DNA of 64,000 nt, taken from a virus. The stretch spans positions 53,266 to 117,265 of the IMG/VR virus record IMGVR_UViG_3300037346_000623; one strand, written 5' to 3'. Below the pieces are notes generated by a model. That model ran no database searches, was not told the origin of the DNA, and saw only the letters and a list, made by a program, of their open reading frames with translations. Below, piece after piece: positions 1-64,000 of this stretch. The number at the start of each line of letters is the position of its first letter. Positions within the stretch are counted from its first letter, which is position 1. A program made the translations under genes and the position numbers.

Positions 1-1029
1 ATAGCTTAAGAAATTTATTCTTGGATTAGCAAGGTCTCTGTCTCCACTAAGTTCATCTATAAGGTGATTACCAACAAGATCTATTTTGGAAGGATTGTTA
101 CAAATATCATCAAAAGCTTGCTCATCTATTGCACAGAATAGACCAGTAGAAGCAGTATTGTTATTTATTAATGTTTGTATATATTGATTTACACCGTTCA
201 AATCAACAAAGTCAGGTATGATACATCCAGTAACGGATGTAACTATAGAAACATTTGGATTAGCAAGGAATTGATCTATTTTCGATTTTATAAACCCATT
301 ATTACTAAAGTATGTACTCCACATTGGGTCAAGATTTAATGCTTGATAATTTGTCCAATTACCATAAACTGCAATAACATCTATAAAATAGTCACTTATA
401 TAATCATACGGATGCATAAACGTAGGAACATTATTAGCACCATACCAATCAATAGCAAATATATTATACCCTAACAGTGGGCTAGATGAATCAGTTGATT
501 TTCTAACTATTATACTCATAGGTGATTTTCCAAGATTAGTTACATTTAACAATTTACCCTGATCTGGAATACTTAAAGTTGCAAGAAAATAATTAGGATC
601 CGCAAACCAAAATCTCTCCTTATTGTAATACGAAGAGTATAATTCACTAGTAACCACACCATTATATTCCTCAGTATCCACAGAGAATGATCTATATGTA
701 ACCTTATCAGGGTCCGCTGATTCGAGATTATCGTTCAGTTTTAAGAGATTTAATGCAAATACTGGGCCTGCATTTAAACACGTTAATATTGATCTATGAA
801 AGAAAGATCCTTTATTTTCGAGTGACGCGTCGATATCACCAAAGATTGATATCATCGTTGTTGCATCAGGAATATAGACAGGTGTATTAAAAGGTCCTTT
901 ATTAGAGAAACCTATAACAAGTCTAATTGTTTGTGATGTAAGTATGACGTTTTGTGATGCGTCAAATTCAAGCGTATAGACACCAGATGCTCTAAATTGA
1001 GAATAGTCTATTTTTACCTTATTTGCCAT
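1..1029 (-). CDS. Tail sheath protein (gp18-like), 5' part; runs off the window
   Basis: Hand translation from ATG 1029: MANKVKIDYSQFRASGVYTLEFDASQ...VIGFSNKGPFNTPV. The GVY..E.D and G...KGP.N.P pattern is typical of sheath N-termini; GATATATA box upstream. Confidence 0.8.
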   Translation of the reverse strand, partial: MANKVKIDYSQFRASGVYTLEFDASQNVILTSQTIRLVIGFSNKGPFNTPVYIPDATTMISIFGDIDASLENKGSFFHRSILTCLNAGPVFALNLLKLNDNLESADPDKVTYRSFSVDTEEYNGVVTSELYSSYYNKERFWFADPNYFLATLSIPDQGKLLNVTNLGKSPMSIIVRKSTDSSSPLLGYNIFAIDWYGANNVPTFMHPYDYISDYFIDVIAVYGNWTNYQALNLDPMWSTYFSNNGFIKSKIDQFLANPNVSIVTSVTGCIIPDFVDLNGVNQYIQTLINNNTASTGLFCAIDEQAFDDICNNPSKIDLVGNHLIDELSGDRDLANPRINFLSY

Positions 1030-1091
1030 TATTTTTCAATATATTTTTACTTCTGTACTATATATCAAAAAAAAAATGAGAATTATTGATG

Positions 1092-2918
1092 CTACATTAG
1101 GTTATTGAATTCACTATATGATTTACCTTCCTTAGTTGAAGGTCCTTTCTTATCATCATCGAAAATTTGATCTCCCTCTAATTTTTTTATAATTAAATCC
1201 TTATACTCATTATCCTCCATCTCGTCGAATACCTCGCCAACCATATGATTAAAATCATATCCATCTAAAAGTCCGGGTAGATTGACTAATGTCATCGCAA
1301 CATCATCGTGTCCACTTTGGCTAGAATACGTTCCTCTGTTATTAAGACCGAAAGTAAATAACTCAGGTATAGTCCATTTCTTTTCATTAACCAATATCTT
1401 GTTTTCTCTAACCAGGCTTCTGAGTAATTCACAATACTTCATCTTATTCTTTTCGTTGTATTTTATTCCAGGTTTTAAAGTTCTTGCGCTTTCCGAATGT
1501 TTAGTAAATAAAAACATTTCATCAAAAAATTCATCTCTAGATATTAATTTATCATAGAGGAGTTCACCCTTAAAATTCATCTCCAGAGCTATTTTTACAC
1601 GATCCACAGTAAAAACATTCTCACACAAAACCTGTAATAGCTTAACTACATCCTCTAGCTTTATTTCATTATCTCTAAATACGCCAATCTGAATAAGCCC
1701 GAAGAAATCAGACTCGTCATCATATTCATCTATTTTTTCTATAACTACTTTTGGTAACGGAGTAACTCTAAATATATTTATTACAGTAAAATCCCCCTTT
1801 CCCCCACCGCTAAGATCTATTGATAAAACAAATTTCTTTCCCCTCTCGTTACACGTATCTATATCAAATTTAGGATGCCACCTGAAATTTTCATATGATA
1901 TATTATGATTATGTAATTCACTTATTTCCCTCCATTCATATTCAATCTCATTCTTCTTTATCTTTTTAAGTTCATCAGATCCCAATAATAAACTCGAAGA
2001 ACTTAAAAACTGATTACCGTATTCTTGATTGAAAAGTTCCTCACTTCCCAGGTTACCTATTTCTTTTTGTTTCCATGCTTCATCCCTACCAGGAACTTGC
2101 CACCAGTCAACTCTAATAGGATTAAAACTATTATCACCATCCATCGCACCCTGGTAGATATCATAGAATTTATTCATACCGTTAGGTGTTGATGTTATTA
2201 TTATTCTAGAAACCTTGGACGAGGATACTGTAGGATACGTGGATCTAAAGAATGCCTCCATGAAATTATCATTAATATGTGCAAACTCATCCATATATAA
2301 AAAATGTATAGTAAATCCGATACCTGATGATTTAGTTGTAGTTTTAGCTAAAACCCTACAGCCGTTATCAAAACGCATTGTCATTACATTATTGATTATC
2401 ATACCAGGTTTAAGAAAAAATGGGAGGCCTTTTATTATCGATTTTATTTTATCCATTAACTCTTCTGCAGTATCACCAACATTGGCTAATATCATTGCGT
2501 TCTTATCATGATTAAAGAGAAGATACCAAACAAGAATTATTGAGGATGTTATAGATTTACCAACCTGTCTAGGCGCTAAAAATACATTAAATCTATTTGA
2601 TTGATACTCTTTAAGTACTGATTCCTGATAATCTCTCAATTTTATATACTCAAGTCCAAAGTCTGTCATTACTTTGCAATATTTTGCAAAGTATGCTACA
2701 TCTTCCGCACATTTTTTCATTTCAATAACCTCTTCCCTAGTATATTCCCATTGAAGACTAGGTTTTTTTAACTCAGGATCTTGCTCATAAAATGGATTAT
2801 CAACATCCTTATAATCCAATCCTTCCTCGTCTATTCTTCTCAGAAGTTCATTAACTCTCTCAGTATTCCACAGGGATGTTTCTATCTGATCCTGCTTTTT
2901 GTGTATTATCTCTCCCAT
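1092..2918 (-). CDS. Terminase large subunit (T4 gp17-like)
   Basis: LRDYQ adenine motif, Walker A APRQVGKS, Walker B LYMDEFAH, ITSTPNG motif III, nuclease SIDLS...GD and HDDVAM. Confidence 0.95.
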   Translation of the reverse strand: MGEIIHKKQDQIETSLWNTERVNELLRRIDEEGLDYKDVDNPFYEQDPELKKPSLQWEYTREEVIEMKKCAEDVAYFAKYCKVMTDFGLEYIKLRDYQESVLKEYQSNRFNVFLAPRQVGKSITSSIILVWYLLFNHDKNAMILANVGDTAEELMDKIKSIIKGLPFFLKPGMIINNVMTMRFDNGCRVLAKTTTKSSGIGFTIHFLYMDEFAHINDNFMEAFFRSTYPTVSSSKVSRIIITSTPNGMNKFYDIYQGAMDGDNSFNPIRVDWWQVPGRDEAWKQKEIGNLGSEELFNQEYGNQFLSSSSLLLGSDELKKIKKNEIEYEWREISELHNHNISYENFRWHPKFDIDTCNERGKKFVLSIDLSGGGKGDFTVINIFRVTPLPKVVIEKIDEYDDESDFFGLIQIGVFRDNEIKLEDVVKLLQVLCENVFTVDRVKIALEMNFKGELLYDKLISRDEFFDEMFLFTKHSESARTLKPGIKYNEKNKMKYCELLRSLVRENKILVNEKKWTIPELFTFGLNNRGTYSSQSGHDDVAMTLVNLPGLLDGYDFNHMVGEVFDEMEDNEYKDLIIKKLEGDQIFDDDKKGPSTKEGKSYSEFNNLM

Positions 2919-2920
2919 TT

Positions 2921-3715
2921 TTAATAAAGATCATCCTCTATGATGAAATCATCATCACAAAAATCCTCATCAGCTTTAGCTACATTTGGATTATCAAGAT
3001 CTAATGTTTTTTTGTGTTTGGCGTTAACTACTGCATTAGGTTCAATTACCTCCGCTGTAATATCAACAACCTCAGATCCTATTATATCTCTAAGTCCCTC
3101 CATTATTCCTCTGGTACCTCTTGATTTAATTCCTCCGTTATCTGTTATTGCTGAGGCTGTAGCATTATAGGATTCACCAGGATTTGATTGATCCATCACA
3201 ACCCTATTGGTTTGTTTTTTCTCATCAATCTCAATTCTGGATTTTTTATAATTCTGTTCCATTTTTTCAAGATAGGCCTGATAATCCTTGGGCATTTGCA
3301 TAATCTGTGATTGCATTTGAGCAAGAACTTCAAAGAGTCTAGGATTTGTATTTCCTAGATCTATCTCCTCTAGTATTTTGGTTATTGTATGTTGAGCTGT
3401 CTTTAATTGGAACATCATGGCGGATACATTCATCGTATCCATTTTTTTCTTTAGCTCCACATGTTTAGCTCCAGCATTTTCTGTACTAAGATCAACATAA
3501 AACTCAGCCAATGAATCCATAAGGGACTTGGCATCCGATGATGCAGATGATTGTTCACCAGCAAAATCCATAAGATCTGTAGTTTTTATTCGGGGAAGAT
3601 CTAAAGAATCAGCAACAAAAGATGCATTGAAACTCTCATCCATCAATATAGAATCGAGATTCTCTTTTATTCTTTCCTCTATTACCTTCTCAGGCTTTGG
3701 TTTTCTTCTTGGCAT
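2921..3715 (-). CDS. Probable terminase small subunit
   Basis: Immediately upstream of terL; helical core with PRLFEVLAQM resembling gp16. Confidence 0.5.
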   Translation of the reverse strand: MPRRKPKPEKVIEERIKENLDSILMDESFNASFVADSLDLPRIKTTDLMDFAGEQSSASSDAKSLMDSLAEFYVDLSTENAGAKHVELKKKMDTMNVSAMMFQLKTAQHTITKILEEIDLGNTNPRLFEVLAQMQSQIMQMPKDYQAYLEKMEQNYKKSRIEIDEKKQTNRVVMDQSNPGESYNATASAITDNGGIKSRGTRGIMEGLRDIIGSEVVDITAEVIEPNAVVNAKHKKTLDLDNPNVAKADEDFCDDDFIIEDDLY

Positions 3716-3718
3716 AAT

Positions 3719-6211
3719 TTATTTATTTCTTGCAAATTTGGGTATATTTAGCAAAGGTTTAGCGTTATCTATTATATGTGCTAGCTGGGAATCTCTAACG
3801 ATATTCTGATTAAGGACAGTTGACTGATTATCTATATCTATCATATTTTTAAATAATCTTACGTTACTGATGTGTATAGGACCAGTAAAAATCTTATATG
3901 AATTATTATCCGTACCATAATATGGACTGAATTTATCAGTAACCATATTGGAAGGTGCATTAAAAACTATATGATCAGTAAACATTCTTGAATCCTCGTG
4001 TAATTTAGACAATTTACTAGATTGATCAGGAGAACTATTTGTAGGATCATAAGTTATTCCCCATATTATTGAAGATATCTGCTTATATACATTAGAGAAA
4101 TTTATAACAACACCGTACCATTCATCTATGGAAGGTATAAACTGTAGGGTAGTATTTATAATTAGATCATTAAATCTAACAACCAGACTTCCTGTTTCTA
4201 GGAAAATATTTGTTAATTCATCAGTTACACCTGAATGTATAATATCGGCTCTGAATCCCTTAATATCTCCATTCTGATCCTCATATAATCCACTTATTAA
4301 ATTTCTAGATTGTGCCTTTTGCATTCTCCATGTAACAGGGCCAACCGAGAAATTCTCAGATTTATTAATAATCTTAAATTTATATTCATCTATAATACTA
4401 GCAACCTGATATCCGCCACTATGCGGGAGATCACCCTTTATTGCTACGTATCCCTCAGGATTAGTTTGATAGGTATCCCAACTTTCAAGATTATGTTTCC
4501 TTGGATATGAATTAAAAATAATAAAATCATTATCGTATGATTCCAGAGATATGTTTATAACTGGATATGGTCTTTTCATCAGCTGCTGATTATTATAAAG
4601 ATTCTTTATATTAAACCATGCTGTAAATGCTAACTCTTCACCTATACTAATTTTCGGAAGTAACTTATAGCGGATAGCCTCCCTGTATTGCTTGGTTGCG
4701 TATATAAAATCGGAGTCATCCACAAATGATCCATAGAGATCATAATAGTCATTAAATACTATAGTCCAGTTATTATTAAGATCATATCCTATTATTGATA
4801 AATCTTTATAAACATATGATCTTATAGGATCCTGTGACATCTGTGTTATTGTAGTTGCATACTGCTGGGGGTTTGTTATTTTAAGTTCCTCGCTTTGTAC
4901 TTCTGCTCCAAATAAATCACTAGTTGTAAGACTTATACCATCAAGCTCCTCCTTATGTGCTGGGTCTCTAAAGTAAGTATTACTTTTAGGATTATATTTT
5001 TTAAGCTCAATTTTAAAATAAACAGGAGCGTTCATAAAATCTCTAAATAGATAGGTTGAGTTTATTTCATAGATTCTATTTGTTATTGGAAAGTATATAA
5101 TATCTCTTTTTCTTGGTTGCGATCCCTTACCGAATATTGACTCGAAATATCTTTTATCAATTTGAACCTCAAAAGGATCATCATAATTTAATCCAAAAGG
5201 ATCAAAATTTATTTTATTATCAGGAAATTGGTTCTGATTAACCATTAATTTTACGCATTTTTCAGAAACAACATTAAATAAGGTATATTCTCTAAGGACA
5301 ACATCTCTACCTCTAGCCTGGGGTTGAACTGAATAATAATTAGCATCAAGACCAAACATCTTATTAACCATTAAGCTAAGGTCCTGATATATGTTCAGTG
5401 CTTTATTAACAGCATAAGGCTTGAATGTAAACCCGCAATCAGAAAAAACAACAGGTCGATTAGAGGTTTCTGGCGAACATATGGGGGATGGTCTGCTTTG
5501 TATCTTTTCTGGTATTGAACCAAAATCAAGATCCAAATCAAAGCTAACTATAACAACAGATGGATCTATAGGTTCATTAGTATTATAAATTATACCTCCG
5601 TCCGGACCTATAAGAACTGACGTGAATCTAAACTCAGGATAGAATTTATTAGATGGATCCAAATCAATCGAAAAAACATCAGAGAAATTATTGGTTAGTC
5701 CATTAAGGGCCGTACCAACATTCGTCCATAGAGACCACGTTTTTCCGTCTATACTATATCTAAAATCTATTGATATATCATTAGCATCCAGGATTGATCC
5801 ATTATTATTCGAATAAACAGTATCAATTATCCATCCATTGAATTTAGTAGCATTCTCGAAAGGTTTATCCCATGTTAATACCCTATAATTACCTATATAG
5901 GTGAAGTTTAAGGCACTTTCGAGCTGCTCCATTCTTAAACCATAATATTCAGGGGTTTCGCATGGCATATACATTGTATTACCGCTGACCATAATTTCAT
6001 GAAATCCCCAGCAGCCTAATTGTTTAGCTCTAGCTCTCGCACCATTTTCAGTACTAAATATATTATCGACCGATGATTCGAGTACTTTATCGGTATTTTC
6101 AAGTCCATCATGATAAGCATATCTAGGATCCGATATATCGTATTGTTCACCCTCAGTATTATATACAGGTGTACCGTTTTTTGGAAATCTATTCTCTGGA
6201 TAAAAGCTCAT
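3719..6211 (-). CDS. Neck/head-closure (gp14-like) multidomain virion protein
   Basis: Central FGL...D...QI.K..FE..FG....P...DIIYFP..NRIYEI motif; late box at 6231. Confidence 0.6.
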   Translation of the reverse strand: MSFYPENRFPKNGTPVYNTEGEQYDISDPRYAYHDGLENTDKVLESSVDNIFSTENGARARAKQLGCWGFHEIMVSGNTMYMPCETPEYYGLRMEQLESALNFTYIGNYRVLTWDKPFENATKFNGWIIDTVYSNNNGSILDANDISIDFRYSIDGKTWSLWTNVGTALNGLTNNFSDVFSIDLDPSNKFYPEFRFTSVLIGPDGGIIYNTNEPIDPSVVIVSFDLDLDFGSIPEKIQSRPSPICSPETSNRPVVFSDCGFTFKPYAVNKALNIYQDLSLMVNKMFGLDANYYSVQPQARGRDVVLREYTLFNVVSEKCVKLMVNQNQFPDNKINFDPFGLNYDDPFEVQIDKRYFESIFGKGSQPRKRDIIYFPITNRIYEINSTYLFRDFMNAPVYFKIELKKYNPKSNTYFRDPAHKEELDGISLTTSDLFGAEVQSEELKITNPQQYATTITQMSQDPIRSYVYKDLSIIGYDLNNNWTIVFNDYYDLYGSFVDDSDFIYATKQYREAIRYKLLPKISIGEELAFTAWFNIKNLYNNQQLMKRPYPVINISLESYDNDFIIFNSYPRKHNLESWDTYQTNPEGYVAIKGDLPHSGGYQVASIIDEYKFKIINKSENFSVGPVTWRMQKAQSRNLISGLYEDQNGDIKGFRADIIHSGVTDELTNIFLETGSLVVRFNDLIINTTLQFIPSIDEWYGVVINFSNVYKQISSIIWGITYDPTNSSPDQSSKLSKLHEDSRMFTDHIVFNAPSNMVTDKFSPYYGTDNNSYKIFTGPIHISNVRLFKNMIDIDNQSTVLNQNIVRDSQLAHIIDNAKPLLNIPKFARNK

Positions 6212-6304
6212 TTCTATTTATACTTTTTCTTATATATCAAAAAATCCTAGACTATAAACAAAAAAAAAGGATCCAATAGGATCCTCTTTTTAATATTACT
6301 AAAA

Positions 6305-6577
6305 TTAAGATTTGGTATAGATCCCGCTAACAAGATCTAATTTACCATCGCCATGTTCTCCAACAACCTTAGCTTGTAGTTCTTCCTCCCTGATATTTAT
6401 TCTGCTGGCCTCATTATAGAGATGCTCAAGCTCCTGCTCCATCATGGACAAATCTTTTTTATAAAAAGAAACCTGAACGTTTAACCTTCCTATTTTTACA
6501 ACATTCTCAGTAAGTTCATCCTTCAATGTTTGAACCTCTAATAATAGCTCATCGCTTAATTTAATTTCCTGACTCAT
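6305..6577 (-). CDS. Hypothetical coiled-coil protein
   Basis: 90 aa ORF followed by a terminator. Confidence 0.7.
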   Translation of the reverse strand: MSQEIKLSDELLLEVQTLKDELTENVVKIGRLNVQVSFYKKDLSMMEQELEHLYNEASRINIREEELQAKVVGEHGDGKLDLVSGIYTKS

Positions 6578-6621
6578 TTTAATTTTTTAATTTATACTAA
6601 TAATAGTAATTATTGTTTCAT

Positions 6622-6912
6622 TTATATCCCGTTTTTTCTAGTAGGAAAAACCCCACCTATTATTGGCGCAATAAATTGAGAAACACTCTTATTTGAATTT
6701 CCTCCATCGAGTATATCGCTAAAATCCTTACCAACCGGATTTGGATTAGAATAGAAATTACCAGAAGCTTTAACTTCCATTATTTCTATTGTATCTGTTT
6801 TTCTAACATAAGCATTACCAGTGCCAATAAAATAAAGCTGATCTCTAGTTTTGCTATCGCTTCCATCTATTATTCTATTCTCTATTGATAATATTCTATC
6901 GTCTATTGCCAT
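6622..6912 (-). CDS. Hypothetical protein
   Basis: Co-oriented ORF in a tight operon. Confidence 0.6.
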   Translation of the reverse strand: MAIDDRILSIENRIIDGSDSKTRDQLYFIGTGNAYVRKTDTIEIMEVKASGNFYSNPNPVGKDFSDILDGGNSNKSVSQFIAPIIGGVFPTRKNGI

Positions 6913-6926
6913 TTTTTTTTATTATT

Positions 6927-7673
6927 TTATAATATTTCCCTTCTATTAGGCGGATTTGTATTTTTTGATATTACTTGTTTAACTCTAAGCCCAGCTTGCA
7001 TAAGATTACCCCTAAATCTTTCAGTTGATAGGTCTTTATCAGGAAAATATGTTTCCAGTGCTACTGAGAAGTTAAATGTTATATATTCTTGAGATGCGTA
7101 TGTAAATTCATACTGTTTGGTTAATTCATACGATTCTGGGAATCCAACCGTTACTGGTATTCGCATACCTTCAAATTCGAAGCTATAACTATAAGTTTTA
7201 TAGAATGTTCTGATAACATTCTGATATATTTTAAAGGCATCAAGTAGTGTATCTATTTTCATAGCTATGCCAAATGACAAATTAAGAGGTATAGAATTAG
7301 TATGAGACGAAAGAGTTTTCATCTCCCCTTTAACGTCTTCAACTGCATAAGACATTCTAACATATTTATTAGTTAATGCCTGAGCATCTATATCTGAAGA
7401 CTGATATGATACTATTCCTCTCGGCAATATATCATAATTCCCTTCCGCATGAGGAAGATTGTCTATACAGTTCTCATATTCAACAAAAGAATCCATCAAG
7501 AATGATTCATCTCCAGTTAAGGAGAAAAAAAATGGAATATAAACCTCTATTTTTTCCTGCTGATCATTAACCTGAAAATATGTTACCTTCTCGTTTAGGG
7601 ATCTAAGTAAACCTATTATAAGATTTCTTAGATATACATCATCCATATTAAATTTTTCTAAAAATCCCGACAT
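6927..7673 (-). CDS. Tail completion / sheath stabiliser (gp15-like)
   Basis: ILPRG, P.NL.F.....ID...DA..I...I...F pattern; structural context. Confidence 0.6.
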   Translation of the reverse strand: MSGFLEKFNMDDVYLRNLIIGLLRSLNEKVTYFQVNDQQEKIEVYIPFFFSLTGDESFLMDSFVEYENCIDNLPHAEGNYDILPRGIVSYQSSDIDAQALTNKYVRMSYAVEDVKGEMKTLSSHTNSIPLNLSFGIAMKIDTLLDAFKIYQNVIRTFYKTYSYSFEFEGMRIPVTVGFPESYELTKQYEFTYASQEYITFNFSVALETYFPDKDLSTERFRGNLMQAGLRVKQVISKNTNPPNRREIL

Positions 7674-7678
7674 AATTA

Positions 7679-8686
7679 TTAAGGTGTCACAGTGACAAAA
7701 TTTATTTTTATTTTACTGGTCGAACCAGAAGTATTAGATGCAGTTAATATAACTGTATAATCACCAGCATAATTATAGGAAACCATTGGATTCTGTGCTG
7801 TACTTCCTGTTGGAGATGCAGAAGGTCCGAAAATCCAATTCCATCCAGTAGGAGCAAATTGCCATGGCGAATTTGGTGATGTATCCTTAAATGAAACGGT
7901 TGCACCAGTAGCTGTTATTAAATTATACGTAGCTCCAGTACCTGATGTGAAGTTGGTATAGGGTGGTGCTGGTATAGGACCCTTCCTGCTAATAACACCA
8001 TCCGGTGTGGTATCAAAATCAGGATAACCCAATGGTATATCATCAAGTCTGCCTGGTGTTTTTTGTCTTATTACTGGAATTTCTGCATATCTTATCTGGA
8101 GTGGATAACCAGAATCATCGGAGTATTTAGGATGTTCAAAATACCCATTAAGATAATCGGATTCACTTATTGCAGTTATATTAGTATAATGTAATCTAAG
8201 CATCTCTGAACAATCTTTAACAGTCGATTGGCTTAGAGTTTTTATAACAACAAAAGATTTAACTGTGTTTCCTATTATATTTCTCTCTATATTTAGATTG
8301 TCATATATTATAAAAAAATAATTACTAGTTGAAACCTTAGTAATTATAGGAATATTTCTACTGGAAACCGTAGTTGTTACGTATTCACGAGGTATATTAT
8401 TTCTGGGTGCAAGTAAACCAACACCAAATATTCCCATCTGTTTAATAGACGAAGGTAATACTTCCATATCTTCTATAGAAATAGAATCCAATCCATCAAC
8501 CTTGTTCTTTGTACTTTTTATGAGTATACTTTCTTGGGCCTTTGATGGTGGTACTTCGAAACTAGTGACAGGAACACCAATTAGTTCAGGGATTTTATCC
8601 TTATTGCTCTTTATTAAAGCATTTTCCTGTTTAGGACTTAGCTCTTTCGGATCCGAATTTATCCTTATTGATTGTCTAACTCTCAA
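7679..8686 (-). CDS. PKD-domain virion protein
   Basis: C-terminal VSFKDTS...W.W.FG...ST.QNP...Y..AG.YTV.LT.SN. Confidence 0.7.
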   Translation of the reverse strand: MRVRQSIRINSDPKELSPKQENALIKSNKDKIPELIGVPVTSFEVPPSKAQESILIKSTKNKVDGLDSISIEDMEVLPSSIKQMGIFGVGLLAPRNNIPREYVTTTVSSRNIPIITKVSTSNYFFIIYDNLNIERNIIGNTVKSFVVIKTLSQSTVKDCSEMLRLHYTNITAISESDYLNGYFEHPKYSDDSGYPLQIRYAEIPVIRQKTPGRLDDIPLGYPDFDTTPDGVISRKGPIPAPPYTNFTSGTGATYNLITATGATVSFKDTSPNSPWQFAPTGWNWIFGPSASPTGSTAQNPMVSYNYAGDYTVILTASNTSGSTSKIKINFVTVTP

Positions 8687-8725
8687 TTTAGTTTTTTTAT
8701 TCTATATATTCGATAGATCAACTTA

Positions 8726-10390
8726 TTAAAATTGATCTATCGTCATAGAAGAGAAACTATTTGTTTTTTTTATATCTATTTTCCAATCAAAGATCTCATG
8801 GGGCATAGGAGCATGATTTATGACAAATATATTAAGACCCATTTCCCTCGAATTTTTTTGCAGTACCTTTAAGATAGAGGTAACACCATCAGGATCAACT
8901 GAACTAAATAACTCATCGAGAAATAGTAAATTTATCGAACTGAATTTTAATTTCATTAATTTCATTATAGCAATAAGTACAACGAAATCAACCTTTTTCA
9001 TTTCACCAGTACTTAGTGTTTGTACAGGTATTTCTATACCCATTTGATATATTGATGCCTTAAATTCATCATCAAATATAATCTGATATTCCAAATGTAG
9101 TGATTCTAATAAATCCATTATTTCTGAATTCAGAGATGGCAATATAGTTTTTATTGCCATCTGCTTAACCCCCTTCTCACTAAGAATTTCATCAAGGGTT
9201 TTAACCCATGCATTCTTTTCAGCAGATTTGAAAACATCATCCTTTATTCTATCTCTATCAATTTCCAGATTTCTTATTATATTTTCTAATGATTTTACCT
9301 GACCGTCATTTTTTTTATTATTGAGTAATTCTATATCACGGAGAATATCCCTTATTCTCTGAGATATCTTATTGTTTTTTTCCTGGAGATCAACTTTTAT
9401 AGTTTTCATCTCAGATTCCTTATTCTTAAGATTACCTATAATTTCTTCAGAATCGTCTAATTTAGATTTTGATTCATCCAGCTCATTCTCCATCGATTCC
9501 TTTTTATGTAAATGAAATCCACCGCTAAGTGAACTTTCACATGTCGGGCAAAGATCAGATTCATATAACTTTAATCTACGGCTAAGAGAATCAACATTAC
9601 CTCTTATTTCAAGAAGCTCCTTGGTTGACGTATATAAAAGATCTGCTAATTTTGACTCATCTTCCTTAAACTTATTTATTTTATCAGTATGTAATTCCTG
9701 GAGCTTCAGAAAAGAATCAAGTGATTTATTAAGTTCAACCATCTCATTCTTTATATCCTCCTCCATTTGATTTAATAGAATGTCCATCTCCTCCACAGAT
9801 CTGGAAATAGCAGACTCTGTTGTGGATAGACTACCTGAAAGGGTATCGAGTGATTCTTTTATTTTTTTAATCTCACCCTTTAATAATTCCCTCATTTGAT
9901 TTAAAATATTAAAACCAAATATTTTATCAATAATCGCTCTTTTATCTTGTGGTGACATTTTTATAAAAGATTTGAAATCGTTTATAGATAGTGATATTGT
10001 ATTGTTAAATACATAATACGGTATCCCTATAAGATCATCAGCAAGGTAAGATTGAACATTACTATTTCCTGCCTGATCATATGGGATTCCATTTATGGAT
10101 AGGGAGAAAACGGAGGGTTCAAGTCCTCTCTCAATAGTAATTATTTTTCCATTATTTTCAAATTCTATTTTAACCCATGCATGTCCGTTTATTCTGTTAG
10201 GAATATCACTTAATTTCTTACCTTCAACCTTCCCATATAAAGCAAACGCAATGACTTGCGATATAGTGGTCTTTCCTGCACCATTCTCTCCAACTATCTG
10301 AAAAAGACAAGCCTCATTTGGAAATTCTAAGGTCTGCAATCTATTTCCATATGATGAGAAATTTCTCCATTCAATTTTTAATATCTTCAT
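8726..10390 (-). CDS. Rad50/SbcC-like ATPase (T4 gp46)
   Basis: GENGAGKTT, CPTC zinc hook, LSTGE signature, LFLDE, INH. Confidence 0.95.
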   Translation of the reverse strand: MKILKIEWRNFSSYGNRLQTLEFPNEACLFQIVGENGAGKTTISQVIAFALYGKVEGKKLSDIPNRINGHAWVKIEFENNGKIITIERGLEPSVFSLSINGIPYDQAGNSNVQSYLADDLIGIPYYVFNNTISLSINDFKSFIKMSPQDKRAIIDKIFGFNILNQMRELLKGEIKKIKESLDTLSGSLSTTESAISRSVEEMDILLNQMEEDIKNEMVELNKSLDSFLKLQELHTDKINKFKEDESKLADLLYTSTKELLEIRGNVDSLSRRLKLYESDLCPTCESSLSGGFHLHKKESMENELDESKSKLDDSEEIIGNLKNKESEMKTIKVDLQEKNNKISQRIRDILRDIELLNNKKNDGQVKSLENIIRNLEIDRDRIKDDVFKSAEKNAWVKTLDEILSEKGVKQMAIKTILPSLNSEIMDLLESLHLEYQIIFDDEFKASIYQMGIEIPVQTLSTGEMKKVDFVVLIAIMKLMKLKFSSINLLFLDELFSSVDPDGVTSILKVLQKNSREMGLNIFVINHAPMPHEIFDWKIDIKKTNSFSSMTIDQF

Positions 10391-11508
10391 TATAACCTTT
10401 TCTCTTGTTCTTGATTTATTACTATATTATGGAGCTTAAATAAGCTTGAAATTATTTTTTCTTTAGTTTCTTCGATAATATCCATAGATTCCACATAAGA
10501 TCTTATAAAATCAAGAACATTGAATTGACCATTACCCTCCGATTCGATCATCTGTTCAGTTAGTGTCGTACTTTTTTCGGGATCATATGGATGAAATTTA
10601 AGGAATCTCTGTGTCGTGATTGTATCAGTAAGCATACTGAGCGGAGCCTTTAGTGCCATCATAGGATCAATCATGATATCAACAAAATTATTTCTAAATT
10701 TAGGTTCAAGCTCATCTGGAGTTGATTCTAATATATCTGTAAAATAAAATTTCTTAAATCTAGGCGAGAATGTATTAGGGTAAACTACCTCGTTCATGTC
10801 AGAAAGGTCCAAAAGAGTTATGGATTTTTCATTATCCATATCAGATCTTGTTAACTCATAAGGAGATCCTAACATGGTTATATTATCTTGTTTTTGTGCA
10901 TAATGTATATGACCAGAATAAACTTTTGTAAACTTCTTAAATTTATTAATGTCAGCACCAGATTCAACATTAACGTACTTATTGAATTTTAGTCCTCTTA
11001 TATCAGCATGACAGCAAAGAACATCATGAGGTTCTATATAATCAAGCGTTTCTGTCTCCGTATTATGATCCTTTCTCCATGGCATAAGGAAGAAATTCTT
11101 ATCCATTAGTTTAAGTGTAACAGGATCTTCAAATATATTTATTCCTGGTATCCATTTTATGGACTTTAGAGAATTGACATCATTTGTATTTTTACCAAAT
11201 ATATCATGATTTCCTATTATCACATATACGCCATCAGTAAAGATAGCTGATAATTCCTCAGCAATAGATATACCAAGATTAAGTACCTTTAGATTTATAC
11301 TTTGTCTGGAATCAAAAAAATCACCAAGGTGAATAAGTACATCACCTGGTTGATAATTTTTTCTTACTAATGGAAAAAACCAATCAAAGAAATACTCCCT
11401 TGTCTGGTCTATCCATTCATTTGAATTGTTTCTTACACCTAAATGAGTATCCGTTATAAACCAAACTCTCCGTGCTTTATCGTTTACCAACTTTAAATGT
11501 TCATTCAT
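10390..11508 (-). CDS. Mre11/SbcD-like nuclease (T4 gp47)
   Basis: DTHLG, GDFFD, GNHD, SGHIH phosphoesterase motifs. Confidence 0.95.
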   Translation of the reverse strand: MNEHLKLVNDKARRVWFITDTHLGVRNNSNEWIDQTREYFFDWFFPLVRKNYQPGDVLIHLGDFFDSRQSINLKVLNLGISIAEELSAIFTDGVYVIIGNHDIFGKNTNDVNSLKSIKWIPGINIFEDPVTLKLMDKNFFLMPWRKDHNTETETLDYIEPHDVLCCHADIRGLKFNKYVNVESGADINKFKKFTKVYSGHIHYAQKQDNITMLGSPYELTRSDMDNEKSITLLDLSDMNEVVYPNTFSPRFKKFYFTDILESTPDELEPKFRNNFVDIMIDPMMALKAPLSMLTDTITTQRFLKFHPYDPEKSTTLTEQMIESEGNGQFNVLDFIRSYVESMDIIEETKEKIISSLFKLHNIVINQEQEKRL

Positions 11509-11509
11509 A

Positions 11510-12004
11510 TTAAAACAATTTTCTAATTTTTCTTTTTGATAAAATACTGTATTTTATTTCCAGCTCGTTTATGATCATCTCCTTGTATTTTATTGGAGTT
11601 ATCTCATATGCTTTAGCGTATGTTATTTGTACATAATCACATATGGAAACAAATTTTTCAGAAAATGAATACTCGGTATCTTCCAATTTTTCAAGTATCT
11701 CCTGGAATAAATGTGGAACTAAATCCTTCGGTATCTTTTTTTTATAACTTAAAGGAAACCATCTTGAAGTCTGAAATGCCTCATATACGAGTTCTTCCAG
11801 TTTCTTACGATGTAAATATTCCTCCTCGTCGTATGTTTCACTTAATATATTATGGCTTTGATCTATATCAAAGCTATCATTATAATCATTATCCTTAGTT
11901 GGATTATTATGTGCTCCAAATATCTTATCACCAAGCTGTTTTTTAGCAACTTCCGGGGTTCCGTTTTCATTTACATTTTCCGGTGTTTCTTGGGTTTCTT
12001 CCAT
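11510..12004 (-). CDS. Hypothetical protein, possibly a gp33-like late transcription co-activator
   Basis: C-terminal helical region (ICDYVQI...KEMIINE...KLF) loosely resembles gp33. Confidence 0.35.
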   Translation of the reverse strand: MEETQETPENVNENGTPEVAKKQLGDKIFGAHNNPTKDNDYNDSFDIDQSHNILSETYDEEEYLHRKKLEELVYEAFQTSRWFPLSYKKKIPKDLVPHLFQEILEKLEDTEYSFSEKFVSICDYVQITYAKAYEITPIKYKEMIINELEIKYSILSKRKIRKLF

Positions 12005-12020
12005 TTTTTAATGGTTATTT

Positions 12021-13319
12021 TTACTCTACGTGCATAGGTACATTAACATCCTCAGTAATTCTCATATACTTATAGTCAACGCTAAATACCTTGTAGGCGT
12101 TTTTATAGCCATCATCTCTATTTGCTAATATTTTTAATTTATATTCTTTATTAGCATACATTATTGGATCTTGAATTATACCGAACATTCCGTCAACGGT
12201 AGCAACAAGACCTGATGATTCAGCTGCTGAGTTTATACTTAAATCAGAAGCATCAAAGTCACCTTGTTTGGTTTGTGTAGCAGTAATAATTGACCAATTG
12301 TTTTGCATGGCCATACCCCTTAAATCCTCAGCAATTTGTTTTATCTTCATGTAGGTATTCTCAGAATTTGCATTCCTCCAATTCTTCATAATATTAATAT
12401 AATCAACCACAATCACCTTAAATTTAATACCTTTAATTTCCTCCATCTTTTTGAGATATCTCTCAATGTCGTTAACAGATGCCTGAGAAGTTGGAAACTC
12501 CTTAATTGCTAAATGACCAGGAACCTTCAGATTGTCATACATCATCGATCCCAATTTTTTCTTCATTGCTTGCTCATCGTCAGCAATTTTACTATATTCT
12601 GAGACAGGAACTCCCAATATATTTGCGCCCATTCTCTTAACATACTTTCTATCACTCATTTCAAGAGATAATACAGCAACATTATGTCCGGTCTTAACTG
12701 CTTGAGCTGCTATATTACCAAGCCATAATGATTTACCGACTTTTGGCATTCCCATAAAAACATATAGTGCCTTAGCAGAAAATCCACCACCAAGAACTGT
12801 ATCAATAAAAGGGAATCCGCTAGAGAATGTATATTGAGTTAATTGCTTATGATTCTCAGGATTAAAGAAATCCAATCCCTCATCAAAGCTAAAATTTATA
12901 CTATTTCTTTCAACAATAATATTCTTGAACGTATCAATAACAGTTTTAATATTCTCCGAAGAAACAGGTGTTGATTGTATATACTTAAGACCATCAACCG
13001 CAGATTTAGTTAGATTCTTGTATTCAACAAAGAATTCAGTTGTTTCTTTTAACCATGCATCCTCATACTTAGAAAGATCTATTCCGTATATAGATCTTAT
13101 TTCCGAATGATCCACTAGATTACCCCCCTTCATCTTAAAAGATTCGATCATTTGTTCAGCGGATGGCATTTCGTGATATTTCTCCCAGAATTCTTTAACA
13201 CCAGTAAATATAGAACCTAGAGATTCATTCTTAAAAAAATCCGATTTACATGTATCTAGATATGGGGAATTTTGAAGTATATACCTAAGTATTACATTTT
13301 CAGAGTGTGTTAAATCCAT
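12021..13319 (-). CDS. DnaB-like replicative helicase (T4 gp41)
   Basis: GMPKVGKS, SLEMS, VVDYINIM, TATQT. Confidence 0.95.
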   Translation of the reverse strand: MDLTHSENVILRYILQNSPYLDTCKSDFFKNESLGSIFTGVKEFWEKYHEMPSAEQMIESFKMKGGNLVDHSEIRSIYGIDLSKYEDAWLKETTEFFVEYKNLTKSAVDGLKYIQSTPVSSENIKTVIDTFKNIIVERNSINFSFDEGLDFFNPENHKQLTQYTFSSGFPFIDTVLGGGFSAKALYVFMGMPKVGKSLWLGNIAAQAVKTGHNVAVLSLEMSDRKYVKRMGANILGVPVSEYSKIADDEQAMKKKLGSMMYDNLKVPGHLAIKEFPTSQASVNDIERYLKKMEEIKGIKFKVIVVDYINIMKNWRNANSENTYMKIKQIAEDLRGMAMQNNWSIITATQTKQGDFDASDLSINSAAESSGLVATVDGMFGIIQDPIMYANKEYKLKILANRDDGYKNAYKVFSVDYKYMRITEDVNVPMHVE

Positions 13320-13324
13320 TTTTT

Positions 13325-13624
13325 TTAATTTTTATAATAAGGGTTATTATTAATTCTATACCATATCTTACTTGCGTTGCTTTTTTTGGTTTCTATAAAA
13401 TCACCATCTTCGATCATTCTTTTAATAATATCTCCATGGGATTCACTTTCCCATCTTGAACCAAATATTGAATTGAAAGTTTGTGGTGAGAATTCACCAT
13501 TAGGTCTTTTATCTTTAAGAAGATATAGACTAATTTCGTAGACTATATCTTCTTTGGTTGGATAATTAGGAAAAGTCTTCCAAACACCCATGAGATATTT
13601 GAATTTTATATTATTCTTCTCCAT
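13325..13624 (-). CDS. Hypothetical protein (likely start MEKNNIKF)
   Basis: ORF coupled between uvsX and the helicase. Confidence 0.6.
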   Translation of the reverse strand: MEKNNIKFKYLMGVWKTFPNYPTKEDIVYEISLYLLKDKRPNGEFSPQTFNSIFGSRWESESHGDIIKRMIEDGDFIETKKSNASKIWYRINNNPYYKN

Positions 13625-14822
13625 CTTCTTCCTCAGCTTCTTCCTCAGCTTCTTCGTCAAGTTCATCGCTCAGAGAGCCAAGTAATTCAGAGTGATCTGC
13701 AAGATCCGGAAACTTAAACTTGTTCTGTATAACTTTATTATCAAGCATTTCTAAAACCTCCTGGGTAAAAACTTTTTCAGTAAATAATTCAGTAGAAGTC
13801 ACAGTTTTACCAAGATGTCTAACACCCCATCTTGTTGAAGTAGCACCAGGTTTAAAAACTTGTTCTTTTTTACCATCTGCATTTTTTACCTCTTCAAACT
13901 TACCTCTTTCTATCCCGCAAACTTCCCAGGAAACATAATCCTGCAAACCAACGTAAGGATTCATACCGTTAGAAAATGAGATGTGGAATTTTATGGGCTC
14001 AGGAATAGTAAATCTACTTTTCTTAAGTGTAGATGTACAAACGATACCAGTTTTTGTGCCTGCACCATCCTTTAATTGAGCCTTGGATAAGAAAGCAACA
14101 ACAGACATAGCAAATATTGGTCCATCACCACCGGAACTTTCTTTTGTTGGTATATAAGCTCCACCACCAGCATAAACGTGATTGGTACAAATTAATGGTA
14201 CTTTAGCAGCAGTAAGATCAAGTGTTATAACGCGGAATAATTTTCTAAGCTCTTTAGCTTTAGCACCCATATCGGAAGCATTATGTCCCTTCATTGCATC
14301 AGCAAGTTCTTTATCCGTACTTAGCATACCTAATGAGTCAAGAACTATAAGAATTTTTGGTGCTTCCCCATTCGCTTTTGATTTTTTAACCATATCGAGG
14401 ACATTAGAAACGAATGTTTGAAATTGTGAAACTGTTTGTATAGGCTGATATCTGATCTTATTCATATCGATACCAAATTTAACAGCACCAGATTTATCTA
14501 TGGCTCCCTCAGTATCGCAGTAGATAACATCATAGCCAATTTTTTGTGCTTCCCTAACAACATTTAGGCAGAAGAATGATTTTCCTGTACCAGGATCACC
14601 CATGACTCCAAATGATCTTGAATTAGGTACGCCACCAAATAACGATCCTGAGATTTGAGCATTCAATAGATAGTTACCTGTAGGTATCCATTCATCAACC
14701 TCGCTAAAAGTATTTGTTGCTAGAATAGAACCTGTTTCAAATCCTGAGATCTTAGATAGAGCTTTGTCCATGTTTAGAAAGGAGAAACTGGACGATGTTT
14801 TTGTTGTTTGTGCTTTAGCCAT
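13611..14822 (-). CDS. uvsX: RecA-like recombinase UvsX
   Basis: GDPGTGKS, DTEGA, LDSLGML, TNHVY, GG.G. Confidence 0.9.
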   Translation of the reverse strand: MAKAQTTKTSSSFSFLNMDKALSKISGFETGSILATNTFSEVDEWIPTGNYLLNAQISGSLFGGVPNSRSFGVMGDPGTGKSFFCLNVVREAQKIGYDVIYCDTEGAIDKSGAVKFGIDMNKIRYQPIQTVSQFQTFVSNVLDMVKKSKANGEAPKILIVLDSLGMLSTDKELADAMKGHNASDMGAKAKELRKLFRVITLDLTAAKVPLICTNHVYAGGGAYIPTKESSGGDGPIFAMSVVAFLSKAQLKDGAGTKTGIVCTSTLKKSRFTIPEPIKFHISFSNGMNPYVGLQDYVSWEVCGIERGKFEEVKNADGKKEQVFKPGATSTRWGVRHLGKTVTSTELFTEKVFTQEVLEMLDNKVIQNKFKFPDLADHSELLGSLSDELDEEAEEEAEEEDGEE

Positions 14823-14937
14823 ATTATATTAATATTTTTGTCTATTATAATATGGAAAATCTTATGTTTTGTTTCTTTTTTAAATGAATTATTAAGATTT
14901 TGGTATCTTGTCTTATTTAAAAAATCTTGTCTTATTT

Positions 14938-15085
14938 AAAAGTTTAGGGTAGTGTTACGTGTATATTATAATTAAAGTTTAGGGTAGTGTTACGTGTATA
15001 TTATAATTAAAGTTTAGGGTAGTGTTACGTGTATATTATAATTAAAGTTTAGGGTAGTGTTACGTGTATATTATAATTAAAGTTT
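14938..15085. repeat. Four perfect tandem copies of a 35-bp unit
   Basis: AGTTTAGGGTAGTGTTACGTGTATATTATAATTAA at 14941, 14976, 15011, 15046. Confidence 0.97.
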
Positions 15086-15208
15086 GGGCTCTAAGTTGTA
15101 CTAGATAGATAATAGATTCTTCGCCGGGGTAATTAAGATAATTATCTTATCCGTTATATAGTAATTTGTTTCTAATTTTTTAATCTTTAACTAAACTTTA
15201 ACGCTTTA

Positions 15209-16222
15209 TTATAATTTTGGTGTCTTTATTAGCTCCTTTATCTTTTTTTGGTTTTTTATTACTGAATCTGCATCTCTTTGTAGCTCCTTAAAACTTTTTT
15301 TGTCCTTGATATCATATTTTTTCTTTGTTAATGAAGCTACCACTCTTGCAGCTTCTTCTGCACATGGGTCGTCTTTTTCAGACCATATATCTTCATTGGA
15401 TGTTTCTATTTGTAATTTTCTTAGATTTTCTCTAAATTTTCTAACCGCCTCGGGTACTTGTTTTGCTGCTTCCGCTTCTCTGTCTATTAACATTATAGAT
15501 TCTGCTTCACTTCCTGGCTTATATTTTACAGCTTCAGATCCTTTTTTTCCGTTAATAACACCTTCTATCGCATCAAGTCCTCTTTTAACGACTTTATCCA
15601 TATCCTTCTGTGCTATCTTAAAATCTCTTATATCTGCATTTTTAATTTCGATAAGTACTTCCGTTGCTTTAGCTACCAGATCGTTACCAGTGGATAAATA
15701 TTCATTAGATTCGAATCCTTCGTTATTTTTTCCTAAAAATTCTCTAACCCAAGTGTCGAGTGCTCCTTTTCCCCCTCTTTGTATTATTTTATCGAGCTTA
15801 TCTGATATTTCGTCTAGTTGTTTTTTCCTGCCTTCCTCTAATCCGCCTTTTTTTTCATATTTGGATTTATTTGTCATCTCCTGTTCACCTGCTTCAGAGA
15901 TTATAGACTGCACAGTTTTTATTGATTGCTGTAGAAATGTTATCATTTCTGAGCCAGATTCTTTGGCTCTTTTATATAAATCAGTTCCCTGCAAACTTCT
16001 AAGAACACTATCTATTGTATTTGCAGCATCAAAGATTGCTGTTTGTAGTATCTCAGCTCTGTATAATTGATCTTGTACCTGTGTATTATAAGCTGGTTTT
16101 TCACCTTTATCCAATATCGTACCCGACATTGCACCTTTACCAACTCCACTAGCCCATTGTCTTGCTTGATTTAACCAAGATCCAAAACTCTCGTTTATTA
16201 TTTTATTTCTAGTATCCGACAT
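15209..16222 (-). CDS. Hypothetical helical protein (candidate internal virion protein)
   Basis: 337 aa ORF, N-terminal IINE. Confidence 0.75.
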   Translation of the reverse strand: MSDTRNKIINESFGSWLNQARQWASGVGKGAMSGTILDKGEKPAYNTQVQDQLYRAEILQTAIFDAANTIDSVLRSLQGTDLYKRAKESGSEMITFLQQSIKTVQSIISEAGEQEMTNKSKYEKKGGLEEGRKKQLDEISDKLDKIIQRGGKGALDTWVREFLGKNNEGFESNEYLSTGNDLVAKATEVLIEIKNADIRDFKIAQKDMDKVVKRGLDAIEGVINGKKGSEAVKYKPGSEAESIMLIDREAEAAKQVPEAVRKFRENLRKLQIETSNEDIWSEKDDPCAEEAARVVASLTKKKYDIKDKKSFKELQRDADSVIKNQKKIKELIKTPKL

Positions 16223-16951
16223 TTAATTTTTACCTAGTATATTTTTAGCTTCTTTAGTTATTATTTCCAGATATCTTTTACCTGATGTGCTATTTTCCTT
16301 CTCTTCTGATTCAGATTCCATGTTTTGTAGACAAACAATAGCACCCTTTTTATAAACCTTCACTGCTTGCATATAATAATCCAGCGCTTTACCTATCTTC
16401 ATAAAATATAATGAATTTGATTTAGTTAGTTTTGAATTTGTTTCGAGTCTTATTTCCTTAGCCTTCTCCTCGTATTGGGTATCACTTATTTTTTTGGTGT
16501 TTCTCTGTTGATCTAGATCAGTTATACTTTTTCTGAACGAATCTAGAACCAATCCCTCCTGATCAAATGCATTTATTGACGATAATTCACCCTTGGTTGC
16601 ACCTTGCCAGTCACCACCAAGATAATCACTTATTTTTTCAATTTCATCCCATAGTTTTCTATGTGATTCGTATGTTGGTTTAATATTTCCTGATATTGCA
16701 GTTATTCTATTAATACTGCTGTTTCCCTTATCTGGATTTATAGGTGCTAGATTGGTAGACATGCTCTTGAGAACGGATGCTGCTTGAGTTAAAAATATTG
16801 TATACAATCCGGCAGAGTCATCACCGGTGTCCTGTTTAGGAATATTCATATTATCCCTATAGGTATCGCCAGTTTTTGACGGTGTATTTTGTTCTATAGG
16901 ATCTCCTTTTTTCTCGTAGATCCTAAAATCGTGAAATTTTTTTATTTCCAT
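16223..16951 (-). CDS. Hypothetical protein with capsid-targeting-like N-terminus
   Basis: MEIKKFHDFRIYE. Confidence 0.75.
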   Translation of the reverse strand: MEIKKFHDFRIYEKKGDPIEQNTPSKTGDTYRDNMNIPKQDTGDDSAGLYTIFLTQAASVLKSMSTNLAPINPDKGNSSINRITAISGNIKPTYESHRKLWDEIEKISDYLGGDWQGATKGELSSINAFDQEGLVLDSFRKSITDLDQQRNTKKISDTQYEEKAKEIRLETNSKLTKSNSLYFMKIGKALDYYMQAVKVYKKGAIVCLQNMESESEEKENSTSGKRYLEIITKEAKNILGKN

Positions 16952-18333
16952 TATTTACTCTTTCCGCTAACTATATCCTGTATTTTAGCTTGTATTTTTG
17001 GATCTGTCCAGTTTTTAACCATTGTCTGTAATTCTGGTGTTAATTTTTTACCATCTTCTGTTGATTTTATTAAATCGTCACCAGTATTACCACCTATTAA
17101 TTTAGCGACTCTTCTTATGGCCTCTTCTGTATTTTTTCCGTATCCGCCATCAGCTTTTATTTGTTGGCTGTCCGGTAATATTGCATTAAGTTTTCCTTGA
17201 AAATCTTTTATCACTTGATAATTAGATCCGCTTTTTTTAAGATTTTCTTTTTCTATATTGCCCGATTTTATCTCCTTAATATCTGAGGTTTTCTCTTCTT
17301 TCTTATCCCCTTCCTTCACCTTAGCTTCCTCTTCTTTCTTCTTAGCTTCTGCAGTAGCCTGTTTATTAACAAGTTCTGATGCTTTAGTTTTTATTTCTTT
17401 GGATTTATCTTCAACAGAGGTAAGACTATCTGTTACTTCTTTATCTATTTTTATTTGAGATGTGAATTTACTAGTCGCGTCGTTCATTAAGCTCTGTATC
17501 TTTTCAACCTCCACTGGTATTTCTGCTAATCTATCCTTTCTCTCTCTTCTCTTCATTTTGTCCCAAGTATCATCGTTGCTTAATTCGTCAGATAATTTGC
17601 TCATTGCAGCGAATGCTGTTTTAGCAGCTTGCTTATATGCATTATCTAGAGTTGTGTCCTCAACAGTTTTAAATTGAGCCATTTTTGGTGTTATTATAGT
17701 TGTGCGTAATTCAGATCTTCTTTCTGGAAATAGATTTTTATCAAACAATCCTTCATTTAATTGTAATTCTTCTCTCCAAACTTGAAATGATTCCTTCACT
17801 AGTGTTTTAGCTTTTTTAAGCTCCGCTGCAAGCTCTGTAACATATTTATTGATCGAATCATCTATTCTTTTATTGATACCATCTAAAGATTTTTTTCCTT
17901 CCTCGGAAGTAACAAGAGTTGTGTATGATTTCTTTAATAAATCGGAGAATGCTGTAACGTCCCCCCCGATTTGTGATTTGTAATCACCATTAAGTTTTTG
18001 AGATATCTTTTTAATTATATCTGCCATAACATCGCCCTTTTTAAGTGGATCTGTTTGTTGTGATATACTTTGAAGATCCGCAACTACCTCGCTATATCCA
18101 CCATCCATACCTGAAACTATAACGAAATAGATATCAATAAATGCATTATATAACTGATCACCTACCGATGTAGCTGCTGTTGGTGCATTATTGCTTTTGA
18201 GTATATCTTTTTTATCAGCTGGTGCTGGTGTTGCTCCCGCAGCTGGTGCTGGTGTTGCTCCCGCAGCTGGTGCTGGTTTATCATCGACCTCGAATATTTT
18301 CCCATATGAATTAAAATCTAATACTCTTTTCAT
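16951..18333 (-). CDS. Helical protein with PAPAAGAT repeat and C-terminal peptidoglycan-binding-like domain
   Basis: FQ..LN......KADG.YGKNT..AI motif; 24-bp repeat at ~18216-18276; late box at 18358. Confidence 0.65.
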   Translation of the reverse strand: MKRVLDFNSYGKIFEVDDKPAPAAGATPAPAAGATPAPADKKDILKSNNAPTAATSVGDQLYNAFIDIYFVIVSGMDGGYSEVVADLQSISQQTDPLKKGDVMADIIKKISQKLNGDYKSQIGGDVTAFSDLLKKSYTTLVTSEEGKKSLDGINKRIDDSINKYVTELAAELKKAKTLVKESFQVWREELQLNEGLFDKNLFPERRSELRTTIITPKMAQFKTVEDTTLDNAYKQAAKTAFAAMSKLSDELSNDDTWDKMKRRERKDRLAEIPVEVEKIQSLMNDATSKFTSQIKIDKEVTDSLTSVEDKSKEIKTKASELVNKQATAEAKKKEEEAKVKEGDKKEEKTSDIKEIKSGNIEKENLKKSGSNYQVIKDFQGKLNAILPDSQQIKADGGYGKNTEEAIRRVAKLIGGNTGDDLIKSTEDGKKLTPELQTMVKNWTDPKIQAKIQDIVSGKSK

Positions 18334-18371
18334 AATATAATTTGTATTTTTTAATAGTATATATCAAAAAA

Positions 18372-18426
18372 AAAACATATAACTAAAGTTATATGTTAAA
18401 ACATATAACTAAAGTTATATGTTTTT
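18372..18426. terminator. Tandemly duplicated hairpin terminator
   Basis: AAAACATATAACT-A-AAGTTATATGTT present twice back to back, with A and T tracts. Confidence 0.7.
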
Positions 18427-18495
18427 ACTTATTATCGTTTTTTATATTCATTATTAGCAAATATTTATATCTGCTAATTTTTTACATTTCCATTT

Positions 18496-19482
18496 TTAAT
18501 TATTTTTATAATGTTCAATCCAATGTGATATCATCTCGTCCAGCATAGTTTCAAATGTATAAGTAGGAAGCCATCCTATTTCTTTTCTTAATTTAGTTGA
18601 ATCACCTTTTAGATCCTCTAATTCTTCGGGTCTCAGGTATTTTTCGCTGGTCACTACATAATCTTCCCATCTAAGCTCCAATTTATCGAAAACATATTCA
18701 ACCAATTCTTTAACGGTATGTGATTCACCGGTTGAGCAAACAAAGTCTCCTGGTATATCCTGTTGCAACATCATCCACATGGCTTTAACATAATCCTTTG
18801 CATGACCCCAATCCCTAGACGCATTTAGATTGCCTAGAACGAGCTTTTTTTCAAGACCTAGCTTAATCTCTACCGCTGTCTTTATAACCTTGTTAGTGAC
18901 AAAATTAACACCCCTACGCGGTGATTCGTGATTGAATAGGATACCATTGCTTATGAACATATTGTATGAGTTTCTATAATTTCTACAGATATTATATGAA
19001 AATACTTTAGCACATCCATATGGTGAAACCGGATTCATCTGTGTTGATTCCCTCTGATAACCATCAGGATCTATTGAGTTTCCAAACATTTCGGATGATG
19101 ATGCCTGATATATTCTTATATTTTTATCATGTAACCTTATTGCTTCCAATAGATTGAGTGTTCCTATACCGGTTGCTTGTGCTGTATAAACTGGCTGGTC
19201 GAATGATATTCTTACGTGCGATTGTGCAGCTAGATTATAAACCTCTGAAGGATCAGAGATCTTTAATGCATGAAGAAGTGAGGGTACATCTAATAAATCC
19301 GCATAGATAAGATTATCCTTTATTACATCATATATACTATCAAGTCTTGATGTTTGGTTTTCGGATACAGAATTTCTTTTTATCGTTCCGAATACTTCAT
19401 ACCCCTTATTAATTAAAAATTCTGCAAGATAACTTCCGTCTTGCCCGTTAATACCTGTTATTAATGCTCTTGTTTTTTCCAT
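18496..19482 (-). CDS. gmd: GDP-mannose 4,6-dehydratase
   Basis: ALITGINGQDGSYLAE, NLAAQSHV, SPYGCAK, NHESPRRG, RDWGHAKDYV. Confidence 0.97.
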   Translation of the reverse strand: MEKTRALITGINGQDGSYLAEFLINKGYEVFGTIKRNSVSENQTSRLDSIYDVIKDNLIYADLLDVPSLLHALKISDPSEVYNLAAQSHVRISFDQPVYTAQATGIGTLNLLEAIRLHDKNIRIYQASSSEMFGNSIDPDGYQRESTQMNPVSPYGCAKVFSYNICRNYRNSYNMFISNGILFNHESPRRGVNFVTNKVIKTAVEIKLGLEKKLVLGNLNASRDWGHAKDYVKAMWMMLQQDIPGDFVCSTGESHTVKELVEYVFDKLELRWEDYVVTSEKYLRPEELEDLKGDSTKLRKEIGWLPTYTFETMLDEMISHWIEHYKNN

Positions 19483-19487
19483 GTGTA

Positions 19488-20414
19488 TTATAGTCTAACT
19501 TTTGGATAGTTTTCATTGAACCACGATATGGATTTTCTAAGTCCATCCTTCATGTGGGTAAATTCAAAATCAGGAAACATATTTTTTATTATATAATTAT
19601 CGCTCGGCTTCCTGTATTGTCCATCTGGTTTAGATTCATCAAATATAATTTCTCCATCATATTCCATTATATCAGCAATCATTTCAACTACTGAACCTAT
19701 GGATATTTCCTCCGATGTTGATAATATAACCGGATCAGATCCGTCGTAATTATCATAGAGTAATTTTGTTAATTTTGCAACATCCTCGGAGAATATAAAT
19801 TCTCTTAATGGTTTACCTGATCCCCAAACCTTAAATTCAGTATTGTTCTTTTTTGCAAGATGCATCCTATGGATAAGCATTGGTATAACATGACCTGATT
19901 CCAGATTATAATTATCGCTAGGACCATAAATATTACATGGTATTACACTAAAATAATTTACGCCATACTGTTCCCTGTATGCTTTTATTTGTATGTCTGC
20001 CATTCTTTTTGCATAAGCGTATGCATAATTTGATGAATGTGGAGGACCAAGATGTATTTTATCCGGTGATAATGGGTATTCGACATTATCTGGAAAAACG
20101 CAGGTTGATAGAAATGCTATGAATTTTTTTATACCAAATTTTCTTGCTGATTCTATTATTGCAGTGTTCATTGAAATGTTCTCGTAAAAGAACTGTCCTT
20201 GTCCATTCATATTCCCTTGTATGCCTCCCACTTTTGCTGCACAATGAATTATTCCTTCCGGTAGATCCCCATTTTTTTCCGACCAGTAAAAATGATCGTC
20301 TATGTATTTTTGATTGATTAGGTTTAGATCCCCTGAACCAATTCTTTCATATTCTTCACCCTTAAATTGTGAACCAACTAGGCCATATGCTCCAGTTACT
20401 AGTATTTTTCCCAT
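19488..20414 (-). CDS. fcl: GDP-L-fucose synthase
   Basis: TGAYGLVGS, AAKVGGI, YAYAKR, HVIP.LI, VWGSGKPLREF, KPDG. Confidence 0.95.
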   Translation of the reverse strand: MGKILVTGAYGLVGSQFKGEEYERIGSGDLNLINQKYIDDHFYWSEKNGDLPEGIIHCAAKVGGIQGNMNGQGQFFYENISMNTAIIESARKFGIKKFIAFLSTCVFPDNVEYPLSPDKIHLGPPHSSNYAYAYAKRMADIQIKAYREQYGVNYFSVIPCNIYGPSDNYNLESGHVIPMLIHRMHLAKKNNTEFKVWGSGKPLREFIFSEDVAKLTKLLYDNYDGSDPVILSTSEEISIGSVVEMIADIMEYDGEIIFDESKPDGQYRKPSDNYIIKNMFPDFEFTHMKDGLRKSISWFNENYPKVRL

Positions 20415-21227
20415 TTACATTTTTTTATATTTTCTTATATAATCCTGATTTGTATAATATTCGAGCGTTTCGTGCATATTTAATGTTTCCAGATGATTAT
20501 AGACATCCCAATTTTCACGGAAGAAATTATTAGCTGGACTGCTATCATTTCCTCTATGATGTTCTAGGTGATATACCATAAAATGATCTACCCATCTTAC
20601 ATCAAGACCGAGTTTAATAAATCTTTTCCCCCTCTCCTTATCTTCAGGCCCATATGATATGAAGTTTTCATTTTCACCTCCATATTTCCTATATGAATTA
20701 CTATTAAAGAATATGCAATGGCCATATTCGCTGTAGCAGTCATAAAATAATGATGTATCAGAATCTATATAATCTAGATTTAGATCATTATCAAATAGAT
20801 TCCCGTGTATGTTTGGTGTTTGTATAACTGCTCTTTGCGTCAGGCCTCCAAATGAATATGGATATATTACATCCGCATTTTCTTCCATTATCATTCTGAC
20901 CGATTCTATATACACATTCGGATGCATTAGAACATCTATATCATAATTAGCAACCACTGGGGTTTCCACAGAATCCAACATTATATTTAAGTATTTTGTT
21001 CTATGAAAAGCTTCTTCTGGTTTTTCTATCCAATGTTTTATTTCTATATTTTTAAGTGTATCTAGAAAATCCAATCTGGATCCTCTATCTGATATCTCAT
21101 AAATAAAAACATTTGTATTAAAATTTTTATTTATGTAATTTAAAACAGTTTTTGCATTATTATACCTGTCCCGATGTTCTATTAATATTGGTATAATAAT
21201 AGTACAATTTTTTAAATCCCTAACCAT
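20415..21227 (-). CDS. Glycosyltransferase (GT2/GT7C-like)
   Basis: YDIDV DxD motif, GGENENF..YGPED.E. Confidence 0.8.
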   Translation of the reverse strand: MVRDLKNCTIIIPILIEHRDRYNNAKTVLNYINKNFNTNVFIYEISDRGSRLDFLDTLKNIEIKHWIEKPEEAFHRTKYLNIMLDSVETPVVANYDIDVLMHPNVYIESVRMIMEENADVIYPYSFGGLTQRAVIQTPNIHGNLFDNDLNLDYIDSDTSLFYDCYSEYGHCIFFNSNSYRKYGGENENFISYGPEDKERGKRFIKLGLDVRWVDHFMVYHLEHHRGNDSSPANNFFRENWDVYNHLETLNMHETLEYYTNQDYIRKYKKM

Positions 21228-21936
21228 TTCTTAATTCTTTTTTTTTATCTTCCCCACCTTTATCAAGAAAAACTATTGTTGGACTATTTCCATGCTCATA
21301 TTCACTCGGGCAGGAAAATCCCATACCTAATATTCTATCTGGCTTATTGTCCATGAAGTATTTATTTAGATGTGATTCGTCATGCCATATAGCTATTATA
21401 CCCTTCTCGAGATCCAGATCTATATTTTTACTAATTTTTTCAGCCATTTCTATAAATGATTTTGAATCACCACCAAAAAATCCACCGCAATAATAATTTT
21501 CATTTGCTCCTCTTTTTATAAATGCCTTTGAGTTCGGATTTCTTTCTGGTGTTCCCTGAGGGTTCCATGATATTAGAATAAATCCTGGATGTAGAGTTCC
21601 TATAGTTCCTTTATCGTTGATTATCATATCTGATAGAGGAAGCTGTTTTCTAAATATACTATCAACATCTATATAGAATGAAAAATCGGATTTTTCTATT
21701 TTTTCTCTACCTGAAAGAAAATAATGAAATCTTTTTAATGTTGGCATTGGCCAAGGTTCGCTAGATATTTGAACCTTTTCTATATCAGGGGAATCTATAA
21801 TATCCTGAGAATCTGTGTATATTATAAAACTTAATTTACAATCATTAACAAACATATCTCTAGCTGATTGAATAATACCTTCGAGAAATAACGTATATTT
21901 ATTTGTTGCTATAAGATTTAGCGTAACTTTTTTCAT
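21220..21936 (-). CDS. GT6 family alpha-1,3-Gal/GalNAc transferase (ABO-type)
   Basis: IATNKY, PWP..TL.RF, DVD, YY.GGFFGG, WHDESHLNKY. Confidence 0.9.
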   Translation of the reverse strand: MKKVTLNLIATNKYTLFLEGIIQSARDMFVNDCKLSFIIYTDSQDIIDSPDIEKVQISSEPWPMPTLKRFHYFLSGREKIEKSDFSFYIDVDSIFRKQLPLSDMIINDKGTIGTLHPGFILISWNPQGTPERNPNSKAFIKRGANENYYCGGFFGGDSKSFIEMAEKISKNIDLDLEKGIIAIWHDESHLNKYFMDNKPDRILGMGFSCPSEYEHGNSPTIVFLDKGGEDKKKELRNG

Positions 21937-21966
21937 TTATTTTGTCCTTATATAATTTATTTCGAT

Positions 21967-22596
21967 TTAGATTGCAAATATCATTCCCCACATTTCCTGC
22001 CTATATTCATCCAATTTTCCAATCTCGTCTTTTATTTTTAAATTGTCGACATAGTCACTTTTCTCTGGAATGAATGTATAATTATCATCATATTTTATAT
22101 AAAATTTACTATATCCAACATTTGTTAAGTGATCTACGGATTCAAGAATTTCAGATTTTAGTTCTTCTGCCCATTCGAATGCTATCAGGCCTTGATATTT
22201 TCTGATACCCTTTATTACTACCATTTCGTATCCTTCAACGTCTATTTTTATATAGTCAGAATCTCCATATATTTCAATAAGTGTATCTAGTGATATTGTT
22301 TCTACTGTTATTGGTTCTCTGTATCCAATAGTGGAGAATCTGGAGTAATTTGTCCATTTTTCTGATGCTGTTGATATTGTATTAGTATCGCAAATATAGA
22401 AATTGGTATTAATACCATCTAAATCTGATAGGCATTTACCTACTATTTTAATTTTTTCATTATTCCCAAACTTATCCTTTAGTATATCAACTAGTTCAGG
22501 GTTTGCCTCTACCATTATAATTTCACAGTCTGCGTATTGTTGCAAGATCGCTTCAGTGAAATTTCCTAGATTTGCACCTATATCATATATTCTCAT
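21967..22596 (-). CDS. FkbM-family methyltransferase (likely start MRIYDIG)
   Basis: DIGANLG, VEANP, IKIDVEGYE. Confidence 0.9.
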   Translation of the reverse strand: MRIYDIGANLGNFTEAILQQYADCEIIMVEANPELVDILKDKFGNNEKIKIVGKCLSDLDGINTNFYICDTNTISTASEKWTNYSRFSTIGYREPITVETISLDTLIEIYGDSDYIKIDVEGYEMVVIKGIRKYQGLIAFEWAEELKSEILESVDHLTNVGYSKFYIKYDDNYTFIPEKSDYVDNLKIKDEIGKLDEYRQEMWGMIFAI

Positions 22597-22600
22597 ATTC

Positions 22601-23224
22601 TCATTTTTTAATATAAAGGGCATCGCCCCATTCGAATTCAGTCATCTGTGTTTCTACCCTTATAAATCCAAATTCTTCTAGATATAGATCGATATCGGAT
22701 AATAGAGCACAATCTACATACAGTTTTTCAGTGTTTATTTCTGTGTAAATATATTTAATGTTATTCAGTAGATTACCAAACCCCTTTAATGCAAGTAATT
22801 CTGCTCCCTGTATATCAATATTTAAGAAATCATACTTTTCAATATTTATTAAATTTTCCTTTATTAGAGAATCCATCCTTTTTGTCTTCATGTCTATTAT
22901 TTCACTTACATAGATATGGGGATGGTGTATTTTATGTTTACCTAGTTCTAATATTGATGAGGATTGCCCATTATTTGTTATGTTGAATTTTATTACATCA
23001 TCATCATTATCTGATATTGCTGAATTAAATATTAGCTCCTCTGAATCTGTACCTAATATCTCATGAAGAGACAAAGAGATTTTAGGGTTTGCCTCAATCC
23101 ATATTGTATTATTAAGACCATTAGAAAGATAATCATGTCTTTCCTCCATTAGATGTGCTCCTATATGAATTACACCCTTTGGCTTCCCGTATTTATTAAC
23201 TATGTCGTTAAATTTTATTAACAT
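22601..23224 (-). CDS. FkbM-family methyltransferase
   Basis: HIGAH, IEANP, SSSIL, NIDIQGAEL, WGDALY. Confidence 0.9.
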   Translation of the reverse strand: MLIKFNDIVNKYGKPKGVIHIGAHLMEERHDYLSNGLNNTIWIEANPKISLSLHEILGTDSEELIFNSAISDNDDDVIKFNITNNGQSSSILELGKHKIHHPHIYVSEIIDMKTKRMDSLIKENLINIEKYDFLNIDIQGAELLALKGFGNLLNNIKYIYTEINTEKLYVDCALLSDIDLYLEEFGFIRVETQMTEFEWGDALYIKK

Positions 23225-23234
23225 ATTTTTTATA

Positions 23235-23930
23235 TTATTTTTTTATCTGGTATAAGTATTTATTTTTATTTAAGATGTCCTGAATTGTAAACGGAAGCTG
23301 CTTTGCATTAAAATTACTTTTTGAGTGGATCCTATGGGAAACCAGGATTTTTTGTATATTATGAAAGGTTTTATTTTTTTTTGATAACCTTATCCAGAAA
23401 TCAAAATCCTCCATCCCCTCTACCGTTTCATCCCACCCACCTATTTCAATCGCATCTGAAGTTCTGAATAAAGATGAAGAATTTATTATTTGATTATGTC
23501 CCAATGAAAACCCGCTCCTTATTTCGATGTCATTCTGATCTAAATATAGAGCGTTTGTTCTGTTATTATCTATATCTATATAATATGCCAGCGTACCAAT
23601 TACATCAAAATCTTCGCATATTTCAATTTGTAATTTTAGTTTATTTTTTTCCCATAAATCATCACCATCTATTAATGAAATATATTTTGTATCTACGATA
23701 GATAATAATTTATTTAACGTTTTTGCCTTTCCTTTATCTTTCCCATAATCTATTATATTAAATCTGTTGTCATCTCCAATTAGAAATTTTGCTATTTCCC
23801 TGCTGGAGTCTATGGTTCCATTAAATGCTATTAGACATTTGTAATCAACGAAGTCCTGATTCAATATGCTTTTAATTGTATATGCCAGAAATTCTTCATC
23901 ATTATAAACAGGTAGTAGTATTGTTATCAT
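23235..23930 (-). CDS. GT2 glycosyltransferase
   Basis: ILLPVYN, DGDD, GGWD...EDFDFWIR. Confidence 0.92.
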   Translation of the reverse strand: MITILLPVYNDEEFLAYTIKSILNQDFVDYKCLIAFNGTIDSSREIAKFLIGDDNRFNIIDYGKDKGKAKTLNKLLSIVDTKYISLIDGDDLWEKNKLKLQIEICEDFDVIGTLAYYIDIDNNRTNALYLDQNDIEIRSGFSLGHNQIINSSSLFRTSDAIEIGGWDETVEGMEDFDFWIRLSKKNKTFHNIQKILVSHRIHSKSNFNAKQLPFTIQDILNKNKYLYQIKK

Positions 23931-23933
23931 AAT

Positions 23934-24728
23934 TTATATGATGATCCAATTTTTACAATATACGTCGCTTGGATCCTTCTGCATATATGGTCCAAACCAA
24001 TTTGATGGGGCTATTGTTTTTTTACTGTTTGCTAGCCAAGAACCCCACCAGCTAAATGAACTATTTGCTATTATGTGGCCATAGCACAGTGACATTAAAT
24101 ACATATCAATATAGGGACTTCCTGATTCAATTATTATTGAATTATTTATAGATAGATTTTGTCTGCACCATTCAGGATCATCAGAAAATATATAGAAATT
24201 TGAATTTGCATCGAAGTGTTTCATTGCCTCTGTGTAATATTCCACTGTCTGCGTAGGATGATGCCCAGGTGAAGTTAAATAATCTCCTCTTCTGACATGG
24301 ATAGACACACCATTTTCTATTTTTATATAATTTTTCGAATTTTCTATTATATTGTCTCTGAATGTAAAAATTTCTTTTATTTCTGGCTCTATAAAATTGA
24401 AATATTTTTCAGTTTGAAAATATCCAGATAATGAAGTCGAATCTGGTAACATCTCTGTTTGATGATTAAACACAAAATCATTTTCATAATATATGTGATT
24501 TATTGGTATTTCCCCACCGGGTTTTATTAGATTTTTTGGTATATTAAAACATTCCAATAATTTACAGCCGTCATATGAATTTGAATCTAATCCTTGTTGG
24601 AATTTTTCTTCTGGAAAAACTGGATCGAATCCAAGTTTTCTAGCTATTCCCACTGTTGAAGCAAATTGAAACATTTGGTTACCAAATCTTCCCATATGTC
24701 CAATATTATTAAAAGTTATCATAATCAA
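23934..24728 (-). CDS. GT11 alpha-1,2-fucosyltransferase
   Basis: GRFGNQMFQ, GYFQ.EKYF, HVRRGDY, FSDD..WC, NSSFSWW. Confidence 0.95.
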   Translation of the reverse strand: MIMITFNNIGHMGRFGNQMFQFASTVGIARKLGFDPVFPEEKFQQGLDSNSYDGCKLLECFNIPKNLIKPGGEIPINHIYYENDFVFNHQTEMLPDSTSLSGYFQTEKYFNFIEPEIKEIFTFRDNIIENSKNYIKIENGVSIHVRRGDYLTSPGHHPTQTVEYYTEAMKHFDANSNFYIFSDDPEWCRQNLSINNSIIIESGSPYIDMYLMSLCYGHIIANSSFSWWGSWLANSKKTIAPSNWFGPYMQKDPSDVYCKNWIII

Positions 24729-24818
24729 TTATTTTTAATTTTACTCATTTTTATTAGTTTTGTTCCGTTTTAACGGAACAAAAAGTTATAAATAATCTAA
24801 AAATATAAAAGTGAAGTT

Positions 24819-25475
24819 ATGAAAAAATTATCAGTCGTTGTTCCATATAGAGATAGGGAAAATCATCTCAAACAATTTATACCATATATGGAAAAATGGT
24901 TAACTAATGAAGAAATTCAATTTGAAATAATAATAGTGAATCAATCTGACGATAAGGGATTTAATAGAGCAAAGCTTTTAAATATAGGATTTAAAGAAAC
25001 TGAGAATTGTGATTATCACGTTTTTCATGATGTTGATATGCTTCCGACAGATTCTGACTATGATTATACTGATGGGCCTACACATCTAGCTTCACAGGCT
25101 GAACAATTTGGCTATAAGCTTCCTTATGATGGTTACTTCGGCGGTGTTACCATTTTCGACAAACCTAGCTTTGTTAAAATAAATGGATATTCTAATGATT
25201 ATTGGGGATGGGGAGCAGAGGATGATGATGTATTATATAGATGTTCAATAATGGGAATTCAGATCTATAGAAAACAATGCAAATATAAATCTTTAGATCA
25301 CGAAAGAAACATAGAGCATGATCCTTACATGAAAAATATCAATAAATTAAATACCTTTATTAATAGTGCTTCCGAGGAATCTATAATGAATGACGGACTA
25401 ACAAATTTAAAATATAATAAAATAGATGATAAAATGCTAACCAAACACACTAGATTTATAACCGTGGATATCTAA
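24819..25475 (+). CDS. GT7 beta-1,4-galactosyltransferase-like
   Basis: VPYRDR, FNRAKLLN.G, HDVD, YFGGV, NGYSN.YWGWG.EDDD. Confidence 0.93.
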   Translation: MKKLSVVVPYRDRENHLKQFIPYMEKWLTNEEIQFEIIIVNQSDDKGFNRAKLLNIGFKETENCDYHVFHDVDMLPTDSDYDYTDGPTHLASQAEQFGYKLPYDGYFGGVTIFDKPSFVKINGYSNDYWGWGAEDDDVLYRCSIMGIQIYRKQCKYKSLDHERNIEHDPYMKNINKLNTFINSASEESIMNDGLTNLKYNKIDDKMLTKHTRFITVDI

Positions 25476-25693
25476 AAATTGCTCTTGAGATCACTAAGAA
25501 CCCTATCCACTGTATTTTTTAGATGCTCCATATTTTTACTTAGCATTTCTGGATCATCATTTTTCAATAAATAGCTTATTGTTTCTAGCGATCCTAATGA
25601 ATATGCTATTCTACTTTTAAGTATAGAGTTTTCTATTAATAACTCTGTTGTTCCTTTTGTTCCTTTATTTTCATCGTCTGGAAATATACACAT
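25472..25693 (-). CDS. Hypothetical protein
   Basis: 73 aa ORF. Confidence 0.5.
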   Translation of the reverse strand: MCIFPDDENKGTKGTTELLIENSILKSRIAYSLGSLETISYLLKNDDPEMLSKNMEHLKNTVDRVLSDLKSNF

Positions 25694-25780
25694 CTTATTT
25701 TATTTTTATGATATATAATCCAAATCGGAAAAAAATCAAAAATCAAAAAAAAGCCTAGATATTATCTAGGCTTTTTTGTG

Positions 25781-27874
25781 CTATTTCTTTTTTGTTGTCA
25801 CCCTGACTTTTACTGGTGGCTGTATTCCACCATCCTTGGGTTTGTCAAATGATAAAGTTATCGTATCACCTTCTGATATTTTTGTTTGTACCATTAAATC
25901 CGCTAGTGTGTCCTCTATATACTTCTGTATTATTCTCTTTAATGGTCTAGCTCCAAATTTTGGATTAAATCCATCCTCACATATCTTTTCTTTAAGATCC
26001 TGTGAAACCTTTATTTTATAGCCAAGTGATTCTATTCTTGACAGGGTTTTTGTTAATTCAACATCAAGAATATCAAGCATGTTTTCCTTACCAAGTTCCT
26101 TAAAGTAAATAATATCATCCAATCTATTTATGAATTCAGGTGAGAATTTTTTTTCAAGCTCTTTTTTAAGAAGTGCTTCATTTTCGAATTCTTTATTTGC
26201 TGATTTTGCCGATGTTATAAATCCACTACTTGTACCAAACTCTGATAATTTTCTTTGTCCGACATTTGATGTTAGAATAATTAGTGTATTTTTAAAATTT
26301 ATTTTTCTTCCCTGTCCATCTGTTAAATGACCCTCGTCCAATATTTGTAAAAGAGTATTAAATATCTCCGGGTGTGCCTTTTCGATCTCGTCGAATAATA
26401 CAATTGAATATGGTTTTCTTCTGACCTTTTCTGTTAATTGCCCACCGTCCTCGTGACCAACATATCCTGGGGGTGCACCAAACATTTTGGTTGCATCAAA
26501 CTTTTCACCATATTCACTCATGTCGATTCTTATTAATGAATCGCTTTCGCCAAACATATGTTTAGCAAGTTCCTTCGCTAATTGGGTTTTACCAACCCCA
26601 GTAGGACCAAGAAAAAGAAACGTTCCTATTGGCTTATTTGGATCCTTTATTCCCATTCTATTTCTTAAAACTGCTCTTGATACTTTTTCTATTGCATCAT
26701 CTTGCCCAATAACTCTGCCTTTAAGATCAGTACTCATATTAGCAAGCTTAAAGTTTTCGTCCTGATTTACTTTTTTAAGTGGTACACCTGACATCATAGC
26801 TACTACCTCAGCAACCCTTTCCCCGTCAACAGTTTTCTTTTTACCTTTAAACTTTGCCTCCCAAAGTTTTATTTCTGATTCAAGTGACACCTCTGTATGT
26901 CTTTGTAGATCTCTATATTTTGCTGCTCCCTCGTAATCTTGCTTTTTAACTGCAAGACTCTTATCGATTGCTATTTGTGATAGATTTTTTTCCAGCCTTG
27001 TTATTGTCTCCGGTACTTTAACGTCGTTTAGCTGGGTTCTACTGCCTGCTTCGTCTAATGCATCTAAAGCCTTATCCGGGAAGTTACGATCTGTTATATA
27101 GCGTTCTGTGAGCTTTACGCAATTGATTATGGCATCATCCGTGTACTTTACGTTGTGATGATCCTCATATTTGGATTTTACGCTGTTTAAAATTTCTATT
27201 GTTGTTTCTATATCCGGTGGATTTACAAGTACCTTCTGAAATCTTCTCTCTAGTGCACCATCTTTCTCAATATGTTGACGATATTCATTAAGTGTTGTTG
27301 CACCGATGCATTGTATCTCCCCTCTAGCTAATGCAGGCTTAAACATATTCGATGCATCAAGTGATCCTGATGATCCGCCTGCACCAATAATAGTATGTAG
27401 CTCGTCGATAAAAATAATAATGTCTCTATTCTTTTTAAGCTCATCTATAATCGCTTTAATTCTCTCCTCGAACTGTCCTCTATATTTAGTTCCGGCTACT
27501 AGTGAACCCATATCTAGGGTTAGAATTCTTTTGTTCAGTAGGGTTTGAGAAACCTTTCTCTGAACTATTTTTAGAGCTAATCCCTCAGCTATTGCTGATT
27601 TACCAACACCTGGTTCCCCTATGAGAACCGGATTATTTTTTTTCCTCCTTGAAAGTATTTGTGATATTCTTTCAATCTCTGGATCCCTGCCTATAATAGG
27701 ATCGAGTTCCCCTCTTGATGCCATATCTGTTAGATCGGTGGAATGTGAGTCCAGTATTGGTGTTTTATCTGTACCTTTTTTAGACTTATATTCGCTTTGG
27801 TAATCCTCATCTCCTCCTCCTGTGTATTGGTCCATTGACGGTGAGATTTTCTTTTTGTAGTCTTCTTTTTTCAT
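25781..27874 (-). CDS. clpC: ClpC-type AAA+ chaperone lacking the N-terminal repeat domain
   Basis: GEPGVGKS and GPTGVGKT Walker A motifs, UVR-like AV..QDYE.AA.YRD, FGARPLKR. Confidence 0.9.
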   Translation of the reverse strand: MKKEDYKKKISPSMDQYTGGGDEDYQSEYKSKKGTDKTPILDSHSTDLTDMASRGELDPIIGRDPEIERISQILSRRKKNNPVLIGEPGVGKSAIAEGLALKIVQRKVSQTLLNKRILTLDMGSLVAGTKYRGQFEERIKAIIDELKKNRDIIIFIDELHTIIGAGGSSGSLDASNMFKPALARGEIQCIGATTLNEYRQHIEKDGALERRFQKVLVNPPDIETTIEILNSVKSKYEDHHNVKYTDDAIINCVKLTERYITDRNFPDKALDALDEAGSRTQLNDVKVPETITRLEKNLSQIAIDKSLAVKKQDYEGAAKYRDLQRHTEVSLESEIKLWEAKFKGKKKTVDGERVAEVVAMMSGVPLKKVNQDENFKLANMSTDLKGRVIGQDDAIEKVSRAVLRNRMGIKDPNKPIGTFLFLGPTGVGKTQLAKELAKHMFGESDSLIRIDMSEYGEKFDATKMFGAPPGYVGHEDGGQLTEKVRRKPYSIVLFDEIEKAHPEIFNTLLQILDEGHLTDGQGRKINFKNTLIILTSNVGQRKLSEFGTSSGFITSAKSANKEFENEALLKKELEKKFSPEFINRLDDIIYFKELGKENMLDILDVELTKTLSRIESLGYKIKVSQDLKEKICEDGFNPKFGARPLKRIIQKYIEDTLADLMVQTKISEGDTITLSFDKPKDGGIQPPVKVRVTTKKK

Positions 27875-28017
27875 AAAAAATTTTATCCTTTATTTTATGC
27901 AAATATAGAATAAAATTTCGGAAAATTAAAATAATTTTATGGATAATATTTTGATTATTTATTTTTCTTGATATAAAAAGAAATAGCGGCATTTAATTTA
28001 TATATTCAGTCCTATTT

Positions 28018-30431
28018 TTATTCGTTAATATTTTTAATTGTTAATATATTTGATCCGTCATAATACGAAAGTCTATTTGTACCGTTCGAATTTTTGAATA
28101 TGGTATTATTTGCTATTGTATAAACTATTGGCATATCACTAATGCCAGATATAGTAATTGCTAAATCTGCAGCATTGCCCATAAATTGTGAGGCACTAAT
28201 AACAATCTCATCACCTATATTATAGCCATATCCTCTGTTATCTACATTAACCAAGGTCACAATACCATTTGAAATTGTTATCTCGAAATTTGCGTTGTTA
28301 CCCTGACCTGTTGTTGAGGTTTGAATAACTGTGTAAATGTTATCCCCAGATAAAGACGTTGGTGTTGTGTTTGTAAATGTATCAATGTTACCTAAATTAG
28401 TTGTAAAATCAATATTATTAACATCATAAGCTTTAATATCATTTGATTGAAAATAATCTCCAACCGTATTATTTCTAAATAAATCTTCTATTGTGTTACT
28501 CCAAAAGTTCTCTCCTATTTCATTATTAAAAAAACTATTTTTAATTACATTACCCCTAGATTCATCACCATCATAGCCAAATCCATTACTGATAGTATTA
28601 CCAAAAAAATCATCACCTATGGTGCTAAATGAAAATGAACCATTTATAAGATTAAACATAAACGTATTACCTATGTTGTTACTAAATATAGAACCAGAAA
28701 AGAAATTATTTGTTATATCGGATCCGATATTATTTTTTAAAAAAGATGATGATATTTCATTATATGCAAAATTAAACTTTATTTTATTATTGGTGAAGTT
28801 TTGTAAAATGGTATTACCCTCAAACCCATCCATAATTTCATTACTAATAAAAATATAGTTATCAATATTATTTGAATCACCAATAGTATTTGTGTTAAAT
28901 TGATTACCAATTTGATTGCTTGAAACCCCATTATATACAGAATTTTGATAGAATTGGTTTAATATATTATTATCTGTAAAGTTGGTGATTATCGTATTAT
29001 TTTGAAAATTTGCACCGATGTTATTCTGATAGAAACTACCACTATTAATATTAACCGAATCTCCTATTATATTATTTTCAAAATATTCGCTAATTATATT
29101 ATTATTAAAATTATTATATATTGAATTATTTTTAAATTCGTTGGTGATTAGATTATCGTAAACCTCCGGATATAAATTATTACTAATAAACATATTTCCG
29201 ATATTATTTTTATAGAAATCACTATAAATTTTATTATCCTGAAATTGTACTCCTATTATATTATTTTGAAACGCTGAATTTATGAAATTGTTATTGAAAT
29301 CGTCGCTAATGTTATTACTATTAAACTCACCTTTAATTATATTGTTATAGAAATAAGTACTGATAATATTATTAACACAATAACCATTAAATGTGTTATT
29401 ATATGAAAGCTCCCCTATTTTATTATTCAAACATGGTCCCGCTAGAAAAACGTTATTTGATAATAGGAAATATCCTGCATTTTCAGCAAGGTATATATTA
29501 GAATAGTTTCCGATGTAATTATTTATAGCGTTCGTATTATTTATAGCATCCCCGAATGTTGTGCTCTCTATAAAATCATTAATATCAAAATTTGGTTGGT
29601 GATGATTAATATATCCGTCCGAATCTGCCGTGTAATATTTTGAAGGTCCTGTGTTGAAAATTGACTCATTCGATATGGTTGCTGTGAAATCATCATCGAT
29701 ACTAACAACTTTAAAAAATAATTCGCTGTTATCGATTCCTATTATTTGATTTGGAACTAGATCGCTAGTAAATGTTGTATCTGTACCTGTAAGTGTGTAT
29801 CCATCGATATTAACCAAACCATTTAATTGATATGACTTAGAATACCCCTGATACCTTTTAAATAAGATTGTCCTGTGATCGTAATCTGTTCTATTACTGA
29901 ACTCGTCAATTCTTTCTGTTATCCTACCATATGCAGTTCCGTTCGGTTAAACGAAATATCATAAGCAATCTTATCCTTCGGATGATTCGGTTGGTAAGCA
30001 TCAAGCGCCAAAGTACTTGGTGATGTTGCTAATACTAAGATTGGCTCAATGCTTGCTGTTTTATAATTACCTGTTAGAATTGGATTTTTATTATAATCAA
30101 AATCTGGCTGATCGTAACAGGTTTGAAAATCTGTTATTAAATAATACGAACCAGAAATAAGCACATTCATATCAACTGCTAAGGATATTTGTGAATATGT
30201 CATCTCTATTACCCCCTGACCCGCTTGTCCTGTAGGACCCGCTTGTCCTGTAGGACCCTCTTGTCCTGTAACCCCTGAATAATATGGAAGTTGCGACCAC
30301 GGGGTTTGTCCATCACCCATCTTGAATTTTCTAGAGTCCATCTCATATCAGGGTTCACCTGACATCAATACTGGATCGTTATAATTCCAATTTTGTGATA
30401 GATCTCTTCTGAGTAGTATTCTATATGGCAT
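28018..30431 (-). pseudogene. Interrupted tail-fibre-like gene (N-terminal attachment domain, collagen stretch, Asn-rich beta-helix repeats)
   Basis: ATG 30431 [10 protein letters not shown]..., in-frame TGA at 30348-30350, frameshift near 29940 joining ORFs 29919-30341 and 28018-29817. Confidence 0.75.
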
Positions 30432-30866
30432 ATTGCTATATTATTTATACTTATATATCAATATATTTGCACACAAACAGGAACCCAGAGAAGCTCATTT
30501 TTAATAAAATATATCTTTACCTGCACTAGTGCAACTGTTATTATACATAATTAAATTAATTAGTAAAAATACAACTGTAATTTTTATACTTTCTTCCATA
30601 AATAGTTTTGTTTTAAATTGATAGTTAAAAATAATACAAAAAACCCACAAATAAAAATTTGTGGGTACAAAGTTATTAACAAAAGTTATATGTTAGGTAA
30701 AATTTGCTAAAGTATAGCCTAATCGAATTTCTTCGGCTGTTCCGTAATATTCTTCTATTATGCAATCTTCATCATTTCTCCAGTAGGAAATAGTTTGCCG
30801 GTTTATTAAAGTTCCATCTATTTCAACTTGATAGCCATTAATCTGATAAATAAAATTGTACATGGT

Positions 30867-31532
30867 TTAAAATATTATTTTTGCGTTTGCGTATATTCTA
30901 ACTGCAGTTGGTGCAGTTGCCCACGGCGGAGACGGCGTGGTCCAAACTAAGTGTATTAAATTTCCAGAATTAACTACAAGTGGCGTGTTCAATATATAAT
31001 TAGTCCATATTCCATTAGTGCTATTTGTTTGAACTGCATTCGATACGACACTAGTTATTCCGGTAGTTACGTTGCCGATTGAAAAAGTACTAAACTCACC
31101 TGAACCTGTAGTTGTAGCTGGGTAACGTAAAATAGAAACTTCTGTTAATGTGCCTGTAACTTGAACTTGTATTTGTCGATACTGTACTGGTGTTATTGCT
31201 GGGGGTAAATCAGTTACCCCTCCAATATAATAAGTACTTCCCCCTGTATTTGCTGGTGATATTATACTTGCACCAAATCGTATAAAAGCATTTCTATTTC
31301 CTGTAACCCCTGGTCCGGTAGCTCCTTGTGGTCCGGTAGCACCTTGACTTCCAGTAGCACCTATAGATTCCGGATCAATCCAGAATGGTAAATAATTCCA
31401 AGGAGTAGCCCCGTCACCGATTTTAATTTTTCCTGTGTCTGTTTCGTAACCAAATTCCCCGCTTAATAGCGTTGGGTTATTTATTATCCATTTACCAGAT
31501 GGATCCCTTCTTATCTGAACTCTAAATGCCAT
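30867..31532 (-). CDS. Short fibre/decoration protein with collagen-like stretch
   Basis: MAFRVQIRRD...W...NP.LL.GE.GYETDT.K.KIGDG.T.W..L, GAT/GPQ triplets. Confidence 0.75.
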   Translation of the reverse strand: MAFRVQIRRDPSGKWIINNPTLLSGEFGYETDTGKIKIGDGATPWNYLPFWIDPESIGATGSQGATGPQGATGPGVTGNRNAFIRFGASIISPANTGGSTYYIGGVTDLPPAITPVQYRQIQVQVTGTLTEVSILRYPATTTGSGEFSTFSIGNVTTGITSVVSNAVQTNSTNGIWTNYILNTPLVVNSGNLIHLVWTTPSPPWATAPTAVRIYANAKIIF

Positions 31533-31545
31533 TTTTCTTTTTTTT

Positions 31546-32175
<630 letters not shown>

Positions 32176-32222
32176 TTTGGTTTGATTTTTTTACTTCTTT
32201 GTATATATTTAATTATTACGCC

Positions 32223-33029
32223 TTAATTTCTTCTGGCTGCTAATACTTTATTGTAATCCATTCTTATCTTATTTACTGATAATATATCTTTTATCTGAAC
32301 ATCACTTTCATTATACCATTTTTTATATTCTGTATCAGATTCAATTGGATCGTAATTCATCTTATATGGTTGATCATCAACGTCTATTAATTCGTTTTTG
32401 CTGTATGTTTTATAATCAACTATTAGCTCTATTGTCGTGTTGCCAGTCTTTCGAATCCAATCTTTATAAAATTGCACGAATTCTCTTATACCTGTAACTA
32501 AATCTATACACCCAATGGATCCTGGTAAACTTCCGCCGTGTAGAAAAAATCCACTTCTACCGAGAGTATTTGTTCCTTTCTGTGGGATTATTGCAAATCT
32601 AAAATTTCCCCAAGCTATTCTGGATGGATCTGTTATCTCTTTGAAGTTATCGCTGCTTAGTGTTACCTCGTTATCGGGAAGGAGAAAAACAGTCTGCTTA
32701 GCTAATGTCAATTTTACAAAATTTTCATCGTTTCTCCATCTTGCATTAAGATCTCTTTCCTCAGTTGGGTCTAATTTATATTTTCCCTGTGGTATTGGAC
32801 CTTCAGCTTTTATTTTTGACCATTCGACAGGAGACATGTTATATCTTCTCATCCACGAATCTGGCTTAACATACCATTGGTAATAGCTTCTTCCCGAACA
32901 TGCTTTCCATGATTTGATGACTCTACCGTTCTCTATGAAATCTAATTTATTTCCATTGAACAATAGATGAGCTGAATCCTGAGATTCTGCTTCATTAATA
33001 AATACTTTAAAGTTTAATATATTTTGCAT
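32223..33029 (-). CDS. L,D-transpeptidase-fold (Tlde1/DUF2778-like) protein
   Basis: GPIP.G.Y, R.GFFLHGG...GS.GCI catalytic His/Cys motif. Confidence 0.7.
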   Translation of the reverse strand: MQNILNFKVFINEAESQDSAHLLFNGNKLDFIENGRVIKSWKACSGRSYYQWYVKPDSWMRRYNMSPVEWSKIKAEGPIPQGKYKLDPTEERDLNARWRNDENFVKLTLAKQTVFLLPDNEVTLSSDNFKEITDPSRIAWGNFRFAIIPQKGTNTLGRSGFFLHGGSLPGSIGCIDLVTGIREFVQFYKDWIRKTGNTTIELIVDYKTYSKNELIDVDDQPYKMNYDPIESDTEYKKWYNESDVQIKDILSVNKIRMDYNKVLAARRN

Positions 33030-33149
33030 TTATAGGCTTGTTTATAATCGAATACGACAAGCTATATATTCAAAAAGTATCCAACTATTTTCACTATAAA
33101 CAAAAAAACCCAGATATTGATATCTGGGTTTTTTTAACTATTGTGATTG

Positions 33150-33479
33150 TTATTTCTGTTTTTTAAGAATAGCTGCTTGTAATGCTTTTGGTAGAGTTTT
33201 TTGTTTAGCACTTAGTCCTTTTTTTGGTGTTTTTATTGTATCACCATCATTTTCTTTTTTATCTGCTGCTGCTTTTTTCATGGATTCTTCCTTGTCTCCG
33301 TCTTTATCCAGATCAAGAAAATCAGGTTTTGCTTTGCTTTTTGATTTATCCACTGATTTAGCTTCTCTCTTAGCTTTCTGTTTATCCAGATAAGCCTTAA
33401 ATCCTGCATTCATTTTTTCAGTTAGGATATTTTCTGATTCTCCACCAGAGAAGCTTTCGAATGTTTCTATATTTTTCAT
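33150..33479 (-). CDS. Small basic protein with DLDKDGD (EF-hand-like) motif
   Basis: Start MKNIETFESF; late box at 33503. Confidence 0.7.
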   Translation of the reverse strand: MKNIETFESFSGGESENILTEKMNAGFKAYLDKQKAKREAKSVDKSKSKAKPDFLDLDKDGDKEESMKKAAADKKENDGDTIKTPKKGLSAKQKTLPKALQAAILKKQK

Positions 33480-33654
33480 ATTTGAATTATTTTTATCTAT
33501 TCTATATATCAAAAAATTAAAAAAAAACATAAAAAAAACGATAGATTTTTAAACTATCGTTTTTTAAATATACTGGACTATTCTGTACGCCCTTTAACCC
33601 AACTAGTTAACATCATTGGTACTCCCTGTTAATTCAGACCGAGTATATTTTTAG

Positions 33655-33724
33655 TAGCGTAACGTGGACTCGAACCACCCCCCAAGCTTATGAGACTTAG
33701 ATGCAACCTTTACACTTTAACGCA
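33655..33724 (-). tRNA. tRNA-Met(CAT), degenerate/initiator-like
   Basis: CTCATAA loop, GTGG-TTCGAGT-CCAC T arm, mismatched acceptor. Confidence 0.6.
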
Positions 33725-33734
33725 ATATTTATTG

Positions 33735-33806
33735 TAGCCCGTAGGGGAGTCGAACCCCTCTTTCCAGGATGAAAACCTGACGATCTAACCGATAGTCGAA
33801 CGGGCC
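33735..33806 (-). tRNA. tRNA-Glu(TTC)
   Basis: Cloverleaf, TCAGG-TTTTCAT-CCTGG. Confidence 0.92.
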
Positions 33807-33811
33807 GGTTA

Positions 33812-33959
33812 AGAAATAATGATGGAGTACCCATTTCGCTCCATTCTTAAGTGCTTCCTCAGTTTTACTGTGCACAGGCACTGTCCTTTGCAGGGGGTGA
33901 TGAATTTCTTAATCTGTTCATGATGTCGACATCAATGTGCAGGAAATCCCATTATTTCT
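33812..33959 (-). ncRNA. Putative structured RNA closed by terminal stem
   Basis: AGAAATAATG...CATTATTTCT ends, internal hairpins, GC above background, no ORF. Confidence 0.5.
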
Positions 33960-34074
33960 AGATTCCTATTTTATTGCCAGTTCTTGATGCTTTTCTGTAT
34001 TTAGATAAGCTGTTCTATTGTTTCTGTAAGTCTATTCGCTATAAATAGCGGACTGTTTGGAATAAAATAAAATG

Positions 34075-34148
34075 TGGTCCCTGTAGGGCTTGAACCTACG
34101 ACCCCCTGATTATGAGTCAGGTGCTCTAACCAACTGAGCTAAGAGACC
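34075..34148 (-). tRNA. tRNA(CAT), Ile2 or Met
   Basis: CCTGA-CTCATAA-TCAGG, canonical D and T arms. Confidence 0.9.
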
Positions 34149-34154
34149 GATAAT

Positions 34155-34317
34155 TAAAAAAAGAAATACCCAAACCACTTTCACATCCCTTTACTCTTTG
34201 GTTTACCAGTCTTGCGAACTGTGCTGGTCTAATCTCATTTCTGTGATTAAAGCGGTCTATTGCGTCAGGGTATGGCAACCAATAGGCTTGAACCTCTCCA
34301 AAAATATTTCTTTTTAA
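34155..34317 (-). ncRNA. Putative structured RNA closed by terminal stem
   Basis: AAAAAGAAATA...TATTTCTTTTT ends, three internal hairpins. Confidence 0.45.
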
Positions 34318-34400
34318 TTCTTTATGTTAATGAACGTTGTTTCTTTGTTTATTATTATATTGCAAAAGTATGATATTCTTTCGGGATAAAAAAATTATTT

Positions 34401-35054
34401 TTAATATTTTTTTGAATTTTTTATTCTTCCTCTTTTCCATCACTTCACTATTTCTGTGTTGTTGCTAATCTTTTTTTCCGTTAATTCATTATTTACCCAA
34501 ATTGTTTCAAATTGTGAATTTTTTTCTCCTAATCAGTGTCACTTTTTGGAATCTTTCATATTATAAATAGTTTCCTGTGTATGATTTCTTCCTAGAAATG
34601 TTTTTTTATCATATCTATCGAATTATACTGATTCGTGTCTTTTCAACATTGATTTGGATGCTACAATTCTCAACTTTCCTTTAAAATCTTTATCTGATTT
34701 TAATTTTCTTTGTAATCCATCACTTCCAGATTTTTGCCAAATTAATTTATTGGTTTCTGTGCATCCACCTCCGCCTCCTGGCTGTAGATTCATACACATC
34801 GGATTGCTTAGAAGATTTTCGTTAGCTATTTCAGTCTCTTTGTTTTTTAGAGATTCCCTATCATCAAAATATTCCAATATTTCCTTGGCGTATAAATCCT
34901 TACCGTGTTTTCTTATAGAATTTCTAATTCTTTTCCCACTACCAAAATATACATCTTCGAGATTATCCGTCGAGTTCATACCTATATAATATTTACCATT
35001 CTTTGTGTTGGCTATCTTATAGATATAATGAAATTGTTTTTCTTTTCTTGCCAT
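34401..35054 (-). pseudogene. GIY-YIG (Seg-like) homing endonuclease with premature stops
   Basis: YIYKI.N..NGKYYIG...Y.GSG; the same frame continues past TAA 34623 and three TGAs through NUMOD-like GEKNSQF..IWVNN. Confidence 0.85.
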
Positions 35055-35107
35055 TTCTATACTTTAATTTAGATTATATAATTAAATTAAAGTACGAAAT
35101 CGCGCCG

Positions 35108-35181
35108 CCGGAACATCGGGATTCGAACCCGATTCGCACGCCGTGACAGGGCGGCATCCTTCGCCAGTGGACCTTGCTCCG
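35108..35181 (-). tRNA. tRNA-Asp(GTC)
   Basis: CCGCC-CTGTCAC-GGCG. Confidence 0.88.
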
Positions 35182-35190
35182 TTTATTTTG

Positions 35191-35280
35191 CGGAGGATGA
35201 GGGGCTCGAACCCTCGCGACCTATCACTAGATCCTATCTGTTTAGCAAACAGACCTCTTCACCAACTTGAGTAACCCTCC
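35191..35280 (-). tRNA. tRNA-Ser(GCT)
   Basis: TCTGT-TTGCTAA-ACAGA, long variable arm. Confidence 0.93.
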
Positions 35281-35287
35281 TTTTCTG

Positions 35288-35372
35288 TACTCCTAGCCAG
35301 ACTCGAACTGGCACGCCCCTTCCGGGACACAAGATTTTAAGTCTTGGGTGTCTACCATTCCACCATAGGAGC
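35288..35372 (-). tRNA. tRNA-Leu(TAA)
   Basis: CAAGA-CTTAAAA-TCTTG, long variable arm. Confidence 0.93.
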
Positions 35373-35380
35373 ATTTTTTG

Positions 35381-35455
35381 GGTGACTGATGGGGTTTGAA
35401 CCCATGACCTCCTGAACCACAATCAGGCGTTCTAACCAGCTGAACTACAGCCACC
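35381..35455 (-). tRNA. tRNA-His(GTG)
   Basis: CCTGA-TTGTGGT-TCAGG, G-1 and C73. Confidence 0.93.
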
Positions 35456-35510
35456 ATGTTGCGATCTATGAGGCCAGATCGCCAGCCAGTGCCTTCTCCC
35501 TGGGGAGATG

Positions 35511-35948
35511 CTATTTGCTTGATTCTATAAATTCTCTTTCAGTTACTTTTTTTATTGGTGTAAATAAAGCGAATCCATCGTCGTCTTCGAAGTGATTACA
35601 TTTATCGATGAAATAGTTATTCATCTTAAATCTCCAATACTCGAAGACGTTCATAGCTTCATTCCATCTCCCAATTTTACCTCTTCTATGATCGCCGAGA
35701 TAGAAAGCTCCATCTTCAAGTTCATTCTTAGGTATTGCACCAGCTTTGATGAGTCTCGGTATATAATATTCAAGATATTCTTTTTCACAAACCCTAGGTA
35801 TTTCTGGTACATCTTGAGGTGTTTTGAAAGGTTTAAGATTGTCCCATCTTTTTCTTCTAATTTCCTCAAAATTTCTTCGATCGATTTCTCTTTTTTCTTC
35901 AAGGAACCTTTTGATTTTTTCAATTTTTTCAATTTTTTCTTGTTCCAT
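35511..35948 (-). CDS. Hypothetical phage protein within tRNA array
   Basis: 145 aa ORF. Confidence 0.75.
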   Translation of the reverse strand: MEQEKIEKIEKIKRFLEEKREIDRRNFEEIRRKRWDNLKPFKTPQDVPEIPRVCEKEYLEYYIPRLIKAGAIPKNELEDGAFYLGDHRRGKIGRWNEAMNVFEYWRFKMNNYFIDKCNHFEDDDGFALFTPIKKVTEREFIESSK

Positions 35949-35967
35949 GATTGCTAATTTTTATTAG

Positions 35968-36050
35968 AGGTGCCTGTCAGATTCGAACTGACGCGAGATT
36001 TCTCTAGTGGTTTTGCAGACCACCCCTTTCAGCCACTCAGGCAAGGCACC
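35968..36050 (-). tRNA. tRNA-Cys(GCA) with long variable arm
   Basis: GTGGT-CTGCAAA-ACCAC, U73. Confidence 0.88.
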
Positions 36051-36195
36051 ATGATTTATTTCCCTTTGTATTTCTACCGTTTCCTTTATTAGCACCTTTA
36101 TATATGGGTAACTAAGTATTCAAATTTGTACAAATCAATCTAAAATTACTTTTTGTATTATTTATGGATTACTTATAACCATATTTGAACATTAG

Positions 36196-36268
36196 ATCCC
36201 AGAATCGGACTCGAACCGATAACTTCTAATTTACAAAATTAGTGCTCTGCCAATTGAGCTATCCGGGA
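36196..36268 (-). tRNA. tRNA-Thr(TGT)
   Basis: CTAAT-TTTGTAA-ATTAG. Confidence 0.88.
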
Positions 36269-36276
36269 ATATTTTG

Positions 36277-36362
36277 AGGAGAGAGGGAGGATCGAACTCC
36301 ATGCAGTTACCCGCACCCGATGCTTTCCAGGCATGACCTATCACCGTTTAGAATCACTCTCC
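36277..36362 (-). tRNA. tRNA-Ser(GGA), atypical D arm
   Basis: ATGC-CTGGAAA-GCAT, long variable arm. Confidence 0.75.
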
Positions 36363-36476
36363 ATTGAGGGCTGACATATAGAATCCTTCCTATTTTCTGC
36401 GGTATAGGTACCATCATGGGCTCCGTTGACTGATTCGTCTTTATAACCCCATACGGAACAAGCAGGGTAACCAAAG

Positions 36477-36564
36477 CGGAGAGGGTGGGATTCGAACCCA
36501 CGGGAGTAATGAGCTCACACTAGATTTCAAGTCTAGGCGCTTTTGACCACTTGCGCACCTCTCC
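36477..36564 (-). tRNA. tRNA-Ser(TGA)
   Basis: CTAGA-CTTGAAA-TCTAG. Confidence 0.93.
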
Positions 36565-36595
36565 AATTTACTTTTACAATATTTCAATGAACAAT

Positions 36596-36628
36596 AAAAA
36601 AGGCCTCCTTTTTCGAGGAGACCTTTTT
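36596..36628 (-). terminator. Intrinsic terminator/attenuator in front of tRNA array 1
   Basis: AAAAAGGTCTCCT-CGAAAA-AGGAGGCCTTTTTT. Confidence 0.85.
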
Positions 36629-36651
36629 GATATTTATTATGTTACTTAATA

Positions 36652-36744
36652 TCAATACTCTCTCCTCATTACAATAGACGATTCACAAGTTGAACTCGTG
36701 TGATCTAAATGTAATGTATCTAATATGTATTGTATTTGTGACAT
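36652..36744 (-). CDS. Leader peptide 1 (MSQIQYILDTLHLDHTSSTCESSIVMRREY)
   Basis: 30-codon ORF between dual promoter and terminator; not in the ORF track. Confidence 0.7.
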   Translation of the reverse strand: MSQIQYILDTLHLDHTSSTCESSIVMRREY

Positions 36745-36756
36745 TGTTTTTATTTT

Positions 36757-36832
36757 TATAGATTTATATATCTAATTGATTTTAATATTTTATGCAAATT
36801 TAAGGAAATGTTTCGAATAAAAAAAATTATTT
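36757..36832 (-). promoter_or_regulatory. Dual promoter cassette (TAAATTTGC host-type box and GATATATA late box)
   Basis: Near-identical copy at 48352-48427. Confidence 0.7.
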
Positions 36833-36842
36833 TCAATTTTTT

Positions 36843-38333
36843 TTAAATAAATTCAAAATTTCTGAAAGATTCTAAATAATCTAGACTATAGTTTTCCTTT
36901 AATTCCTTAATTTTCTTTGAATCTTTATCCCCTACAATAGCAGGAACTGAATTGATTGTTTTTAACCCAACAGATACAGCTTTTGGAAATGGTCCCATAA
37001 GACCAGCTGAAGATAATTTATCAATTGTTTTTGATACTTTTGGGTATTCATCTGCTAAATCACCTATGAAATCTATCATTGGCTGAGCTATTGGTTTTAT
37101 GTAAGTTTCTACTAATTTCTTAATAACTTCTAAAGCAGGTCCTAAGAAAGACTTAAGCGCATTAGCTATTATTTTAGCTGCAGGTGTAACTGCAGATTTT
37201 ATGAAATTTGATATTGCTTTCGAGAATTTTTCGGGAAGTGATATAAGGAATTGAAACAATTCTGATATTTTCCCGCCAGCATAAATTATACCGTCAAATA
37301 CCTTACCTAAAAGACCTTCACAGACCATCAGAAATATTATTGATATTGTTGTAGCTGCAAGAGCAGATCCACCTGACCCCATTATCGCACCGATGCTCTT
37401 TGCTGAATTTGTTCCCATTTTACCAACTAGTTTTGATGCACCATGTGCTAGGAAATGCTCTGTGCCATGAGCAAATTGACCAGCGAATGTACCTGCCCAT
37501 TTTTCGGAAGCTTTAAGTGCCGTTGTACTTGATGCTGCTATACCGGGTATCGCTGCTTTTGGTGCCATTATAACGTCATTTAGGCCTAATAATATAGAAC
37601 ATGAACCAGCTATTACTAATGGTGCTCCTGTGGCTAGACTTTTTTTAGCCTTTTCTAGTTTTTCCATTTCCATATCTGATAAATATGACCATGCTTTTTT
37701 CATTTTATATACGCCTATACCTGTCTCAATTGCACCGGCTATTCCTAGTAGTACTGGCCCTAATATCTGACCAGCTGCTGGTATTAATGGGGTAACTGCT
37801 GCTGTCATCTGTAGTACTATTGCTACAGTTGTCCAAAAATTGGAACTAGTTGTTATTTCCTTTATGGCAGATACTATTCTTTTTGTAAATTTCCAAACCC
37901 TTTTTGCACCATCTGATATGCTATTCCATATATTTGCACTCTTGGATTTAACTAAATCTACTGCTGATTTAGCATTAGATTTAACTTTATCCCAAGCTGC
38001 TTCCATATCATCAATCATTCCTTCATTTATCGCTTGCATCGTATAATTATCTATTATAAATGCAGAACCATTTTTAAATAAAACTGTTCCTATATCGCTC
38101 TCAAGCATCAATATCTTCTCATCATCGTTGAACCAGTCTTTCTTATTCTCATAAAGCATTCCCAATTCATACATAGCATACGATTTTTCCAATAGCATCT
38201 CCTCCGATTCGGATTCAAATATCTTAGATTCAAACATATTAGAAAATTCTGTCAATGTTAGTTTCACCATTATGTCTTCACTTAACTTTCCAAAATTGCT
38301 TGATGAAAGAAATCCATCATATTTATTAATCAT
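36843..38333 (-). CDS. Helical protein with several Gly/Ala-rich hydrophobic segments
   Basis: 496 aa; candidate ejected or membrane-inserting virion protein. Confidence 0.7.
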   Translation of the reverse strand: MINKYDGFLSSSNFGKLSEDIMVKLTLTEFSNMFESKIFESESEEMLLEKSYAMYELGMLYENKKDWFNDDEKILMLESDIGTVLFKNGSAFIIDNYTMQAINEGMIDDMEAAWDKVKSNAKSAVDLVKSKSANIWNSISDGAKRVWKFTKRIVSAIKEITTSSNFWTTVAIVLQMTAAVTPLIPAAGQILGPVLLGIAGAIETGIGVYKMKKAWSYLSDMEMEKLEKAKKSLATGAPLVIAGSCSILLGLNDVIMAPKAAIPGIAASSTTALKASEKWAGTFAGQFAHGTEHFLAHGASKLVGKMGTNSAKSIGAIMGSGGSALAATTISIIFLMVCEGLLGKVFDGIIYAGGKISELFQFLISLPEKFSKAISNFIKSAVTPAAKIIANALKSFLGPALEVIKKLVETYIKPIAQPMIDFIGDLADEYPKVSKTIDKLSSAGLMGPFPKAVSVGLKTINSVPAIVGDKDSKKIKELKENYSLDYLESFRNFEFI

Positions 38334-38416
38334 TTTATAAATTTTTCCTTTATATCAAAATTATAAACAACAAAAAAGCCATTCGTATGAATGGCTTTTA
38401 TAATTTGATAATATTA

Positions 38417-39997
38417 TTAGATAATAATGGCTTCAATTTCTCTTAAAATCGCTTTTGGATCAATCTCAGCTTTTTTAATCATCTCATAGATATCAGCAGA
38501 GTAACCAAAAAGTTGAACTAATTTGCTACCTGGTTTGAACATGGTTGTACCATATCCTTGAATATCTACTGTGTAGATGAAAGGCTCACCGTGTGCAGAT
38601 TTGTAAGATTGGAAAGAACTGTTTGTAACGATTCTATCACCACCTTGTAAATCTGATATGATGAAGATACGATCATATTTACCGCTTGTCTGTAAGGTTG
38701 AGAAGATTGAACCGAAGTCTGTACCGTGGCCAACTCTACCCTGTAAGCTTAAACATGTATTTTTTATTGTATTGATACTATCACCTGGGTTATATCTAAT
38801 ACCTTCGGCTGTTGATGCGAATTGATATAAATCAGCACCGATTCCTTTTGCTAATGTTGCTCCAATAAGAGCAGCTTTATCAATACAGTGTTTGTTTATA
38901 GATTTGCCGTTCATCGTAACACCATGTCCCATTCCGTGCATAGATCCGGATGTATCAATAACAACCGCTGTTCTACCATGCGAGAATAATTCAACTAAGT
39001 TTGGTATTGCTAATTCGTAAGCCCTATTCAGGGCAGTAACAAATGGTCTAGACGCAGAAGCACTAGTTTCTTGTAAAAGAATCTCCAAAGCAATATCTAT
39101 TTGGTGAGGAAAAACCAAGGATTTCCTGATCAATTTCTCATCGATTAAAAGCTCACATGCACCGCTAACTAATTCAGAATTTGAACTTGTGTTTATGATG
39201 TTTCTTAAATTACGAAGCAATGCCAGGTAACCAATTTTTCTGGTTTTAATCAATTCAGCATAGTTGCTTTCTTTAGTCTGTGTCAATTCAACCTCAGCTT
39301 GTGCTTTAGTGATTTCCCCAGATTTAACTTTTGCAGCAACATCTTGACCAGCTTTCGAGTTTTTATCCTCAACCGTATTGAACTGTTTTAATTTACCGGT
39401 CATAAGGTCCTTGAAAACCACTTCCATTTGTGGAGTTGTTGGCTTTGGACGAACCAGGTTAACAACATCAACAAGTGAAACTGCTTTTCCTTTACCTTGA
39501 TATTTAGCTAATTCGTACGCATCTGCTGATTCTAAAGCTGCTTTGAAACCTTTCTTCATCGAATTAGGTAATGGCTTACCTGGGTTGAAGTGTTGATAAG
39601 CTGCGATAATCTCTAATACGTCATCTAAACGGTATATGATACCACCGGTTTTAGTATTCTTGTCTCTTTTGGAGAAGAATCTTCTGCCTATGGCAGAGCC
39701 AGATAGATGTTTAACTAATGATACGGATCCGAAGTGTGTTACCGATCTCTGACCAACAACTGTTCTAGCGTACACTAGGGCTTTAGCGACGAACTCTATA
39801 TCTTTCTTGGATAATTCATCAATAAGTTGAATAAATCTATTCTCTCTATCTGATAATTTTTCATAGTATGAATTGTCCAATCCAGTGGTAAGAATTGCGA
39901 TTAATTCCAATTTTGGATCATACTTCACACCTGTTCCACCTTGGTGGTTTGTAACTGTCTCTACAGTTCTTTTTACTTTTTGATTGTAACGTGACAT
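38417..39997 (-). CDS. Ro60/Rsr-like TROVE-domain RNA-binding protein with vWA domain
   Basis: N..GG N-terminus, YELAKY, SL.D...L..PKP, ALLRNLRNI, V.IDTSGSM MIDAS, IISD.Q, G.S. Confidence 0.92.
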   Translation of the reverse strand: MSRYNQKVKRTVETVTNHQGGTGVKYDPKLELIAILTTGLDNSYYEKLSDRENRFIQLIDELSKKDIEFVAKALVYARTVVGQRSVTHFGSVSLVKHLSGSAIGRRFFSKRDKNTKTGGIIYRLDDVLEIIAAYQHFNPGKPLPNSMKKGFKAALESADAYELAKYQGKGKAVSLVDVVNLVRPKPTTPQMEVVFKDLMTGKLKQFNTVEDKNSKAGQDVAAKVKSGEITKAQAEVELTQTKESNYAELIKTRKIGYLALLRNLRNIINTSSNSELVSGACELLIDEKLIRKSLVFPHQIDIALEILLQETSASASRPFVTALNRAYELAIPNLVELFSHGRTAVVIDTSGSMHGMGHGVTMNGKSINKHCIDKAALIGATLAKGIGADLYQFASTAEGIRYNPGDSINTIKNTCLSLQGRVGHGTDFGSIFSTLQTSGKYDRIFIISDLQGGDRIVTNSSFQSYKSAHGEPFIYTVDIQGYGTTMFKPGSKLVQLFGYSADIYEMIKKAEIDPKAILREIEAIII

Positions 39998-40020
39998 GAT
40001 TATAAATGTTTATATTATAA

Positions 40021-40398
40021 AATTGAGTTATCTGAAAGATAAAGCATATAGACTATGTCAAATGCAAGATCAATGTCAAAGACCTTCCTCTATCGCAAAG
40101 GCAAGGACAAAAACTAAGTCTCTGATGTTAGCCAATTATCTGCCTAGTGGTAAAGATTTCTCTTTCTCTATGGCTTTCAGTAACTTGTCTAACAATTGAG
40201 TTCTATCTCAGTTTTGTTTATTCTTATAGAAGAAGCGGAGTGATGAGAGTTCCCTGAGGATCCTCTCTAATTGCTGTATATGATTAATAGTCATTTATCT
40301 TATAAGATAATGGCTTGAAGCCATTAATAAAGGACCTTATCTCTCCGAATCAAAGCATCAGGGGAATCGGCTTTTGCTTACCCCATCAGCACCTCAAT
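40021..40398 (-). ncRNA. Putative large structured RNA between the 307-aa gene and TROVE
   Basis: 380-nt intergenic region with AATTGAG/CTCAATT ends, nested stems and hexamer periodicity. Confidence 0.5.
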
Positions 40399-40407
40399 TT
40401 ATTTTTT

Positions 40408-41331
40408 TTATTTTTCTAGTTGCTTCAAAAATTCATCAACAACTGGCTGAAATCTAGCATCAACATGAATCTTAAGATTTACCGCTTCGCCGATTTTATT
40501 TTGGCGTTCCGTCTCAAAATCGTGACTAGCTTTCTTGTAATCTGCTAACCAGGATTCTCTCTTTTTGGTATATTCATTCATCACAAGAGCATTCTTTTCA
40601 TTAACCTCAGCCTGAGCATCAGCATTGATTTTAGAAATCCTTGAATTCTCCTTGGTTACAGAATTCTTAACCTTCGATTTAAAATAATTAACCCTTTGTT
40701 CGTATCCCCTATGAAGGGCTGCTAACTCCTCGTGAGTTTTTAATAAATCCTCTGATTTATGGTGAACTTTAACTTTAATTGGAGTTTTCTTTCCTATTTC
40801 AACTTCCATGAACTCAAGGAGTTGAATTTTGGGAAGCTCAGATCTCAATCGATCTAAAGTTCCATTCTTATGAATAAATTGACCTATATGAGAAGCATAA
40901 GCCTCTGCCTCGATAAATTCATTATGCTCGTCTAGTGAAAGTTGACCCCATCCCCAATCATCAGTAACTTGTGCAGTGATTTCGGGCTGGATGTTAGCTT
41001 CTCTTACAGGTGAAGGATTTTGATCCTCATAATCAAGGTGCTCTCTCTTGATTTCATTTATTAATTCATCTTTGGCCTTGATGTTCTCCATAAGAAAAGC
41101 TTGTGTTGCATGCAACCTTGCCTTAGATTTAAGAAGTTCAACAACATCTGCAGGCAAAGGGTTTGCAGCAGTTAATTGATGATCCTCTTTAGAGATCTTT
41201 ATCGTTTTTGATGCGTTGTTGATGTCAGCTAAGGCTGCAGTTATATCCTTAGATCTTTGGTTACAGAGATTTGATACTGATTGAGCCTGTGACATTGATA
41301 ATCCTTTTTCTGCTAATGAATTTCTTTTCAT
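40408..41331 (-). CDS. Hypothetical coiled-coil protein upstream of TROVE
   Basis: 307 aa ORF. Confidence 0.85.
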   Translation of the reverse strand: MKRNSLAEKGLSMSQAQSVSNLCNQRSKDITAALADINNASKTIKISKEDHQLTAANPLPADVVELLKSKARLHATQAFLMENIKAKDELINEIKREHLDYEDQNPSPVREANIQPEITAQVTDDWGWGQLSLDEHNEFIEAEAYASHIGQFIHKNGTLDRLRSELPKIQLLEFMEVEIGKKTPIKVKVHHKSEDLLKTHEELAALHRGYEQRVNYFKSKVKNSVTKENSRISKINADAQAEVNEKNALVMNEYTKKRESWLADYKKASHDFETERQNKIGEAVNLKIHVDARFQPVVDEFLKQLEK

Positions 41332-41415
41332 AATTTCTAATTTTTGTTTTTATAATATTTTCTAAATTTACTCTAATAAAAAAGGGATTAAGTCGCTTGG
41401 CGTCCTAACCCCTTT

Positions 41416-41573
41416 ATAAAACTAACAGAGAATGATGTAAGAAGTGTTAACAATTTAATGTCTGATTATGAGTCAGATGACTTAACCACTTGTCTAAATT
41501 TCCATTTTGGCGGAAACTATCGGAGTCGAACCGATGTGCGATGTAACTTCTATACTTACTACTGTCGTATGTT
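41416..41573 (-). ncRNA. Y RNA (YrlA-like) 1, permuted tRNA module (T arm, acceptor, D arm, anticodon CAT)
   Basis: AGTAGT...GTTACATCG / CATTCTCT stem enclosing tRNA arms; near TROVE. Confidence 0.75.
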
Positions 41574-41732
41574 TTATAAGGGAATGATGTAAATAGCGTT
41601 TTTTCTAACGTGCTCTACCAACTGAGCTATTCCTCCAAATTTTTAATTTGTTTAGTGGAGGAAGATGGATTCGAACCACCGACACTGTGCTTTCAATGCA
41701 TGCGAAGTAACTATTTTACTGACCACTTATAA
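41574..41732 (-). ncRNA. Y RNA (YrlA-like) 2, permuted module (anticodon-like arm, T arm, closed acceptor, D arm)
   Basis: AGTGGT...GTTACTTCG / CATTCCCT stem; GGTGG-TTCGAAT-CCATC; TAGCTCAGTTGGTAGAGC. Confidence 0.8.
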
Positions 41733-41739
41733 TATGTTT

Positions 41740-41871
41740 TTGTAAGGGAATGACAGGACGAAAGAAATGATGTTTTTGCTGGAGTTGAACCAGCTACCTT
41801 AAATACCAAAAATTTACGATCTACCAAATGATCTAAAAAACGATGAATTTCGTTACCTTTACCACTTACAA
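41740..41871 (-). ncRNA. Y RNA-like 3, unpermuted tRNA module
   Basis: TTGTAAGTGGT...CATTCCCTTACAA stem; D, anticodon and T arms in normal order. Confidence 0.72.
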
Positions 41872-41958
41872 TAATACTTTTTCAATGAACGTTTTGTGAT
41901 TTTTATATATAGGAAAATCTTTTTTGTTTCATAAAAAATCAATATTTTTTAAAAATTT

Positions 41959-42124
41959 AACGTTCTTAGAGATATTGGGAAGAGAATGCTTAGAAAGGGA
42001 TGCTAATAGTTTTTGCGGGAGTTGAACCCGCGACCTTAAATATTAAAAATTTACGCCCTACCAACTGGGCTAAAAAACGAAGTAACCTTTCAATTTACCA
42101 CTAACCAATATTTCTAAGAACGTT
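41959..42124 (-). ncRNA. Y RNA-like 4, unpermuted tRNA module
   Basis: Long terminal stem AACGTTCTTAGA.ATATTGG; AGTGGT...GTTACTTCG / CATTCTCT. Confidence 0.72.
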
Positions 42125-42128
42125 TTTG

Positions 42129-42205
42129 TTGGATGAATGGGAATCGAACCCACATGTGACCAGTTAACCTTTCTATCGCGTATCAGGCGAAGGGTATATC
42201 ATCCA
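42129..42205 (-). ncRNA. D-arm-less tRNA-like RNA, anticodon GAT
   Basis: TGGATGA/TCATCCA acceptor, TCGC-CTGATAC-GCGA, T arm, no D stem. Confidence 0.7.
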
Positions 42206-42214
42206 ATATTTTTG

Positions 42215-42286
42215 TGACTCTAGAGGGATTCGAACCCCCATCTTCTGGGCCGTAACCAGGTGTTCTATCCGTTGAACTATAAAGCC
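42215..42286 (-). tRNA. tRNA-Arg(ACG)
   Basis: CTGG-TTACGGC-CCAG. Confidence 0.9.
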
Positions 42287-42295
42287 TATTAAATT

Positions 42296-42461
42296 AATTC
42301 ACCAAGCCTACCATCTACAAGTAGCAACAAATGTGATAATCCTTTCGTTGACTAGCGCTATACGCAAAGTTGCAACTAATCAGGCACTTAGATGACGCCT
42401 TCCTTTCTCACGTATTAAGGTTACACTTCAGAAATTTACCTCTACGGTCACTTGGTGAATT
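42296..42461 (-). ncRNA. Putative structured RNA closed by terminal stem
   Basis: AATTCACCAAG...CTTGGTGAATT perfect 11-bp ends. Confidence 0.55.
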
Positions 42462-42471
42462 ATTTTTTTAT

Positions 42472-42645
42472 TTATAATCGGCTCTGAAGAATTCCTATCT
42501 CCCTATTCAATCTCCTGACGTCAGAGTCTGTTAATGAAATTTTAGTATCCCTTGTACCTTTTTCTGTTTTAACCCCGCTTTTTAATTGTTCCTCCAACAT
42601 AGACAATGCTCTTGTTTGTCTGGATCTTCTCTGGATTGTTGCCAT
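42472..42645 (-). CDS. Small basic protein MATIQRRSRQ... (57 aa)
   Basis: Hand-translated ORF behind the promoter box at 42671. Confidence 0.6.
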   Translation of the reverse strand: MATIQRRSRQTRALSMLEEQLKSGVKTEKGTRDTKISLTDSDVRRLNREIGILQSRL

Positions 42646-42702
42646 TTTTTGTATGTTTAATTATTATAATGTAAATATATGATATTTTTTCGTGATAAAA
42701 AA

Positions 42703-43164
42703 TTAATTTGTAATTTTTTCAATAATAATTTCCTTAACTTTAACTGTGCTCGCCATACCTGGGAACTTTTTATTAAAAGCGCCGATAACTTTACCTGTTA
42801 AAACCTGTGCATTTAATCCGAGCCCATCCATTTCTGAGAGTAGCTCCATAACAGCAGATGTTATTTCTGAATCCCCCATTTGTTTAGGAAGATAAGATTC
42901 AATCGGTTTTAATTCGGCTGTTTCTTGTTCTACAAGATCCATTCTACCGGCCTTTGTAAATTCCTCTACTGATTGTTTTCTTTGTTTGATTGTGCTTATA
43001 ACAATCTTTAAAACATCAGCATCACTAAGCTCTGTTCCAGCTGGACCAGCTTTTTCAGATTCTATTATTTTGGATTTTAGACCACTTAAAGCGCTTTTTG
43101 CTACTGTGTCTTTTGATTTGAATGCTGCAATGTAATCAGCATTGATTTTTTCCTTTAGTGTCAT
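42703..43164 (-). CDS. GatB/YqeY domain protein (start MTLKEKI)
   Basis: L.E.I..D...A.K.KD, IKQR..S..EF..AGR.DL..QE..EL..IE.YLPKQM. Confidence 0.9.
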   Translation of the reverse strand: MTLKEKINADYIAAFKSKDTVAKSALSGLKSKIIESEKAGPAGTELSDADVLKIVISTIKQRKQSVEEFTKAGRMDLVEQETAELKPIESYLPKQMGDSEITSAVMELLSEMDGLGLNAQVLTGKVIGAFNKKFPGMASTVKVKEIIIEKITN

Positions 43165-43179
43165 ATTTTCAATTTTTAG

Positions 43180-43248
43180 TGGAATATTGGGACTCGAACC
43201 CTGCCTCCCACTGTTTAGTGGTTGCACATTCCCTTGTGCTTTTATCCC
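43180..43248 (-). ncRNA. Degenerate tRNA-like RNA
   Basis: T arm GGG-TTCGAGT-CCC and D stem; anticodon arm with a 4-nt loop. Confidence 0.5.
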
Positions 43249-43251
43249 TTG

Positions 43252-43331
43252 TGGATTAGACAGGAATCGAACCTGCTTACTGGCTGTCCCCTAAAAAGTG
43301 AACTGCTACTCTTCCGTTGAGTTACTAACCC
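43252..43331 (-). ncRNA. tRNA-like RNA with extended irregular anticodon arm
   Basis: Good acceptor, D and T arms. Confidence 0.6.
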
Positions 43332-43395
43332 GTGGCCGGGGTTTATGAATATTTATTAATCACCTCCAACGGGCCGACCCTTGGTGACATATTAT

Positions 43396-43785
43396 TTAGA
43401 TTGCTCCTTCTCCGCCGCTTATTAAATATAGCACAGATCTAATATTTCTCTGCTCGTTACCAAGAGCTTCTATTTTAATTCTCTTCTCCTGTACAGATCT
43501 TTGTGTTTTAGCAAGATCTGTCTTAGCAACAATTAATTCATGATTGTCTGCAGTTTTTTCAATAAAAGCAGCATCTCTTGCCTCTGCATTGCTATAAGCT
43601 TTTTTACCAGATCCATCTACAGTAGAACCTATTTCAGCTTTAATTACAGATTCAATCTGTGTGATCTTCTCTGATTGAGCTTGTGATGTTTCTGTTAATG
43701 CTAATAACCCCAACTGGGCTTCGATAATCTTTGCAGGAATCTCTAATAATCTATTAACTAATGATTCCAATCTCTCCTTTTCCAT
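43396..43785 (-). CDS. Hypothetical coiled-coil protein
   Basis: 129 aa ORF. Confidence 0.8.
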   Translation of the reverse strand: MEKERLESLVNRLLEIPAKIIEAQLGLLALTETSQAQSEKITQIESVIKAEIGSTVDGSGKKAYSNAEARDAAFIEKTADNHELIVAKTDLAKTQRSVQEKRIKIEALGNEQRNIRSVLYLISGGEGAI

Positions 43786-43806
43786 TTCAAAATGTTTAAA
43801 AATTAG

Positions 43807-43895
43807 TGATTAGAACAGGAATCGAACCTATACACGACCGAGGATACCCTACTTACGTAGATCGACGACCTATACTGCCATTATATTATCCAATC
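43807..43895 (-). ncRNA. tRNA-like RNA whose anticodon arm ends in a CTAC-GTAA-GTAG tetraloop
   Basis: GATTGGA/TCTAATC acceptor, D and T arms. Confidence 0.6.
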
Positions 43896-43982
43896 TATTT
43901 ATAGCTCACAAAGGACACAGCTTTAAGCTCAAAAATGTTCGGAATTGAGCTATAAATGGGGTCTTTATGAGCTTCATTTTAT

Positions 43983-44177
43983 TAAAATCCAATTCAGACT
44001 TTAGACCGCTACTAACACCCTGTTTCAATACTCTTGAATTTGTAGCTGAAGGTTTCCAAGCCTTCCCTCGACCGCCGTCGCGTGCGCTTACACTGGCTTA
44101 ATCCTACCCTCTTGGGATGACTTTCGTCTGTTCATCTTATTCACCCTTTTTTATTCTTACGAACTAATTGGATTTTA
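43983..44177 (-). ncRNA. Putative ~195-nt structured RNA
   Basis: TAAAATCCAATT...AATTGGATTTTA ends, GC-rich core, GAC-GAAA-GTC tetraloop. Confidence 0.55.
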
Positions 44178-44855
44178 TTCTATTATCTTAATCAAATCTT
44201 CCAAATTATATGCTATTCGCATATCTAGGGATTCTCTTTTATATATGTCTATTTTTTCTAGCCAGTATTCGTAATTCTTTCCTAGCCAATCTTTTCTTTT
44301 TTCCCTATTTATACCATCCAATTCGATCCAGATATCCTGGTCTATTAAATACACATCGCTAATTTTAGATGAATTGGGTATATTTTTATGAGCTTCAAAT
44401 TTTATATTTTTTGATTCAAGATATTCAAAACAAATTTTTTCAAGATTTGAATCATATCTGGTACCATACCCTGTCGTACCTATTTTACCAAATCCTCCTT
44501 TTCTACCAATATCTCTCATCCGATTCCTCTCATTTATATCTGAGAATCTTATTTTGTTTTTTTCCCTAATATTTTCTCTGTACCCTGTACTATTCCAATT
44601 TAATTTTCTTGAGCATGACATAGAACAGCTTTCTTGATCTTTTCTTTTCCAGGAAGCTATAAATTCATTCCTACAATATGCACAATTTTTTACTACTGCA
44701 GGATTCCCTGATCCTGTTATAGCTTTACTTATTTTTAGGCTGGTTGAAATTCTATTTAATGAGGTGCTGTATGATCTGCTGCACATAGGTGAACAGAATC
44801 TCCCTGAGCCATATTCGCCACCATGATCGGAATTACATTTTTCGCAAATATACAT
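44175..44855 (-). CDS. Putative homing endonuclease (Cys-rich N-terminus, PD-(D/E)xK-like C-terminus)
   Basis: CEKC...FCS..C, CAYC...CS.SC; S.LE...D...IWIELDG. Confidence 0.7.
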   Translation of the reverse strand: MYICEKCNSDHGGEYGSGRFCSPMCSRSYSTSLNRISTSLKISKAITGSGNPAVVKNCAYCRNEFIASWKRKDQESCSMSCSRKLNWNSTGYRENIREKNKIRFSDINERNRMRDIGRKGGFGKIGTTGYGTRYDSNLEKICFEYLESKNIKFEAHKNIPNSSKISDVYLIDQDIWIELDGINREKRKDWLGKNYEYWLEKIDIYKRESLDMRIAYNLEDLIKIIE

Positions 44856-44907
44856 TTTTTAACTTTTATTCTATATATCTTCGAACCATCGAATCTAAGA
44901 AAGCTTG

Positions 44908-44992
44908 TAGTCCCACCCGGATTCGAACCGGGATTATACTTCTCGTCTCTACTTTGTAGGAGTAGGATGTTTAACCGTTACACCATGGGACT
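44908..44992 (-). tRNA. Atypical tRNA, anticodon TAC (Val?), C33 and long variable region
   Basis: CTACT-CCTACAA-AGTAG; perfect acceptor and T arm. Confidence 0.6.
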
Positions 44993-45024
44993 TGCTGTTG
45001 GTATTTCTACCAGCTTATTACTTT

Positions 45025-45577
45025 CTATTTTACTTTCTTTTCTTTGGGTGCTTTCACCTTAGATGAAAATATTTCTTTTACCATTCCGTCGTGGTAGAAT
45101 ATTCTGGAATCAGGATAGGTCCAACCGTATTGATCAGCAAGTACCTGTGCATAATCCTCTATCGAATTAAGTTTAACTGATCCTTCAATTATTAGAGATC
45201 CGTATTTTTTGCCTATTGATGGTTCTTTAACCCATTCGAATTCTGAATATCTTTTCTTTAGTGATGCCAATGCTTCATCTGTTGACGTCTTTCCGTCAAC
45301 CCATAACTCTACTGGATATGACGAATCTTTAGCACTTGTCATCGGAGTTAAGTCAATAGCTGAATATGCACTATACCAACGATCCCCACAACATGGGCAA
45401 TCTGAGCCCTCATCAACACCATTCCAATAACCTCCAAGATCTTCAGCGATGGAATTTGCTTCATCTGAAGTATTTGCTTCTATGAATAATCTGTGACATA
45501 GTTTATCATCAACCCCCACTATTGTTTTGTGATATCTCGTAAAATTTTAAACCTGTCTCTTCTTTTTTTCTTGTCAT
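45025..45577 (-). pseudogene. Phage hypothetical gene with a frameshift near 45515
   Basis: MTRKKEETGLKFYEISQNNSGG* then VDDKLCHRLFIEA...CPCCGDRW in another frame. Confidence 0.6.
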
Positions 45578-45587
45578 CTTTTTTATT

Positions 45588-45818
45588 TTAAAAATAAATC
45601 CATCCTGCACATCTCTTTGGATACTTTGGTGAGAAATCTATGAAATCCTGATTTCCATCTCTAGTGAATCTATAGATTGATACTTTTTCTTTTGTTCTGT
45701 TTGCTTTGCTAAATTGTCTAACAAAATCATTGGGAACGTTATTCCAATAATGATATCTGCCTGGTGTGTGCCGTCTTCTTTGTGCCTCGGTCCAAGACCA
45801 TCTCTTTTTTGCTCTCAT
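45588..45818 (-). CDS. Small basic Arg/Trp-rich protein preceded by a uORF
   Basis: 76 aa ORF. Confidence 0.7.
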   Translation of the reverse strand: MRAKKRWSWTEAQRRRHTPGRYHYWNNVPNDFVRQFSKANRTKEKVSIYRFTRDGNQDFIDFSPKYPKRCAGWIYF

Positions 45819-45865
45819 TTTGTATTAGGTTATTTTACCTAATACATGTCGAATTTCTTTTTCAT
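45816..45865 (-). promoter_or_regulatory. uORF MKKKFDMY-TAG plus hairpin over the downstream initiation region
   Basis: TGTATTAGGT...ACCTAATACA then AAATG. Confidence 0.7.
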
Positions 45866-45881
45866 TGTTTAATTATTTTTG

Positions 45882-45954
45882 TGGAGACAGTGATAATCGA
45901 AATCACCCAAGAACATTGCAAGTGTTCTTCGCCAGCCTTGGTACATGTGCCCCC
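45882..45954 (-). tRNA. tRNA-Ala(TGC)
   Basis: GAACA-CTTGCAA-TGTTC, G3:U70. Confidence 0.8.
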
Positions 45955-45962
45955 AATTTTAG

Positions 45963-46035
45963 TAGCGTGTGCAGGGATCGAACCTGCGACCTAGAGTTTA
46001 TGATTCTCTCGCTCTGCCAACTGAGCTAACACGCC
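45963..46035 (-). tRNA. tRNA-Met(CAT)
   Basis: ATCATAA loop, GGCGTGT acceptor. Confidence 0.85.
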
Positions 46036-46076
46036 AATTCATAGGTTTTTAATTGAACCTATGAAAACAATCACTT

Positions 46077-46310
46077 TTACTGGTGATGTTTGACATATCT
46101 GCCAAATCTATCAACTCTAACCTCCATCTTGGTGAGGTTAAAATTCCAGTTTTGAAAAACACCCAAGCCAGATCTTTGTCTTGCTTGTTTAATAGCAGAT
46201 TGCTCTGCCTTTTCACGACCTTCTTCCGTAGTCTCTACGAAAAAAGTGGGAGCCTGAACACCAGTCTTACTGGTAGGAACTACTCTCCAAATTCTCAAAT
46301 TTTGAGTCAT
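46077..46310 (-). CDS. Small basic protein preceded by a uORF
   Basis: 77 aa ORF. Confidence 0.75.
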   Translation of the reverse strand: MTQNLRIWRVVPTSKTGVQAPTFFVETTEEGREKAEQSAIKQARQRSGLGVFQNWNFNLTKMEVRVDRFGRYVKHHQ

Positions 46311-46359
46311 AATATTTAGCTAATAGCTAAAACTATGTTGAATCGATGATTGTTTTCAT
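46308..46359 (-). promoter_or_regulatory. uORF MKTIIDST-TAG plus hairpin
   Basis: TTTAGCTA-T-TAGCTAAA just before the ATG. Confidence 0.55.
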
Positions 46360-46382
46360 GTTCTTAATTTATTTTAATTTTG

Positions 46383-46454
46383 AGCAGGTGGAGGGAATCG
46401 AACCCTCATATCCAGATTGGAAGTCTGGCATACTAACCGTTGTACTACACCTGC
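46383..46454 (-). tRNA. tRNA-Gly(TCC)
   Basis: CCAGA-CTTCCAA-TCTGG. Confidence 0.93.
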
Positions 46455-46501
46455 TTATTGGAGCCGGCACGATGATTCAATCGTGGATCTTCCGGCATGT
46501 G

Positions 46502-46574
46502 AGCGATAGATCAGATTCGAACTGACGATCTTTTCCTTGGCAAGGCAACGCTCTACCAACTGAGCTACTATCGC
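46502..46574 (-). tRNA. tRNA-Gly(GCC)
   Basis: TTGCCAA loop, U73. Confidence 0.9.
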
Positions 46575-46665
46575 ATGATCGGGTAGCGTCAAACTAAGTT
46601 TAATGTTAGTTTTATACCCGCTGGTTACATTTCCACAAAGGAAAGAGGCTTTACCAGGCACCCTG

Positions 46666-46739
46666 AGGGCGGACTGGGACTCGAACCCAGGACCATCTGA
46701 TTAACAGTCAGAAGCTCTAACCAACTGAGCTATCCACCC
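46666..46739 (-). tRNA. tRNA-Asn(GTT)
   Basis: TCTGA-CTGTTAA-TCAGA. Confidence 0.9.
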
Positions 46740-46792
46740 TTTTTAATCTTAGTTATTGCTAATAAATAAGTTTCCTTAAAATTAGCTATTTG

Positions 46793-46867
46793 TGGGACCG
46801 GAGGGACTCGAACCCTCATCTCTGGATTTTCAGTCCAGCGCGAACTGACCATCTGCGCTACAGTCCC
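46793..46867 (-). tRNA. tRNA-Phe(GAA)
   Basis: CTGGA-CTGAAAA-TCCAG. Confidence 0.92.
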
Positions 46868-46879
46868 TTTTGATTTTTG

Positions 46880-46953
46880 CTCTTCTGGCTGGATTTGAAC
46901 CAGCAACCCTCACCTTAACAGGGTGTCGCTCTAACCATTGGAGCTACAGAAGA
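46880..46953 (-). tRNA. tRNA-Asn(GTT), second copy
   Basis: CACC-CTGTTAA-GGTG, G73. Confidence 0.9.
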
Positions 46954-46959
46954 ATGTTG

Positions 46960-47070
46960 TGGAGTAGCTGGAATTGAACCATACTATCTGGGATAAGTAC
47001 TAATAGTCTTACTCTTGCTATCTAGAATCTGAAGCAGACCCTATCAGACATTTCCCAACCCTTTTACTCC
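46960..47070 (-). ncRNA. Oversized tRNA-like RNA
   Basis: GGAGTA/TACTCC-A acceptor and TGG-TTCAATT-CCA T arm around a ~70-nt insert. Confidence 0.5.
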
Positions 47071-47075
47071 GTTTG

Positions 47076-47156
47076 TGCCAGCAGAGGGACTCGAACCCCC
47101 GAACCCTTAGGGAACAGATTTACAGTCTGCAGTAATTGCCGCTATACGATACTGGC
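47076..47156 (-). tRNA. tRNA-Tyr(GTA)
   Basis: GCAGA-CTGTAAA-TCTGT, variable arm. Confidence 0.92.
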
Positions 47157-47164
47157 TTTTTTTG

Positions 47165-47238
47165 TGACCCCGATGGGATTCGAACCCATGACTCCCAAAT
47201 TAAAAGTTTGGTACTCTAGCCAGCTGAGTTACGAGGTC
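47165..47238 (-). tRNA. tRNA-Lys(TTT)
   Basis: CCAAA-CTTTTAA-TTTGG. Confidence 0.93.
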
Positions 47239-47412
47239 AGTATAATAAAGTTGTTTTTATTTAATAAACCTGCCCGGTTTATTATGATTTTTTAACTTTA
47301 GTACATTGATTTAGTTTCCGTTATGTCAAAGATCATATTTTTTAACATTGCAAATATATGAAATGCTTTCGAATTAAAAAAATATTTTTTATTTTTTTTT
47401 TTTTTATTTTTG

Positions 47413-47485
47413 TTGGGATACAAGGAATCGAACCTTGATTGCGTGGACCAAAACCACGTGTAATGAGCCATTATACCATATCCCA
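47413..47485 (-). tRNA. tRNA-Gln(TTG)
   Basis: CGTGG-TTTTGGT-CCACG. Confidence 0.92.
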
Positions 47486-47494
47486 TTTTTATTT

Positions 47495-47724
47495 TCTACT
47501 TCTTAAAATATTTCATATCAATACCCTTTGCAAATCCATCATTGATATAATCGTCAAGCTCATCTGGATTTATTCTTTTGTTTACCATAAGTAAATCATT
47601 CTTTATCCATAATTTTTATCTCCTGCTTGAGAAACCGAATTTACTTTCTCCATCATTTCCTTTTCTTGCCATTTCTATACTTTAGTTTAGCTTATACATC
47701 CAAACTAAAGTACGAAAAAGCGCC
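47495..47724 (-). pseudogene. Internally deleted remnant of a Seg-like homing endonuclease cassette
   Basis: Leader and ATGGCAAGAAAAG shared with the 35054 gene; C-terminal WIKND...KRINPDELDDYINDGF.KG fragment. Confidence 0.7.
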
Positions 47725-47726
47725 AG

Positions 47727-47797
47727 CACGAGCTGAAGGACTCGAACCTTCATCATCGGTTTTGGAGACCGGTATGCTACCATTGCACCAAGCCCGT
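47727..47797 (-). tRNA. tRNA-Trp(CCA)
   Basis: CGGT-CTCCAAA-ACCG. Confidence 0.93.
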
Positions 47798-47801
47798 GTG
47801 T

Positions 47802-48029
47802 TTATCTAGTTGCTTTATGAAACTCGTTATTATCTAAAGCCTTCCTGATATACCTCATAAAGAAGATGGCATTATCCTCTGCTAATAATGTTGCTTCACC
47901 TATATCATCCAATCTAACAGGAAATGTGTGATCGGTGTCTTCAGCGAAAACGCTATAATAAGCGATATTATTCTTTAAATGCGAGAATCTAACTTTGTTG
48001 TCTTTTACAATTTCTTTTATTGTTGCCAT
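47802..48029 (-). CDS. Hypothetical phage protein
   Basis: 75 aa ORF ending FMRYIRKA. Confidence 0.75.
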   Translation of the reverse strand: MATIKEIVKDNKVRFSHLKNNIAYYSVFAEDTDHTFPVRLDDIGEATLLAEDNAIFFMRYIRKALDNNEFHKATR

Positions 48030-48045
48030 TTCATTTATTTATTTG

Positions 48046-48121
48046 TCGGGATACAGAGACTCGAACTCTGATGATGTCCTGCTCCCAAAGCAGGCGACTT
48101 AGCCAATTAGTCCACATCCCG
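48046..48121 (-). tRNA. tRNA-Pro(TGG)
   Basis: CCTGC-TTTGGGA-GCAGG. Confidence 0.92.
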
Positions 48122-48140
48122 TTAATTTTAATTTCAGTCC

Positions 48141-48174
48141 AAAAAAAAACTCCAGATCTTTTAAGATCCGGAGT
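48141..48174 (-). terminator. Intrinsic terminator/attenuator in front of tRNA array 2
   Basis: ACTCCGGATCT-TAAA-AGATCTGGAG followed by T9. Confidence 0.9.
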
Positions 48175-48209
48175 AAAAATATTTAATGCTTATTTGACTA
48201 GTGCTTACA

Positions 48210-48338
48210 TTAAATTATATCGTGACCTCCAGATCCCTTGCTATATCCATTATACCATTTGGCAATGCCCACCTGATTAAAGGGTGCAATGCTCTGCGGC
48301 ATAAACGGTTTTACAATATTTCTAAAAGTTGTTTTCAT
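48210..48338 (-). CDS. Leader peptide 2 (MKTTFRNIVKPFMPQSIAPFNQVGIAKWYNGYSKGSGGHDII)
   Basis: 42-codon ORF between dual promoter and terminator; not in the ORF track. Confidence 0.7.
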   Translation of the reverse strand: MKTTFRNIVKPFMPQSIAPFNQVGIAKWYNGYSKGSGGHDII

Positions 48339-48351
48339 TGTGTTTTTAAAT

Positions 48352-48427
48352 TATAGATTTATATATCTAATTGATTTTAATATTTTATGTAAATTTATAA
48401 AAAAGTTTCGGATAAAAAAAATTATTT
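48352..48427 (-). promoter_or_regulatory. Dual promoter cassette, copy 2
   Basis: Near-identical to 36757-36832. Confidence 0.7.
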
Positions 48428-48443
48428 TTAATATATCAGGAAT

Positions 48444-48869
48444 TTATTTTATATAACTGTGATTCCATTTGGCTCTTATGCATGTCTGAGCTTTTCTTCT
48501 TTCCTTTAGATACATGTTGATATAACCCATCATATTACCACATCCTATTGGGTTTGCACTATGAACATAACATTGTGGTATATCCAGATTTGATTCTCTT
48601 GCTAAATTAATTAACCATTTAACAACATCCATACCGGTTTTTTCTGTTATTGAATCATAGCATATGTTGTAATTGAACCTTGTGTTTTTAAAGAAGTGAT
48701 CTATTGCACAAGGACCAAGATCATGATCTAATGATATTAATTCAACGTTATTTAGGCCTGTATTAAGGATCAATTTAACAAATTCATCATAATCTCTTAC
48801 AGTAACCCATTCTTTTCCTAGTGGATGCTCTAATGGTGTTCTAGTATCGTCTAAGTAGATTGATATCAT
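48444..48869 (-). CDS. Cyclic-phosphate-processing receiver domain protein
   Basis: IYLDD.R.P, W..VR.YDEF, ISLDHDLG, TG.D...W, VHSANP.G. Confidence 0.8.
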   Translation of the reverse strand: MISIYLDDTRTPLEHPLGKEWVTVRDYDEFVKLILNTGLNNVELISLDHDLGPCAIDHFFKNTRFNYNICYDSITEKTGMDVVKWLINLARESNLDIPQCYVHSANPIGCGNMMGYINMYLKERRKAQTCIRAKWNHSYIK

Positions 48870-48882
48870 ATGAATTTTTTTG

Positions 48883-48964
48883 TGATCTGAAAGAGATTCG
48901 AACTCTCACGCTTATTAGCACCGCCCCCTCAAGACGGCGTGTCTACCAATTCCACCACCAGACC
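48883..48964 (-). tRNA. tRNA-Leu(GAG)
   Basis: CCGTC-TTGAGGG-GGCGG. Confidence 0.9.
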
Positions 48965-48984
48965 TTTTCATTTTTTATATTTTG

Positions 48985-49057
48985 TACCCGGGGAGGGACT
49001 CGAACCCTCAAAATCTAGATCCTAAATCTAGCGCGTATACCATTCCGCCACCCGGGC
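48985..49057 (-). tRNA. tRNA-Leu(TAG), short variable region
   Basis: CTAGA-TTTAGGA-TCTAG. Confidence 0.88.
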
Positions 49058-49064
49058 AGGGTTA

Positions 49065-49313
49065 CTATTTATACTGTGTAATCCTATTATATTTCCAGGT
49101 TCTGTAAGATCTAGCATTAAACGTAGAAATTAATTTACCGTTACCATGTCTTCCCTTTTTTTTACTAGTCATGGGTGAACAATCATAATAGAAGCTTCCA
49201 CTTCTTTTGCAACATATAAAGCAATAATCATATTCATGCTTTAGGTATGTTAATTTATACTCCCTTGGAGTTAAACAATCGTTGAGCTTTGCTCTGTTTC
49301 TGTTTTTTGACAT
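49065..49313 (-). CDS. Small basic Cys-containing protein preceded by a uORF
   Basis: 82 aa, ends R.WK..R..QYK. Confidence 0.75.
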   Translation of the reverse strand: MSKNRNRAKLNDCLTPREYKLTYLKHEYDYCFICCKRSGSFYYDCSPMTSKKKGRHGNGKLISTFNARSYRTWKYNRITQYK

Positions 49314-49361
49314 TTTGCATTGGTTATATTAAACCTAATGCATATCGAATTGTTTTTTCAT
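49311..49361 (-). promoter_or_regulatory. uORF MKKQFDMH-TAG plus hairpin
   Basis: TGCATTAGGTT...AACCAATGCA then AAATG. Confidence 0.7.
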
Positions 49362-49374
49362 TTTTAGTTATTTG

Positions 49375-49448
49375 TGACCCCGGAAGGGTTCGAACCTTCG
49401 ACCCTCAGATTAGAAATCTGATGCTCTATCCAACTGAGCTACGGAGCC
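49375..49448 (-). tRNA. tRNA-Arg(TCT)
   Basis: TCAGA-TTTCTAA-TCTGA. Confidence 0.94.
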
Positions 49449-49525
49449 ATTATTGTTTTTAATTATATTGCAAATATATGAAATCCTTTCGGAATAAAAA
49501 AATAATTTTTGATATTTTTCTAAAT

Positions 49526-49554
49526 TAAAAAGGGTCTAGTAAACTAGACCCTTT
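49526..49554. terminator. Hairpin terminator
   Basis: AAAAGGGTCTAGT-AA-ACTAGACCCTTT. Confidence 0.8.
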
Positions 49555-49575
49555 AGATATAAACATTATTCTGAT

Positions 49576-49740
49576 TTATGTCTTTGTTGTGTCTACTTTA
49601 ATTGTTGCTGTATCTACTTCTGTAGAATCAACTTTAGTTGTATCAACTGCTGCATCGGTAGAATTTTTAGCATCTACATTTTTGCATGAGTTTATTCCCA
49701 GTGGGAGTAGTAATACAAGTAAGAATAATAGCCTTTTCAT
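49576..49740 (-). CDS. 54-aa lipoprotein with D-S/T repeats
   Basis: MKRLLFLLVLLLPLGINSC-KNVDAKNSTDAAVDTTKVDSTEVDTATIKVDTTKT; late box at 49769. Confidence 0.75.
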   Translation of the reverse strand: MKRLLFLLVLLLPLGINSCKNVDAKNSTDAAVDTTKVDSTEVDTATIKVDTTKT

Positions 49741-49824
49741 TTTTAGTAATTTTAATTTTTAGTAATTTTATATATCAATAATTATATCAAAATTTTGAAT
49801 TTTGTTTCAATTATCAAAATTTTT

Positions 49825-50277
49825 CTATTTACATATGGAATCTGCAATAGATATGGACCAGTTAGATGCACTTTTATATCTAGCCTTTAGTCCCATCCCC
49901 TCTATTAAGCCGACTGCGGATCTTAGAAGCGTGTTTGATTGGTGTCTTGGATCAGGATTAAGATCAATGTCAATAAAGTCTGGGGTCTTCCCACAATTCT
50001 CCATTATCCAATGTGCTGTTTCAACACTTAATTCGATCTCTTTCCACAATCTTTCATACCTAGCTTGGATTCTAGGTACAATCATCTTGTTATAAAGCAC
50101 GTGTCCACCCTTATTCGGTTGATGTAATACAATAACCGTAGCGAATGTAGTGGTGCCGTTATGATTCTGTGAATCACACCCTATATAGATCTTGTCTTCA
50201 GAGTTGTTTGCCATCCAATCATCTAAGTAGCTAGATAGGTCGATGGTCTTTTTCGTCGTTAGGCTTTTCCATTCCAT
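49825..50277 (-). CDS. RNase H-like YkuK family protein
   Basis: IGCDSQ, F.TVI..H...GG, RL..E...S, IDID.N, AD. Confidence 0.85.
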   Translation of the reverse strand: MEWKSLTTKKTIDLSSYLDDWMANNSEDKIYIGCDSQNHNGTTTFATVIVLHQPNKGGHVLYNKMIVPRIQARYERLWKEIELSVETAHWIMENCGKTPDFIDIDLNPDPRHQSNTLLRSAVGLIEGMGLKARYKSASNWSISIADSICK

Positions 50278-50383
50278 GGTTAAAAATATTTATTGTTTTA
50301 TTTAAGCTATATATTGATCTTTTGTTTCCTTATACAATAAAGATTTTATATTTATTGATATATAATTAAAATAATTTAATTAT

Positions 50384-50956
50384 ATGGACCCAAGAGTATT
50401 AAATCTCAGCGCATTTGGCGAGGTTATTAAAAACCCAAAAGATGTAAAACAAGTTGATGTTGAAGAACCACAAAGAGCATTGCCACCGCCTAGTAGATTT
50501 CCAACCCCTGCAGATTTTAGCGATCTGCCTTTTGTTAAGAATTCAAAAAAAGAAGATGACGAGGTTGTAACCAAATATGGTAGAGTAACCCAGATGGTTC
50601 TTCAGAATATGGCGCAAACAAAATTGCTACATTGGCAGTCTATGTTATACGGTCAGCACAAAGCACTTAATGGCCTTTTCGACAGTATTATAGAAATAGG
50701 TGATACTCTTATTGAAACACTAATGGGTAAATACGGGAGACCTGTATTAACCGGCGAGGAGCTTACTATAAAGCTTTATAATTTCGCGAATGCTAAGGAT
50801 GGGGATCTTTCGGGGTTTATCGACGATCTGTATAAATGCTATAGAGACGAATGTAGAGCATGTTTTGATTCTGATTCAGATAGCGAATTAATCAATATAA
50901 TTGATGAAATGCTAGCTGCTGTGGATCAAACTAAATATTTAATATCATTAAGATAA
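50384..50956 (+). CDS. Ferritin/Dps-like four-helix protein
   Basis: LHWQ....H.AL...D..IE..MG.YGR...NI.DEM......KYL. Confidence 0.7.
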   Translation: MDPRVLNLSAFGEVIKNPKDVKQVDVEEPQRALPPPSRFPTPADFSDLPFVKNSKKEDDEVVTKYGRVTQMVLQNMAQTKLLHWQSMLYGQHKALNGLFDSIIEIGDTLIETLMGKYGRPVLTGEELTIKLYNFANAKDGDLSGFIDDLYKCYRDECRACFDSDSDSELINIIDEMLAAVDQTKYLISLR

Positions 50957-50957
50957 T

Positions 50958-51695
50958 CTAGTAGACATTCGATTTTGTTCGATTTTTTACTATTATTATA
51001 GTATGACATGCAAATAGCTCATATTTCCACATTCTTGATTTGGTTTCATATTGCTTAGATATTATAATCATTGTGCTACAACCAAACTTCCAGTTTCCAT
51101 ATCTATGTATTGAACTTTTGTGTGCTGGTGAATCTAGGTATCCATTTAAAAAGTTATCCTCTCTTGACTGGTCCTCGTTTTTTCTCATAATATTCGAATA
51201 TCTCTCAATGATATCTGCATCTGATATGTCACCATTTTCTGATTTGTATGAATAAGAATCGTGAATAAATAATTCAGAATTCCAAATAAGATTATTTCTC
51301 TTTAATATGGGGAGATTGTCTTTATCCTGAAATATGCATCCCTTAGGTTCTTTAAATATTGAAGGATCCCCATAATATCTTCTATGTGCAATTTCACCAT
51401 CAGGTAACTTATCTAATAGATATTTAAAGGAGTATTGTTTAGACGATTCCTTAAATACCAATACTGAATATTCGCTCCTCCCTGAAGCAACTGTATCTAA
51501 GACCGGATCCCTCTCTATGATTCTCTTTTCCCCTGTTGTTTTATAAAAATAATTAGCCACATATTTTTTATAATGTTTACTAAAATGATTATCCATCTTC
51601 TCAGATAGATATATTCTTGAATATACTTTTTTATTGTTTTGTGATACAGAGGAAAGTGTAATAAATATACCCAGTAATAATAATAATTTTTTCAT
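50958..51695 (-). CDS. Signal-peptide protein with CAP/SCP-like features
   Basis: MKKLLLLLGIFITLSSVSQ, L...A..R, YLDSPAH. Confidence 0.55.
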   Translation of the reverse strand: MKKLLLLLGIFITLSSVSQNNKKVYSRIYLSEKMDNHFSKHYKKYVANYFYKTTGEKRIIERDPVLDTVASGRSEYSVLVFKESSKQYSFKYLLDKLPDGEIAHRRYYGDPSIFKEPKGCIFQDKDNLPILKRNNLIWNSELFIHDSYSYKSENGDISDADIIERYSNIMRKNEDQSREDNFLNGYLDSPAHKSSIHRYGNWKFGCSTMIIISKQYETKSRMWKYELFACHTIIIVKNRTKSNVY

Positions 51696-51749
51696 GTTGT
51701 TTGTTTTTAATAATGCAAGATTAATAAATTATTTCGGAATAAAAAAATT

Positions 51750-52304
51750 CTAGCTTATTATTTCGTAAATTTTTTCATGTATACATCCAATTTTTCCAGT
51801 ATACAGTGAAATTATTCCAAATATAAGTCCTATTATATGCATACTGTGTGATATTGTATCATCTTGAAATGTACATATAAATTCAATGTATAGTATAAGA
51901 GATGTCAGAACATATCCTAGCCACTTAAATCTATTAACTGAACATATTGATCTAGCTAATAGAAAGTAACAGGTCCCTGATATTCCTATTGCCGCGAATT
52001 CATTGTTTATTATTATTACAGGAAGGTGTAATATTGATATAAGAGAGGTTATCCAAAATATTTTCTCGAATGTATAAAACCTATTTATTTTTACATTCAG
52101 GCATAGAAAAATAATAAGAAGATTGTTCAGTAGATGTTCTATATTAGAATGAAGTAATCCGCTAATAAATGGATTTATTGAAAAGTAGTAAGAATAAGTA
52201 TCACCAATAAATAAATCTGTAATTATATACAGCAATATTGAAGCTATACACATTGCTGCTACCTGCATTGTTGTTATGGATGAGAATTTCATTTGGTCCA
52301 TCAT
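51750..52304 (-). CDS. Rhomboid-family intramembrane protease
   Basis: H....HLLNN, GISG, ISH..HI.G...G. Confidence 0.75.
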   Translation of the reverse strand: MMDQMKFSSITTMQVAAMCIASILLYIITDLFIGDTYSYYFSINPFISGLLHSNIEHLLNNLLIIFLCLNVKINRFYTFEKIFWITSLISILHLPVIIINNEFAAIGISGTCYFLLARSICSVNRFKWLGYVLTSLILYIEFICTFQDDTISHSMHIIGLIFGIISLYTGKIGCIHEKIYEIIS

Positions 52305-52389
52305 ATCTTTATTTTTTGTAAAGATAAATAAAAAATACGAAATAAAAAAATAATGGGGATCGATATTAAAAATTGATCACCATTATTTT

Positions 52390-52632
52390 TTAATGGATCT
52401 TATCATCCAGTCTTTTTATGAATAAATCAGGATCGACTTCAGAATGCTCAGATATGCTTATTCTTATAGTTGCAACATCCCTTTCATATTCAACCTCACA
52501 TTCACATTTATGCCTGTATTCATTATGAAATTCGCTAAATAGTTCAACTACCTCCTGATTGTATCCCTTTACACTAAATTCTCTAATATGCCTAGCATCC
52601 CTATTATATCTAGCCGTTAATACTATTGACAT
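52390..52632 (-). CDS. Hypothetical protein (start MSIVLTARY)
   Basis: Divergent from the neighbouring gene across the GATATATATATC box. Confidence 0.65.
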   Translation of the reverse strand: MSIVLTARYNRDARHIREFSVKGYNQEVVELFSEFHNEYRHKCECEVEYERDVATIRISISEHSEVDPDLFIKRLDDKIH

Positions 52633-52684
52633 ATTATTATTATTATTTTTGGATATATATATCAAAATAATAATACATACAAAT

Positions 52685-53377
52685 ATGGAAAATTTAATAG
52701 AATTTTCTAATTTCCACCATGAAGGTATAAATGAGTCATTAGGAGGAGGAAGGGATAACACCAAGGAAGGCGGAGTAAAAAATTTCAACTATTCAAGGAT
52801 AGCGGTGCTTGACGGTACATTATTTAAACTCAGTAAAGATGAGATAGACACTGATAATAATCAATTTAAAAGAGCTGTTGAAATTCTTAAACCTATGAAT
52901 GACTCAGCTATTGTTATTACTGGATCAGCTTCTGCAGTTGGAAATGATAAGGGATATAATAACAAAAAATTAGCAGAAAATAGGGCAAAAAATTTTGTTG
53001 CTGCACTAAAGTCCGCGGGAGTTAATACTTCCAAATATATTACCAACTCTGTTGTTGGTAAAGCTACTGTACCTAATAGTCCAGCAGCAAATAGCGAGCA
53101 AAACGTTTCCTTTAAAATTAAAAAAAATGGTAGTACAGTTAGATTTGAATTAGAAAGAGATAATACTTCGGTAGTTATTACTAAGTTGGATAAGATTAAA
53201 AATATAGCTCCGCCCATAATAGAAGGTGGAGATTATGAATATATGGTTTATAAGATAACCTACAAAAAAGGGAATGCATCACAGGTCGCTGCAAAAATAT
53301 CACAAGCAACCAAGGATAGTGGGGCATACGTAAGAAACATAACAAAAGAATATACAAATCTAATAAACAAAAAATAA
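52685..53377 (+). CDS. OmpA-like domain protein (start MENLIEFSNF)
   Basis: F.L...I.GSAS..G...YN.KLA..RA. Confidence 0.65.
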   Translation: MENLIEFSNFHHEGINESLGGGRDNTKEGGVKNFNYSRIAVLDGTLFKLSKDEIDTDNNQFKRAVEILKPMNDSAIVITGSASAVGNDKGYNNKKLAENRAKNFVAALKSAGVNTSKYITNSVVGKATVPNSPAANSEQNVSFKIKKNGSTVRFELERDNTSVVITKLDKIKNIAPPIIEGGDYEYMVYKITYKKGNASQVAAKISQATKDSGAYVRNITKEYTNLINKK

Positions 53378-53388
53378 GCTAATATAAA

Positions 53389-53655
53389 TTAGCTTATTTT
53401 TTTGAGTCTTATCTTTACGTCAGACTTACCTTTTATTAGTCTGTGCCATACTCCTTTTTTTATTTCTATTTTACCGCTCAGTTTAATTGGTAATCTATTA
53501 TCAAACTGGAACATCCAATCTGTTTCGTGCATTGCTTCTATTATTCGATCCTCCCCATCCCAGTGCCATTTAAGTTCTTCGCTATCTAATGATTCTTTAA
53601 ATGTACGAATAAATTCATTATCTGATACTAATATCTCATCATATGGTACTACCAT
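53389..53655 (-). CDS. Small cupin-like phage protein
   Basis: WH.D.EDR, W.FQ.DN.LP, WHRLIKG. Confidence 0.75.
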   Translation of the reverse strand: MVVPYDEILVSDNEFIRTFKESLDSEELKWHWDGEDRIIEAMHETDWMFQFDNRLPIKLSGKIEIKKGVWHRLIKGKSDVKIRLKKIS

Positions 53656-54227
53656 GGGCTATTTGATTTAATTCCCAATAATTTTCTATATCTTGCAACG
53701 TTGCATGCCCACCATCTTGGTTTCCATCTTGGTCCTGGATTATCACATCTCATTCTTGCTCTGAATGATGCAGCTTTACTCGGATCATTATTATTTACTC
53801 TCATTCCTGGTTGGCCAAATCTAACCTGAACAACCTTCCCGCTTTCATTTTTGGTATAAACAGCAAATTTTCTAGGTCCACCTGGGGTTCTCCTTGGTTT
53901 ATTCAACTGTACTTTTTTACCTTGGTATTCTGCCTCGTCAAGCTCATCCCAAATCATATACGGAACGTCAAGCATTACCCTCTCTTCCTCGTAGATATCA
54001 TAGGATCCTGTATCAGTACCTATTAGAAAGATATCATCATCTTCCAGATCTATCATATTTCTCTCCCACATTTCCCTTGCCTCGTTAACTAGATTAAGCC
54101 AGGCGTCGGATTCTATCCTATATACGCTTTCCATTAATGGTATGCACTCATTAAGGTGGTATCTAAGCCCCTCGCTTATTTCTGAAAAATTATTTGTTTG
54201 TGATTCGAATGTTTTTATGTATTTCAT
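53649..54227 (-). CDS. Conserved-looking phage protein (AEYQG..V.LNKP.R...KF.VY...SFRAR..C)
   Basis: 192 aa ORF with capsid-targeting-like N-terminus. Confidence 0.8.
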   Translation of the reverse strand: MKYIKTFESQTNNFSEISEGLRYHLNECIPLMESVYRIESDAWLNLVNEAREMWERNMIDLEDDDIFLIGTDTGSYDIYEEERVMLDVPYMIWDELDEAEYQGKKVQLNKPRRTPGGPRKFAVYTKNESGKVVQVRFGQPGMRVNNNDPSKAASFRARMRCDNPGPRWKPRWWACNVARYRKLLGIKSNSPW

Positions 54228-54233
54228 CTGCTA

Positions 54234-54863
54234 TTAATTTAGATATTGCTCAGCGTACTGATATATGTATTTATTATATTTTTTCAATACATCATCACCG
54301 ACAACTTTCTTTATATCATTGTAAAGGTGATTGGTTTTTAAAAGCTCCTTTAATTGTGACATCTGTCTAATTCTTTGGTGTGAAAGCATAATTTCAACTA
54401 TTGATTGGGAGAACGCCATAATCTCATCCTTGTTCGAAAAGTACTTAGCTCTATCATTAGCATCAGGCAATGTATATTCAACATTGGCTCTTCTTTCCCA
54501 TTGGCCCTTATGTATGCTCTCGTGTTGTATCATATGGGATATAAATCCAAGCTCTCTGAAGCCTATTCCTGGTATGCTTAATACTATTGTTACGTTATTC
54601 TCATCGTCAATATAGCCGAAAAGAGGTGTATTTCGAGGAGGAGCAGTATGTTTTAAATTATCTGGTAATGATCTATAAAACTCATCATATCCCTTGAATT
54701 TAACATCATGATTCCATGCTATCATATTTGCTTGATCTATTGATATTGGTCTTTGAGCACATGCTTCAGTAAGTTCCCTCATAAGCTCGCTATAATCTAT
54801 TGGCATTATAACTGCCTCATTAACAGATATTATATAATCTTTGAATTCTTTTATATTATACAT
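54234..54863 (-). CDS. HExxH metallopeptidase-like protein
   Basis: HESIH..Q, YF...DEIMA. Confidence 0.6.
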   Translation of the reverse strand: MYNIKEFKDYIISVNEAVIMPIDYSELMRELTEACAQRPISIDQANMIAWNHDVKFKGYDEFYRSLPDNLKHTAPPRNTPLFGYIDDENNVTIVLSIPGIGFRELGFISHMIQHESIHKGQWERRANVEYTLPDANDRAKYFSNKDEIMAFSQSIVEIMLSHQRIRQMSQLKELLKTNHLYNDIKKVVGDDVLKKYNKYIYQYAEQYLN

Positions 54864-54973
54864 TGAGTGATTTAATTTTATCTATATATCAAAAAAATCA
54901 ATTTTTATTTTTTTATCACGCACGTATTCGGTATCTTTGCATAAAATTAATAAATAAACTATAAATTAAAAAA

Positions 54974-55876
54974 ATGAGACAAATTAAAGTTAACAAGGAG
55001 GCTTTTACTCCACGGACAACGAAAGCTTCATCGTTATATTTAAACGAGGTTGATAAAACTAAAGTAATGGATCCACAGAAGGAATCAGAGATAGCATTTC
55101 TAGCATTCAATGGAGACGAGGAAGCAAGATTAAAATTAATAAATGCAAATCTAAGATTTGTATTGACAGTAGCCAAGAATTATGCTAAAAATCCGGATGA
55201 TTTTGCTGAGATTGTTGCTGTAGGTAATGTTGGCCTGGTTGAAGCTGCATCGCTTTTTGATCCTAGTCGGGGATTCAGATTTATATCATTCGCAGTTTGG
55301 CACATAAGAAAACAGATATTAGCACATCTTAGTGATAATGGTAGAACTGTTAGAATACCATTAAATCAAGTAAACACACTGAAAGCTATGAGGGACGCAT
55401 CAAATATAATATCCATGAGAGAGGGGAGAAATGCAACCTTTGATGAAACATTAGAGGAGATCAAGAAACTTGATAAGTTTACGAGATTGAGAACTGATAT
55501 AATACATAATGCCATAGGTGCTGATTCAAGACCATCGTCATTCGATACACCATTGGGTGACGAATCTGGGAGCTCTACATTGATTGACATTATGGACTCT
55601 GGTGAATATTATAGTGACAATGAAACAAATATAAATCAAAAAAATTCAATATTACTAAAATTAACGGAGGTTCTTGACTCTTACGAAACCGAGATAATAT
55701 TGAGAAGACATGGGATATCGCCATATGACAGAAGTGAAGAAAACTATTCCCAAATATCTATTAATATTGGAATGGGTCTAACCGGTGAATCTGTTAGAAT
55801 AAAATATATGAAGGGAATAAAGAAGATGAGCAAATATGCAGAAAGACTTAACTATAAACTAACTGATATTTTCTAA
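54974..55876 (+). CDS. Sigma-70 (RpoD/SigA-like) factor
   Basis: LINANLRFV..VAK.Y, GN.GL..AA..FDP.RGFRFISFAVW.IR, R.VRIP.N, T.E.VR. Confidence 0.93.
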   Translation: MRQIKVNKEAFTPRTTKASSLYLNEVDKTKVMDPQKESEIAFLAFNGDEEARLKLINANLRFVLTVAKNYAKNPDDFAEIVAVGNVGLVEAASLFDPSRGFRFISFAVWHIRKQILAHLSDNGRTVRIPLNQVNTLKAMRDASNIISMREGRNATFDETLEEIKKLDKFTRLRTDIIHNAIGADSRPSSFDTPLGDESGSSTLIDIMDSGEYYSDNETNINQKNSILLKLTEVLDSYETEIILRRHGISPYDRSEENYSQISINIGMGLTGESVRIKYMKGIKKMSKYAERLNYKLTDIF

Positions 55877-55879
55877 TAA

Positions 55880-56280
55880 ATGGGGGGGGAGATATCATAT
55901 ATATTAATGACCTCGTCAGGTTCATACGATGACTATAGGACACACATACTTGGAGTATATTCAGGGAAAGAACTAGCGGAGGAAGGGAAGATTAAATATA
56001 CAGAAGCACTTAATAAATTTTTCGATATAAATCAGTGTCCTGTAGATGAAAAGACACGTGAAAAAATAGAATCCTATGAGATAAAGATAGACGCGAATGG
56101 TGAAAATACACAGATAGATTTGTATCATGATTGGTACTTTAGAACTATAGGTGTTTTTGAGATGTCTAGAGACACATGGATAATCGAGAAAATGACGGAT
56201 CAAATAGATCTTAAAGTAATTGACGATAAATCCATAGGTATTAAAAAAAAAGCAGATCGTAAGATCTGCTTTTTTTTATT
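55880..56280 (+). CDS. Hypothetical protein (3' end uncertain; frame runs through a terminator)
   Basis: SGSYDDY....GVY motif. Confidence 0.55.
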
Positions 56281-56283
56281 TTT

Positions 56284-57390
56284 TTATTTTTTTACTGGTA
56301 TATTGACCTTACCCGTTACCTTGTCCATTGTTGGTATAATACAATCTGTTTTTATATTGAATACGGTATCATCAAGAGGAGCGAATACCATAAGTTTTAT
56401 AGCCTGATTATAATAGGGTTTCTTAACTATTGATATTTTATAGTCTGGATCTCCACTAACGTCTCCCTTCTGTACTATTCTAAAATTTCCTTTTTCGTCT
56501 AATATCTTTGTTTTTATTATCTCTTCTATTTTATCTGCAGGTATACCAATTTCTGCTAATTTTGTTCTCATACCCTTAAGTATTTTATCCTTAATAGTAT
56601 TAAGTGAGCTCACAAAATTATCTGGTGATTCAGACTCTCTTTTTCTTGTTCTTACTCCAAGGAAAGGTGTTACGTAAAAATTATCGGGACCTTGATAAAC
56701 AACAAAACAGTCAGGAATTGCTAGTGGATCGAGATTTAGATTTATTATAGTATTTGGTGAAGCATATAATCCTATCTCGTCTTCAGAATAGTAACCAACA
56801 TAACCATTATTTTCATTACCTTGCTTACCTTTCTTACTTATACCCTTTGCACAAGTTATCAATTCTCTATATTTCTCACCTGTAAATAGAAGTTCTGCCT
56901 CTATATACTGGAACGTTTCCTCCTTGCCCTGATCTGTGAGAAGTGTATTTTTGAATATGAAATTTTTACTGAATCCCGTTTTTTGCTCTTCTGTTTCTAC
57001 ACCAAGCATTTCCATAACCAATTTCTTAATTGTATCAAGTCTAGCTCTGCATAACTGTGCATTATCGGATTTATCCCCTGCCAATCTTTTATATCCATCC
57101 TTGGAAAGTTGTGTTCTTAATCCTGGTGTTACCTGAATAGTTGAAGTTGATGCTGTTAATGATATTGTTGTTATACCCTTGTATATACTACCATCTATAA
57201 GCTTTGATATTATATTTAGAGCAACATCATTTTTAAGCTTCAATAGATCCTCAGGTTTTAGATTTTCCAATTTATATTGGCCAAGAGGAAATTGGAATCT
57301 AGCTTTATCGACGCCTCCTGTAACCTTTTCGTGTTCTTCTGGCTCCTCTCCCTCGTTTAGGAAGGTTAGAAAATTTTTTATCCTATTCAT
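56284..57390 (-). CDS. Hypothetical protein, divergent OmpA-like region, capsid-targeting-like N-terminus
   Basis: MNRIKNFLTFLNE; ASTS...N..L...R. Confidence 0.7.
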   Translation of the reverse strand: MNRIKNFLTFLNEGEEPEEHEKVTGGVDKARFQFPLGQYKLENLKPEDLLKLKNDVALNIISKLIDGSIYKGITTISLTASTSTIQVTPGLRTQLSKDGYKRLAGDKSDNAQLCRARLDTIKKLVMEMLGVETEEQKTGFSKNFIFKNTLLTDQGKEETFQYIEAELLFTGEKYRELITCAKGISKKGKQGNENNGYVGYYSEDEIGLYASPNTIINLNLDPLAIPDCFVVYQGPDNFYVTPFLGVRTRKRESESPDNFVSSLNTIKDKILKGMRTKLAEIGIPADKIEEIIKTKILDEKGNFRIVQKGDVSGDPDYKISIVKKPYYNQAIKLMVFAPLDDTVFNIKTDCIIPTMDKVTGKVNIPVKK

Positions 57391-57453
57391 TATTTAGATT
57401 TTATTTATTTATGTATCTAAATAAAAAATAAAAAAAAGAGCCATTGGCTCTTT

Positions 57454-58140
57454 TTACATTGTTAGTAGGAGGGAATAGTCCTCGTGATCATCTGGGTTTA
57501 TTACTAAATCATCGGGTTCCAATTTCATGATCCCTTTTATTGGTTCGGTGAACCATTCTTCATAAACATCGTCCCATGCGGGGGTTTCAATATATCTGGC
57601 GGTAACTTTTGAAACTTTATGTTCCGTTATATTGCACTTCCTCGCCGATCCTGTCATATCAAAAATATATTCTATATACGAATCCGCATCCGTTGATTTT
57701 TTTGTTGGGAAAATATCACGCATGTTGAGATTATTCCTTTTCAGCTCTATCTCCCCATAATTGACATAGTTAGTTTCGTCTTTTATATGCCAGTAACTTG
57801 GGTTTGAAAATTCAATATAAGATATATCCTTATTATCACATAGACCATATCCAGTAATTATAAGTATATTGCATATTTCCTTTTTCTTGTTATAAAAATA
57901 TTGGGTTTGTTGAAATATACCTCTCCCTACACTTGCAGCTTCAGAAATTCCAGGTTTCTTTTTTGCTATATGCGGAGGAAGAACGATAAGGAATTCACAG
58001 TCGTCCATAACAGAATTGGTATATGATCCTCCTGAGAACTCCTTTAAATCTACGTCAAATTTTAAAATATATTTATGAATCTTATCTGCAGTCTCCTTGG
58101 CTACGGCATTGCTCTTCGAAAAATATATCTTATTTTTCAT
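57454..58140 (-). CDS. Hypothetical protein (start MKNKIYFS)
   Basis: ORF followed by a terminator. Confidence 0.7.
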   Translation of the reverse strand: MKNKIYFSKSNAVAKETADKIHKYILKFDVDLKEFSGGSYTNSVMDDCEFLIVLPPHIAKKKPGISEAASVGRGIFQQTQYFYNKKKEICNILIITGYGLCDNKDISYIEFSNPSYWHIKDETNYVNYGEIELKRNNLNMRDIFPTKKSTDADSYIEYIFDMTGSARKCNITEHKVSKVTARYIETPAWDDVYEEWFTEPIKGIMKLEPDDLVINPDDHEDYSLLLTM

Positions 58141-58492
58141 TCGATCCGAACCATTCGTCAACAATTGCTTGTGCTGCTTTCAATTCAATCTCTTTCAAAT
58201 TCAATTTAAGCTTCGTTCTATGTAAGGAACTAACCCAAGAAGCAGCATCAAAATCATCACCACCAGGTTTTAATCAGTAGCTGTTATTTGGAGCAAGATC
58301 AGTAAGCTTAGAAATCTCCATCTCAAGTGCAAGCTTCTCTGTTTCTACTTTCTGTACTAAAGCGTTTGCTGCGATAGATGCACCCTTTGATAATAGGGTT
58401 GCTCTTGTTTCCTTGATTGATGCATCAGATGCACTTAAATTCGTAATGAATTTGTTTTTAGCTGGCTTTTCGCCCCTTGTTAGATTTTCCAT
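58130..58492 (-). pseudogene. 120-codon gene split by an in-frame TGA
   Basis: ...APNNSY*LKPGGDDFDAASWV...EWFGSNEK; the extended frame ends overlapping the next ATG. Confidence 0.7.
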
Positions 58493-58591
58493 TTTTTTAA
58501 TTGTTTATTAATAATTAGATTGCAAATATATCATAATATCGCGGAATGAAAAAATAAAAGCATAAAAAAATCCATCGGGAGATGGATTTTT

Positions 58592-58906
58592 TTATTTTCT
58601 AAATTTAGAAGGGAATAACATTCTGAGCTCATGACCCTGTGGAATGTCCTTGGTTCTTATACCGAAAACTTTCTTTTCCGGACATGGATCCTTTCCGTCC
58701 ATTTTAAATCCATTATTACATGCCCATGTCTCAATAGATCGTGTGTATTGCTGACCTACACTGAAAGGGAAGTTTACCCCTGATTTATTATCAATCGTGT
58801 CTATACGGCCGCCTAATAAGGTGATATTAATATCTCGGTTTTGTCTGGATGCCAGTATGATTTTTTTCTCCTGTGAGAATGCCTCAAATAATAGTAGGTT
58901 TTTCAT
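58592..58906 (-). CDS. Hypothetical protein with capsid-targeting-like N-terminus
   Basis: MKNLLLFEAF; late box at 58911. Confidence 0.75.
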   Translation of the reverse strand: MKNLLLFEAFSQEKKIILASRQNRDINITLLGGRIDTIDNKSGVNFPFSVGQQYTRSIETWACNNGFKMDGKDPCPEKKVFGIRTKDIPQGHELRMLFPSKFRK

Positions 58907-59074
58907 TATGTATATATCTGACCAATTTTTTTATATTATTATATTTTTCATATATATTTTTAATAACCTACTAACATGTACATAAGGGGATAATATTCAT
59001 CCATTTAGGCTCTGATGTTTCATTGATTATTGTTATAATTTCCTCTATATTTATGGCCGATGTCATTGATTGGA

Positions 59075-59341
59075 TCAAGGTAAAATAGTTATCCAATTTT
59101 TTGTACCTCCTATTAATTCTATCAGTACTCTGTATTTTATATCACAAGCCCATCCTTGAAACTCCCTATCTATGGATGTCCATTTGTCCCTTCCTGAAAA
59201 GATGCCATATATTAGAAAATATGTTGCACCCTCGAAGGAAACCGTATATTGGTTGTCATGAACAAATCTGATCGGTCCGCCACCTAATATCTCCCAAGTA
59301 TCAAACGGATCAAAAGACTCATCATATACAAAGGATATCAT
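59075..59341 (-). CDS. Hypothetical protein
   Basis: ATGA-coupled to the upstream gene. Confidence 0.6.
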   Translation of the reverse strand: MISFVYDESFDPFDTWEILGGGPIRFVHDNQYTVSFEGATYFLIYGIFSGRDKWTSIDREFQGWACDIKYRVLIELIGGTKNWITILP

Positions 59342-59580
59342 CTTATTTTCTCCCATTTTACTGAAAATTTTCTAAGCTCCTCTATATCTTGTTCAGTTAT
59401 TCCTATTCTTTGGTCCGTCTGTATATCACCAAATATGACAAATTTACCGACACCGACAATGCTATCCAGGGTATCAATCTGATACTCTTCCCCGTCAATA
59501 TAACGGTATAAGTACCTATTGCTTCTCCGTGGCATCCCTTTTATCCAAGTGAATTTAAACCCTATTTTATCTTCACCCAT
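59338..59580 (-). CDS. Hypothetical protein
   Basis: Operon of three small overlapping ORFs. Confidence 0.6.
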   Translation of the reverse strand: MGEDKIGFKFTWIKGMPRRSNRYLYRYIDGEEYQIDTLDSIVGVGKFVIFGDIQTDQRIGITEQDIEELRKFSVKWEKIR

Positions 59581-59915
59581 TCAACAATGCTCTTTTTGAT
59601 TATAGCAACCAGATCTCCGCCTTTATTATCATGTCTATCAATACTGGTAATATATCGGGAATAAATCCTATCGATTTGTCCGGTTATTCTGTTTATACCA
59701 ATGTACGAATTCCCAGTGATTTCTATTCTTGATAATTTATCCAATGTACCATCAGCATCCATTCTATATACCCCTGTAGGAAACGGCATTTTCAACTTTG
59801 GAGTCTCCTCGTACTTCACCACATACTCCTCTCCGTCCACAAGGAAGTTTCCAACACAGGGACCAATGCCCATTAGGTTGCTATATACAAATTTTATTGT
59901 TCGATAATTCGGCAT
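59562..59915 (-). CDS. Hypothetical protein
   Basis: First gene after the promoter box at 59941. Confidence 0.6.
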   Translation of the reverse strand: MPNYRTIKFVYSNLMGIGPCVGNFLVDGEEYVVKYEETPKLKMPFPTGVYRMDADGTLDKLSRIEITGNSYIGINRITGQIDRIYSRYITSIDRHDNKGGDLVAIIKKSIVEWVKIK

Positions 59916-60005
59916 GTGTTTCCTGCATCTTCATTAAAATGCAAATATATTAAAATCCCACGGAGAGATCCAGATAAACAAAAAAAAATTCACCTTATTT
60001 TTTTA

Positions 60006-60332
60006 TCAATTATAAAAATGATTATTATTTTGTAAAAATGTAATTAATTCTTCTGCTGACCTGCAATCATCAATAAATGAAAAAACATGATTAGATTCTA
60101 ATACCCTCCATTCGTTATTAGCATTAGTTACTAAACTTCCATATTTTCTATGCAACCACTTTTCAATTTTAAGATAGTTATTACTCTTATATACCCTGGA
60201 TAATGTTATCACATTAGGGTTACCTGTCTGTAACTGCTTTATTCTTTTTGCAGTATCACCTTTAGTAACTCCAATCTTATAACTTTCATTATTACTTCTG
60301 TCAATCTCAAGCAGCAAATAAACATATCCCAT
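60006..60332 (-). CDS. GIY-YIG / T5orf172-like nuclease domain protein
   Basis: GYVYLL, YKIG.T, RIKQLQTGNP, E..LH, EW. Confidence 0.85.
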   Translation of the reverse strand: MGYVYLLLEIDRSNNESYKIGVTKGDTAKRIKQLQTGNPNVITLSRVYKSNNYLKIEKWLHRKYGSLVTNANNEWRVLESNHVFSFIDDCRSAEELITFLQNNNHFYN

Positions 60333-60714
60333 GGTATTTTATGTAAAATAATTTGATTTATATATCCATGTTTTCATAAATAGCCCCATTACATACAACA
60401 TAAAAAACCACAGACTACACTCCATCATTTAAAAGCCTGCTCCAACTATCATTTTTTATAGGTAACAAAGGCGAAGGCGCTTGAAGCCCAATTTTTTGTT
60501 AATTTTCTAGGGCCCGGGGCCTGGCACCAGTTTACAAAGAACCCCAGAAATCTAAGAATGACTCCATACCATAAGAAAAAAAACATCCTCAAGAGATGCA
60601 ACCTATAATTAAGATGCATACGCACTCAAAACCACCAGTTAACCAATAAAATAAAAAAGATGATCACTAGGACCATCTTCTAAGTGTGAGATGCAGAGTT
60701 AGTAACAATTAGAT

Positions 60715-61038
60715 CTATCCCAGATCTTCCACAGTCAACATACCAGCAGGGATGATCTCTGGATGTAAGTCCATCACAGCATATCTAATAGGTCTCTCAC
60801 AATGATCACCATTGATAAACAGGATCTTTGCAACAGAGGAAGCAACAACAGCATCAATCTCCGCCTTGTCACAAGATGACATATCAACGATTGCAAGATT
60901 GCCCTCCTCTTCCATACTATGAATAATGTTCTGAACCTCTGCAGGGAAAGACTCTGTGCCCTCAATGATGATCAATCTGCTGCCACCTGATGTCTCCCAG
61001 TTAAAGTGGTTGTATGCCTCGTATACTTGAATGTGTTT
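60715..61038 (-). CDS. Hypothetical protein
   Basis: MKHIQVYEAY; late-like box upstream. Confidence 0.65.
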   Translation of the reverse strand, partial: KHIQVYEAYNHFNWETSGGSRLIIIEGTESFPAEVQNIIHSMEEEGNLAIVDMSSCDKAEIDAVVASSVAKILFINGDHCERPIRYAVMDLHPEIIPAGMLTVEDLG

Positions 61039-61362
61039 CATGAATAATTTTATTTTATTTGTTGACTTATATATTCAAGTTGACATTCAACTCCATGCAC
61101 CGCACCAAATAACCAAATCATCTGAGTCCCTATCCAGACGGAACAAACATGAGATCACTCCCACTAGAGCACAACCAAAAAATAAGACACGCAAAAAAAA
61201 ATTGAGAGGGTTCTTCTAACATGCATACTTGTCCGCTAATGCATCAAATCCGGAATAACATAATAACAGATGTCATAAACATTATCGTCTAGCAACACAC
61301 AGTATACACACTCCATGGAACAAACCCACTATGGAAAATAAGTAATGAGTAGGACTTCACTA

Positions 61363-61520
61363 TTGGATAGACTTGGATAGACTTGGATAGACTTGGATGG
61401 ATAAGTCTTCTGGTTGTCTTCTGGTTGTCTTCTGGTTGTCTTCTGGTTGTCTTCTGGTTGTCTTCTGGTTGTCTTCTGGTTGTCTTCTGGTTGTCTTCTG
61501 GTTGTCTTCTGGTTGTCTTC
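61363..61520. repeat. 10-bp (ACTTGGATAG x~3.5) and 11-bp (GTCTTCTGGTT x10.5) tandem repeats
   Basis: Direct reading; the 11-mer array spans 61405-61520. Confidence 0.95.
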
Positions 61521-62035
61521 TTATGCAAACCGCTTAAGCGTTCTCACGGTGAACCCACTATGTCATACGCGAGGCCCCCTTAAATTGGTCCTCTAAATAA
61601 GGGTCCCCTACCTAAGATAACCCTCTCTTTTAAGAAATTAGGGGTCCCTTATAAGCGGTTTCCACCCCCCTCATAGACACTATATACGAGGGGGCTTCAT
61701 AGCCCCTACGAGGGACCCCGTTTTTACCCCCCTCCATAATATTGGAGGGGGGCTATATTTCACGGTGTCTTTGAAAAATGCAATCTAAAATTTTTGGAAT
61801 AAGATAGGGAATTCACCGCGGATGGCATGCTATGGAGATTTAGTTAAATGCATCAGGCTTAGCCTTTTACACCTCGGGTCACGCTTAAGCATTAAATAAG
61901 CATGTCTTTTGATCCAGCCACCGAGGGCCTCGGTGGTGCTCATGGTAATAATGTAAATTTGGGGTCACCCCACAAAAAGGGCCCAGGTTTCCCTGAGCCT
62001 CTTTCTGAGCTGTTCTGAGTGTAATTAAAACATGC

Positions 62036-62410
62036 TTATGGGATTTGGTAAGCACACCAGTTTACTCCGTTGGTGACCTCTTGACCATCTATTTTAATTG
62101 AACAATGAGCTGTGACGTGCACATCAGCCGCACCGTAGTTATTGGAGTTATCTATATCGTAACTCAGACCCATCGCGGTGATCACATCTTCTTTTTGAAC
62201 TTGGCATGTGATTTGGGATTGTGTCCACTTGATCTCTCCATTTGCACCGTTGACCCAGCATTGTGGAGAACCTCCTTTTATTGTGATTATGGCAGTGTGC
62301 TTCTCTGGGTTCACCTCGGTTTGTTCAGGTGTGCTACAAGAAGATAATAGAGAGATAGCAAAGAGAAGTGCTATCAGAAATAAAATTTTGGTAATGATTA
62401 ATTTTTTCAT
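62036..62410 (-). CDS. Lipoprotein
   Basis: Signal peptide with LSSC lipobox. Confidence 0.75.
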   Translation of the reverse strand: MKKLIITKILFLIALLFAISLLSSCSTPEQTEVNPEKHTAIITIKGGSPQCWVNGANGEIKWTQSQITCQVQKEDVITAMGLSYDIDNSNNYGAADVHVTAHCSIKIDGQEVTNGVNWCAYQIP

Positions 62411-62774
62411 GAGTGTTTATGTTTTAATTACAGAGCAAATATAACAAATTATTTTTGAATAAAAAAATTATATACACACTTTAACGATTAGTAACTTTAA
62501 CGCAGATAATTTTTTTATCTCGCAACTATGTCTTACTTTAGCTCTCTTGGGCTGATTTTGGAAAGTGCATAAATTCTGCAGATGAAGATTGGAAGACCAC
62601 CGATGGCCTCGGTGTTTCCCCTTTGTCTCTTCCTTATCTTCTTCTCTATCTTCTTTGTCTCTTCCTTATCTTCTTTCATCTCTTCACATCTCTTTATACC
62701 GATGGCGGCGGTGTTTAGTGCTTGCCCTGATTTTATACAATCTTTTATACAATAAAAGACCACAAAAAAAAGGC

Positions 62775-62942
62775 CTAAGCCTTTTCTGTGTTGTGTTGGT
62801 GGGTTTTAAGCTCCACATATTTGTGTGACCTCCAGTATTGTTTTTTTCTTCTTTGACATCCACTTGAACAGGAGCTAAGTAAAACTATGATTGCTAATAA
62901 TACTGAGAAGAAGATGGTTTTGGTTACTAATAATTTTTTCAT
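62775..62942 (-). CDS. 55-aa lipoprotein
   Basis: MKKLLVTKTIFFSVLLAIIVLLSSC..., signal peptide similar to that of 62036-62410. Confidence 0.65.
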   Translation of the reverse strand: MKKLLVTKTIFFSVLLAIIVLLSSCSSGCQRRKKQYWRSHKYVELKTHQHNTEKA

Positions 62943-63232
62943 ATGTTTAAGTTTTAATTACTCTGTAAATATAATAAAAATAGTTTGGTATCGAATGATA
63001 GTAAACGTTAAAATTCAAAACAATTTTTAAAGGCTAGATACCAGGTAGATCCTATCTTACCGATGCCGCCGGTGGAGAGCATCTGGATATTGCAGCTGGC
63101 ATCTGATGGAGCAGCTGGAAACACCGTTGTCCCCGGTGGGTACAGGGATGACCCTAAAACATGTCAGGTGAATTCAATGTCCATAAAAAAAGAGGCCAAA
63201 GCCTCTTGATTATACCGTTGATGAATTAGTTG

Positions 63233-63418
63233 TTATCTAAATGTTACTCTTATAACTTGTTTGTGACCTGAATGGTAAGAATCGCCAAACACCGTTGTGC
63301 CCATGAAAGGACAATGTTTAATATTACCTGAACAGACTGTATGATCAGCACCGTCGTGAAATATGACATCCCCAGGTTCTATGCTGGAGATGTTTACTTT
63401 ATTAATTATACGATTCAT
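63233..63418 (-). CDS. Small phage protein
   Basis: I..GD...H.G...TVC..NIK...FMG.T.FGDSY. Confidence 0.7.
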   Translation of the reverse strand: MNRIINKVNISSIEPGDVIFHDGADHTVCSGNIKHCPFMGTTVFGDSYHSGHKQVIRVTFR

Positions 63419-63420
63419 TA

Positions 63421-63597
63421 TTATTTACTTTCCCCGACGGTTTCCACCTTGTTGAGTGTTCTTATTTTATTCATTATACCAGCAGTTAATCTCTTACAAT
63501 ATTCACCGTAGTCTTGTTGGCTTCTTCCTATACAAGCTGCGTTCTCTAGTGACATTAGAATTTCTAATTCTAATTGTTTTTCTTGTGGTTCGGTCAT
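63421..63597 (-). CDS. Hypothetical 58-aa protein
   Basis: Hand-translated MTEPQEKQLELE..., coupled to the next gene. Confidence 0.55.
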   Translation of the reverse strand: MTEPQEKQLELEILMSLENAACIGRSQQDYGEYCKRLTAGIMNKIRTLNKVETVGESK

Positions 63598-63809
63598 GAT
63601 TATAATTTATAAAATGTTATAAATGCAGGAATGAATACGTCTAGGATTTTAAATGAATGAATCATTATCCAGTAATCACCGGCGATTCTTTTTGGTGTAA
63701 AGTTTCTTTTTCTTAATGTTATATTTTTCATAATTGGTTTGTTTTAATTACTAAGCAAATATAATGAATAATAACTATTCTTCGACGATAAAATCCGTTA
63801 AAGTTTTCA

Positions 63810-64000
63810 CGACGGTGTAAAGCAACTTACCCTGCATTACCCTGCATTTGAACAAGTATCCGATAAGACATGTTATGAATCAAAAAAGCATACACACCGT
63901 CGACCGACGGTGTAAAGCAACTTACCCTGCATTACCCTGCATTTGAACAAGTATCCGATAAGACATGTTATGAATCAAAAAAGCATACACACCGTCGACC
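63810..64000. repeat. 95-bp tandem repeat (two copies, may continue)
   Basis: Units at 63810 and 63905, each with CGACGGTGT...ACACCGTCG ends. Confidence 0.95.

Follow-up and report, generated by a model that had tools for sequence, protein, structure and literature searches.

Short upstream frames and start-region hairpins ahead of small basic protein genes in a phage tRNA island, conserved among uncultured giant phages

Three modules in the tRNA island

In the phage sequence studied here (64,000 nucleotides of IMG/VR record IMGVR_UViG_3300037346_000623, referred to as the window), three genes for small basic proteins are each preceded by an open reading frame of eight codons (uORF) and a hairpin. 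This arrangement raises the question of whether the short frame controls translation of the gene behind it. The features concerned are as follows.

45588..45818, minus strand: gene of P1, 76 aa, basic, pI 10.6; three relatives in IMG/VR
45821..45846, minus strand: hairpin 1, 10-bp stem and 6-nt loop, TAG inside, end 2 nt 5' of the P1 ATG
45839..45865, minus strand: uORF1, MKKKFDMY, eight sense codons and TAG, MKK-type leader (sequence read and pattern match)
45881..45954, minus strand: degenerate tRNA-like sequence, some 15 nt 5' of the uORF1 ATG (coordinates by eye)
46077..46310, minus strand: gene of P2, 77 aa, basic, pI 10.6; widespread in large uncultured phages
46308..46337, minus strand: hairpin 2, helix in which the P2 start codon pairs with the TAG and the sense codon before it
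46333..46359, minus strand: uORF2, MKTIIDST, eight sense codons and TAG, P2-type leader (sequence read and pattern match)
46382..46454, minus strand: tRNA-Gly(tcc), 3' end 22 nt ahead of the uORF2 ATG
49065..49313, minus strand: gene of P3, 82 aa, basic, pI 9.9; member of a small-basic-protein superfamily
49309..49346, minus strand: hairpin 3, core stem (49316-49342) holding the TAG and stopping 2 nt 5' of the P3 ATG
49335..49361, minus strand: uORF3, MKKQFDMH, eight sense codons and TAG, MKK-type leader (sequence read and pattern match)
49374..49448, minus strand: tRNA-Arg(tct), 3' end 12 nt ahead of the uORF3 ATG
49467..49490, minus strand: promoter-like box 5' of tRNA-Arg; second copy at 47347-47370 (two copies versus none in shuffles)

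A preliminary description of the locus had reported the three frames with their TAG stops, the overlapping or abutting hairpins and the basic nature and size (76-82 aa) of the downstream proteins. All of these were verified, with every frame on the minus strand; the cores of hairpins 1 and 3 end just short of the ATG, while helix 2 spans it. The mini-frame pattern has exactly three matches in the window versus none in each of 100 dinucleotide-preserving shuffles, and no other intergenic modules of uORF, hairpin and ORF stand out in the 117-kb contig. Hairpins 1, 2 and 3 have minimum free energies of -12.5, -11.5 and -11.9 kcal/mol (z = -6.4, -3.2 and -3.9, respectively), with none of 200 shuffles folding equally well in each case. 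In all three modules the uORF stop is located within the hairpin or at its foot. A weak outer helix of 3 bp in hairpin 1 reaches the U and G of the P1 ATG, an outer helix of 4 bp in hairpin 3 pairs the same two bases of the P3 ATG, and the helix of hairpin 2 passes through the P2 ATG itself.

Conservation of the leaders among relatives

These modules are real and are conserved in many uncultured giant phages. Relatives of P2 were identified at 75 loci, and the family set used for leader comparisons comprises 74 loci (the window counted in) with 33 distinct leaders. A proximal uORF of 8-10 codons with in-frame ATG and stop is present in 74/74, that is, at the position homologous to uORF2 in 73 relatives; the stop is TAG in 73/74 loci and TAA in 1/74. 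At least seven different stem sequences occur with pairing retained, and all seven dissimilar leader types keep the in-frame ATG 8-10 codons 5' of the stop. The main AUG is paired in 29/29 distinct P2-type leaders. Evidence for covariation comes from an anchored script and a gapless subset of nine leaders, in which 99.1% of cells are paired versus 31-40% with a slid partner, and four of the twelve pairs are altered on both sides. RNAalifold predicted zero pairs when 26 P2 leaders were aligned with MAFFT, because this alignment sets unlike stems out of register. The encoded peptides of this family are diverse; among its MKNxxPNST leaders, the proline codons CCC, CCG and CCA are all found.

For P3, the best 80 of 113 IMG/VR relatives were analysed. 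These were retrieved by protein, and the set is therefore blind to the leader. An MKKxxDx[HYL] leader with a hairpin is present at 74 of these 80 loci, giving 51 distinct leaders. Codon 3 is AAA in 20, AAG in 15 and CAA in 7, and aspartate at position 6 occurs in 42 of 43 eight-codon leaders (GAC in 26, GAT in 16), all within the same best 80 of 113. Residues M1, K2, K/Q3, D6 and [HYL]8 are held across synonymous codons, and codons 4, 5 and 7 are free to vary. The aspartate noted in all three uORFs of the window is thus near-invariant in the MKK type, but in the P2 family it is confined to the closest relatives of the window. Among relatives, uORF3 displays K/Q/R and F/Y variation and a synonymous AAA/AAG change with an invariant DMH-TAG end. 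uORF1 and hairpin 1 are letter-identical in all three relatives, with the P1 protein there only 80-82% identical.

The structure over the start differs between the two types. In the MKK type, the stretch from -15 to -1 is structured in 50 of the 51 distinct leaders (best 80 of 113 P3 relatives), and the main AUG itself is paired in just 19 of the 51; the hairpin masks the landing region, not the AUG.

Genomic context

The complete relative G001 (430 kb) has only three strong modules, all within a 20-kb tRNA island. The tRNA-like stretch ahead of uORF1 aligns to a tRNA of relatives, called by ARAGORN as tRNA-Ala(tgc) in G001; in the window it was called by neither ARAGORN nor Rfam. A tRNA ends at most 60 nt (mostly 12-16 nt) 5' of the uORF in 36 of 74 P3-type modules (best 80 of 113), and 62-77 nt 5' of the P2 ATG in 41/73 P2 loci, with a tRNA within 3 kb in 73/73. 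Modules are also found behind promoter-like sequence that lacks a tRNA, and on a bacterial chromosome without any neighbouring tRNA. The box at 49467..49490, which we take to resemble Bacteroidota promoters, likely marks the start of a transcript bearing uORF3 and P3. Contigs from RNA-labelled libraries span the genes and mini-frames of relatives, which is not proof of transcription, and 5' ends are not visible in them.

A scan of 33000-50000 with cmscan (Rfam 15, E <= 0.01) gave no match on the three modules; the matches in this region were to tRNA and tRNA-Sec models, with a few sub-threshold ones (STnc230 and two plastid UTR families). The hairpins are not transcription attenuators, since no T-run follows them and the terminators listed (49529-49554, 48149-48174 and two others) do not lie at a module. 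It is very improbable that the hairpin and A-rich stretch are an untranslated signal for tRNA processing or RNA stability with an incidental frame. About half of the modules do begin 12-16 nt after a tRNA, and single-stranded A/U-rich RNA ahead of a hairpin is reminiscent of 5' stabilisers or of endonuclease sites. However, the retention of an in-frame ATG 5' of the stop (in the seven P2 leader types and the 74 of 80 P3-type loci), the synonymous variation at conserved leader residues, the modules lacking a tRNA and the absence of an Rfam family match all speak against such a signal.

Shine-Dalgarno-like 4-mers are not enriched 5' of genes (6-7%) and leaders are A-rich, so structure should strongly affect initiation (PMC6847099). 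We infer a host that makes no use of such sequences.

Geometry and proposed translational coupling

Around the uAUG the RNA is accessible, with an unpaired probability of 0.78-0.85. Pairing begins at +17 to +20 from the uAUG in 45 of 51 leaders of the MKK type (best 80 of 113 P3 relatives) and at +22 to +29 in those of the P2 type. All three bases of the stop codon are paired in the stem in 42/51 MKK-type (same best 80 of 113) and 27/29 P2-type distinct leaders, with 11-31 nt separating the stop from the main AUG. The frame is kept, structure covers the start region and the stop lies where a terminating ribosome would disrupt that structure.

On this evidence, each module is probably a cis-acting translational coupling device that works through RNA unfolding on tRNA-array transcripts, a reading we hold with somewhat more confidence than doubt. 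The mini-frame would offer an open, A-rich start near an RNA 5' end, created either by a promoter or as the trailer left after tRNA excision. Meanwhile the hairpin would lock the small gene's start region, through pairing of the AUG in the P2 type and of the 15 nt upstream in the MKK type. The length of the mini-frame would just allow a ribosome to initiate clear of the hairpin. Its stop lies in the 5' arm or at its foot, and a ribosome reaching it should therefore have melted the stem. That ribosome may then re-initiate 11-31 nt downstream, or a new one may land before the stem re-forms, so that the small basic protein would be made only from RNAs with ribosome loading at the mini-frame. From these features we infer that ribosomes translate the mini-frame and that expression of the downstream gene hinges on this. 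For the MKK type, repression assumes that a hairpin 2-7 nt 5' of the AUG blocks a ribosome arriving without a Shine-Dalgarno sequence. The translational switch proposed in the preliminary description is thus partly supported by comparison among relatives: frames are conserved, hairpins covary and the geometry fits a ribosome opening the hairpin.

Whether the module activates or represses is judged from design logic only, because a ribosome at the stop could also occlude the AUG from this distance. Mini-frame and hairpin could accordingly form a double block on a possibly harmful protein, opened by some other event such as an RNA cut at the stop or stem. The strong basicity of the downstream proteins would suit such a function, and in the one cultured bacterium with the cassette both copies directly follow toxin-antitoxin pairs whose toxins, YoeB and HicA, are of the RNase type. 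This neighbourhood, however, amounts to two copies in one genome, the hairpin by itself would be enough for repression, and activating leaders are laid out in just this way, with the stop exactly in the 5' arm; silencing of this kind is quite unlikely.

Choice of stop codon

In coding-strand stop-to-stop ORFs of 80 aa or more, the genome uses TAA 87, TAG 26 and TGA 9 times, which confirms TAG as a minority stop. The 80 distinct leaders (MKK part from the best 80 of 113 P3 relatives) end in TAG (65), TGA (13) or TAA (2). As an internal control, TAA ends 57 of the 80 downstream genes in distinct modules versus 2 of the 80 uORFs; a Fisher test of this difference treats loci as independent and overstates its significance, since loci share descent. 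The rule across the family is thus 'not TAA' and not 'TAG': of the length and stop identity first reported, a length of 8-10 codons is kept in the P2 family, while the stop is kept only in this looser form.

Suppression of the uORF stop by a phage tRNA, with read-through switching the small gene, is scarcely credible and has been largely refuted. A tRNA with anticodon tta is indeed located at 42006-42080 of the window, but it is a one-letter variant of tRNA-Gln, private to the window; two relatives have a ttg anticodon in the corresponding tRNA (98% and 95% identity). The complete G001 has 28 tRNAs, no suppressor and all three modules, and among 83 records scanned around modules the sole other candidate was one tca tRNA (L072). 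Furthermore, uORF and gene do not stand in one fixed frame to each other (gap modulo 3: 10/23/18 and 17/8/4 in the two leader types; all three frames occur), and the genome is on the standard code.

Of the three stops, TAA alone is recognised by both release factors. Its avoidance, together with the conserved MKKxxDx[HYL] peptide, suggests that the speed of termination may matter. Translational coupling could on these grounds be refined into a sensor of termination, the idea of the preliminary description, in which slow release, owing to the leader peptide and a single-factor stop, makes the output report RF1/RF2 supply or ribosome stress. We regard this refinement as rather unlikely. It would account for a peptide that persists despite synonymous codon changes and free variation at codons 4, 5 and 7, and has a precedent in the short nascent peptide PepNL, for which PMC11890864 describes arrest at UGA. 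The peptides of the P2 type are diverse, however, and no gene for a release factor or peptidyl-tRNA hydrolase was found in five phage records (four rated complete).

Pairing of the stop bears on the same question in opposite ways in the two types. In the MKK type, the stop G forms a G-C pair of a short AT-rich stem in 37/37 TAG and 11/13 TGA leaders (best 80 of 113 P3 relatives), so stem stability alone could account for part of the TAA avoidance; in the TAA cases (L016, L066 and L252, two distinct leaders) the stem is retained via a matching change. In P2-type leaders, the G of TAG is in a G-U pair (28/31; 9/9 in the gapless subset), and TAA would pair at least equally, yet is nearly absent. 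Since different factors read TAG and TGA, a single factor is not what the family would sense throughout. An RF1-specific sensor is a poor fit to the family as a whole because TGA serves 13 of the 51 distinct MKK-type leaders (best 80 of 113).

Comparison with known systems

The resistance genes cat, cmlA and erm are under translation attenuation: their short leader ORF extends into a hairpin over the next start region, which opens when a ribosome is held up in the leader. The phage modules share the leader ORF and the hairpin over the next start; they differ in that those systems depend on ribosomes stalled by a drug and regulate resistance, whereas none of the small proteins encoded behind the phage leaders has a family match.

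PMC12548453 presents the two published models of coupling, RNA unfolding and ribosome scanning. Among the examples given there, phage f1 VII/IX, MS2 coat/lysis and E. coli rpmI-rplT resemble the modules in that a terminating upstream ribosome opens an inhibitory start structure, and stop-to-start distances are likewise short. Relative to the systems as outlined there, the phage modules have a dedicated mini-ORF of 8-10 codons, unlikely to have a product of its own, and are found behind tRNAs, without Shine-Dalgarno sequences and with a strongly non-TAA stop.

The eight-residue mgtQ of Salmonella, located between mgtC and mgtB, is similar in its eight codons, in freeing a sequestered next start by its translation and in the importance of acidic peptide residues (PMC8092293). 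As described in that account, it works through alternative stem-loops, a Shine-Dalgarno site and ribosome destabilisation by Asp2 and Glu5; the phage leaders have one hairpin with the stop inside, a single Asp at codon 6 and no sequence relation to it. In PepNL (PMC11890864) and TnaC (PMC8092293), as in the sensor reading above, a short conserved peptide and a particular stop set ribosome dwell. According to these sources, both differ in their UGA stop and their outputs; the phage leaders are shorter than the 14-residue PepNL, and a stall there is only hypothetical. Short leader genes near a structural gene, in a pattern that includes Bacteroidetes, have been proposed to feed ribosomes in (PMC4833913). 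As set out there, this is a statistical proposal with a preferred spacing of 10-11 bp and no hairpin, compared with 11-31 nt and a conserved hairpin in the phages. A literature search found no description of a mini-ORF hairpin device of this kind.

The downstream proteins

Comparison of P1, P2 and P3 with Pfam and PHROGs gave zero matches; an antibiotic-resistance gene, the output expected of a drug-inducible attenuator, was thus not found among them. Neither did ribosome-rescue or anti-defence outputs, as previously speculated, receive backing from these searches or from structure prediction. The P3 model is of low confidence, and the AF2 model of P2 (pLDDT 88) has a generic beta-beta-alpha-beta-beta fold, for which structural comparison gave no clear match. 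The relatives of P2 correspond to 89 protein clusters, none carrying a name. Alignment of the P3 superfamily shows that its members have in common a C-terminal tail, W-K-x-N-R-K-T-Q-W/Y-K.

The tRNA island and its three modules

The phage contig containing the window is 117 kb long (33% G+C), was estimated by CheckV to be 41% complete and encodes, among others, a terminase, a UvsX-like recombinase and a DnaB-like helicase. The standard genetic code is in use, and ORFs of 100 aa or more cover 83.5%. On the minus strand, 27 tRNA genes form an array between 33.7 and 49.5 kb, and within it lie three modules, each made up of a mini-frame, a hairpin and the gene of a small basic protein.

Features of the tRNA island in the window
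45839-45865, minus strand: mini-frame u1, upstream of the gene of P1 (76 aa)
46333-46359, minus strand: mini-frame u2, upstream of the gene of P2 (77 aa)
49335-49361, minus strand: mini-frame u3, upstream of the gene of P3 (82 aa)
about 45881-45954, minus strand: degenerate tRNA-like stretch between tRNA-Met and u1
47347-47370 and 49467-49490, minus strand: two copies of a 24-nt promoter-like box
42006-42080, minus strand: tRNA with anticodon tta, candidate ochre suppressor
43252-43331, 43807-43895, 41448-41503 and 36277-36363, minus strand: three weak matches to Rfam tRNA models and a tRNA-Sec-like match scoring under its gathering threshold
34623-35054: GIY-YIG endonuclease
38417-39997: TROVE (Ro-like) domain protein
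42703-43227: YqeY-like protein
44175-44855: HNH-like protein
48444-48869: cREC_REC (cyclic-phosphate processing receiver) protein
49825-50277: RNaseH-like protein

As the preliminary description had it, each mini-frame consists of eight sense codons and a TAG stop and is followed by a hairpin, which folds far better than shuffled sequence. The genes of P1, P2 and P3 begin 20-22 nt past the respective stops. Mini-frames u1 and u3 are clearly related in their DNA (the MKK type, MKKxxDx[HYL]), and u2 is of a different type. The start of u3 lies 12 nt past tRNA-Arg and that of u2 22 nt past tRNA-Gly; u1 starts approximately 15 nt past the degenerate tRNA-like stretch, which was called by neither ARAGORN nor Rfam and at the place of which relatives carry an intact tRNA-Ala(tgc).

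Rfam holds no family matching the modules, and when GenBank phages were searched with the DNA of the 5.5-kb region, only tRNA genes matched. Close relatives are present in IMG/VR, some of them complete genomes (430 and 434 kb) that carry terminal repeats. In three of three P1 relatives the mini-frame and hairpin agree letter for letter, with protein identity of only 80-82%. Among four close P3 relatives, codons 3 (AAA or AAG), 4 (K, Q or R) and 5 (F or Y) vary, and the D-M-H-TAG end and the stem are unchanged. The stretch itself is contained in only one public sequencing run, which may be its source sample, with small shares in other runs. Contigs of relatives from four RNA-labelled runs span P1, P2 and P3 with their mini-frames, although such contigs reveal neither transcription nor 5' ends.

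The six proteins listed jointly lend the island a flavour of RNA repair and quality control. Upstream of the GIY-YIG gene (approximately 35055-35100, minus strand), a nine-codon frame with a TAA stop precedes a perfect 13-bp hairpin (-9.3 kcal/mol) that lies 7 nt from the gene start; the sequence and stop of this frame are unlike those of the three modules. The four Rfam-only matches, absent from the ARAGORN calls, may represent tRNAs that are unusual or have decayed.

The P2 family

IMG/VR contains 75 P2 loci, and the 89 protein clusters of P2 are all unnamed. Leaders were counted in 74 upstream regions, including that of the window and excluding two loci, L029 with just 24 nt upstream (where TAG and the hairpin are visible) and the partial L082. 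The order mini-frame, stop, hairpin and ATG was found in all 74 regions, which comprise 33 distinct leaders; the proximal frame has 8-10 codons and ends in TAG in 73 cases and in TAA in one. In two of the P2 loci, L010 and L011, the true stop is a TAG located 2 nt 5' of the helix, the anchored script having taken an internal TAA.

The leader peptides of this family fall into unlike types (MKNxxPNS[TS], MR[SA]I[PQ]S[ST]P[MI], MKTIIDS[TS], MKAI[ET]DSS and others), and the aspartate at codon 6 described for the three mini-frames is therefore not a trait of the P2 family. Pro is written variously as CCC, CCG and CCA in P2 leaders, a pattern that speaks for selection acting on a translated frame.

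The stems also differ in sequence with their pairing kept, as determined with the anchored script. For 26 P2 leaders aligned with MAFFT, RNAalifold predicted no pairs because unlike stems are out of register in that alignment, and the anchored script and a gapless subset of nine leaders were used for this reason. In that subset 99.1% of cells pair, compared with 31-40% when the partners are slid, and two-sided changes occur at 4 of 12 stem pairs. Within the P2 helix the start codon of the gene pairs with the last sense codon and the TAG. Every one of 29 distinct leaders has this AUG paired, the mean unpaired probability being 0.09.

MKK-type leaders and the P3 superfamily

A DNA pattern search with the stop left open gave 71 matches, 25 of which have a stop directly after codon 8 (TAG 23, TAA 1, TGA 1); a hairpin, an ATG and a small ORF follow in 20 of the 23 TAG cases. 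The proteins behind MKK-type leaders, the P1 family excepted, have in common a KEYK-like N-terminal motif and a C-terminal W-K-x-N-R-K-T-Q-W/Y-K tail.

The P3 superfamily was also collected from IMG/VR by protein alignment, blind to the leader, and the best 80 of 113 relatives were analysed. A mini-frame and hairpin precede the gene in 74 of these 80 loci, giving 51 distinct leaders with TAG (37), TGA (13) or TAA (1) as stop. The aspartate at codon 6 is here retained, in 42 of 43 eight-codon leaders of the best 80 of 113 loci, as GAC (26) or GAT (16); codons 4, 5 and 7 are free to vary in this set. Here the stop codon lies within the hairpin, and 2-7 nt separate the hairpin from the ATG. Of the 51 leaders from the best 80 of 113 loci, only 19 have a paired AUG, whereas in 50 the 15 nt preceding the AUG are structured. 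Concealment of the start codon by the hairpin is thus a feature of the P2 type that does not extend to MKK-type leaders in general.

Stop codons of the mini-frames

TAG was described as the common stop of the mini-frames and ends all three in the window; in the P3 superfamily, TGA is used as well. TAA ends 2 of 80 mini-frames of distinct modules versus 57 of 80 genes behind them, so the family rule is better stated as "not TAA". Plus-strand ORFs of the complete 430-kb relative (G001), counted from 100 aa upwards, end in TAA in 349 cases, TAG in 75 and TGA in 45.

In MKK-type modules the G of the stop forms a G-C pair, and stem strength may contribute to the avoidance of TAA; TAA-ending leaders show the matching change in the opposite stem arm. 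In P2-type modules this G forms a G-U pair, and TAA would fit the stem at least as well, leaving the P2 stop preference unexplained by structure. The avoidance of TAA, together with the conserved peptide MKKxxDx[HYL], might slow termination, as PepNL is reported to do at UGA (PMC11890864), and could expose a role of termination kinetics.

Geometry and initiation

The region of the mini-frame start codon is open (unpaired probability 0.78-0.85). The first paired base lies 17-20 nt past the A of this start codon in 45 of the 51 MKK-type leaders (best 80 of 113 loci), and 22-29 nt past it in P2-type leaders. The footprint of a ribosome on the mini-frame start codon ends just short of these distances, which would explain the frame length of 8-10 codons. 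The gap from stop to ATG is 13-31 nt in distinct leaders, 11 nt being also seen among DNA-pattern matches, and all three relative frames of mini-frame and gene were found.

Shine-Dalgarno-like words are not enriched ahead of genes in this phage or in G001 (6-7%), and the gene leaders of both are A-rich. Initiation in non-Shine-Dalgarno systems is reportedly tuned by secondary structure (PMC6847099). How translation is controlled in bacteria and phages without Shine-Dalgarno sequences has been little explored.

Judged from sequence, the modules have the layout of translational coupling, by either RNA unfolding or ribosome scanning (PMC12548453), with a dedicated mini-frame at its centre. The cassettes would be a compact natural device through which translation of a gene depends on ribosomes loading at the mini-frame next to it. 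Among the single cases compared, mgtQ (PMC8092293) comes closest. Literature searches covering the full text of the articles themselves returned no description of these phage leaders.

Association with tRNA genes

A tRNA on the same strand ends within 60 nt before the mini-frame start, mostly at 12-16 nt, in 36 of 74 P3-type modules (best 80 of 113 loci). For P2, a same-strand tRNA ends 62-77 nt before the ATG in 41 of 73 loci, and a tRNA lies within 3 kb in all 73. Other module copies are preceded by promoter-like sequence. The two copies of the 24-nt box in the window stand ahead of tRNA runs, one of them ahead of tRNA-Arg, and none would be expected by chance. A two-box promoter pattern gave no matches in the window, and the promoter evidence is this repeated box. 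Terminators were found at 49529-49554 and 48149-48174 and none at the modules.

The phage cassettes are widespread in uncultured large phages, with 73 P2-family and at least 74 P3-superfamily loci in IMG/VR. They travel as one piece with small basic proteins of several dissimilar kinds, and the phage copies always lie within or close to a tRNA array.

The tRNA with anticodon tta raised the possibility that a suppressor tRNA gates the modules by read-through. This tRNA is a one-letter variant and paralogue of the phage tRNA-Gln(ttg); in two relatives, the corresponding tRNA (98% and 95% DNA identity) has the anticodon ttg, making the change private to this phage, the main stop of which is otherwise TAA. 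G001 encodes 28 tRNAs and no suppressor and keeps all three modules, which are the only strong ones in its 430 kb and all lie inside the tRNA island. Genes for release factors and peptidyl-tRNA hydrolase were absent from five phage records. Gating by read-through is therefore unlikely. In the array of another relative (L072, 3741-3825), a tRNA with anticodon tca, called tRNA-SeC by ARAGORN, may be an opal suppressor.

The small basic proteins

The P2 model (pLDDT 88) shows a small beta-beta-alpha-beta-beta domain. Foldseek gave no match in the PDB at E <= 0.001, and the best VIA-align scores (Z 6.5; PaaB, PurS and ribosomal proteins) lie inside the noise band stated for that tool; as modelled, P2 is without a convincing structural relative. 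The P3 model is poor (pLDDT 58) and was for that reason not used for structure search, and the ESM Atlas returned unnamed clusters only for P3 (scores of at most 0.85).

Copies outside phages

The cassette is present twice in the cultured Bacteroidota strain Pontibacter saemangeumensis JCM 17926 (L279, 9508-10399; L280, 300-1162), which makes the design open to bench test. The leaders, MKKAFDKH and MKKEFDKH, have a TAG stop, a hairpin of -12.7 kcal/mol and a 59-aa protein behind them, and no tRNA is near either cassette. One copy is located approximately 120 nt downstream of a YefM-YoeB pair and the second immediately after a 137-aa ORF and the gene of a HicA toxin, so that both directly follow type II toxin-antitoxin genes with RNase-type toxins. 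With two copies in one genome, this neighbourhood is a lead only. The Pontibacter protein, used as query in a close search, matched only its own two copies and, over short partial stretches, two other sequences.

RelE-type toxins prefer UAG. It is conceivable, though we consider it very improbable, that the mini-frame stop serves as bait for A-site trouble, a cut of the RelE/YoeB kind in the stop irreversibly turning on the small basic protein as a counter-measure. A ribosome-dependent RNA-cutting toxin would cleave the stop codon and so sever the 5' arm of the hairpin; a cut in a P2-type module would also sever the bases that pair with the AUG. The leads towards this reading are that the stop falls precisely within the 5' arm, that TAA is hardly ever used and that both Pontibacter copies directly follow toxin-antitoxin pairs, one of YoeB and one of HicA. 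If it were true, the cassettes would be toxin-triggered (or termination-failure-triggered) switches in phage tRNA arrays.

A search of cellular genomes with the P3 alignment gave five loci, all on contigs of metagenome bins that may be phage DNA. The cassette occurs on a 375-kb contig of a Bacteroidota-labelled bin (L282) and on a 171-kb contig of a Methanobacterium-labelled bin (L273), each probably derived from a large phage and sorted into a cellular bin.

What the first reader, a model, noticed from the sequence alone, without database searches (positions are those of the whole stretch)
48141..48427. Second, independent attenuator with the complementary codon set (array 2)
Seen: a near-identical ~75-bp promoter cassette drives an unrelated 42-codon ORF. 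Its codons 34-38 contain GGATCTGGAG, a copy of the terminator 3' arm, able to form 10 bp with CTCCGGATCT. Codons 10-32 (KPFMPQSIAPFNQVGIAKWYNGY) match downstream Pro-TGG, Trp, Gln, Lys, Tyr, Asn x2, Phe, Gly-GCC, Gly-TCC, Met, Ala-TGC and the Val-like TAC tRNA, apart from one Ser and two Ile. Leu, Cys and Glu, which belong to array 1, are absent. Two leaders with no sequence similarity, the same architecture and complementary codon sets each matching its own array argue against chance. Together they would survey almost the whole code. Caveat: an internal host-type promoter at 47350 also feeds the Lys-to-Ala tRNAs.
Basis: partly seen in the sequence, partly recalled or inferred. Interest (0 to 1): 0.92.

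Follow-up and report, generated by a model that had tools for sequence, protein, structure and literature searches.

The report
Leader-peptide attenuator gating phage tRNAs
A giant phage places a tiny 42-codon test gene, written almost only in the amino acids carried by the tRNA genes behind it, in front of a switchable transcription stop, so it probably makes those tRNAs only when ribosomes read these codons slowly.

Summary
No experiment backs it.

On the minus strand the order is: promoter cassette, 42-codon ORF (48338..48210), strong terminator (48174..48140), then tRNA-Pro 19 nt later.

I found the unit in 13 further loci. They fall into five lineages, with dS above 1 between them. The ORF is kept at 40-42 codons, with dN/dS of 0.08-0.36.

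Three mutually exclusive helices are kept:
- 1:2 (48327..48321 with 48233..48227)
- antiterminator 2:3 (48236..48227 with 48173..48164)
- terminator 3:4

Compensatory changes occur. Segment 2 keeps its complementarity although it encodes four different peptide tails.

Codons 2-31 are 24-30 of 30 from the amino acids of the tRNAs behind the unit, against a proteome expectation of 59.5%. Leader 1 is the complement (permutation p = 6.5e-5). The pattern repeats in a divergent phage.

Against the reading:
- An internal promoter at 47380..47349 feeds most of the array.
- One relative breaks the pairing.
- The peptide is more conserved than a roster needs.
- There are no usable expression data.

Eight literature searches found no such control of tRNA genes. 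Earlier notes of this scan describe the same idea on other phage DNA.

The parts
48351..48459 (-). Promoter cassette plus 5' UTR shared with the array-1 unit. Holds the upstream A/T tract and CGAAA box, a -7-like TAnnTTT(A/G) motif at 48397..48390, and a second GATATATAA motif at 48367..48359.
   Evidence: searches (D1, D10; core 48419..48388). Kept in relatives.
48210..48338 (-). Leader ORF of 42 codons plus stop. Codons 2-31 are the roster part.
   Evidence: Homologues are 40-42 aa. dN/dS is 0.08-0.36. No Pfam family.
48321..48327 (-). Segment 1 (codons 4-6), which pairs with segment 2 to close the ORF hairpin (anti-antiterminator).
   Evidence: columns 17-23 with 111-117; 2 pairs with changes on both sides.
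48247..48308 (-). Inner ORF hairpin (codons 11-31), a strong local structure inside helix 1:2.
   Evidence: (z = -3.5).
48227..48236 (-). Segment 2 (codons 35-38), a copy of the terminator 3' arm. It pairs either with segment 1 or with segment 3 (antiterminator).
48181..48215 (-). Hairpin spanning the stop codon. Present in the main lineage only; role unknown.
   Evidence: columns 129-137 with 156-164. Absent in L032, L034 and L043.
48140..48174 (-). Intrinsic terminator. Segment 3 is 48174..48163 and segment 4 is 48160..48149, followed by a run of nine T.
   Evidence: -15.6 kcal/mol. Compensatory A-U to G-C change in relatives.
48045..48121 (-). tRNA-Pro(TGG), the first gated gene. It starts 19 nt after the T run, so there is no room for a promoter.
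47412..47797 (-). tRNA-Trp(CCA) and tRNA-Gln(TTG). With tRNA-Pro and a 75-aa ORF, these are the genes reachable only through the terminator.
47349..47380 (-). Internal promoter of the same family. It gives tRNA-Lys and everything after it a route that bypasses the attenuator.
   Evidence: (D1).
41769..47238 (-). Rest of array 2: Lys, Tyr, Asn, Phe, Asn, Gly x2, Met, Ala-like, Val-like, Arg(ACG), Ile-like, a TTA-anticodon tRNA and Gln. ORFs are interspersed.
   Evidence: Canonical equivalents in relatives.

Best explanation
This is a ribosome-mediated (leader-peptide) transcription attenuator that gates entry into a phage tRNA array. A strong promoter cassette transcribes a 42-codon ORF.

Inferred off state: with no ribosome, or with fast translation, segment 2 is held in the ORF hairpin (helix 1:2 plus the inner hairpin) or is covered by the ribosome. 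The terminator 3:4 then forms and transcription stops 19 nt before tRNA-Pro.

Inferred on state: a ribosome stalls anywhere in codons about 4-29 because a cognate charged tRNA is scarce. These codons are Pro, Phe, Met, Gln, Ile, Ala, Asn, Val, Gly, Lys, Trp and Tyr. The stall melts the ORF hairpin and leaves segment 2 free. Segment 2 pairs with the terminator 5' arm as it emerges, and RNA polymerase reads on into Pro, Trp, Gln and the rest of the array.

The result would be negative feedback on tRNA supply for about twelve amino acids at once. Unit 1 would do the same for Ser, Thr, Cys, His, Leu, Asp and Glu.

Shown here: the anatomy, the conservation, the alternative pairings and the codon match. 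Inferred: translation, stalling, and conditional read-through.
For: (1) Anatomy. The order is promoter, ORF, terminator, then tRNA-Pro after 19 nt with no promoter between. Only 5 strong minus-strand terminators lie in 33-50 kb, and 2 of them are the two leader terminators.

(2) Conservation. The unit is 91-96% identical in 4 related giant-phage records, each time followed by Pro-Trp-Gln-Lys and so on, while the upstream flank differs. Further homologues are L026-L032, L034 and L041-L046. These give five lineages with dS of 0.6-1.8 between them and dN/dS of 0.08-0.36.

(3) Alternative helices.
- RNAalifold finds 1:2, the inner hairpin and 3:4.
- For 1:2 plus 3:4, 96.5% of cells pair and 3 pairs change on both sides. 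The covariation score was reached by 0 of 500 shuffles.
- For 2:3, 95% of cells pair, with one compensatory C-G.
- Columns 21/113/176/193 read A/U/A/U in the main lineage and G/C/G/C in L034.
- The 2:3 duplex beats shuffles in 12 of 12 distinct sequences (p <= 0.016).
- Segment 2 encodes four different tails, and in L032 it lies in another reading frame.

(4) Fold model. With a ribosome masked at P-site codons 6-29, the nascent RNA forms all 10 pairs of 2:3. At codon 32 it forms 3, and at codon 36 none.

(5) Roster.
- Peptide 1 has 18 residues from the array-1 set and 5 from the array-2 set. Peptide 2 has 7 and 25 (Fisher p = 4e-5; permutation p = 6.5e-5).
- Each peptide contains every amino acid of its array (7 of 7 and 9 of 9; joint p about 0.002).
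- Codons 2-31 are 24-30 of 30 in the set in 7 of 7 peptides, against 59.5% expected. The tails show no enrichment.
- At variable codons, 31 of 39 states are in the set (p = 0.007).

(6) Unit 1. Its ORF copy of the terminator arm changes together with the terminator in L034, and the L034 peptide is again Ser/Thr/Cys/His/Leu/Asp/Glu-rich.

(7) Weak hint. One 332-nt contig of a metatranscriptome run lies on 48071-48295, bridging ORF, terminator and tRNA-Pro.
Against: - No expression or termination data exist. The RNA runs are contigs with small shares, and DNA carry-over is not excluded.
- The full-length minimum-energy fold is always the terminator form, so the switch would have to be kinetic.
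- With the ribosome at the stop codon (P-site codon 42), the model still lets 9 pairs of 2:3 form in the main lineage. The 'off' state therefore depends on timing that I cannot test.
- L026 has a synonymous change that puts a C.A mismatch into both 1:2 and 2:3.
- Helix 1:2 is no better than shuffles in 4 of 12 distinct sequences: L014, L026, L031 and L032.
- The column-shuffle control for 2:3 does not separate it from chance (239 of 500), because little varies. There is only one compensatory pair.
- The internal promoter at 47380..47349 means that only Pro, Trp, Gln and a 75-aa ORF depend solely on read-through.
- Each amino acid occurs only 1-3 times with no codon runs, so sensitivity is unknown.
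- The order of residues is conserved (a ten-residue block is invariant in all lineages), which a mere roster does not need.
- Thr3, Thr4, Arg6, Ser16 and several tail residues belong to other arrays.
- The window's Ala-like and Ile-like tRNAs are non-canonical.
- In a distant phage (G005), promoter-like sites lie between similar terminators and the tRNAs.
Confidence: 0.68

Rival explanations
1. An ordinary small-protein gene. The 42-aa peptide has a function of its own (for example in host takeover or tRNA biology). It is highly expressed from a strong promoter and ends at a leaky terminator, and the tRNAs get only what leaks through. The composition match and the arm copy would be incidental.
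For: The peptide is conserved in sequence and length: 9 of 9 database homologues are 42 aa at 74-90% identity. dN/dS is 0.08-0.36. A ten-residue block is invariant across lineages.
Against: No Pfam family matches. The C-terminal third is not conserved as protein, yet its RNA complementarity to the terminator arm is kept, once in another reading frame. The composition match to the array has p of about 1e-4 and recurs in unit 1 and in divergent phages. Some changes keep base pairs rather than the residue, for example Pro11 to Ser in L034 with both changed bases still paired.
Confidence: 0.12
2. Translation-dependent control that does not read tRNA supply. The conserved nascent peptide would act as an arrest or sensor peptide (in the manner of TnaC, SecM or Erm leaders) that responds to a small molecule or to ribosome state, using the same 1:2 / 2:3 / 3:4 switch.
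For: The core is more conserved by position than a roster needs. The same alternative helices would serve this mechanism.
Against: It does not explain why two unrelated leaders carry complementary amino-acid sets that match their own arrays. It does not explain why variable codons stay within the set (31 of 39). Much of the positional conservation coincides with the inner hairpin.
Confidence: 0.1
3. A structured small RNA, or a dual-function RNA. The roughly 230-nt transcript that ends at the terminator would be the product, and the tRNAs would be made from other transcripts.
For: The RNA folds well (z = -3.5). The helices are conserved. The unit has its own promoter and terminator and variable upstream flanks.
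Against: tRNA-Pro has no promoter of its own, being 19 nt after the T run. The reading frame is kept with dN/dS well below 1. No Rfam family matches the unit at E <= 1.
Confidence: 0.07

Closest known systems
Multivalent leader-peptide attenuators of enterobacterial amino-acid operons (thr leader: Thr + Ile; ilvGMEDA leader: Ile, Leu, Val; also trp, his, leu, phe leaders). Named from established knowledge. General mechanism as in the abstract of PMC1183508, seen in the listing.
   Same: A short translated ORF between a promoter and an intrinsic terminator. Mutually exclusive helices 1:2, 2:3 and 3:4. Regulatory codons cognate to what the downstream genes supply. A stalled ribosome favours the antiterminator.
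   Different: The regulated genes are tRNAs of a phage, not biosynthetic enzymes. About twelve amino acids are surveyed with 1-3 codons each and no codon runs. The regulatory codons lie inside the loop closed by 1:2 rather than in segment 1. No curated Rfam leader family matches.
pheM leader of pheST (attenuation control of an aminoacyl-tRNA synthetase operon in E. coli). Recalled; not checked in a paper here.
   Same: Leader-peptide attenuation applied to a gene of the translation apparatus, read out through decoding speed.
   Different: It senses one amino acid, regulates a synthetase rather than tRNA genes, and is cellular rather than viral.
T-box riboswitches
   Same: They couple tRNA status to read-through of a terminator through an antiterminator.
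   Different: A T-box binds uncharged tRNA directly and needs no translation. No T-box or other Rfam match was found here, and here an ORF is central.
Inducible long tRNA array (trn operon) of Anabaena sp. PCC 7120 (PMC8421152 and PMC10272220; abstracts and outlines read)
   Same: A supernumerary tRNA array that is normally silent and is switched on when translation is impaired.
   Different: According to the abstracts, control there is by a protein repressor (TrcR, ribbon-helix-helix), not by a leader peptide and terminator. That array is cellular and on a megaplasmid.
Phage tRNAs as counter-defence against tRNA-cleaving host systems (PMC10264068, PMC11555353; titles and abstract openings seen in the listing)
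   Same: They give a reason why a phage would want to top up particular tRNAs on demand.
   Different: As far as the listed abstracts show, those papers concern what the tRNAs do, not how their transcription is controlled.

Membership tests
Ribosome-mediated (leader-peptide) transcription attenuator | Short ORF in the leader, downstream of a promoter and upstream of the regulated genes | tested here: met
   42-codon ORF 48338..48210 behind the promoter core 48419..48388. Kept at 40-42 codons in 13 of 13 further loci where it could be read.
Ribosome-mediated (leader-peptide) transcription attenuator | Intrinsic terminator between the ORF and the regulated genes, with no promoter after it | tested here: met
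   Stem of 11-12 pairs plus nine T at 48174..48140. tRNA-Pro starts 19 nt later.
Ribosome-mediated (leader-peptide) transcription attenuator | Mutually exclusive alternative helices (anti-antiterminator, antiterminator, terminator) | tested here: met
   The helices are conserved, with compensatory changes in 1:2, 2:3 and 3:4. One relative (L026) has a mismatch.
Ribosome-mediated (leader-peptide) transcription attenuator | Regulatory codons cognate to the product of the regulated genes | tested here: met
   (p of about 1e-4 in the window; 24-30 of 30 codons in 7 peptides). Tested at the level of amino acids. Codon-anticodon matches were checked by eye only.
Ribosome-mediated (leader-peptide) transcription attenuator | A ribosome stalled at the regulatory codons frees the antiterminator, and a ribosome that runs on prevents it | tested here: inconclusive
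   In the fold model, stalls at codons 6-29 give 10 pairs of 2:3, and codons 32-36 prevent it. At the stop codon 9 pairs can still form. This is thermodynamics only, with no kinetics or sterics.
Ribosome-mediated (leader-peptide) transcription attenuator | The ORF is translated | tested here: inconclusive
   dN/dS of 0.08-0.36 and a kept frame argue for translation. There are no ribosome-profiling or peptide data.
Ribosome-mediated (leader-peptide) transcription attenuator | Read-through rises when the cognate charged tRNA is limiting | not testable with these tools
   Only one RNA-library contig bridges the terminator, and it says nothing about conditions.
Curated Rfam leader families (Thr_leader, Phe_leader, His_leader and others) | Match to the family covariance model at or above its gathering score | tested here: not met
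   One search gave no match on 48130-48430 at E <= 1. The weak Phe_leader and Thr_leader hits (29 and 26 bits against a cut-off of 55) lie on unit 1.
T-box riboswitch | Specifier loop and T-box motif recognised by the Rfam model | tested here: not met
   No T-box match in 30000-52000 at E <= 1.

The most novel reading that the evidence does not exclude
Giant phages of Bacteroidota-like hosts run a tRNA-supply homeostat. Each tRNA array is headed by a 'roster' leader peptide that spells the amino acids of that array. Depletion of any one of them, whether from codon-usage mismatch, host shut-off or a tRNA-cleaving defence nuclease, stalls the ribosome and opens the terminator. The two leaders of this phage together would watch nearly the whole code. 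The neighbouring RNA-repair-type genes (cREC receiver-domain protein, Ro60/TROVE with Y-RNA-like RNAs) would belong to the same response to attack on tRNA.
Probability: 0.45. Interest if true: 0.93.

Novelty: new variant of a known kind. Interest (0 to 1): 0.85.

Why it matters
Leader-peptide attenuation is textbook for amino-acid operons. In eight full-text searches I found no account of it controlling tRNA genes or acting in a phage.

If real, this would be a direct translational gauge of tRNA supply. It would show that phage tRNA arrays are regulated on demand rather than simply expressed, and it would link phage tRNAs to the current work on tRNA-targeting defences.

It would also make a long-standing question, why phages carry tRNAs, testable with simple reporters, and it would give a compact multi-input sensor part. 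The roster rule (leader composition predicts array content) would also help annotate tRNA arrays and their transcription units in uncultured phages.

Tried and rejected
- Phage-collection BLAST of 47800-48900 found only tRNA-Pro look-alikes (4 records).
- Neighbour-gene synteny failed. In 13 loci found with the 141-aa neighbour, the gene behind it is not the unit. The unit was then found elsewhere in the same records.
- My first promoter regular expression found nothing. A looser one found 6 minus-strand copies and 1 plus-strand match that is probably chance.
- Pfam found nothing for either leader peptide. I did not run PHROGs, structure prediction, complex prediction, the protein atlas or the search of protein representatives.
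- RNA runs were only Logan contigs with shares of 0.05-0.13. Depth and uncovered parts are not interpretable. 'No cover' over 48298-48852 in X5 is not evidence.
- The column-shuffle control for helix 2:3 does not discriminate (239 of 500).
- Antisense reading: stop-free stretches of about 47 codons exist on the plus strand in most rows but drop to 34 or fewer in L034. I took this as not conserved, which is weak evidence.
- The GATATATAA motif has 8 matches against 3.1 expected, and 2 of 100 shuffles reach 8. That is suggestive only.
- Literature: searches found no paper on leader-peptide control of tRNA genes. Subscription journals are not in that library.
- I left the 9 database proteins P0001-P0009 out of all DNA analyses because their DNA could not be fetched.
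- L044 was left out of the helix analyses because its contig ends before the terminator.
- L041, L042, L045 and L046 are identical to L043 over the unit and were represented by L043 alone.

Full report
**What the record is**

The window is the last 64 kb of a 117,265-base virus record with 33% G+C. Its nearest relatives are records of 430 and 434 kb with terminal repeats, so it is a fragment of a giant phage. ARAGORN tRNA genes, all on the minus strand between 33.7 and 49.4 kb. Rfam adds several weaker tRNA-like hits.

The promoter motif ends in TAnnTTT(G/A). I recall this as the -7 element of Bacteroidota; that recollection is not a test.

**Checking the observation**

Reading the minus strand from 48459 to 48045 gives, in order:
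- an A/T-rich cassette with a CGAAA box and a -7-like motif (core 48419..48388)
- a 5' UTR containing GATATATAA (48367..48359)
- a 42-codon ORF (48338..48210)
- a hairpin over the stop codon
- a terminator with an 11-12 bp stem and nine T (48174..48140)
- tRNA-Pro(TGG), 19 nt later (48121..48045)

The cassette belongs to a family with 6 minus-strand copies in the record (7 looser copies). The copies at 48351-48459 and 36756-36864 are specially alike: 82% over 109 nt, with an identical 39-nt run before the ORF. Their ORFs do not align.

The ten-base motif in codons 35-38 (48236..48227) copies the terminator 3' arm and is complementary to the 5' arm. Duplex energy is -17.1 kcal/mol against -7.6 for shuffles (p = 0.002). 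I screened 29 terminator-like hairpins of the record in the same way. This one has the lowest p for an upstream complement (0.005); unit 1 has 0.055.

**Relatives**

The neighbouring 141-aa gene led to related phages but not to the unit. This gene is a cREC_REC receiver-domain protein. Searching those records with the unit's DNA found it at 91-96% identity in 4 of 5 records. A second partial match about 11 kb away is unit 1.

In each of these relatives the unit is followed by Pro, Trp, Gln, Lys and so on, while the upstream flank differs.

Other searches added:
- 9 database proteins, all 42 aa, 74-90% identical.
- 7 loci from a metagenome scan.
- L034 and L041-L046 from two pattern scans of viral contigs.

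Together these give five lineages: the main group, L032, L034, L043 (identical over the unit to L041, L042, L045 and L046), and L044. Over codons 1-31 they are 69-81% identical in DNA between lineages. dS is 0.6-1.8 and dN/dS is 0.08-0.36. The frame is therefore kept and the amino-acid identity is under selection.

**RNA structure**

The RNA from the UTR to the T run folds better than shuffles (z = -3.5). On 13 aligned sequences RNAalifold predicts:
- helix 1:2 (columns 17-23 with 111-117, i.e. codons 4-6 with 36-38)
- an inner hairpin over codons 11-31
- a stop-codon hairpin, present in the main group only
- the terminator

Pair counts for 1:2 plus 3:4:
- 96.5% of cells pair.
- 3 pairs have changes on both sides.
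- The covariation score was reached by 0 of 500 shuffles.
- Slid controls pair in 20-57% of cells.

For the antiterminator 2:3, 95% of cells pair, with one compensatory change. There is too little variation for the shuffle control to discriminate (239 of 500).

The most telling detail is a linked set of four columns, one in each segment. It reads A/U/A/U in the main group and G/C/G/C in L034. In L032 and the window it shows intermediate wobble states.

I read the segments from the stored alignment of 14 sequences. The 2:3 duplex beats shuffles in 12 of 12 distinct rows (p <= 0.016). Values are -15.7 for L032, -11.3 for L034 and -10.8 kcal/mol for L043. Helix 1:2 does so in 8 of 12 at p < 0.02.

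Segment 2 encodes four different peptide tails, and in L032 it is read in another frame. So it is the RNA complementarity that is conserved there, not the protein.

One counter-example stands. L026 carries a synonymous change that puts a C.A mismatch into both 1:2 and 2:3. Its duplex still scores -15.9.

**A simple ribosome model**

I masked 28 nt around the P site and folded the nascent RNA up to the end of segment 3.

| P-site codon | Pairs of 2:3 formed |
|---|---|
| 6 to 29 | 10 |
| 32 | 3 |
| 36 | 0 |
| 42 (stop codon in the A site) | 9 |

At full length the terminator form is always the minimum. The scheme therefore works only kinetically, as in classical attenuators. The state after the ribosome reaches the stop codon is the weakest part of the model for the main lineage. 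In L032 and L034 the stop codon lies 6 nt closer to segment 2.

**The roster claim**

I used the tRNAs that ARAGORN calls. Peptide 1 has 18 residues from the array-1 set (Ser, Thr, Cys, His, Leu, Asp, Glu) and 5 from the array-2 set. Peptide 2 has 7 and 25.
- Fisher p = 4e-5.
- Permuting which amino acids belong to which array gives p = 6.5e-5.
- Drawing random segments of the phage's own proteins gives p = 2.7e-4.
- Each peptide contains every amino acid of its array (7 of 7 and 9 of 9; joint p about 0.002).

Complete relatives have canonical tRNA-Ala(TGC) and tRNA-Ile(GAT) in array 2. The window has an Ile(GAT)-like gene (Rfam 29.6 bits). It also has an Ala(TGC)-like gene that I could read only by eye.

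Across seven peptides from the five lineages, codons 2-31 are 24, 24, 26, 27, 28, 29 and 30 of 30 from the array-2 set, against 59.5% expected. The tails are not enriched. At the 14 variable codons, 31 of 39 states are in the set (p = 0.007). These peptides are related, so the seven values are not independent. The variable-codon count is the fairer figure.

Unit 1 behaves alike. In L034 its peptide shares little sequence with the window's but is again rich in Ser, Thr, Cys, His, Leu, Asp and Glu. Its ORF carries an 8-base copy of its own, different, terminator arm.

A distant 309-kb phage (G005) has two further unrelated small ORFs with terminators ahead of tRNA blocks, and their residues again include all amino acids of the block. 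There, however, promoter-like sites lie between terminator and tRNAs. I did not test that case statistically.

**What it most likely is**

The anatomy, the conserved three-way pairing and the roster together fit a ribosome-mediated attenuator. A stall at any of about twelve kinds of codon opens the terminator and lets transcription enter the tRNA array, giving negative feedback on tRNA supply. I put this at 0.68.

The steps shown are structural and comparative. Translation, stalling and conditional read-through are inferred. The only expression hint is one contig of an RNA library that bridges ORF, terminator and tRNA-Pro.

The internal promoter at 47380..47349 means that only Pro, Trp, Gln and a 75-aa ORF depend wholly on read-through. 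For the rest of the array the attenuator could add to a basal level.

The rivals are a plain small-protein gene, an arrest-peptide sensor and a small RNA. Each explains part of the data but not the complementary rosters.

**Comparison with what is known**

It works like the multivalent thr and ilvGMEDA leaders, but it is not a member of any curated leader family or of the T-box family. The regulated genes are phage tRNAs.

The nearest published biology I found is the Anabaena trn array, induced by translational stress through the repressor TrcR (abstracts of PMC8421152 and PMC10272220). The other nearby literature is the work on phage tRNAs evading tRNA-cleaving defences (listing).

Eight full-text searches gave no paper on leader-peptide control of tRNA genes.

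Earlier notes of this scan make the same claim on at least eight other phage genomes and on unit 1 of this window. They are AI notes and I do not count them as evidence. One of them pointed me to the Anabaena paper.

**Verdict**

It is a new variant of a known kind of control. Interest is 0.85.

Noticed in passing
window 42006-42080 and 41769-41842 (minus strand): ARAGORN calls a tRNA with anticodon TTA, which would read the stop codon TAA. It is 86% identical over 72 nt to the neighbouring tRNA-Gln(TTG), so it looks like a Gln-derived ochre suppressor (family D13). In relatives this place holds Gln(TTG) or Lys(CTT). I did not test whether the phage recodes TAA.
   Followed up: no
window 38417-39997 and 41416-42124 (minus strand): The 526-aa protein has TROVE (Ro60-type) and weak VWA domains. 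Downstream, tRNA-like pieces include a sub-threshold YrlA (Y-RNA-like) hit at 41612-41684. Together with the cREC_REC protein at 48444-48869, this gives the tRNA island an RNA-repair flavour.
   Followed up: partly
window 45881-45953, 42129-42205, 44907-44992, 43252-43331, 43807-43895 (minus strand): These are non-canonical tRNA-like genes. One is Ala(TGC)-like with a G3.U70-type acceptor pair, seen by eye only. One is Ile(GAT)-like at the Rfam threshold. One is an 86-nt Val(TAC)-like gene with a long variable region. Two are Rfam tRNA hits of 80 and 89 nt that ARAGORN does not call.
   Followed up: partly
window 35038-35106 and 47656-47724: A 69-nt repeat (86% identity) covers the start of the 143-aa ORF 34623..35054, which sits between tRNA genes. 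By eye that ORF has a GIY-YIG-like N-terminus (not scanned). The second copy lies between tRNA-Trp and tRNA-Gln. It may be a remnant of a homing-endonuclease insertion.
   Followed up: no
window 49469-49501 (minus strand): A promoter of the same family sits about 20 nt before tRNA-Arg(TCT) with no leader ORF. It heads a block of Arg(TCT), Leu(TAG), Leu(GAG) and the cREC_REC gene, which runs without a terminator into the unit-2 cassette. So not every tRNA block has a leader.
   Followed up: partly
L040 (G005:C1:227000-244000, read as reverse complement) 1021-1200 and 12463-12601: A distant 309-kb phage has two unrelated small ORFs (40 and 24 aa), each with a terminator ahead of tRNA blocks. Each ORF contains all amino acids of the block behind it. 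Repeated promoter-like sites (TTTGGTAGAA ... TTAYCTTTGT) lie between terminator and tRNAs.
   Followed up: partly
window 48181-48215 (minus strand): An 8-9 bp hairpin encloses the leader's stop codon. It is almost invariant in the main lineage and absent in L032, L034 and L043. I have no explanation for it.
   Followed up: partly
G000 contig end (record bases about 117120-117265): The last 50 bases of the record also occur 95 bases upstream, so the record ends inside a short direct repeat.
   Followed up: no
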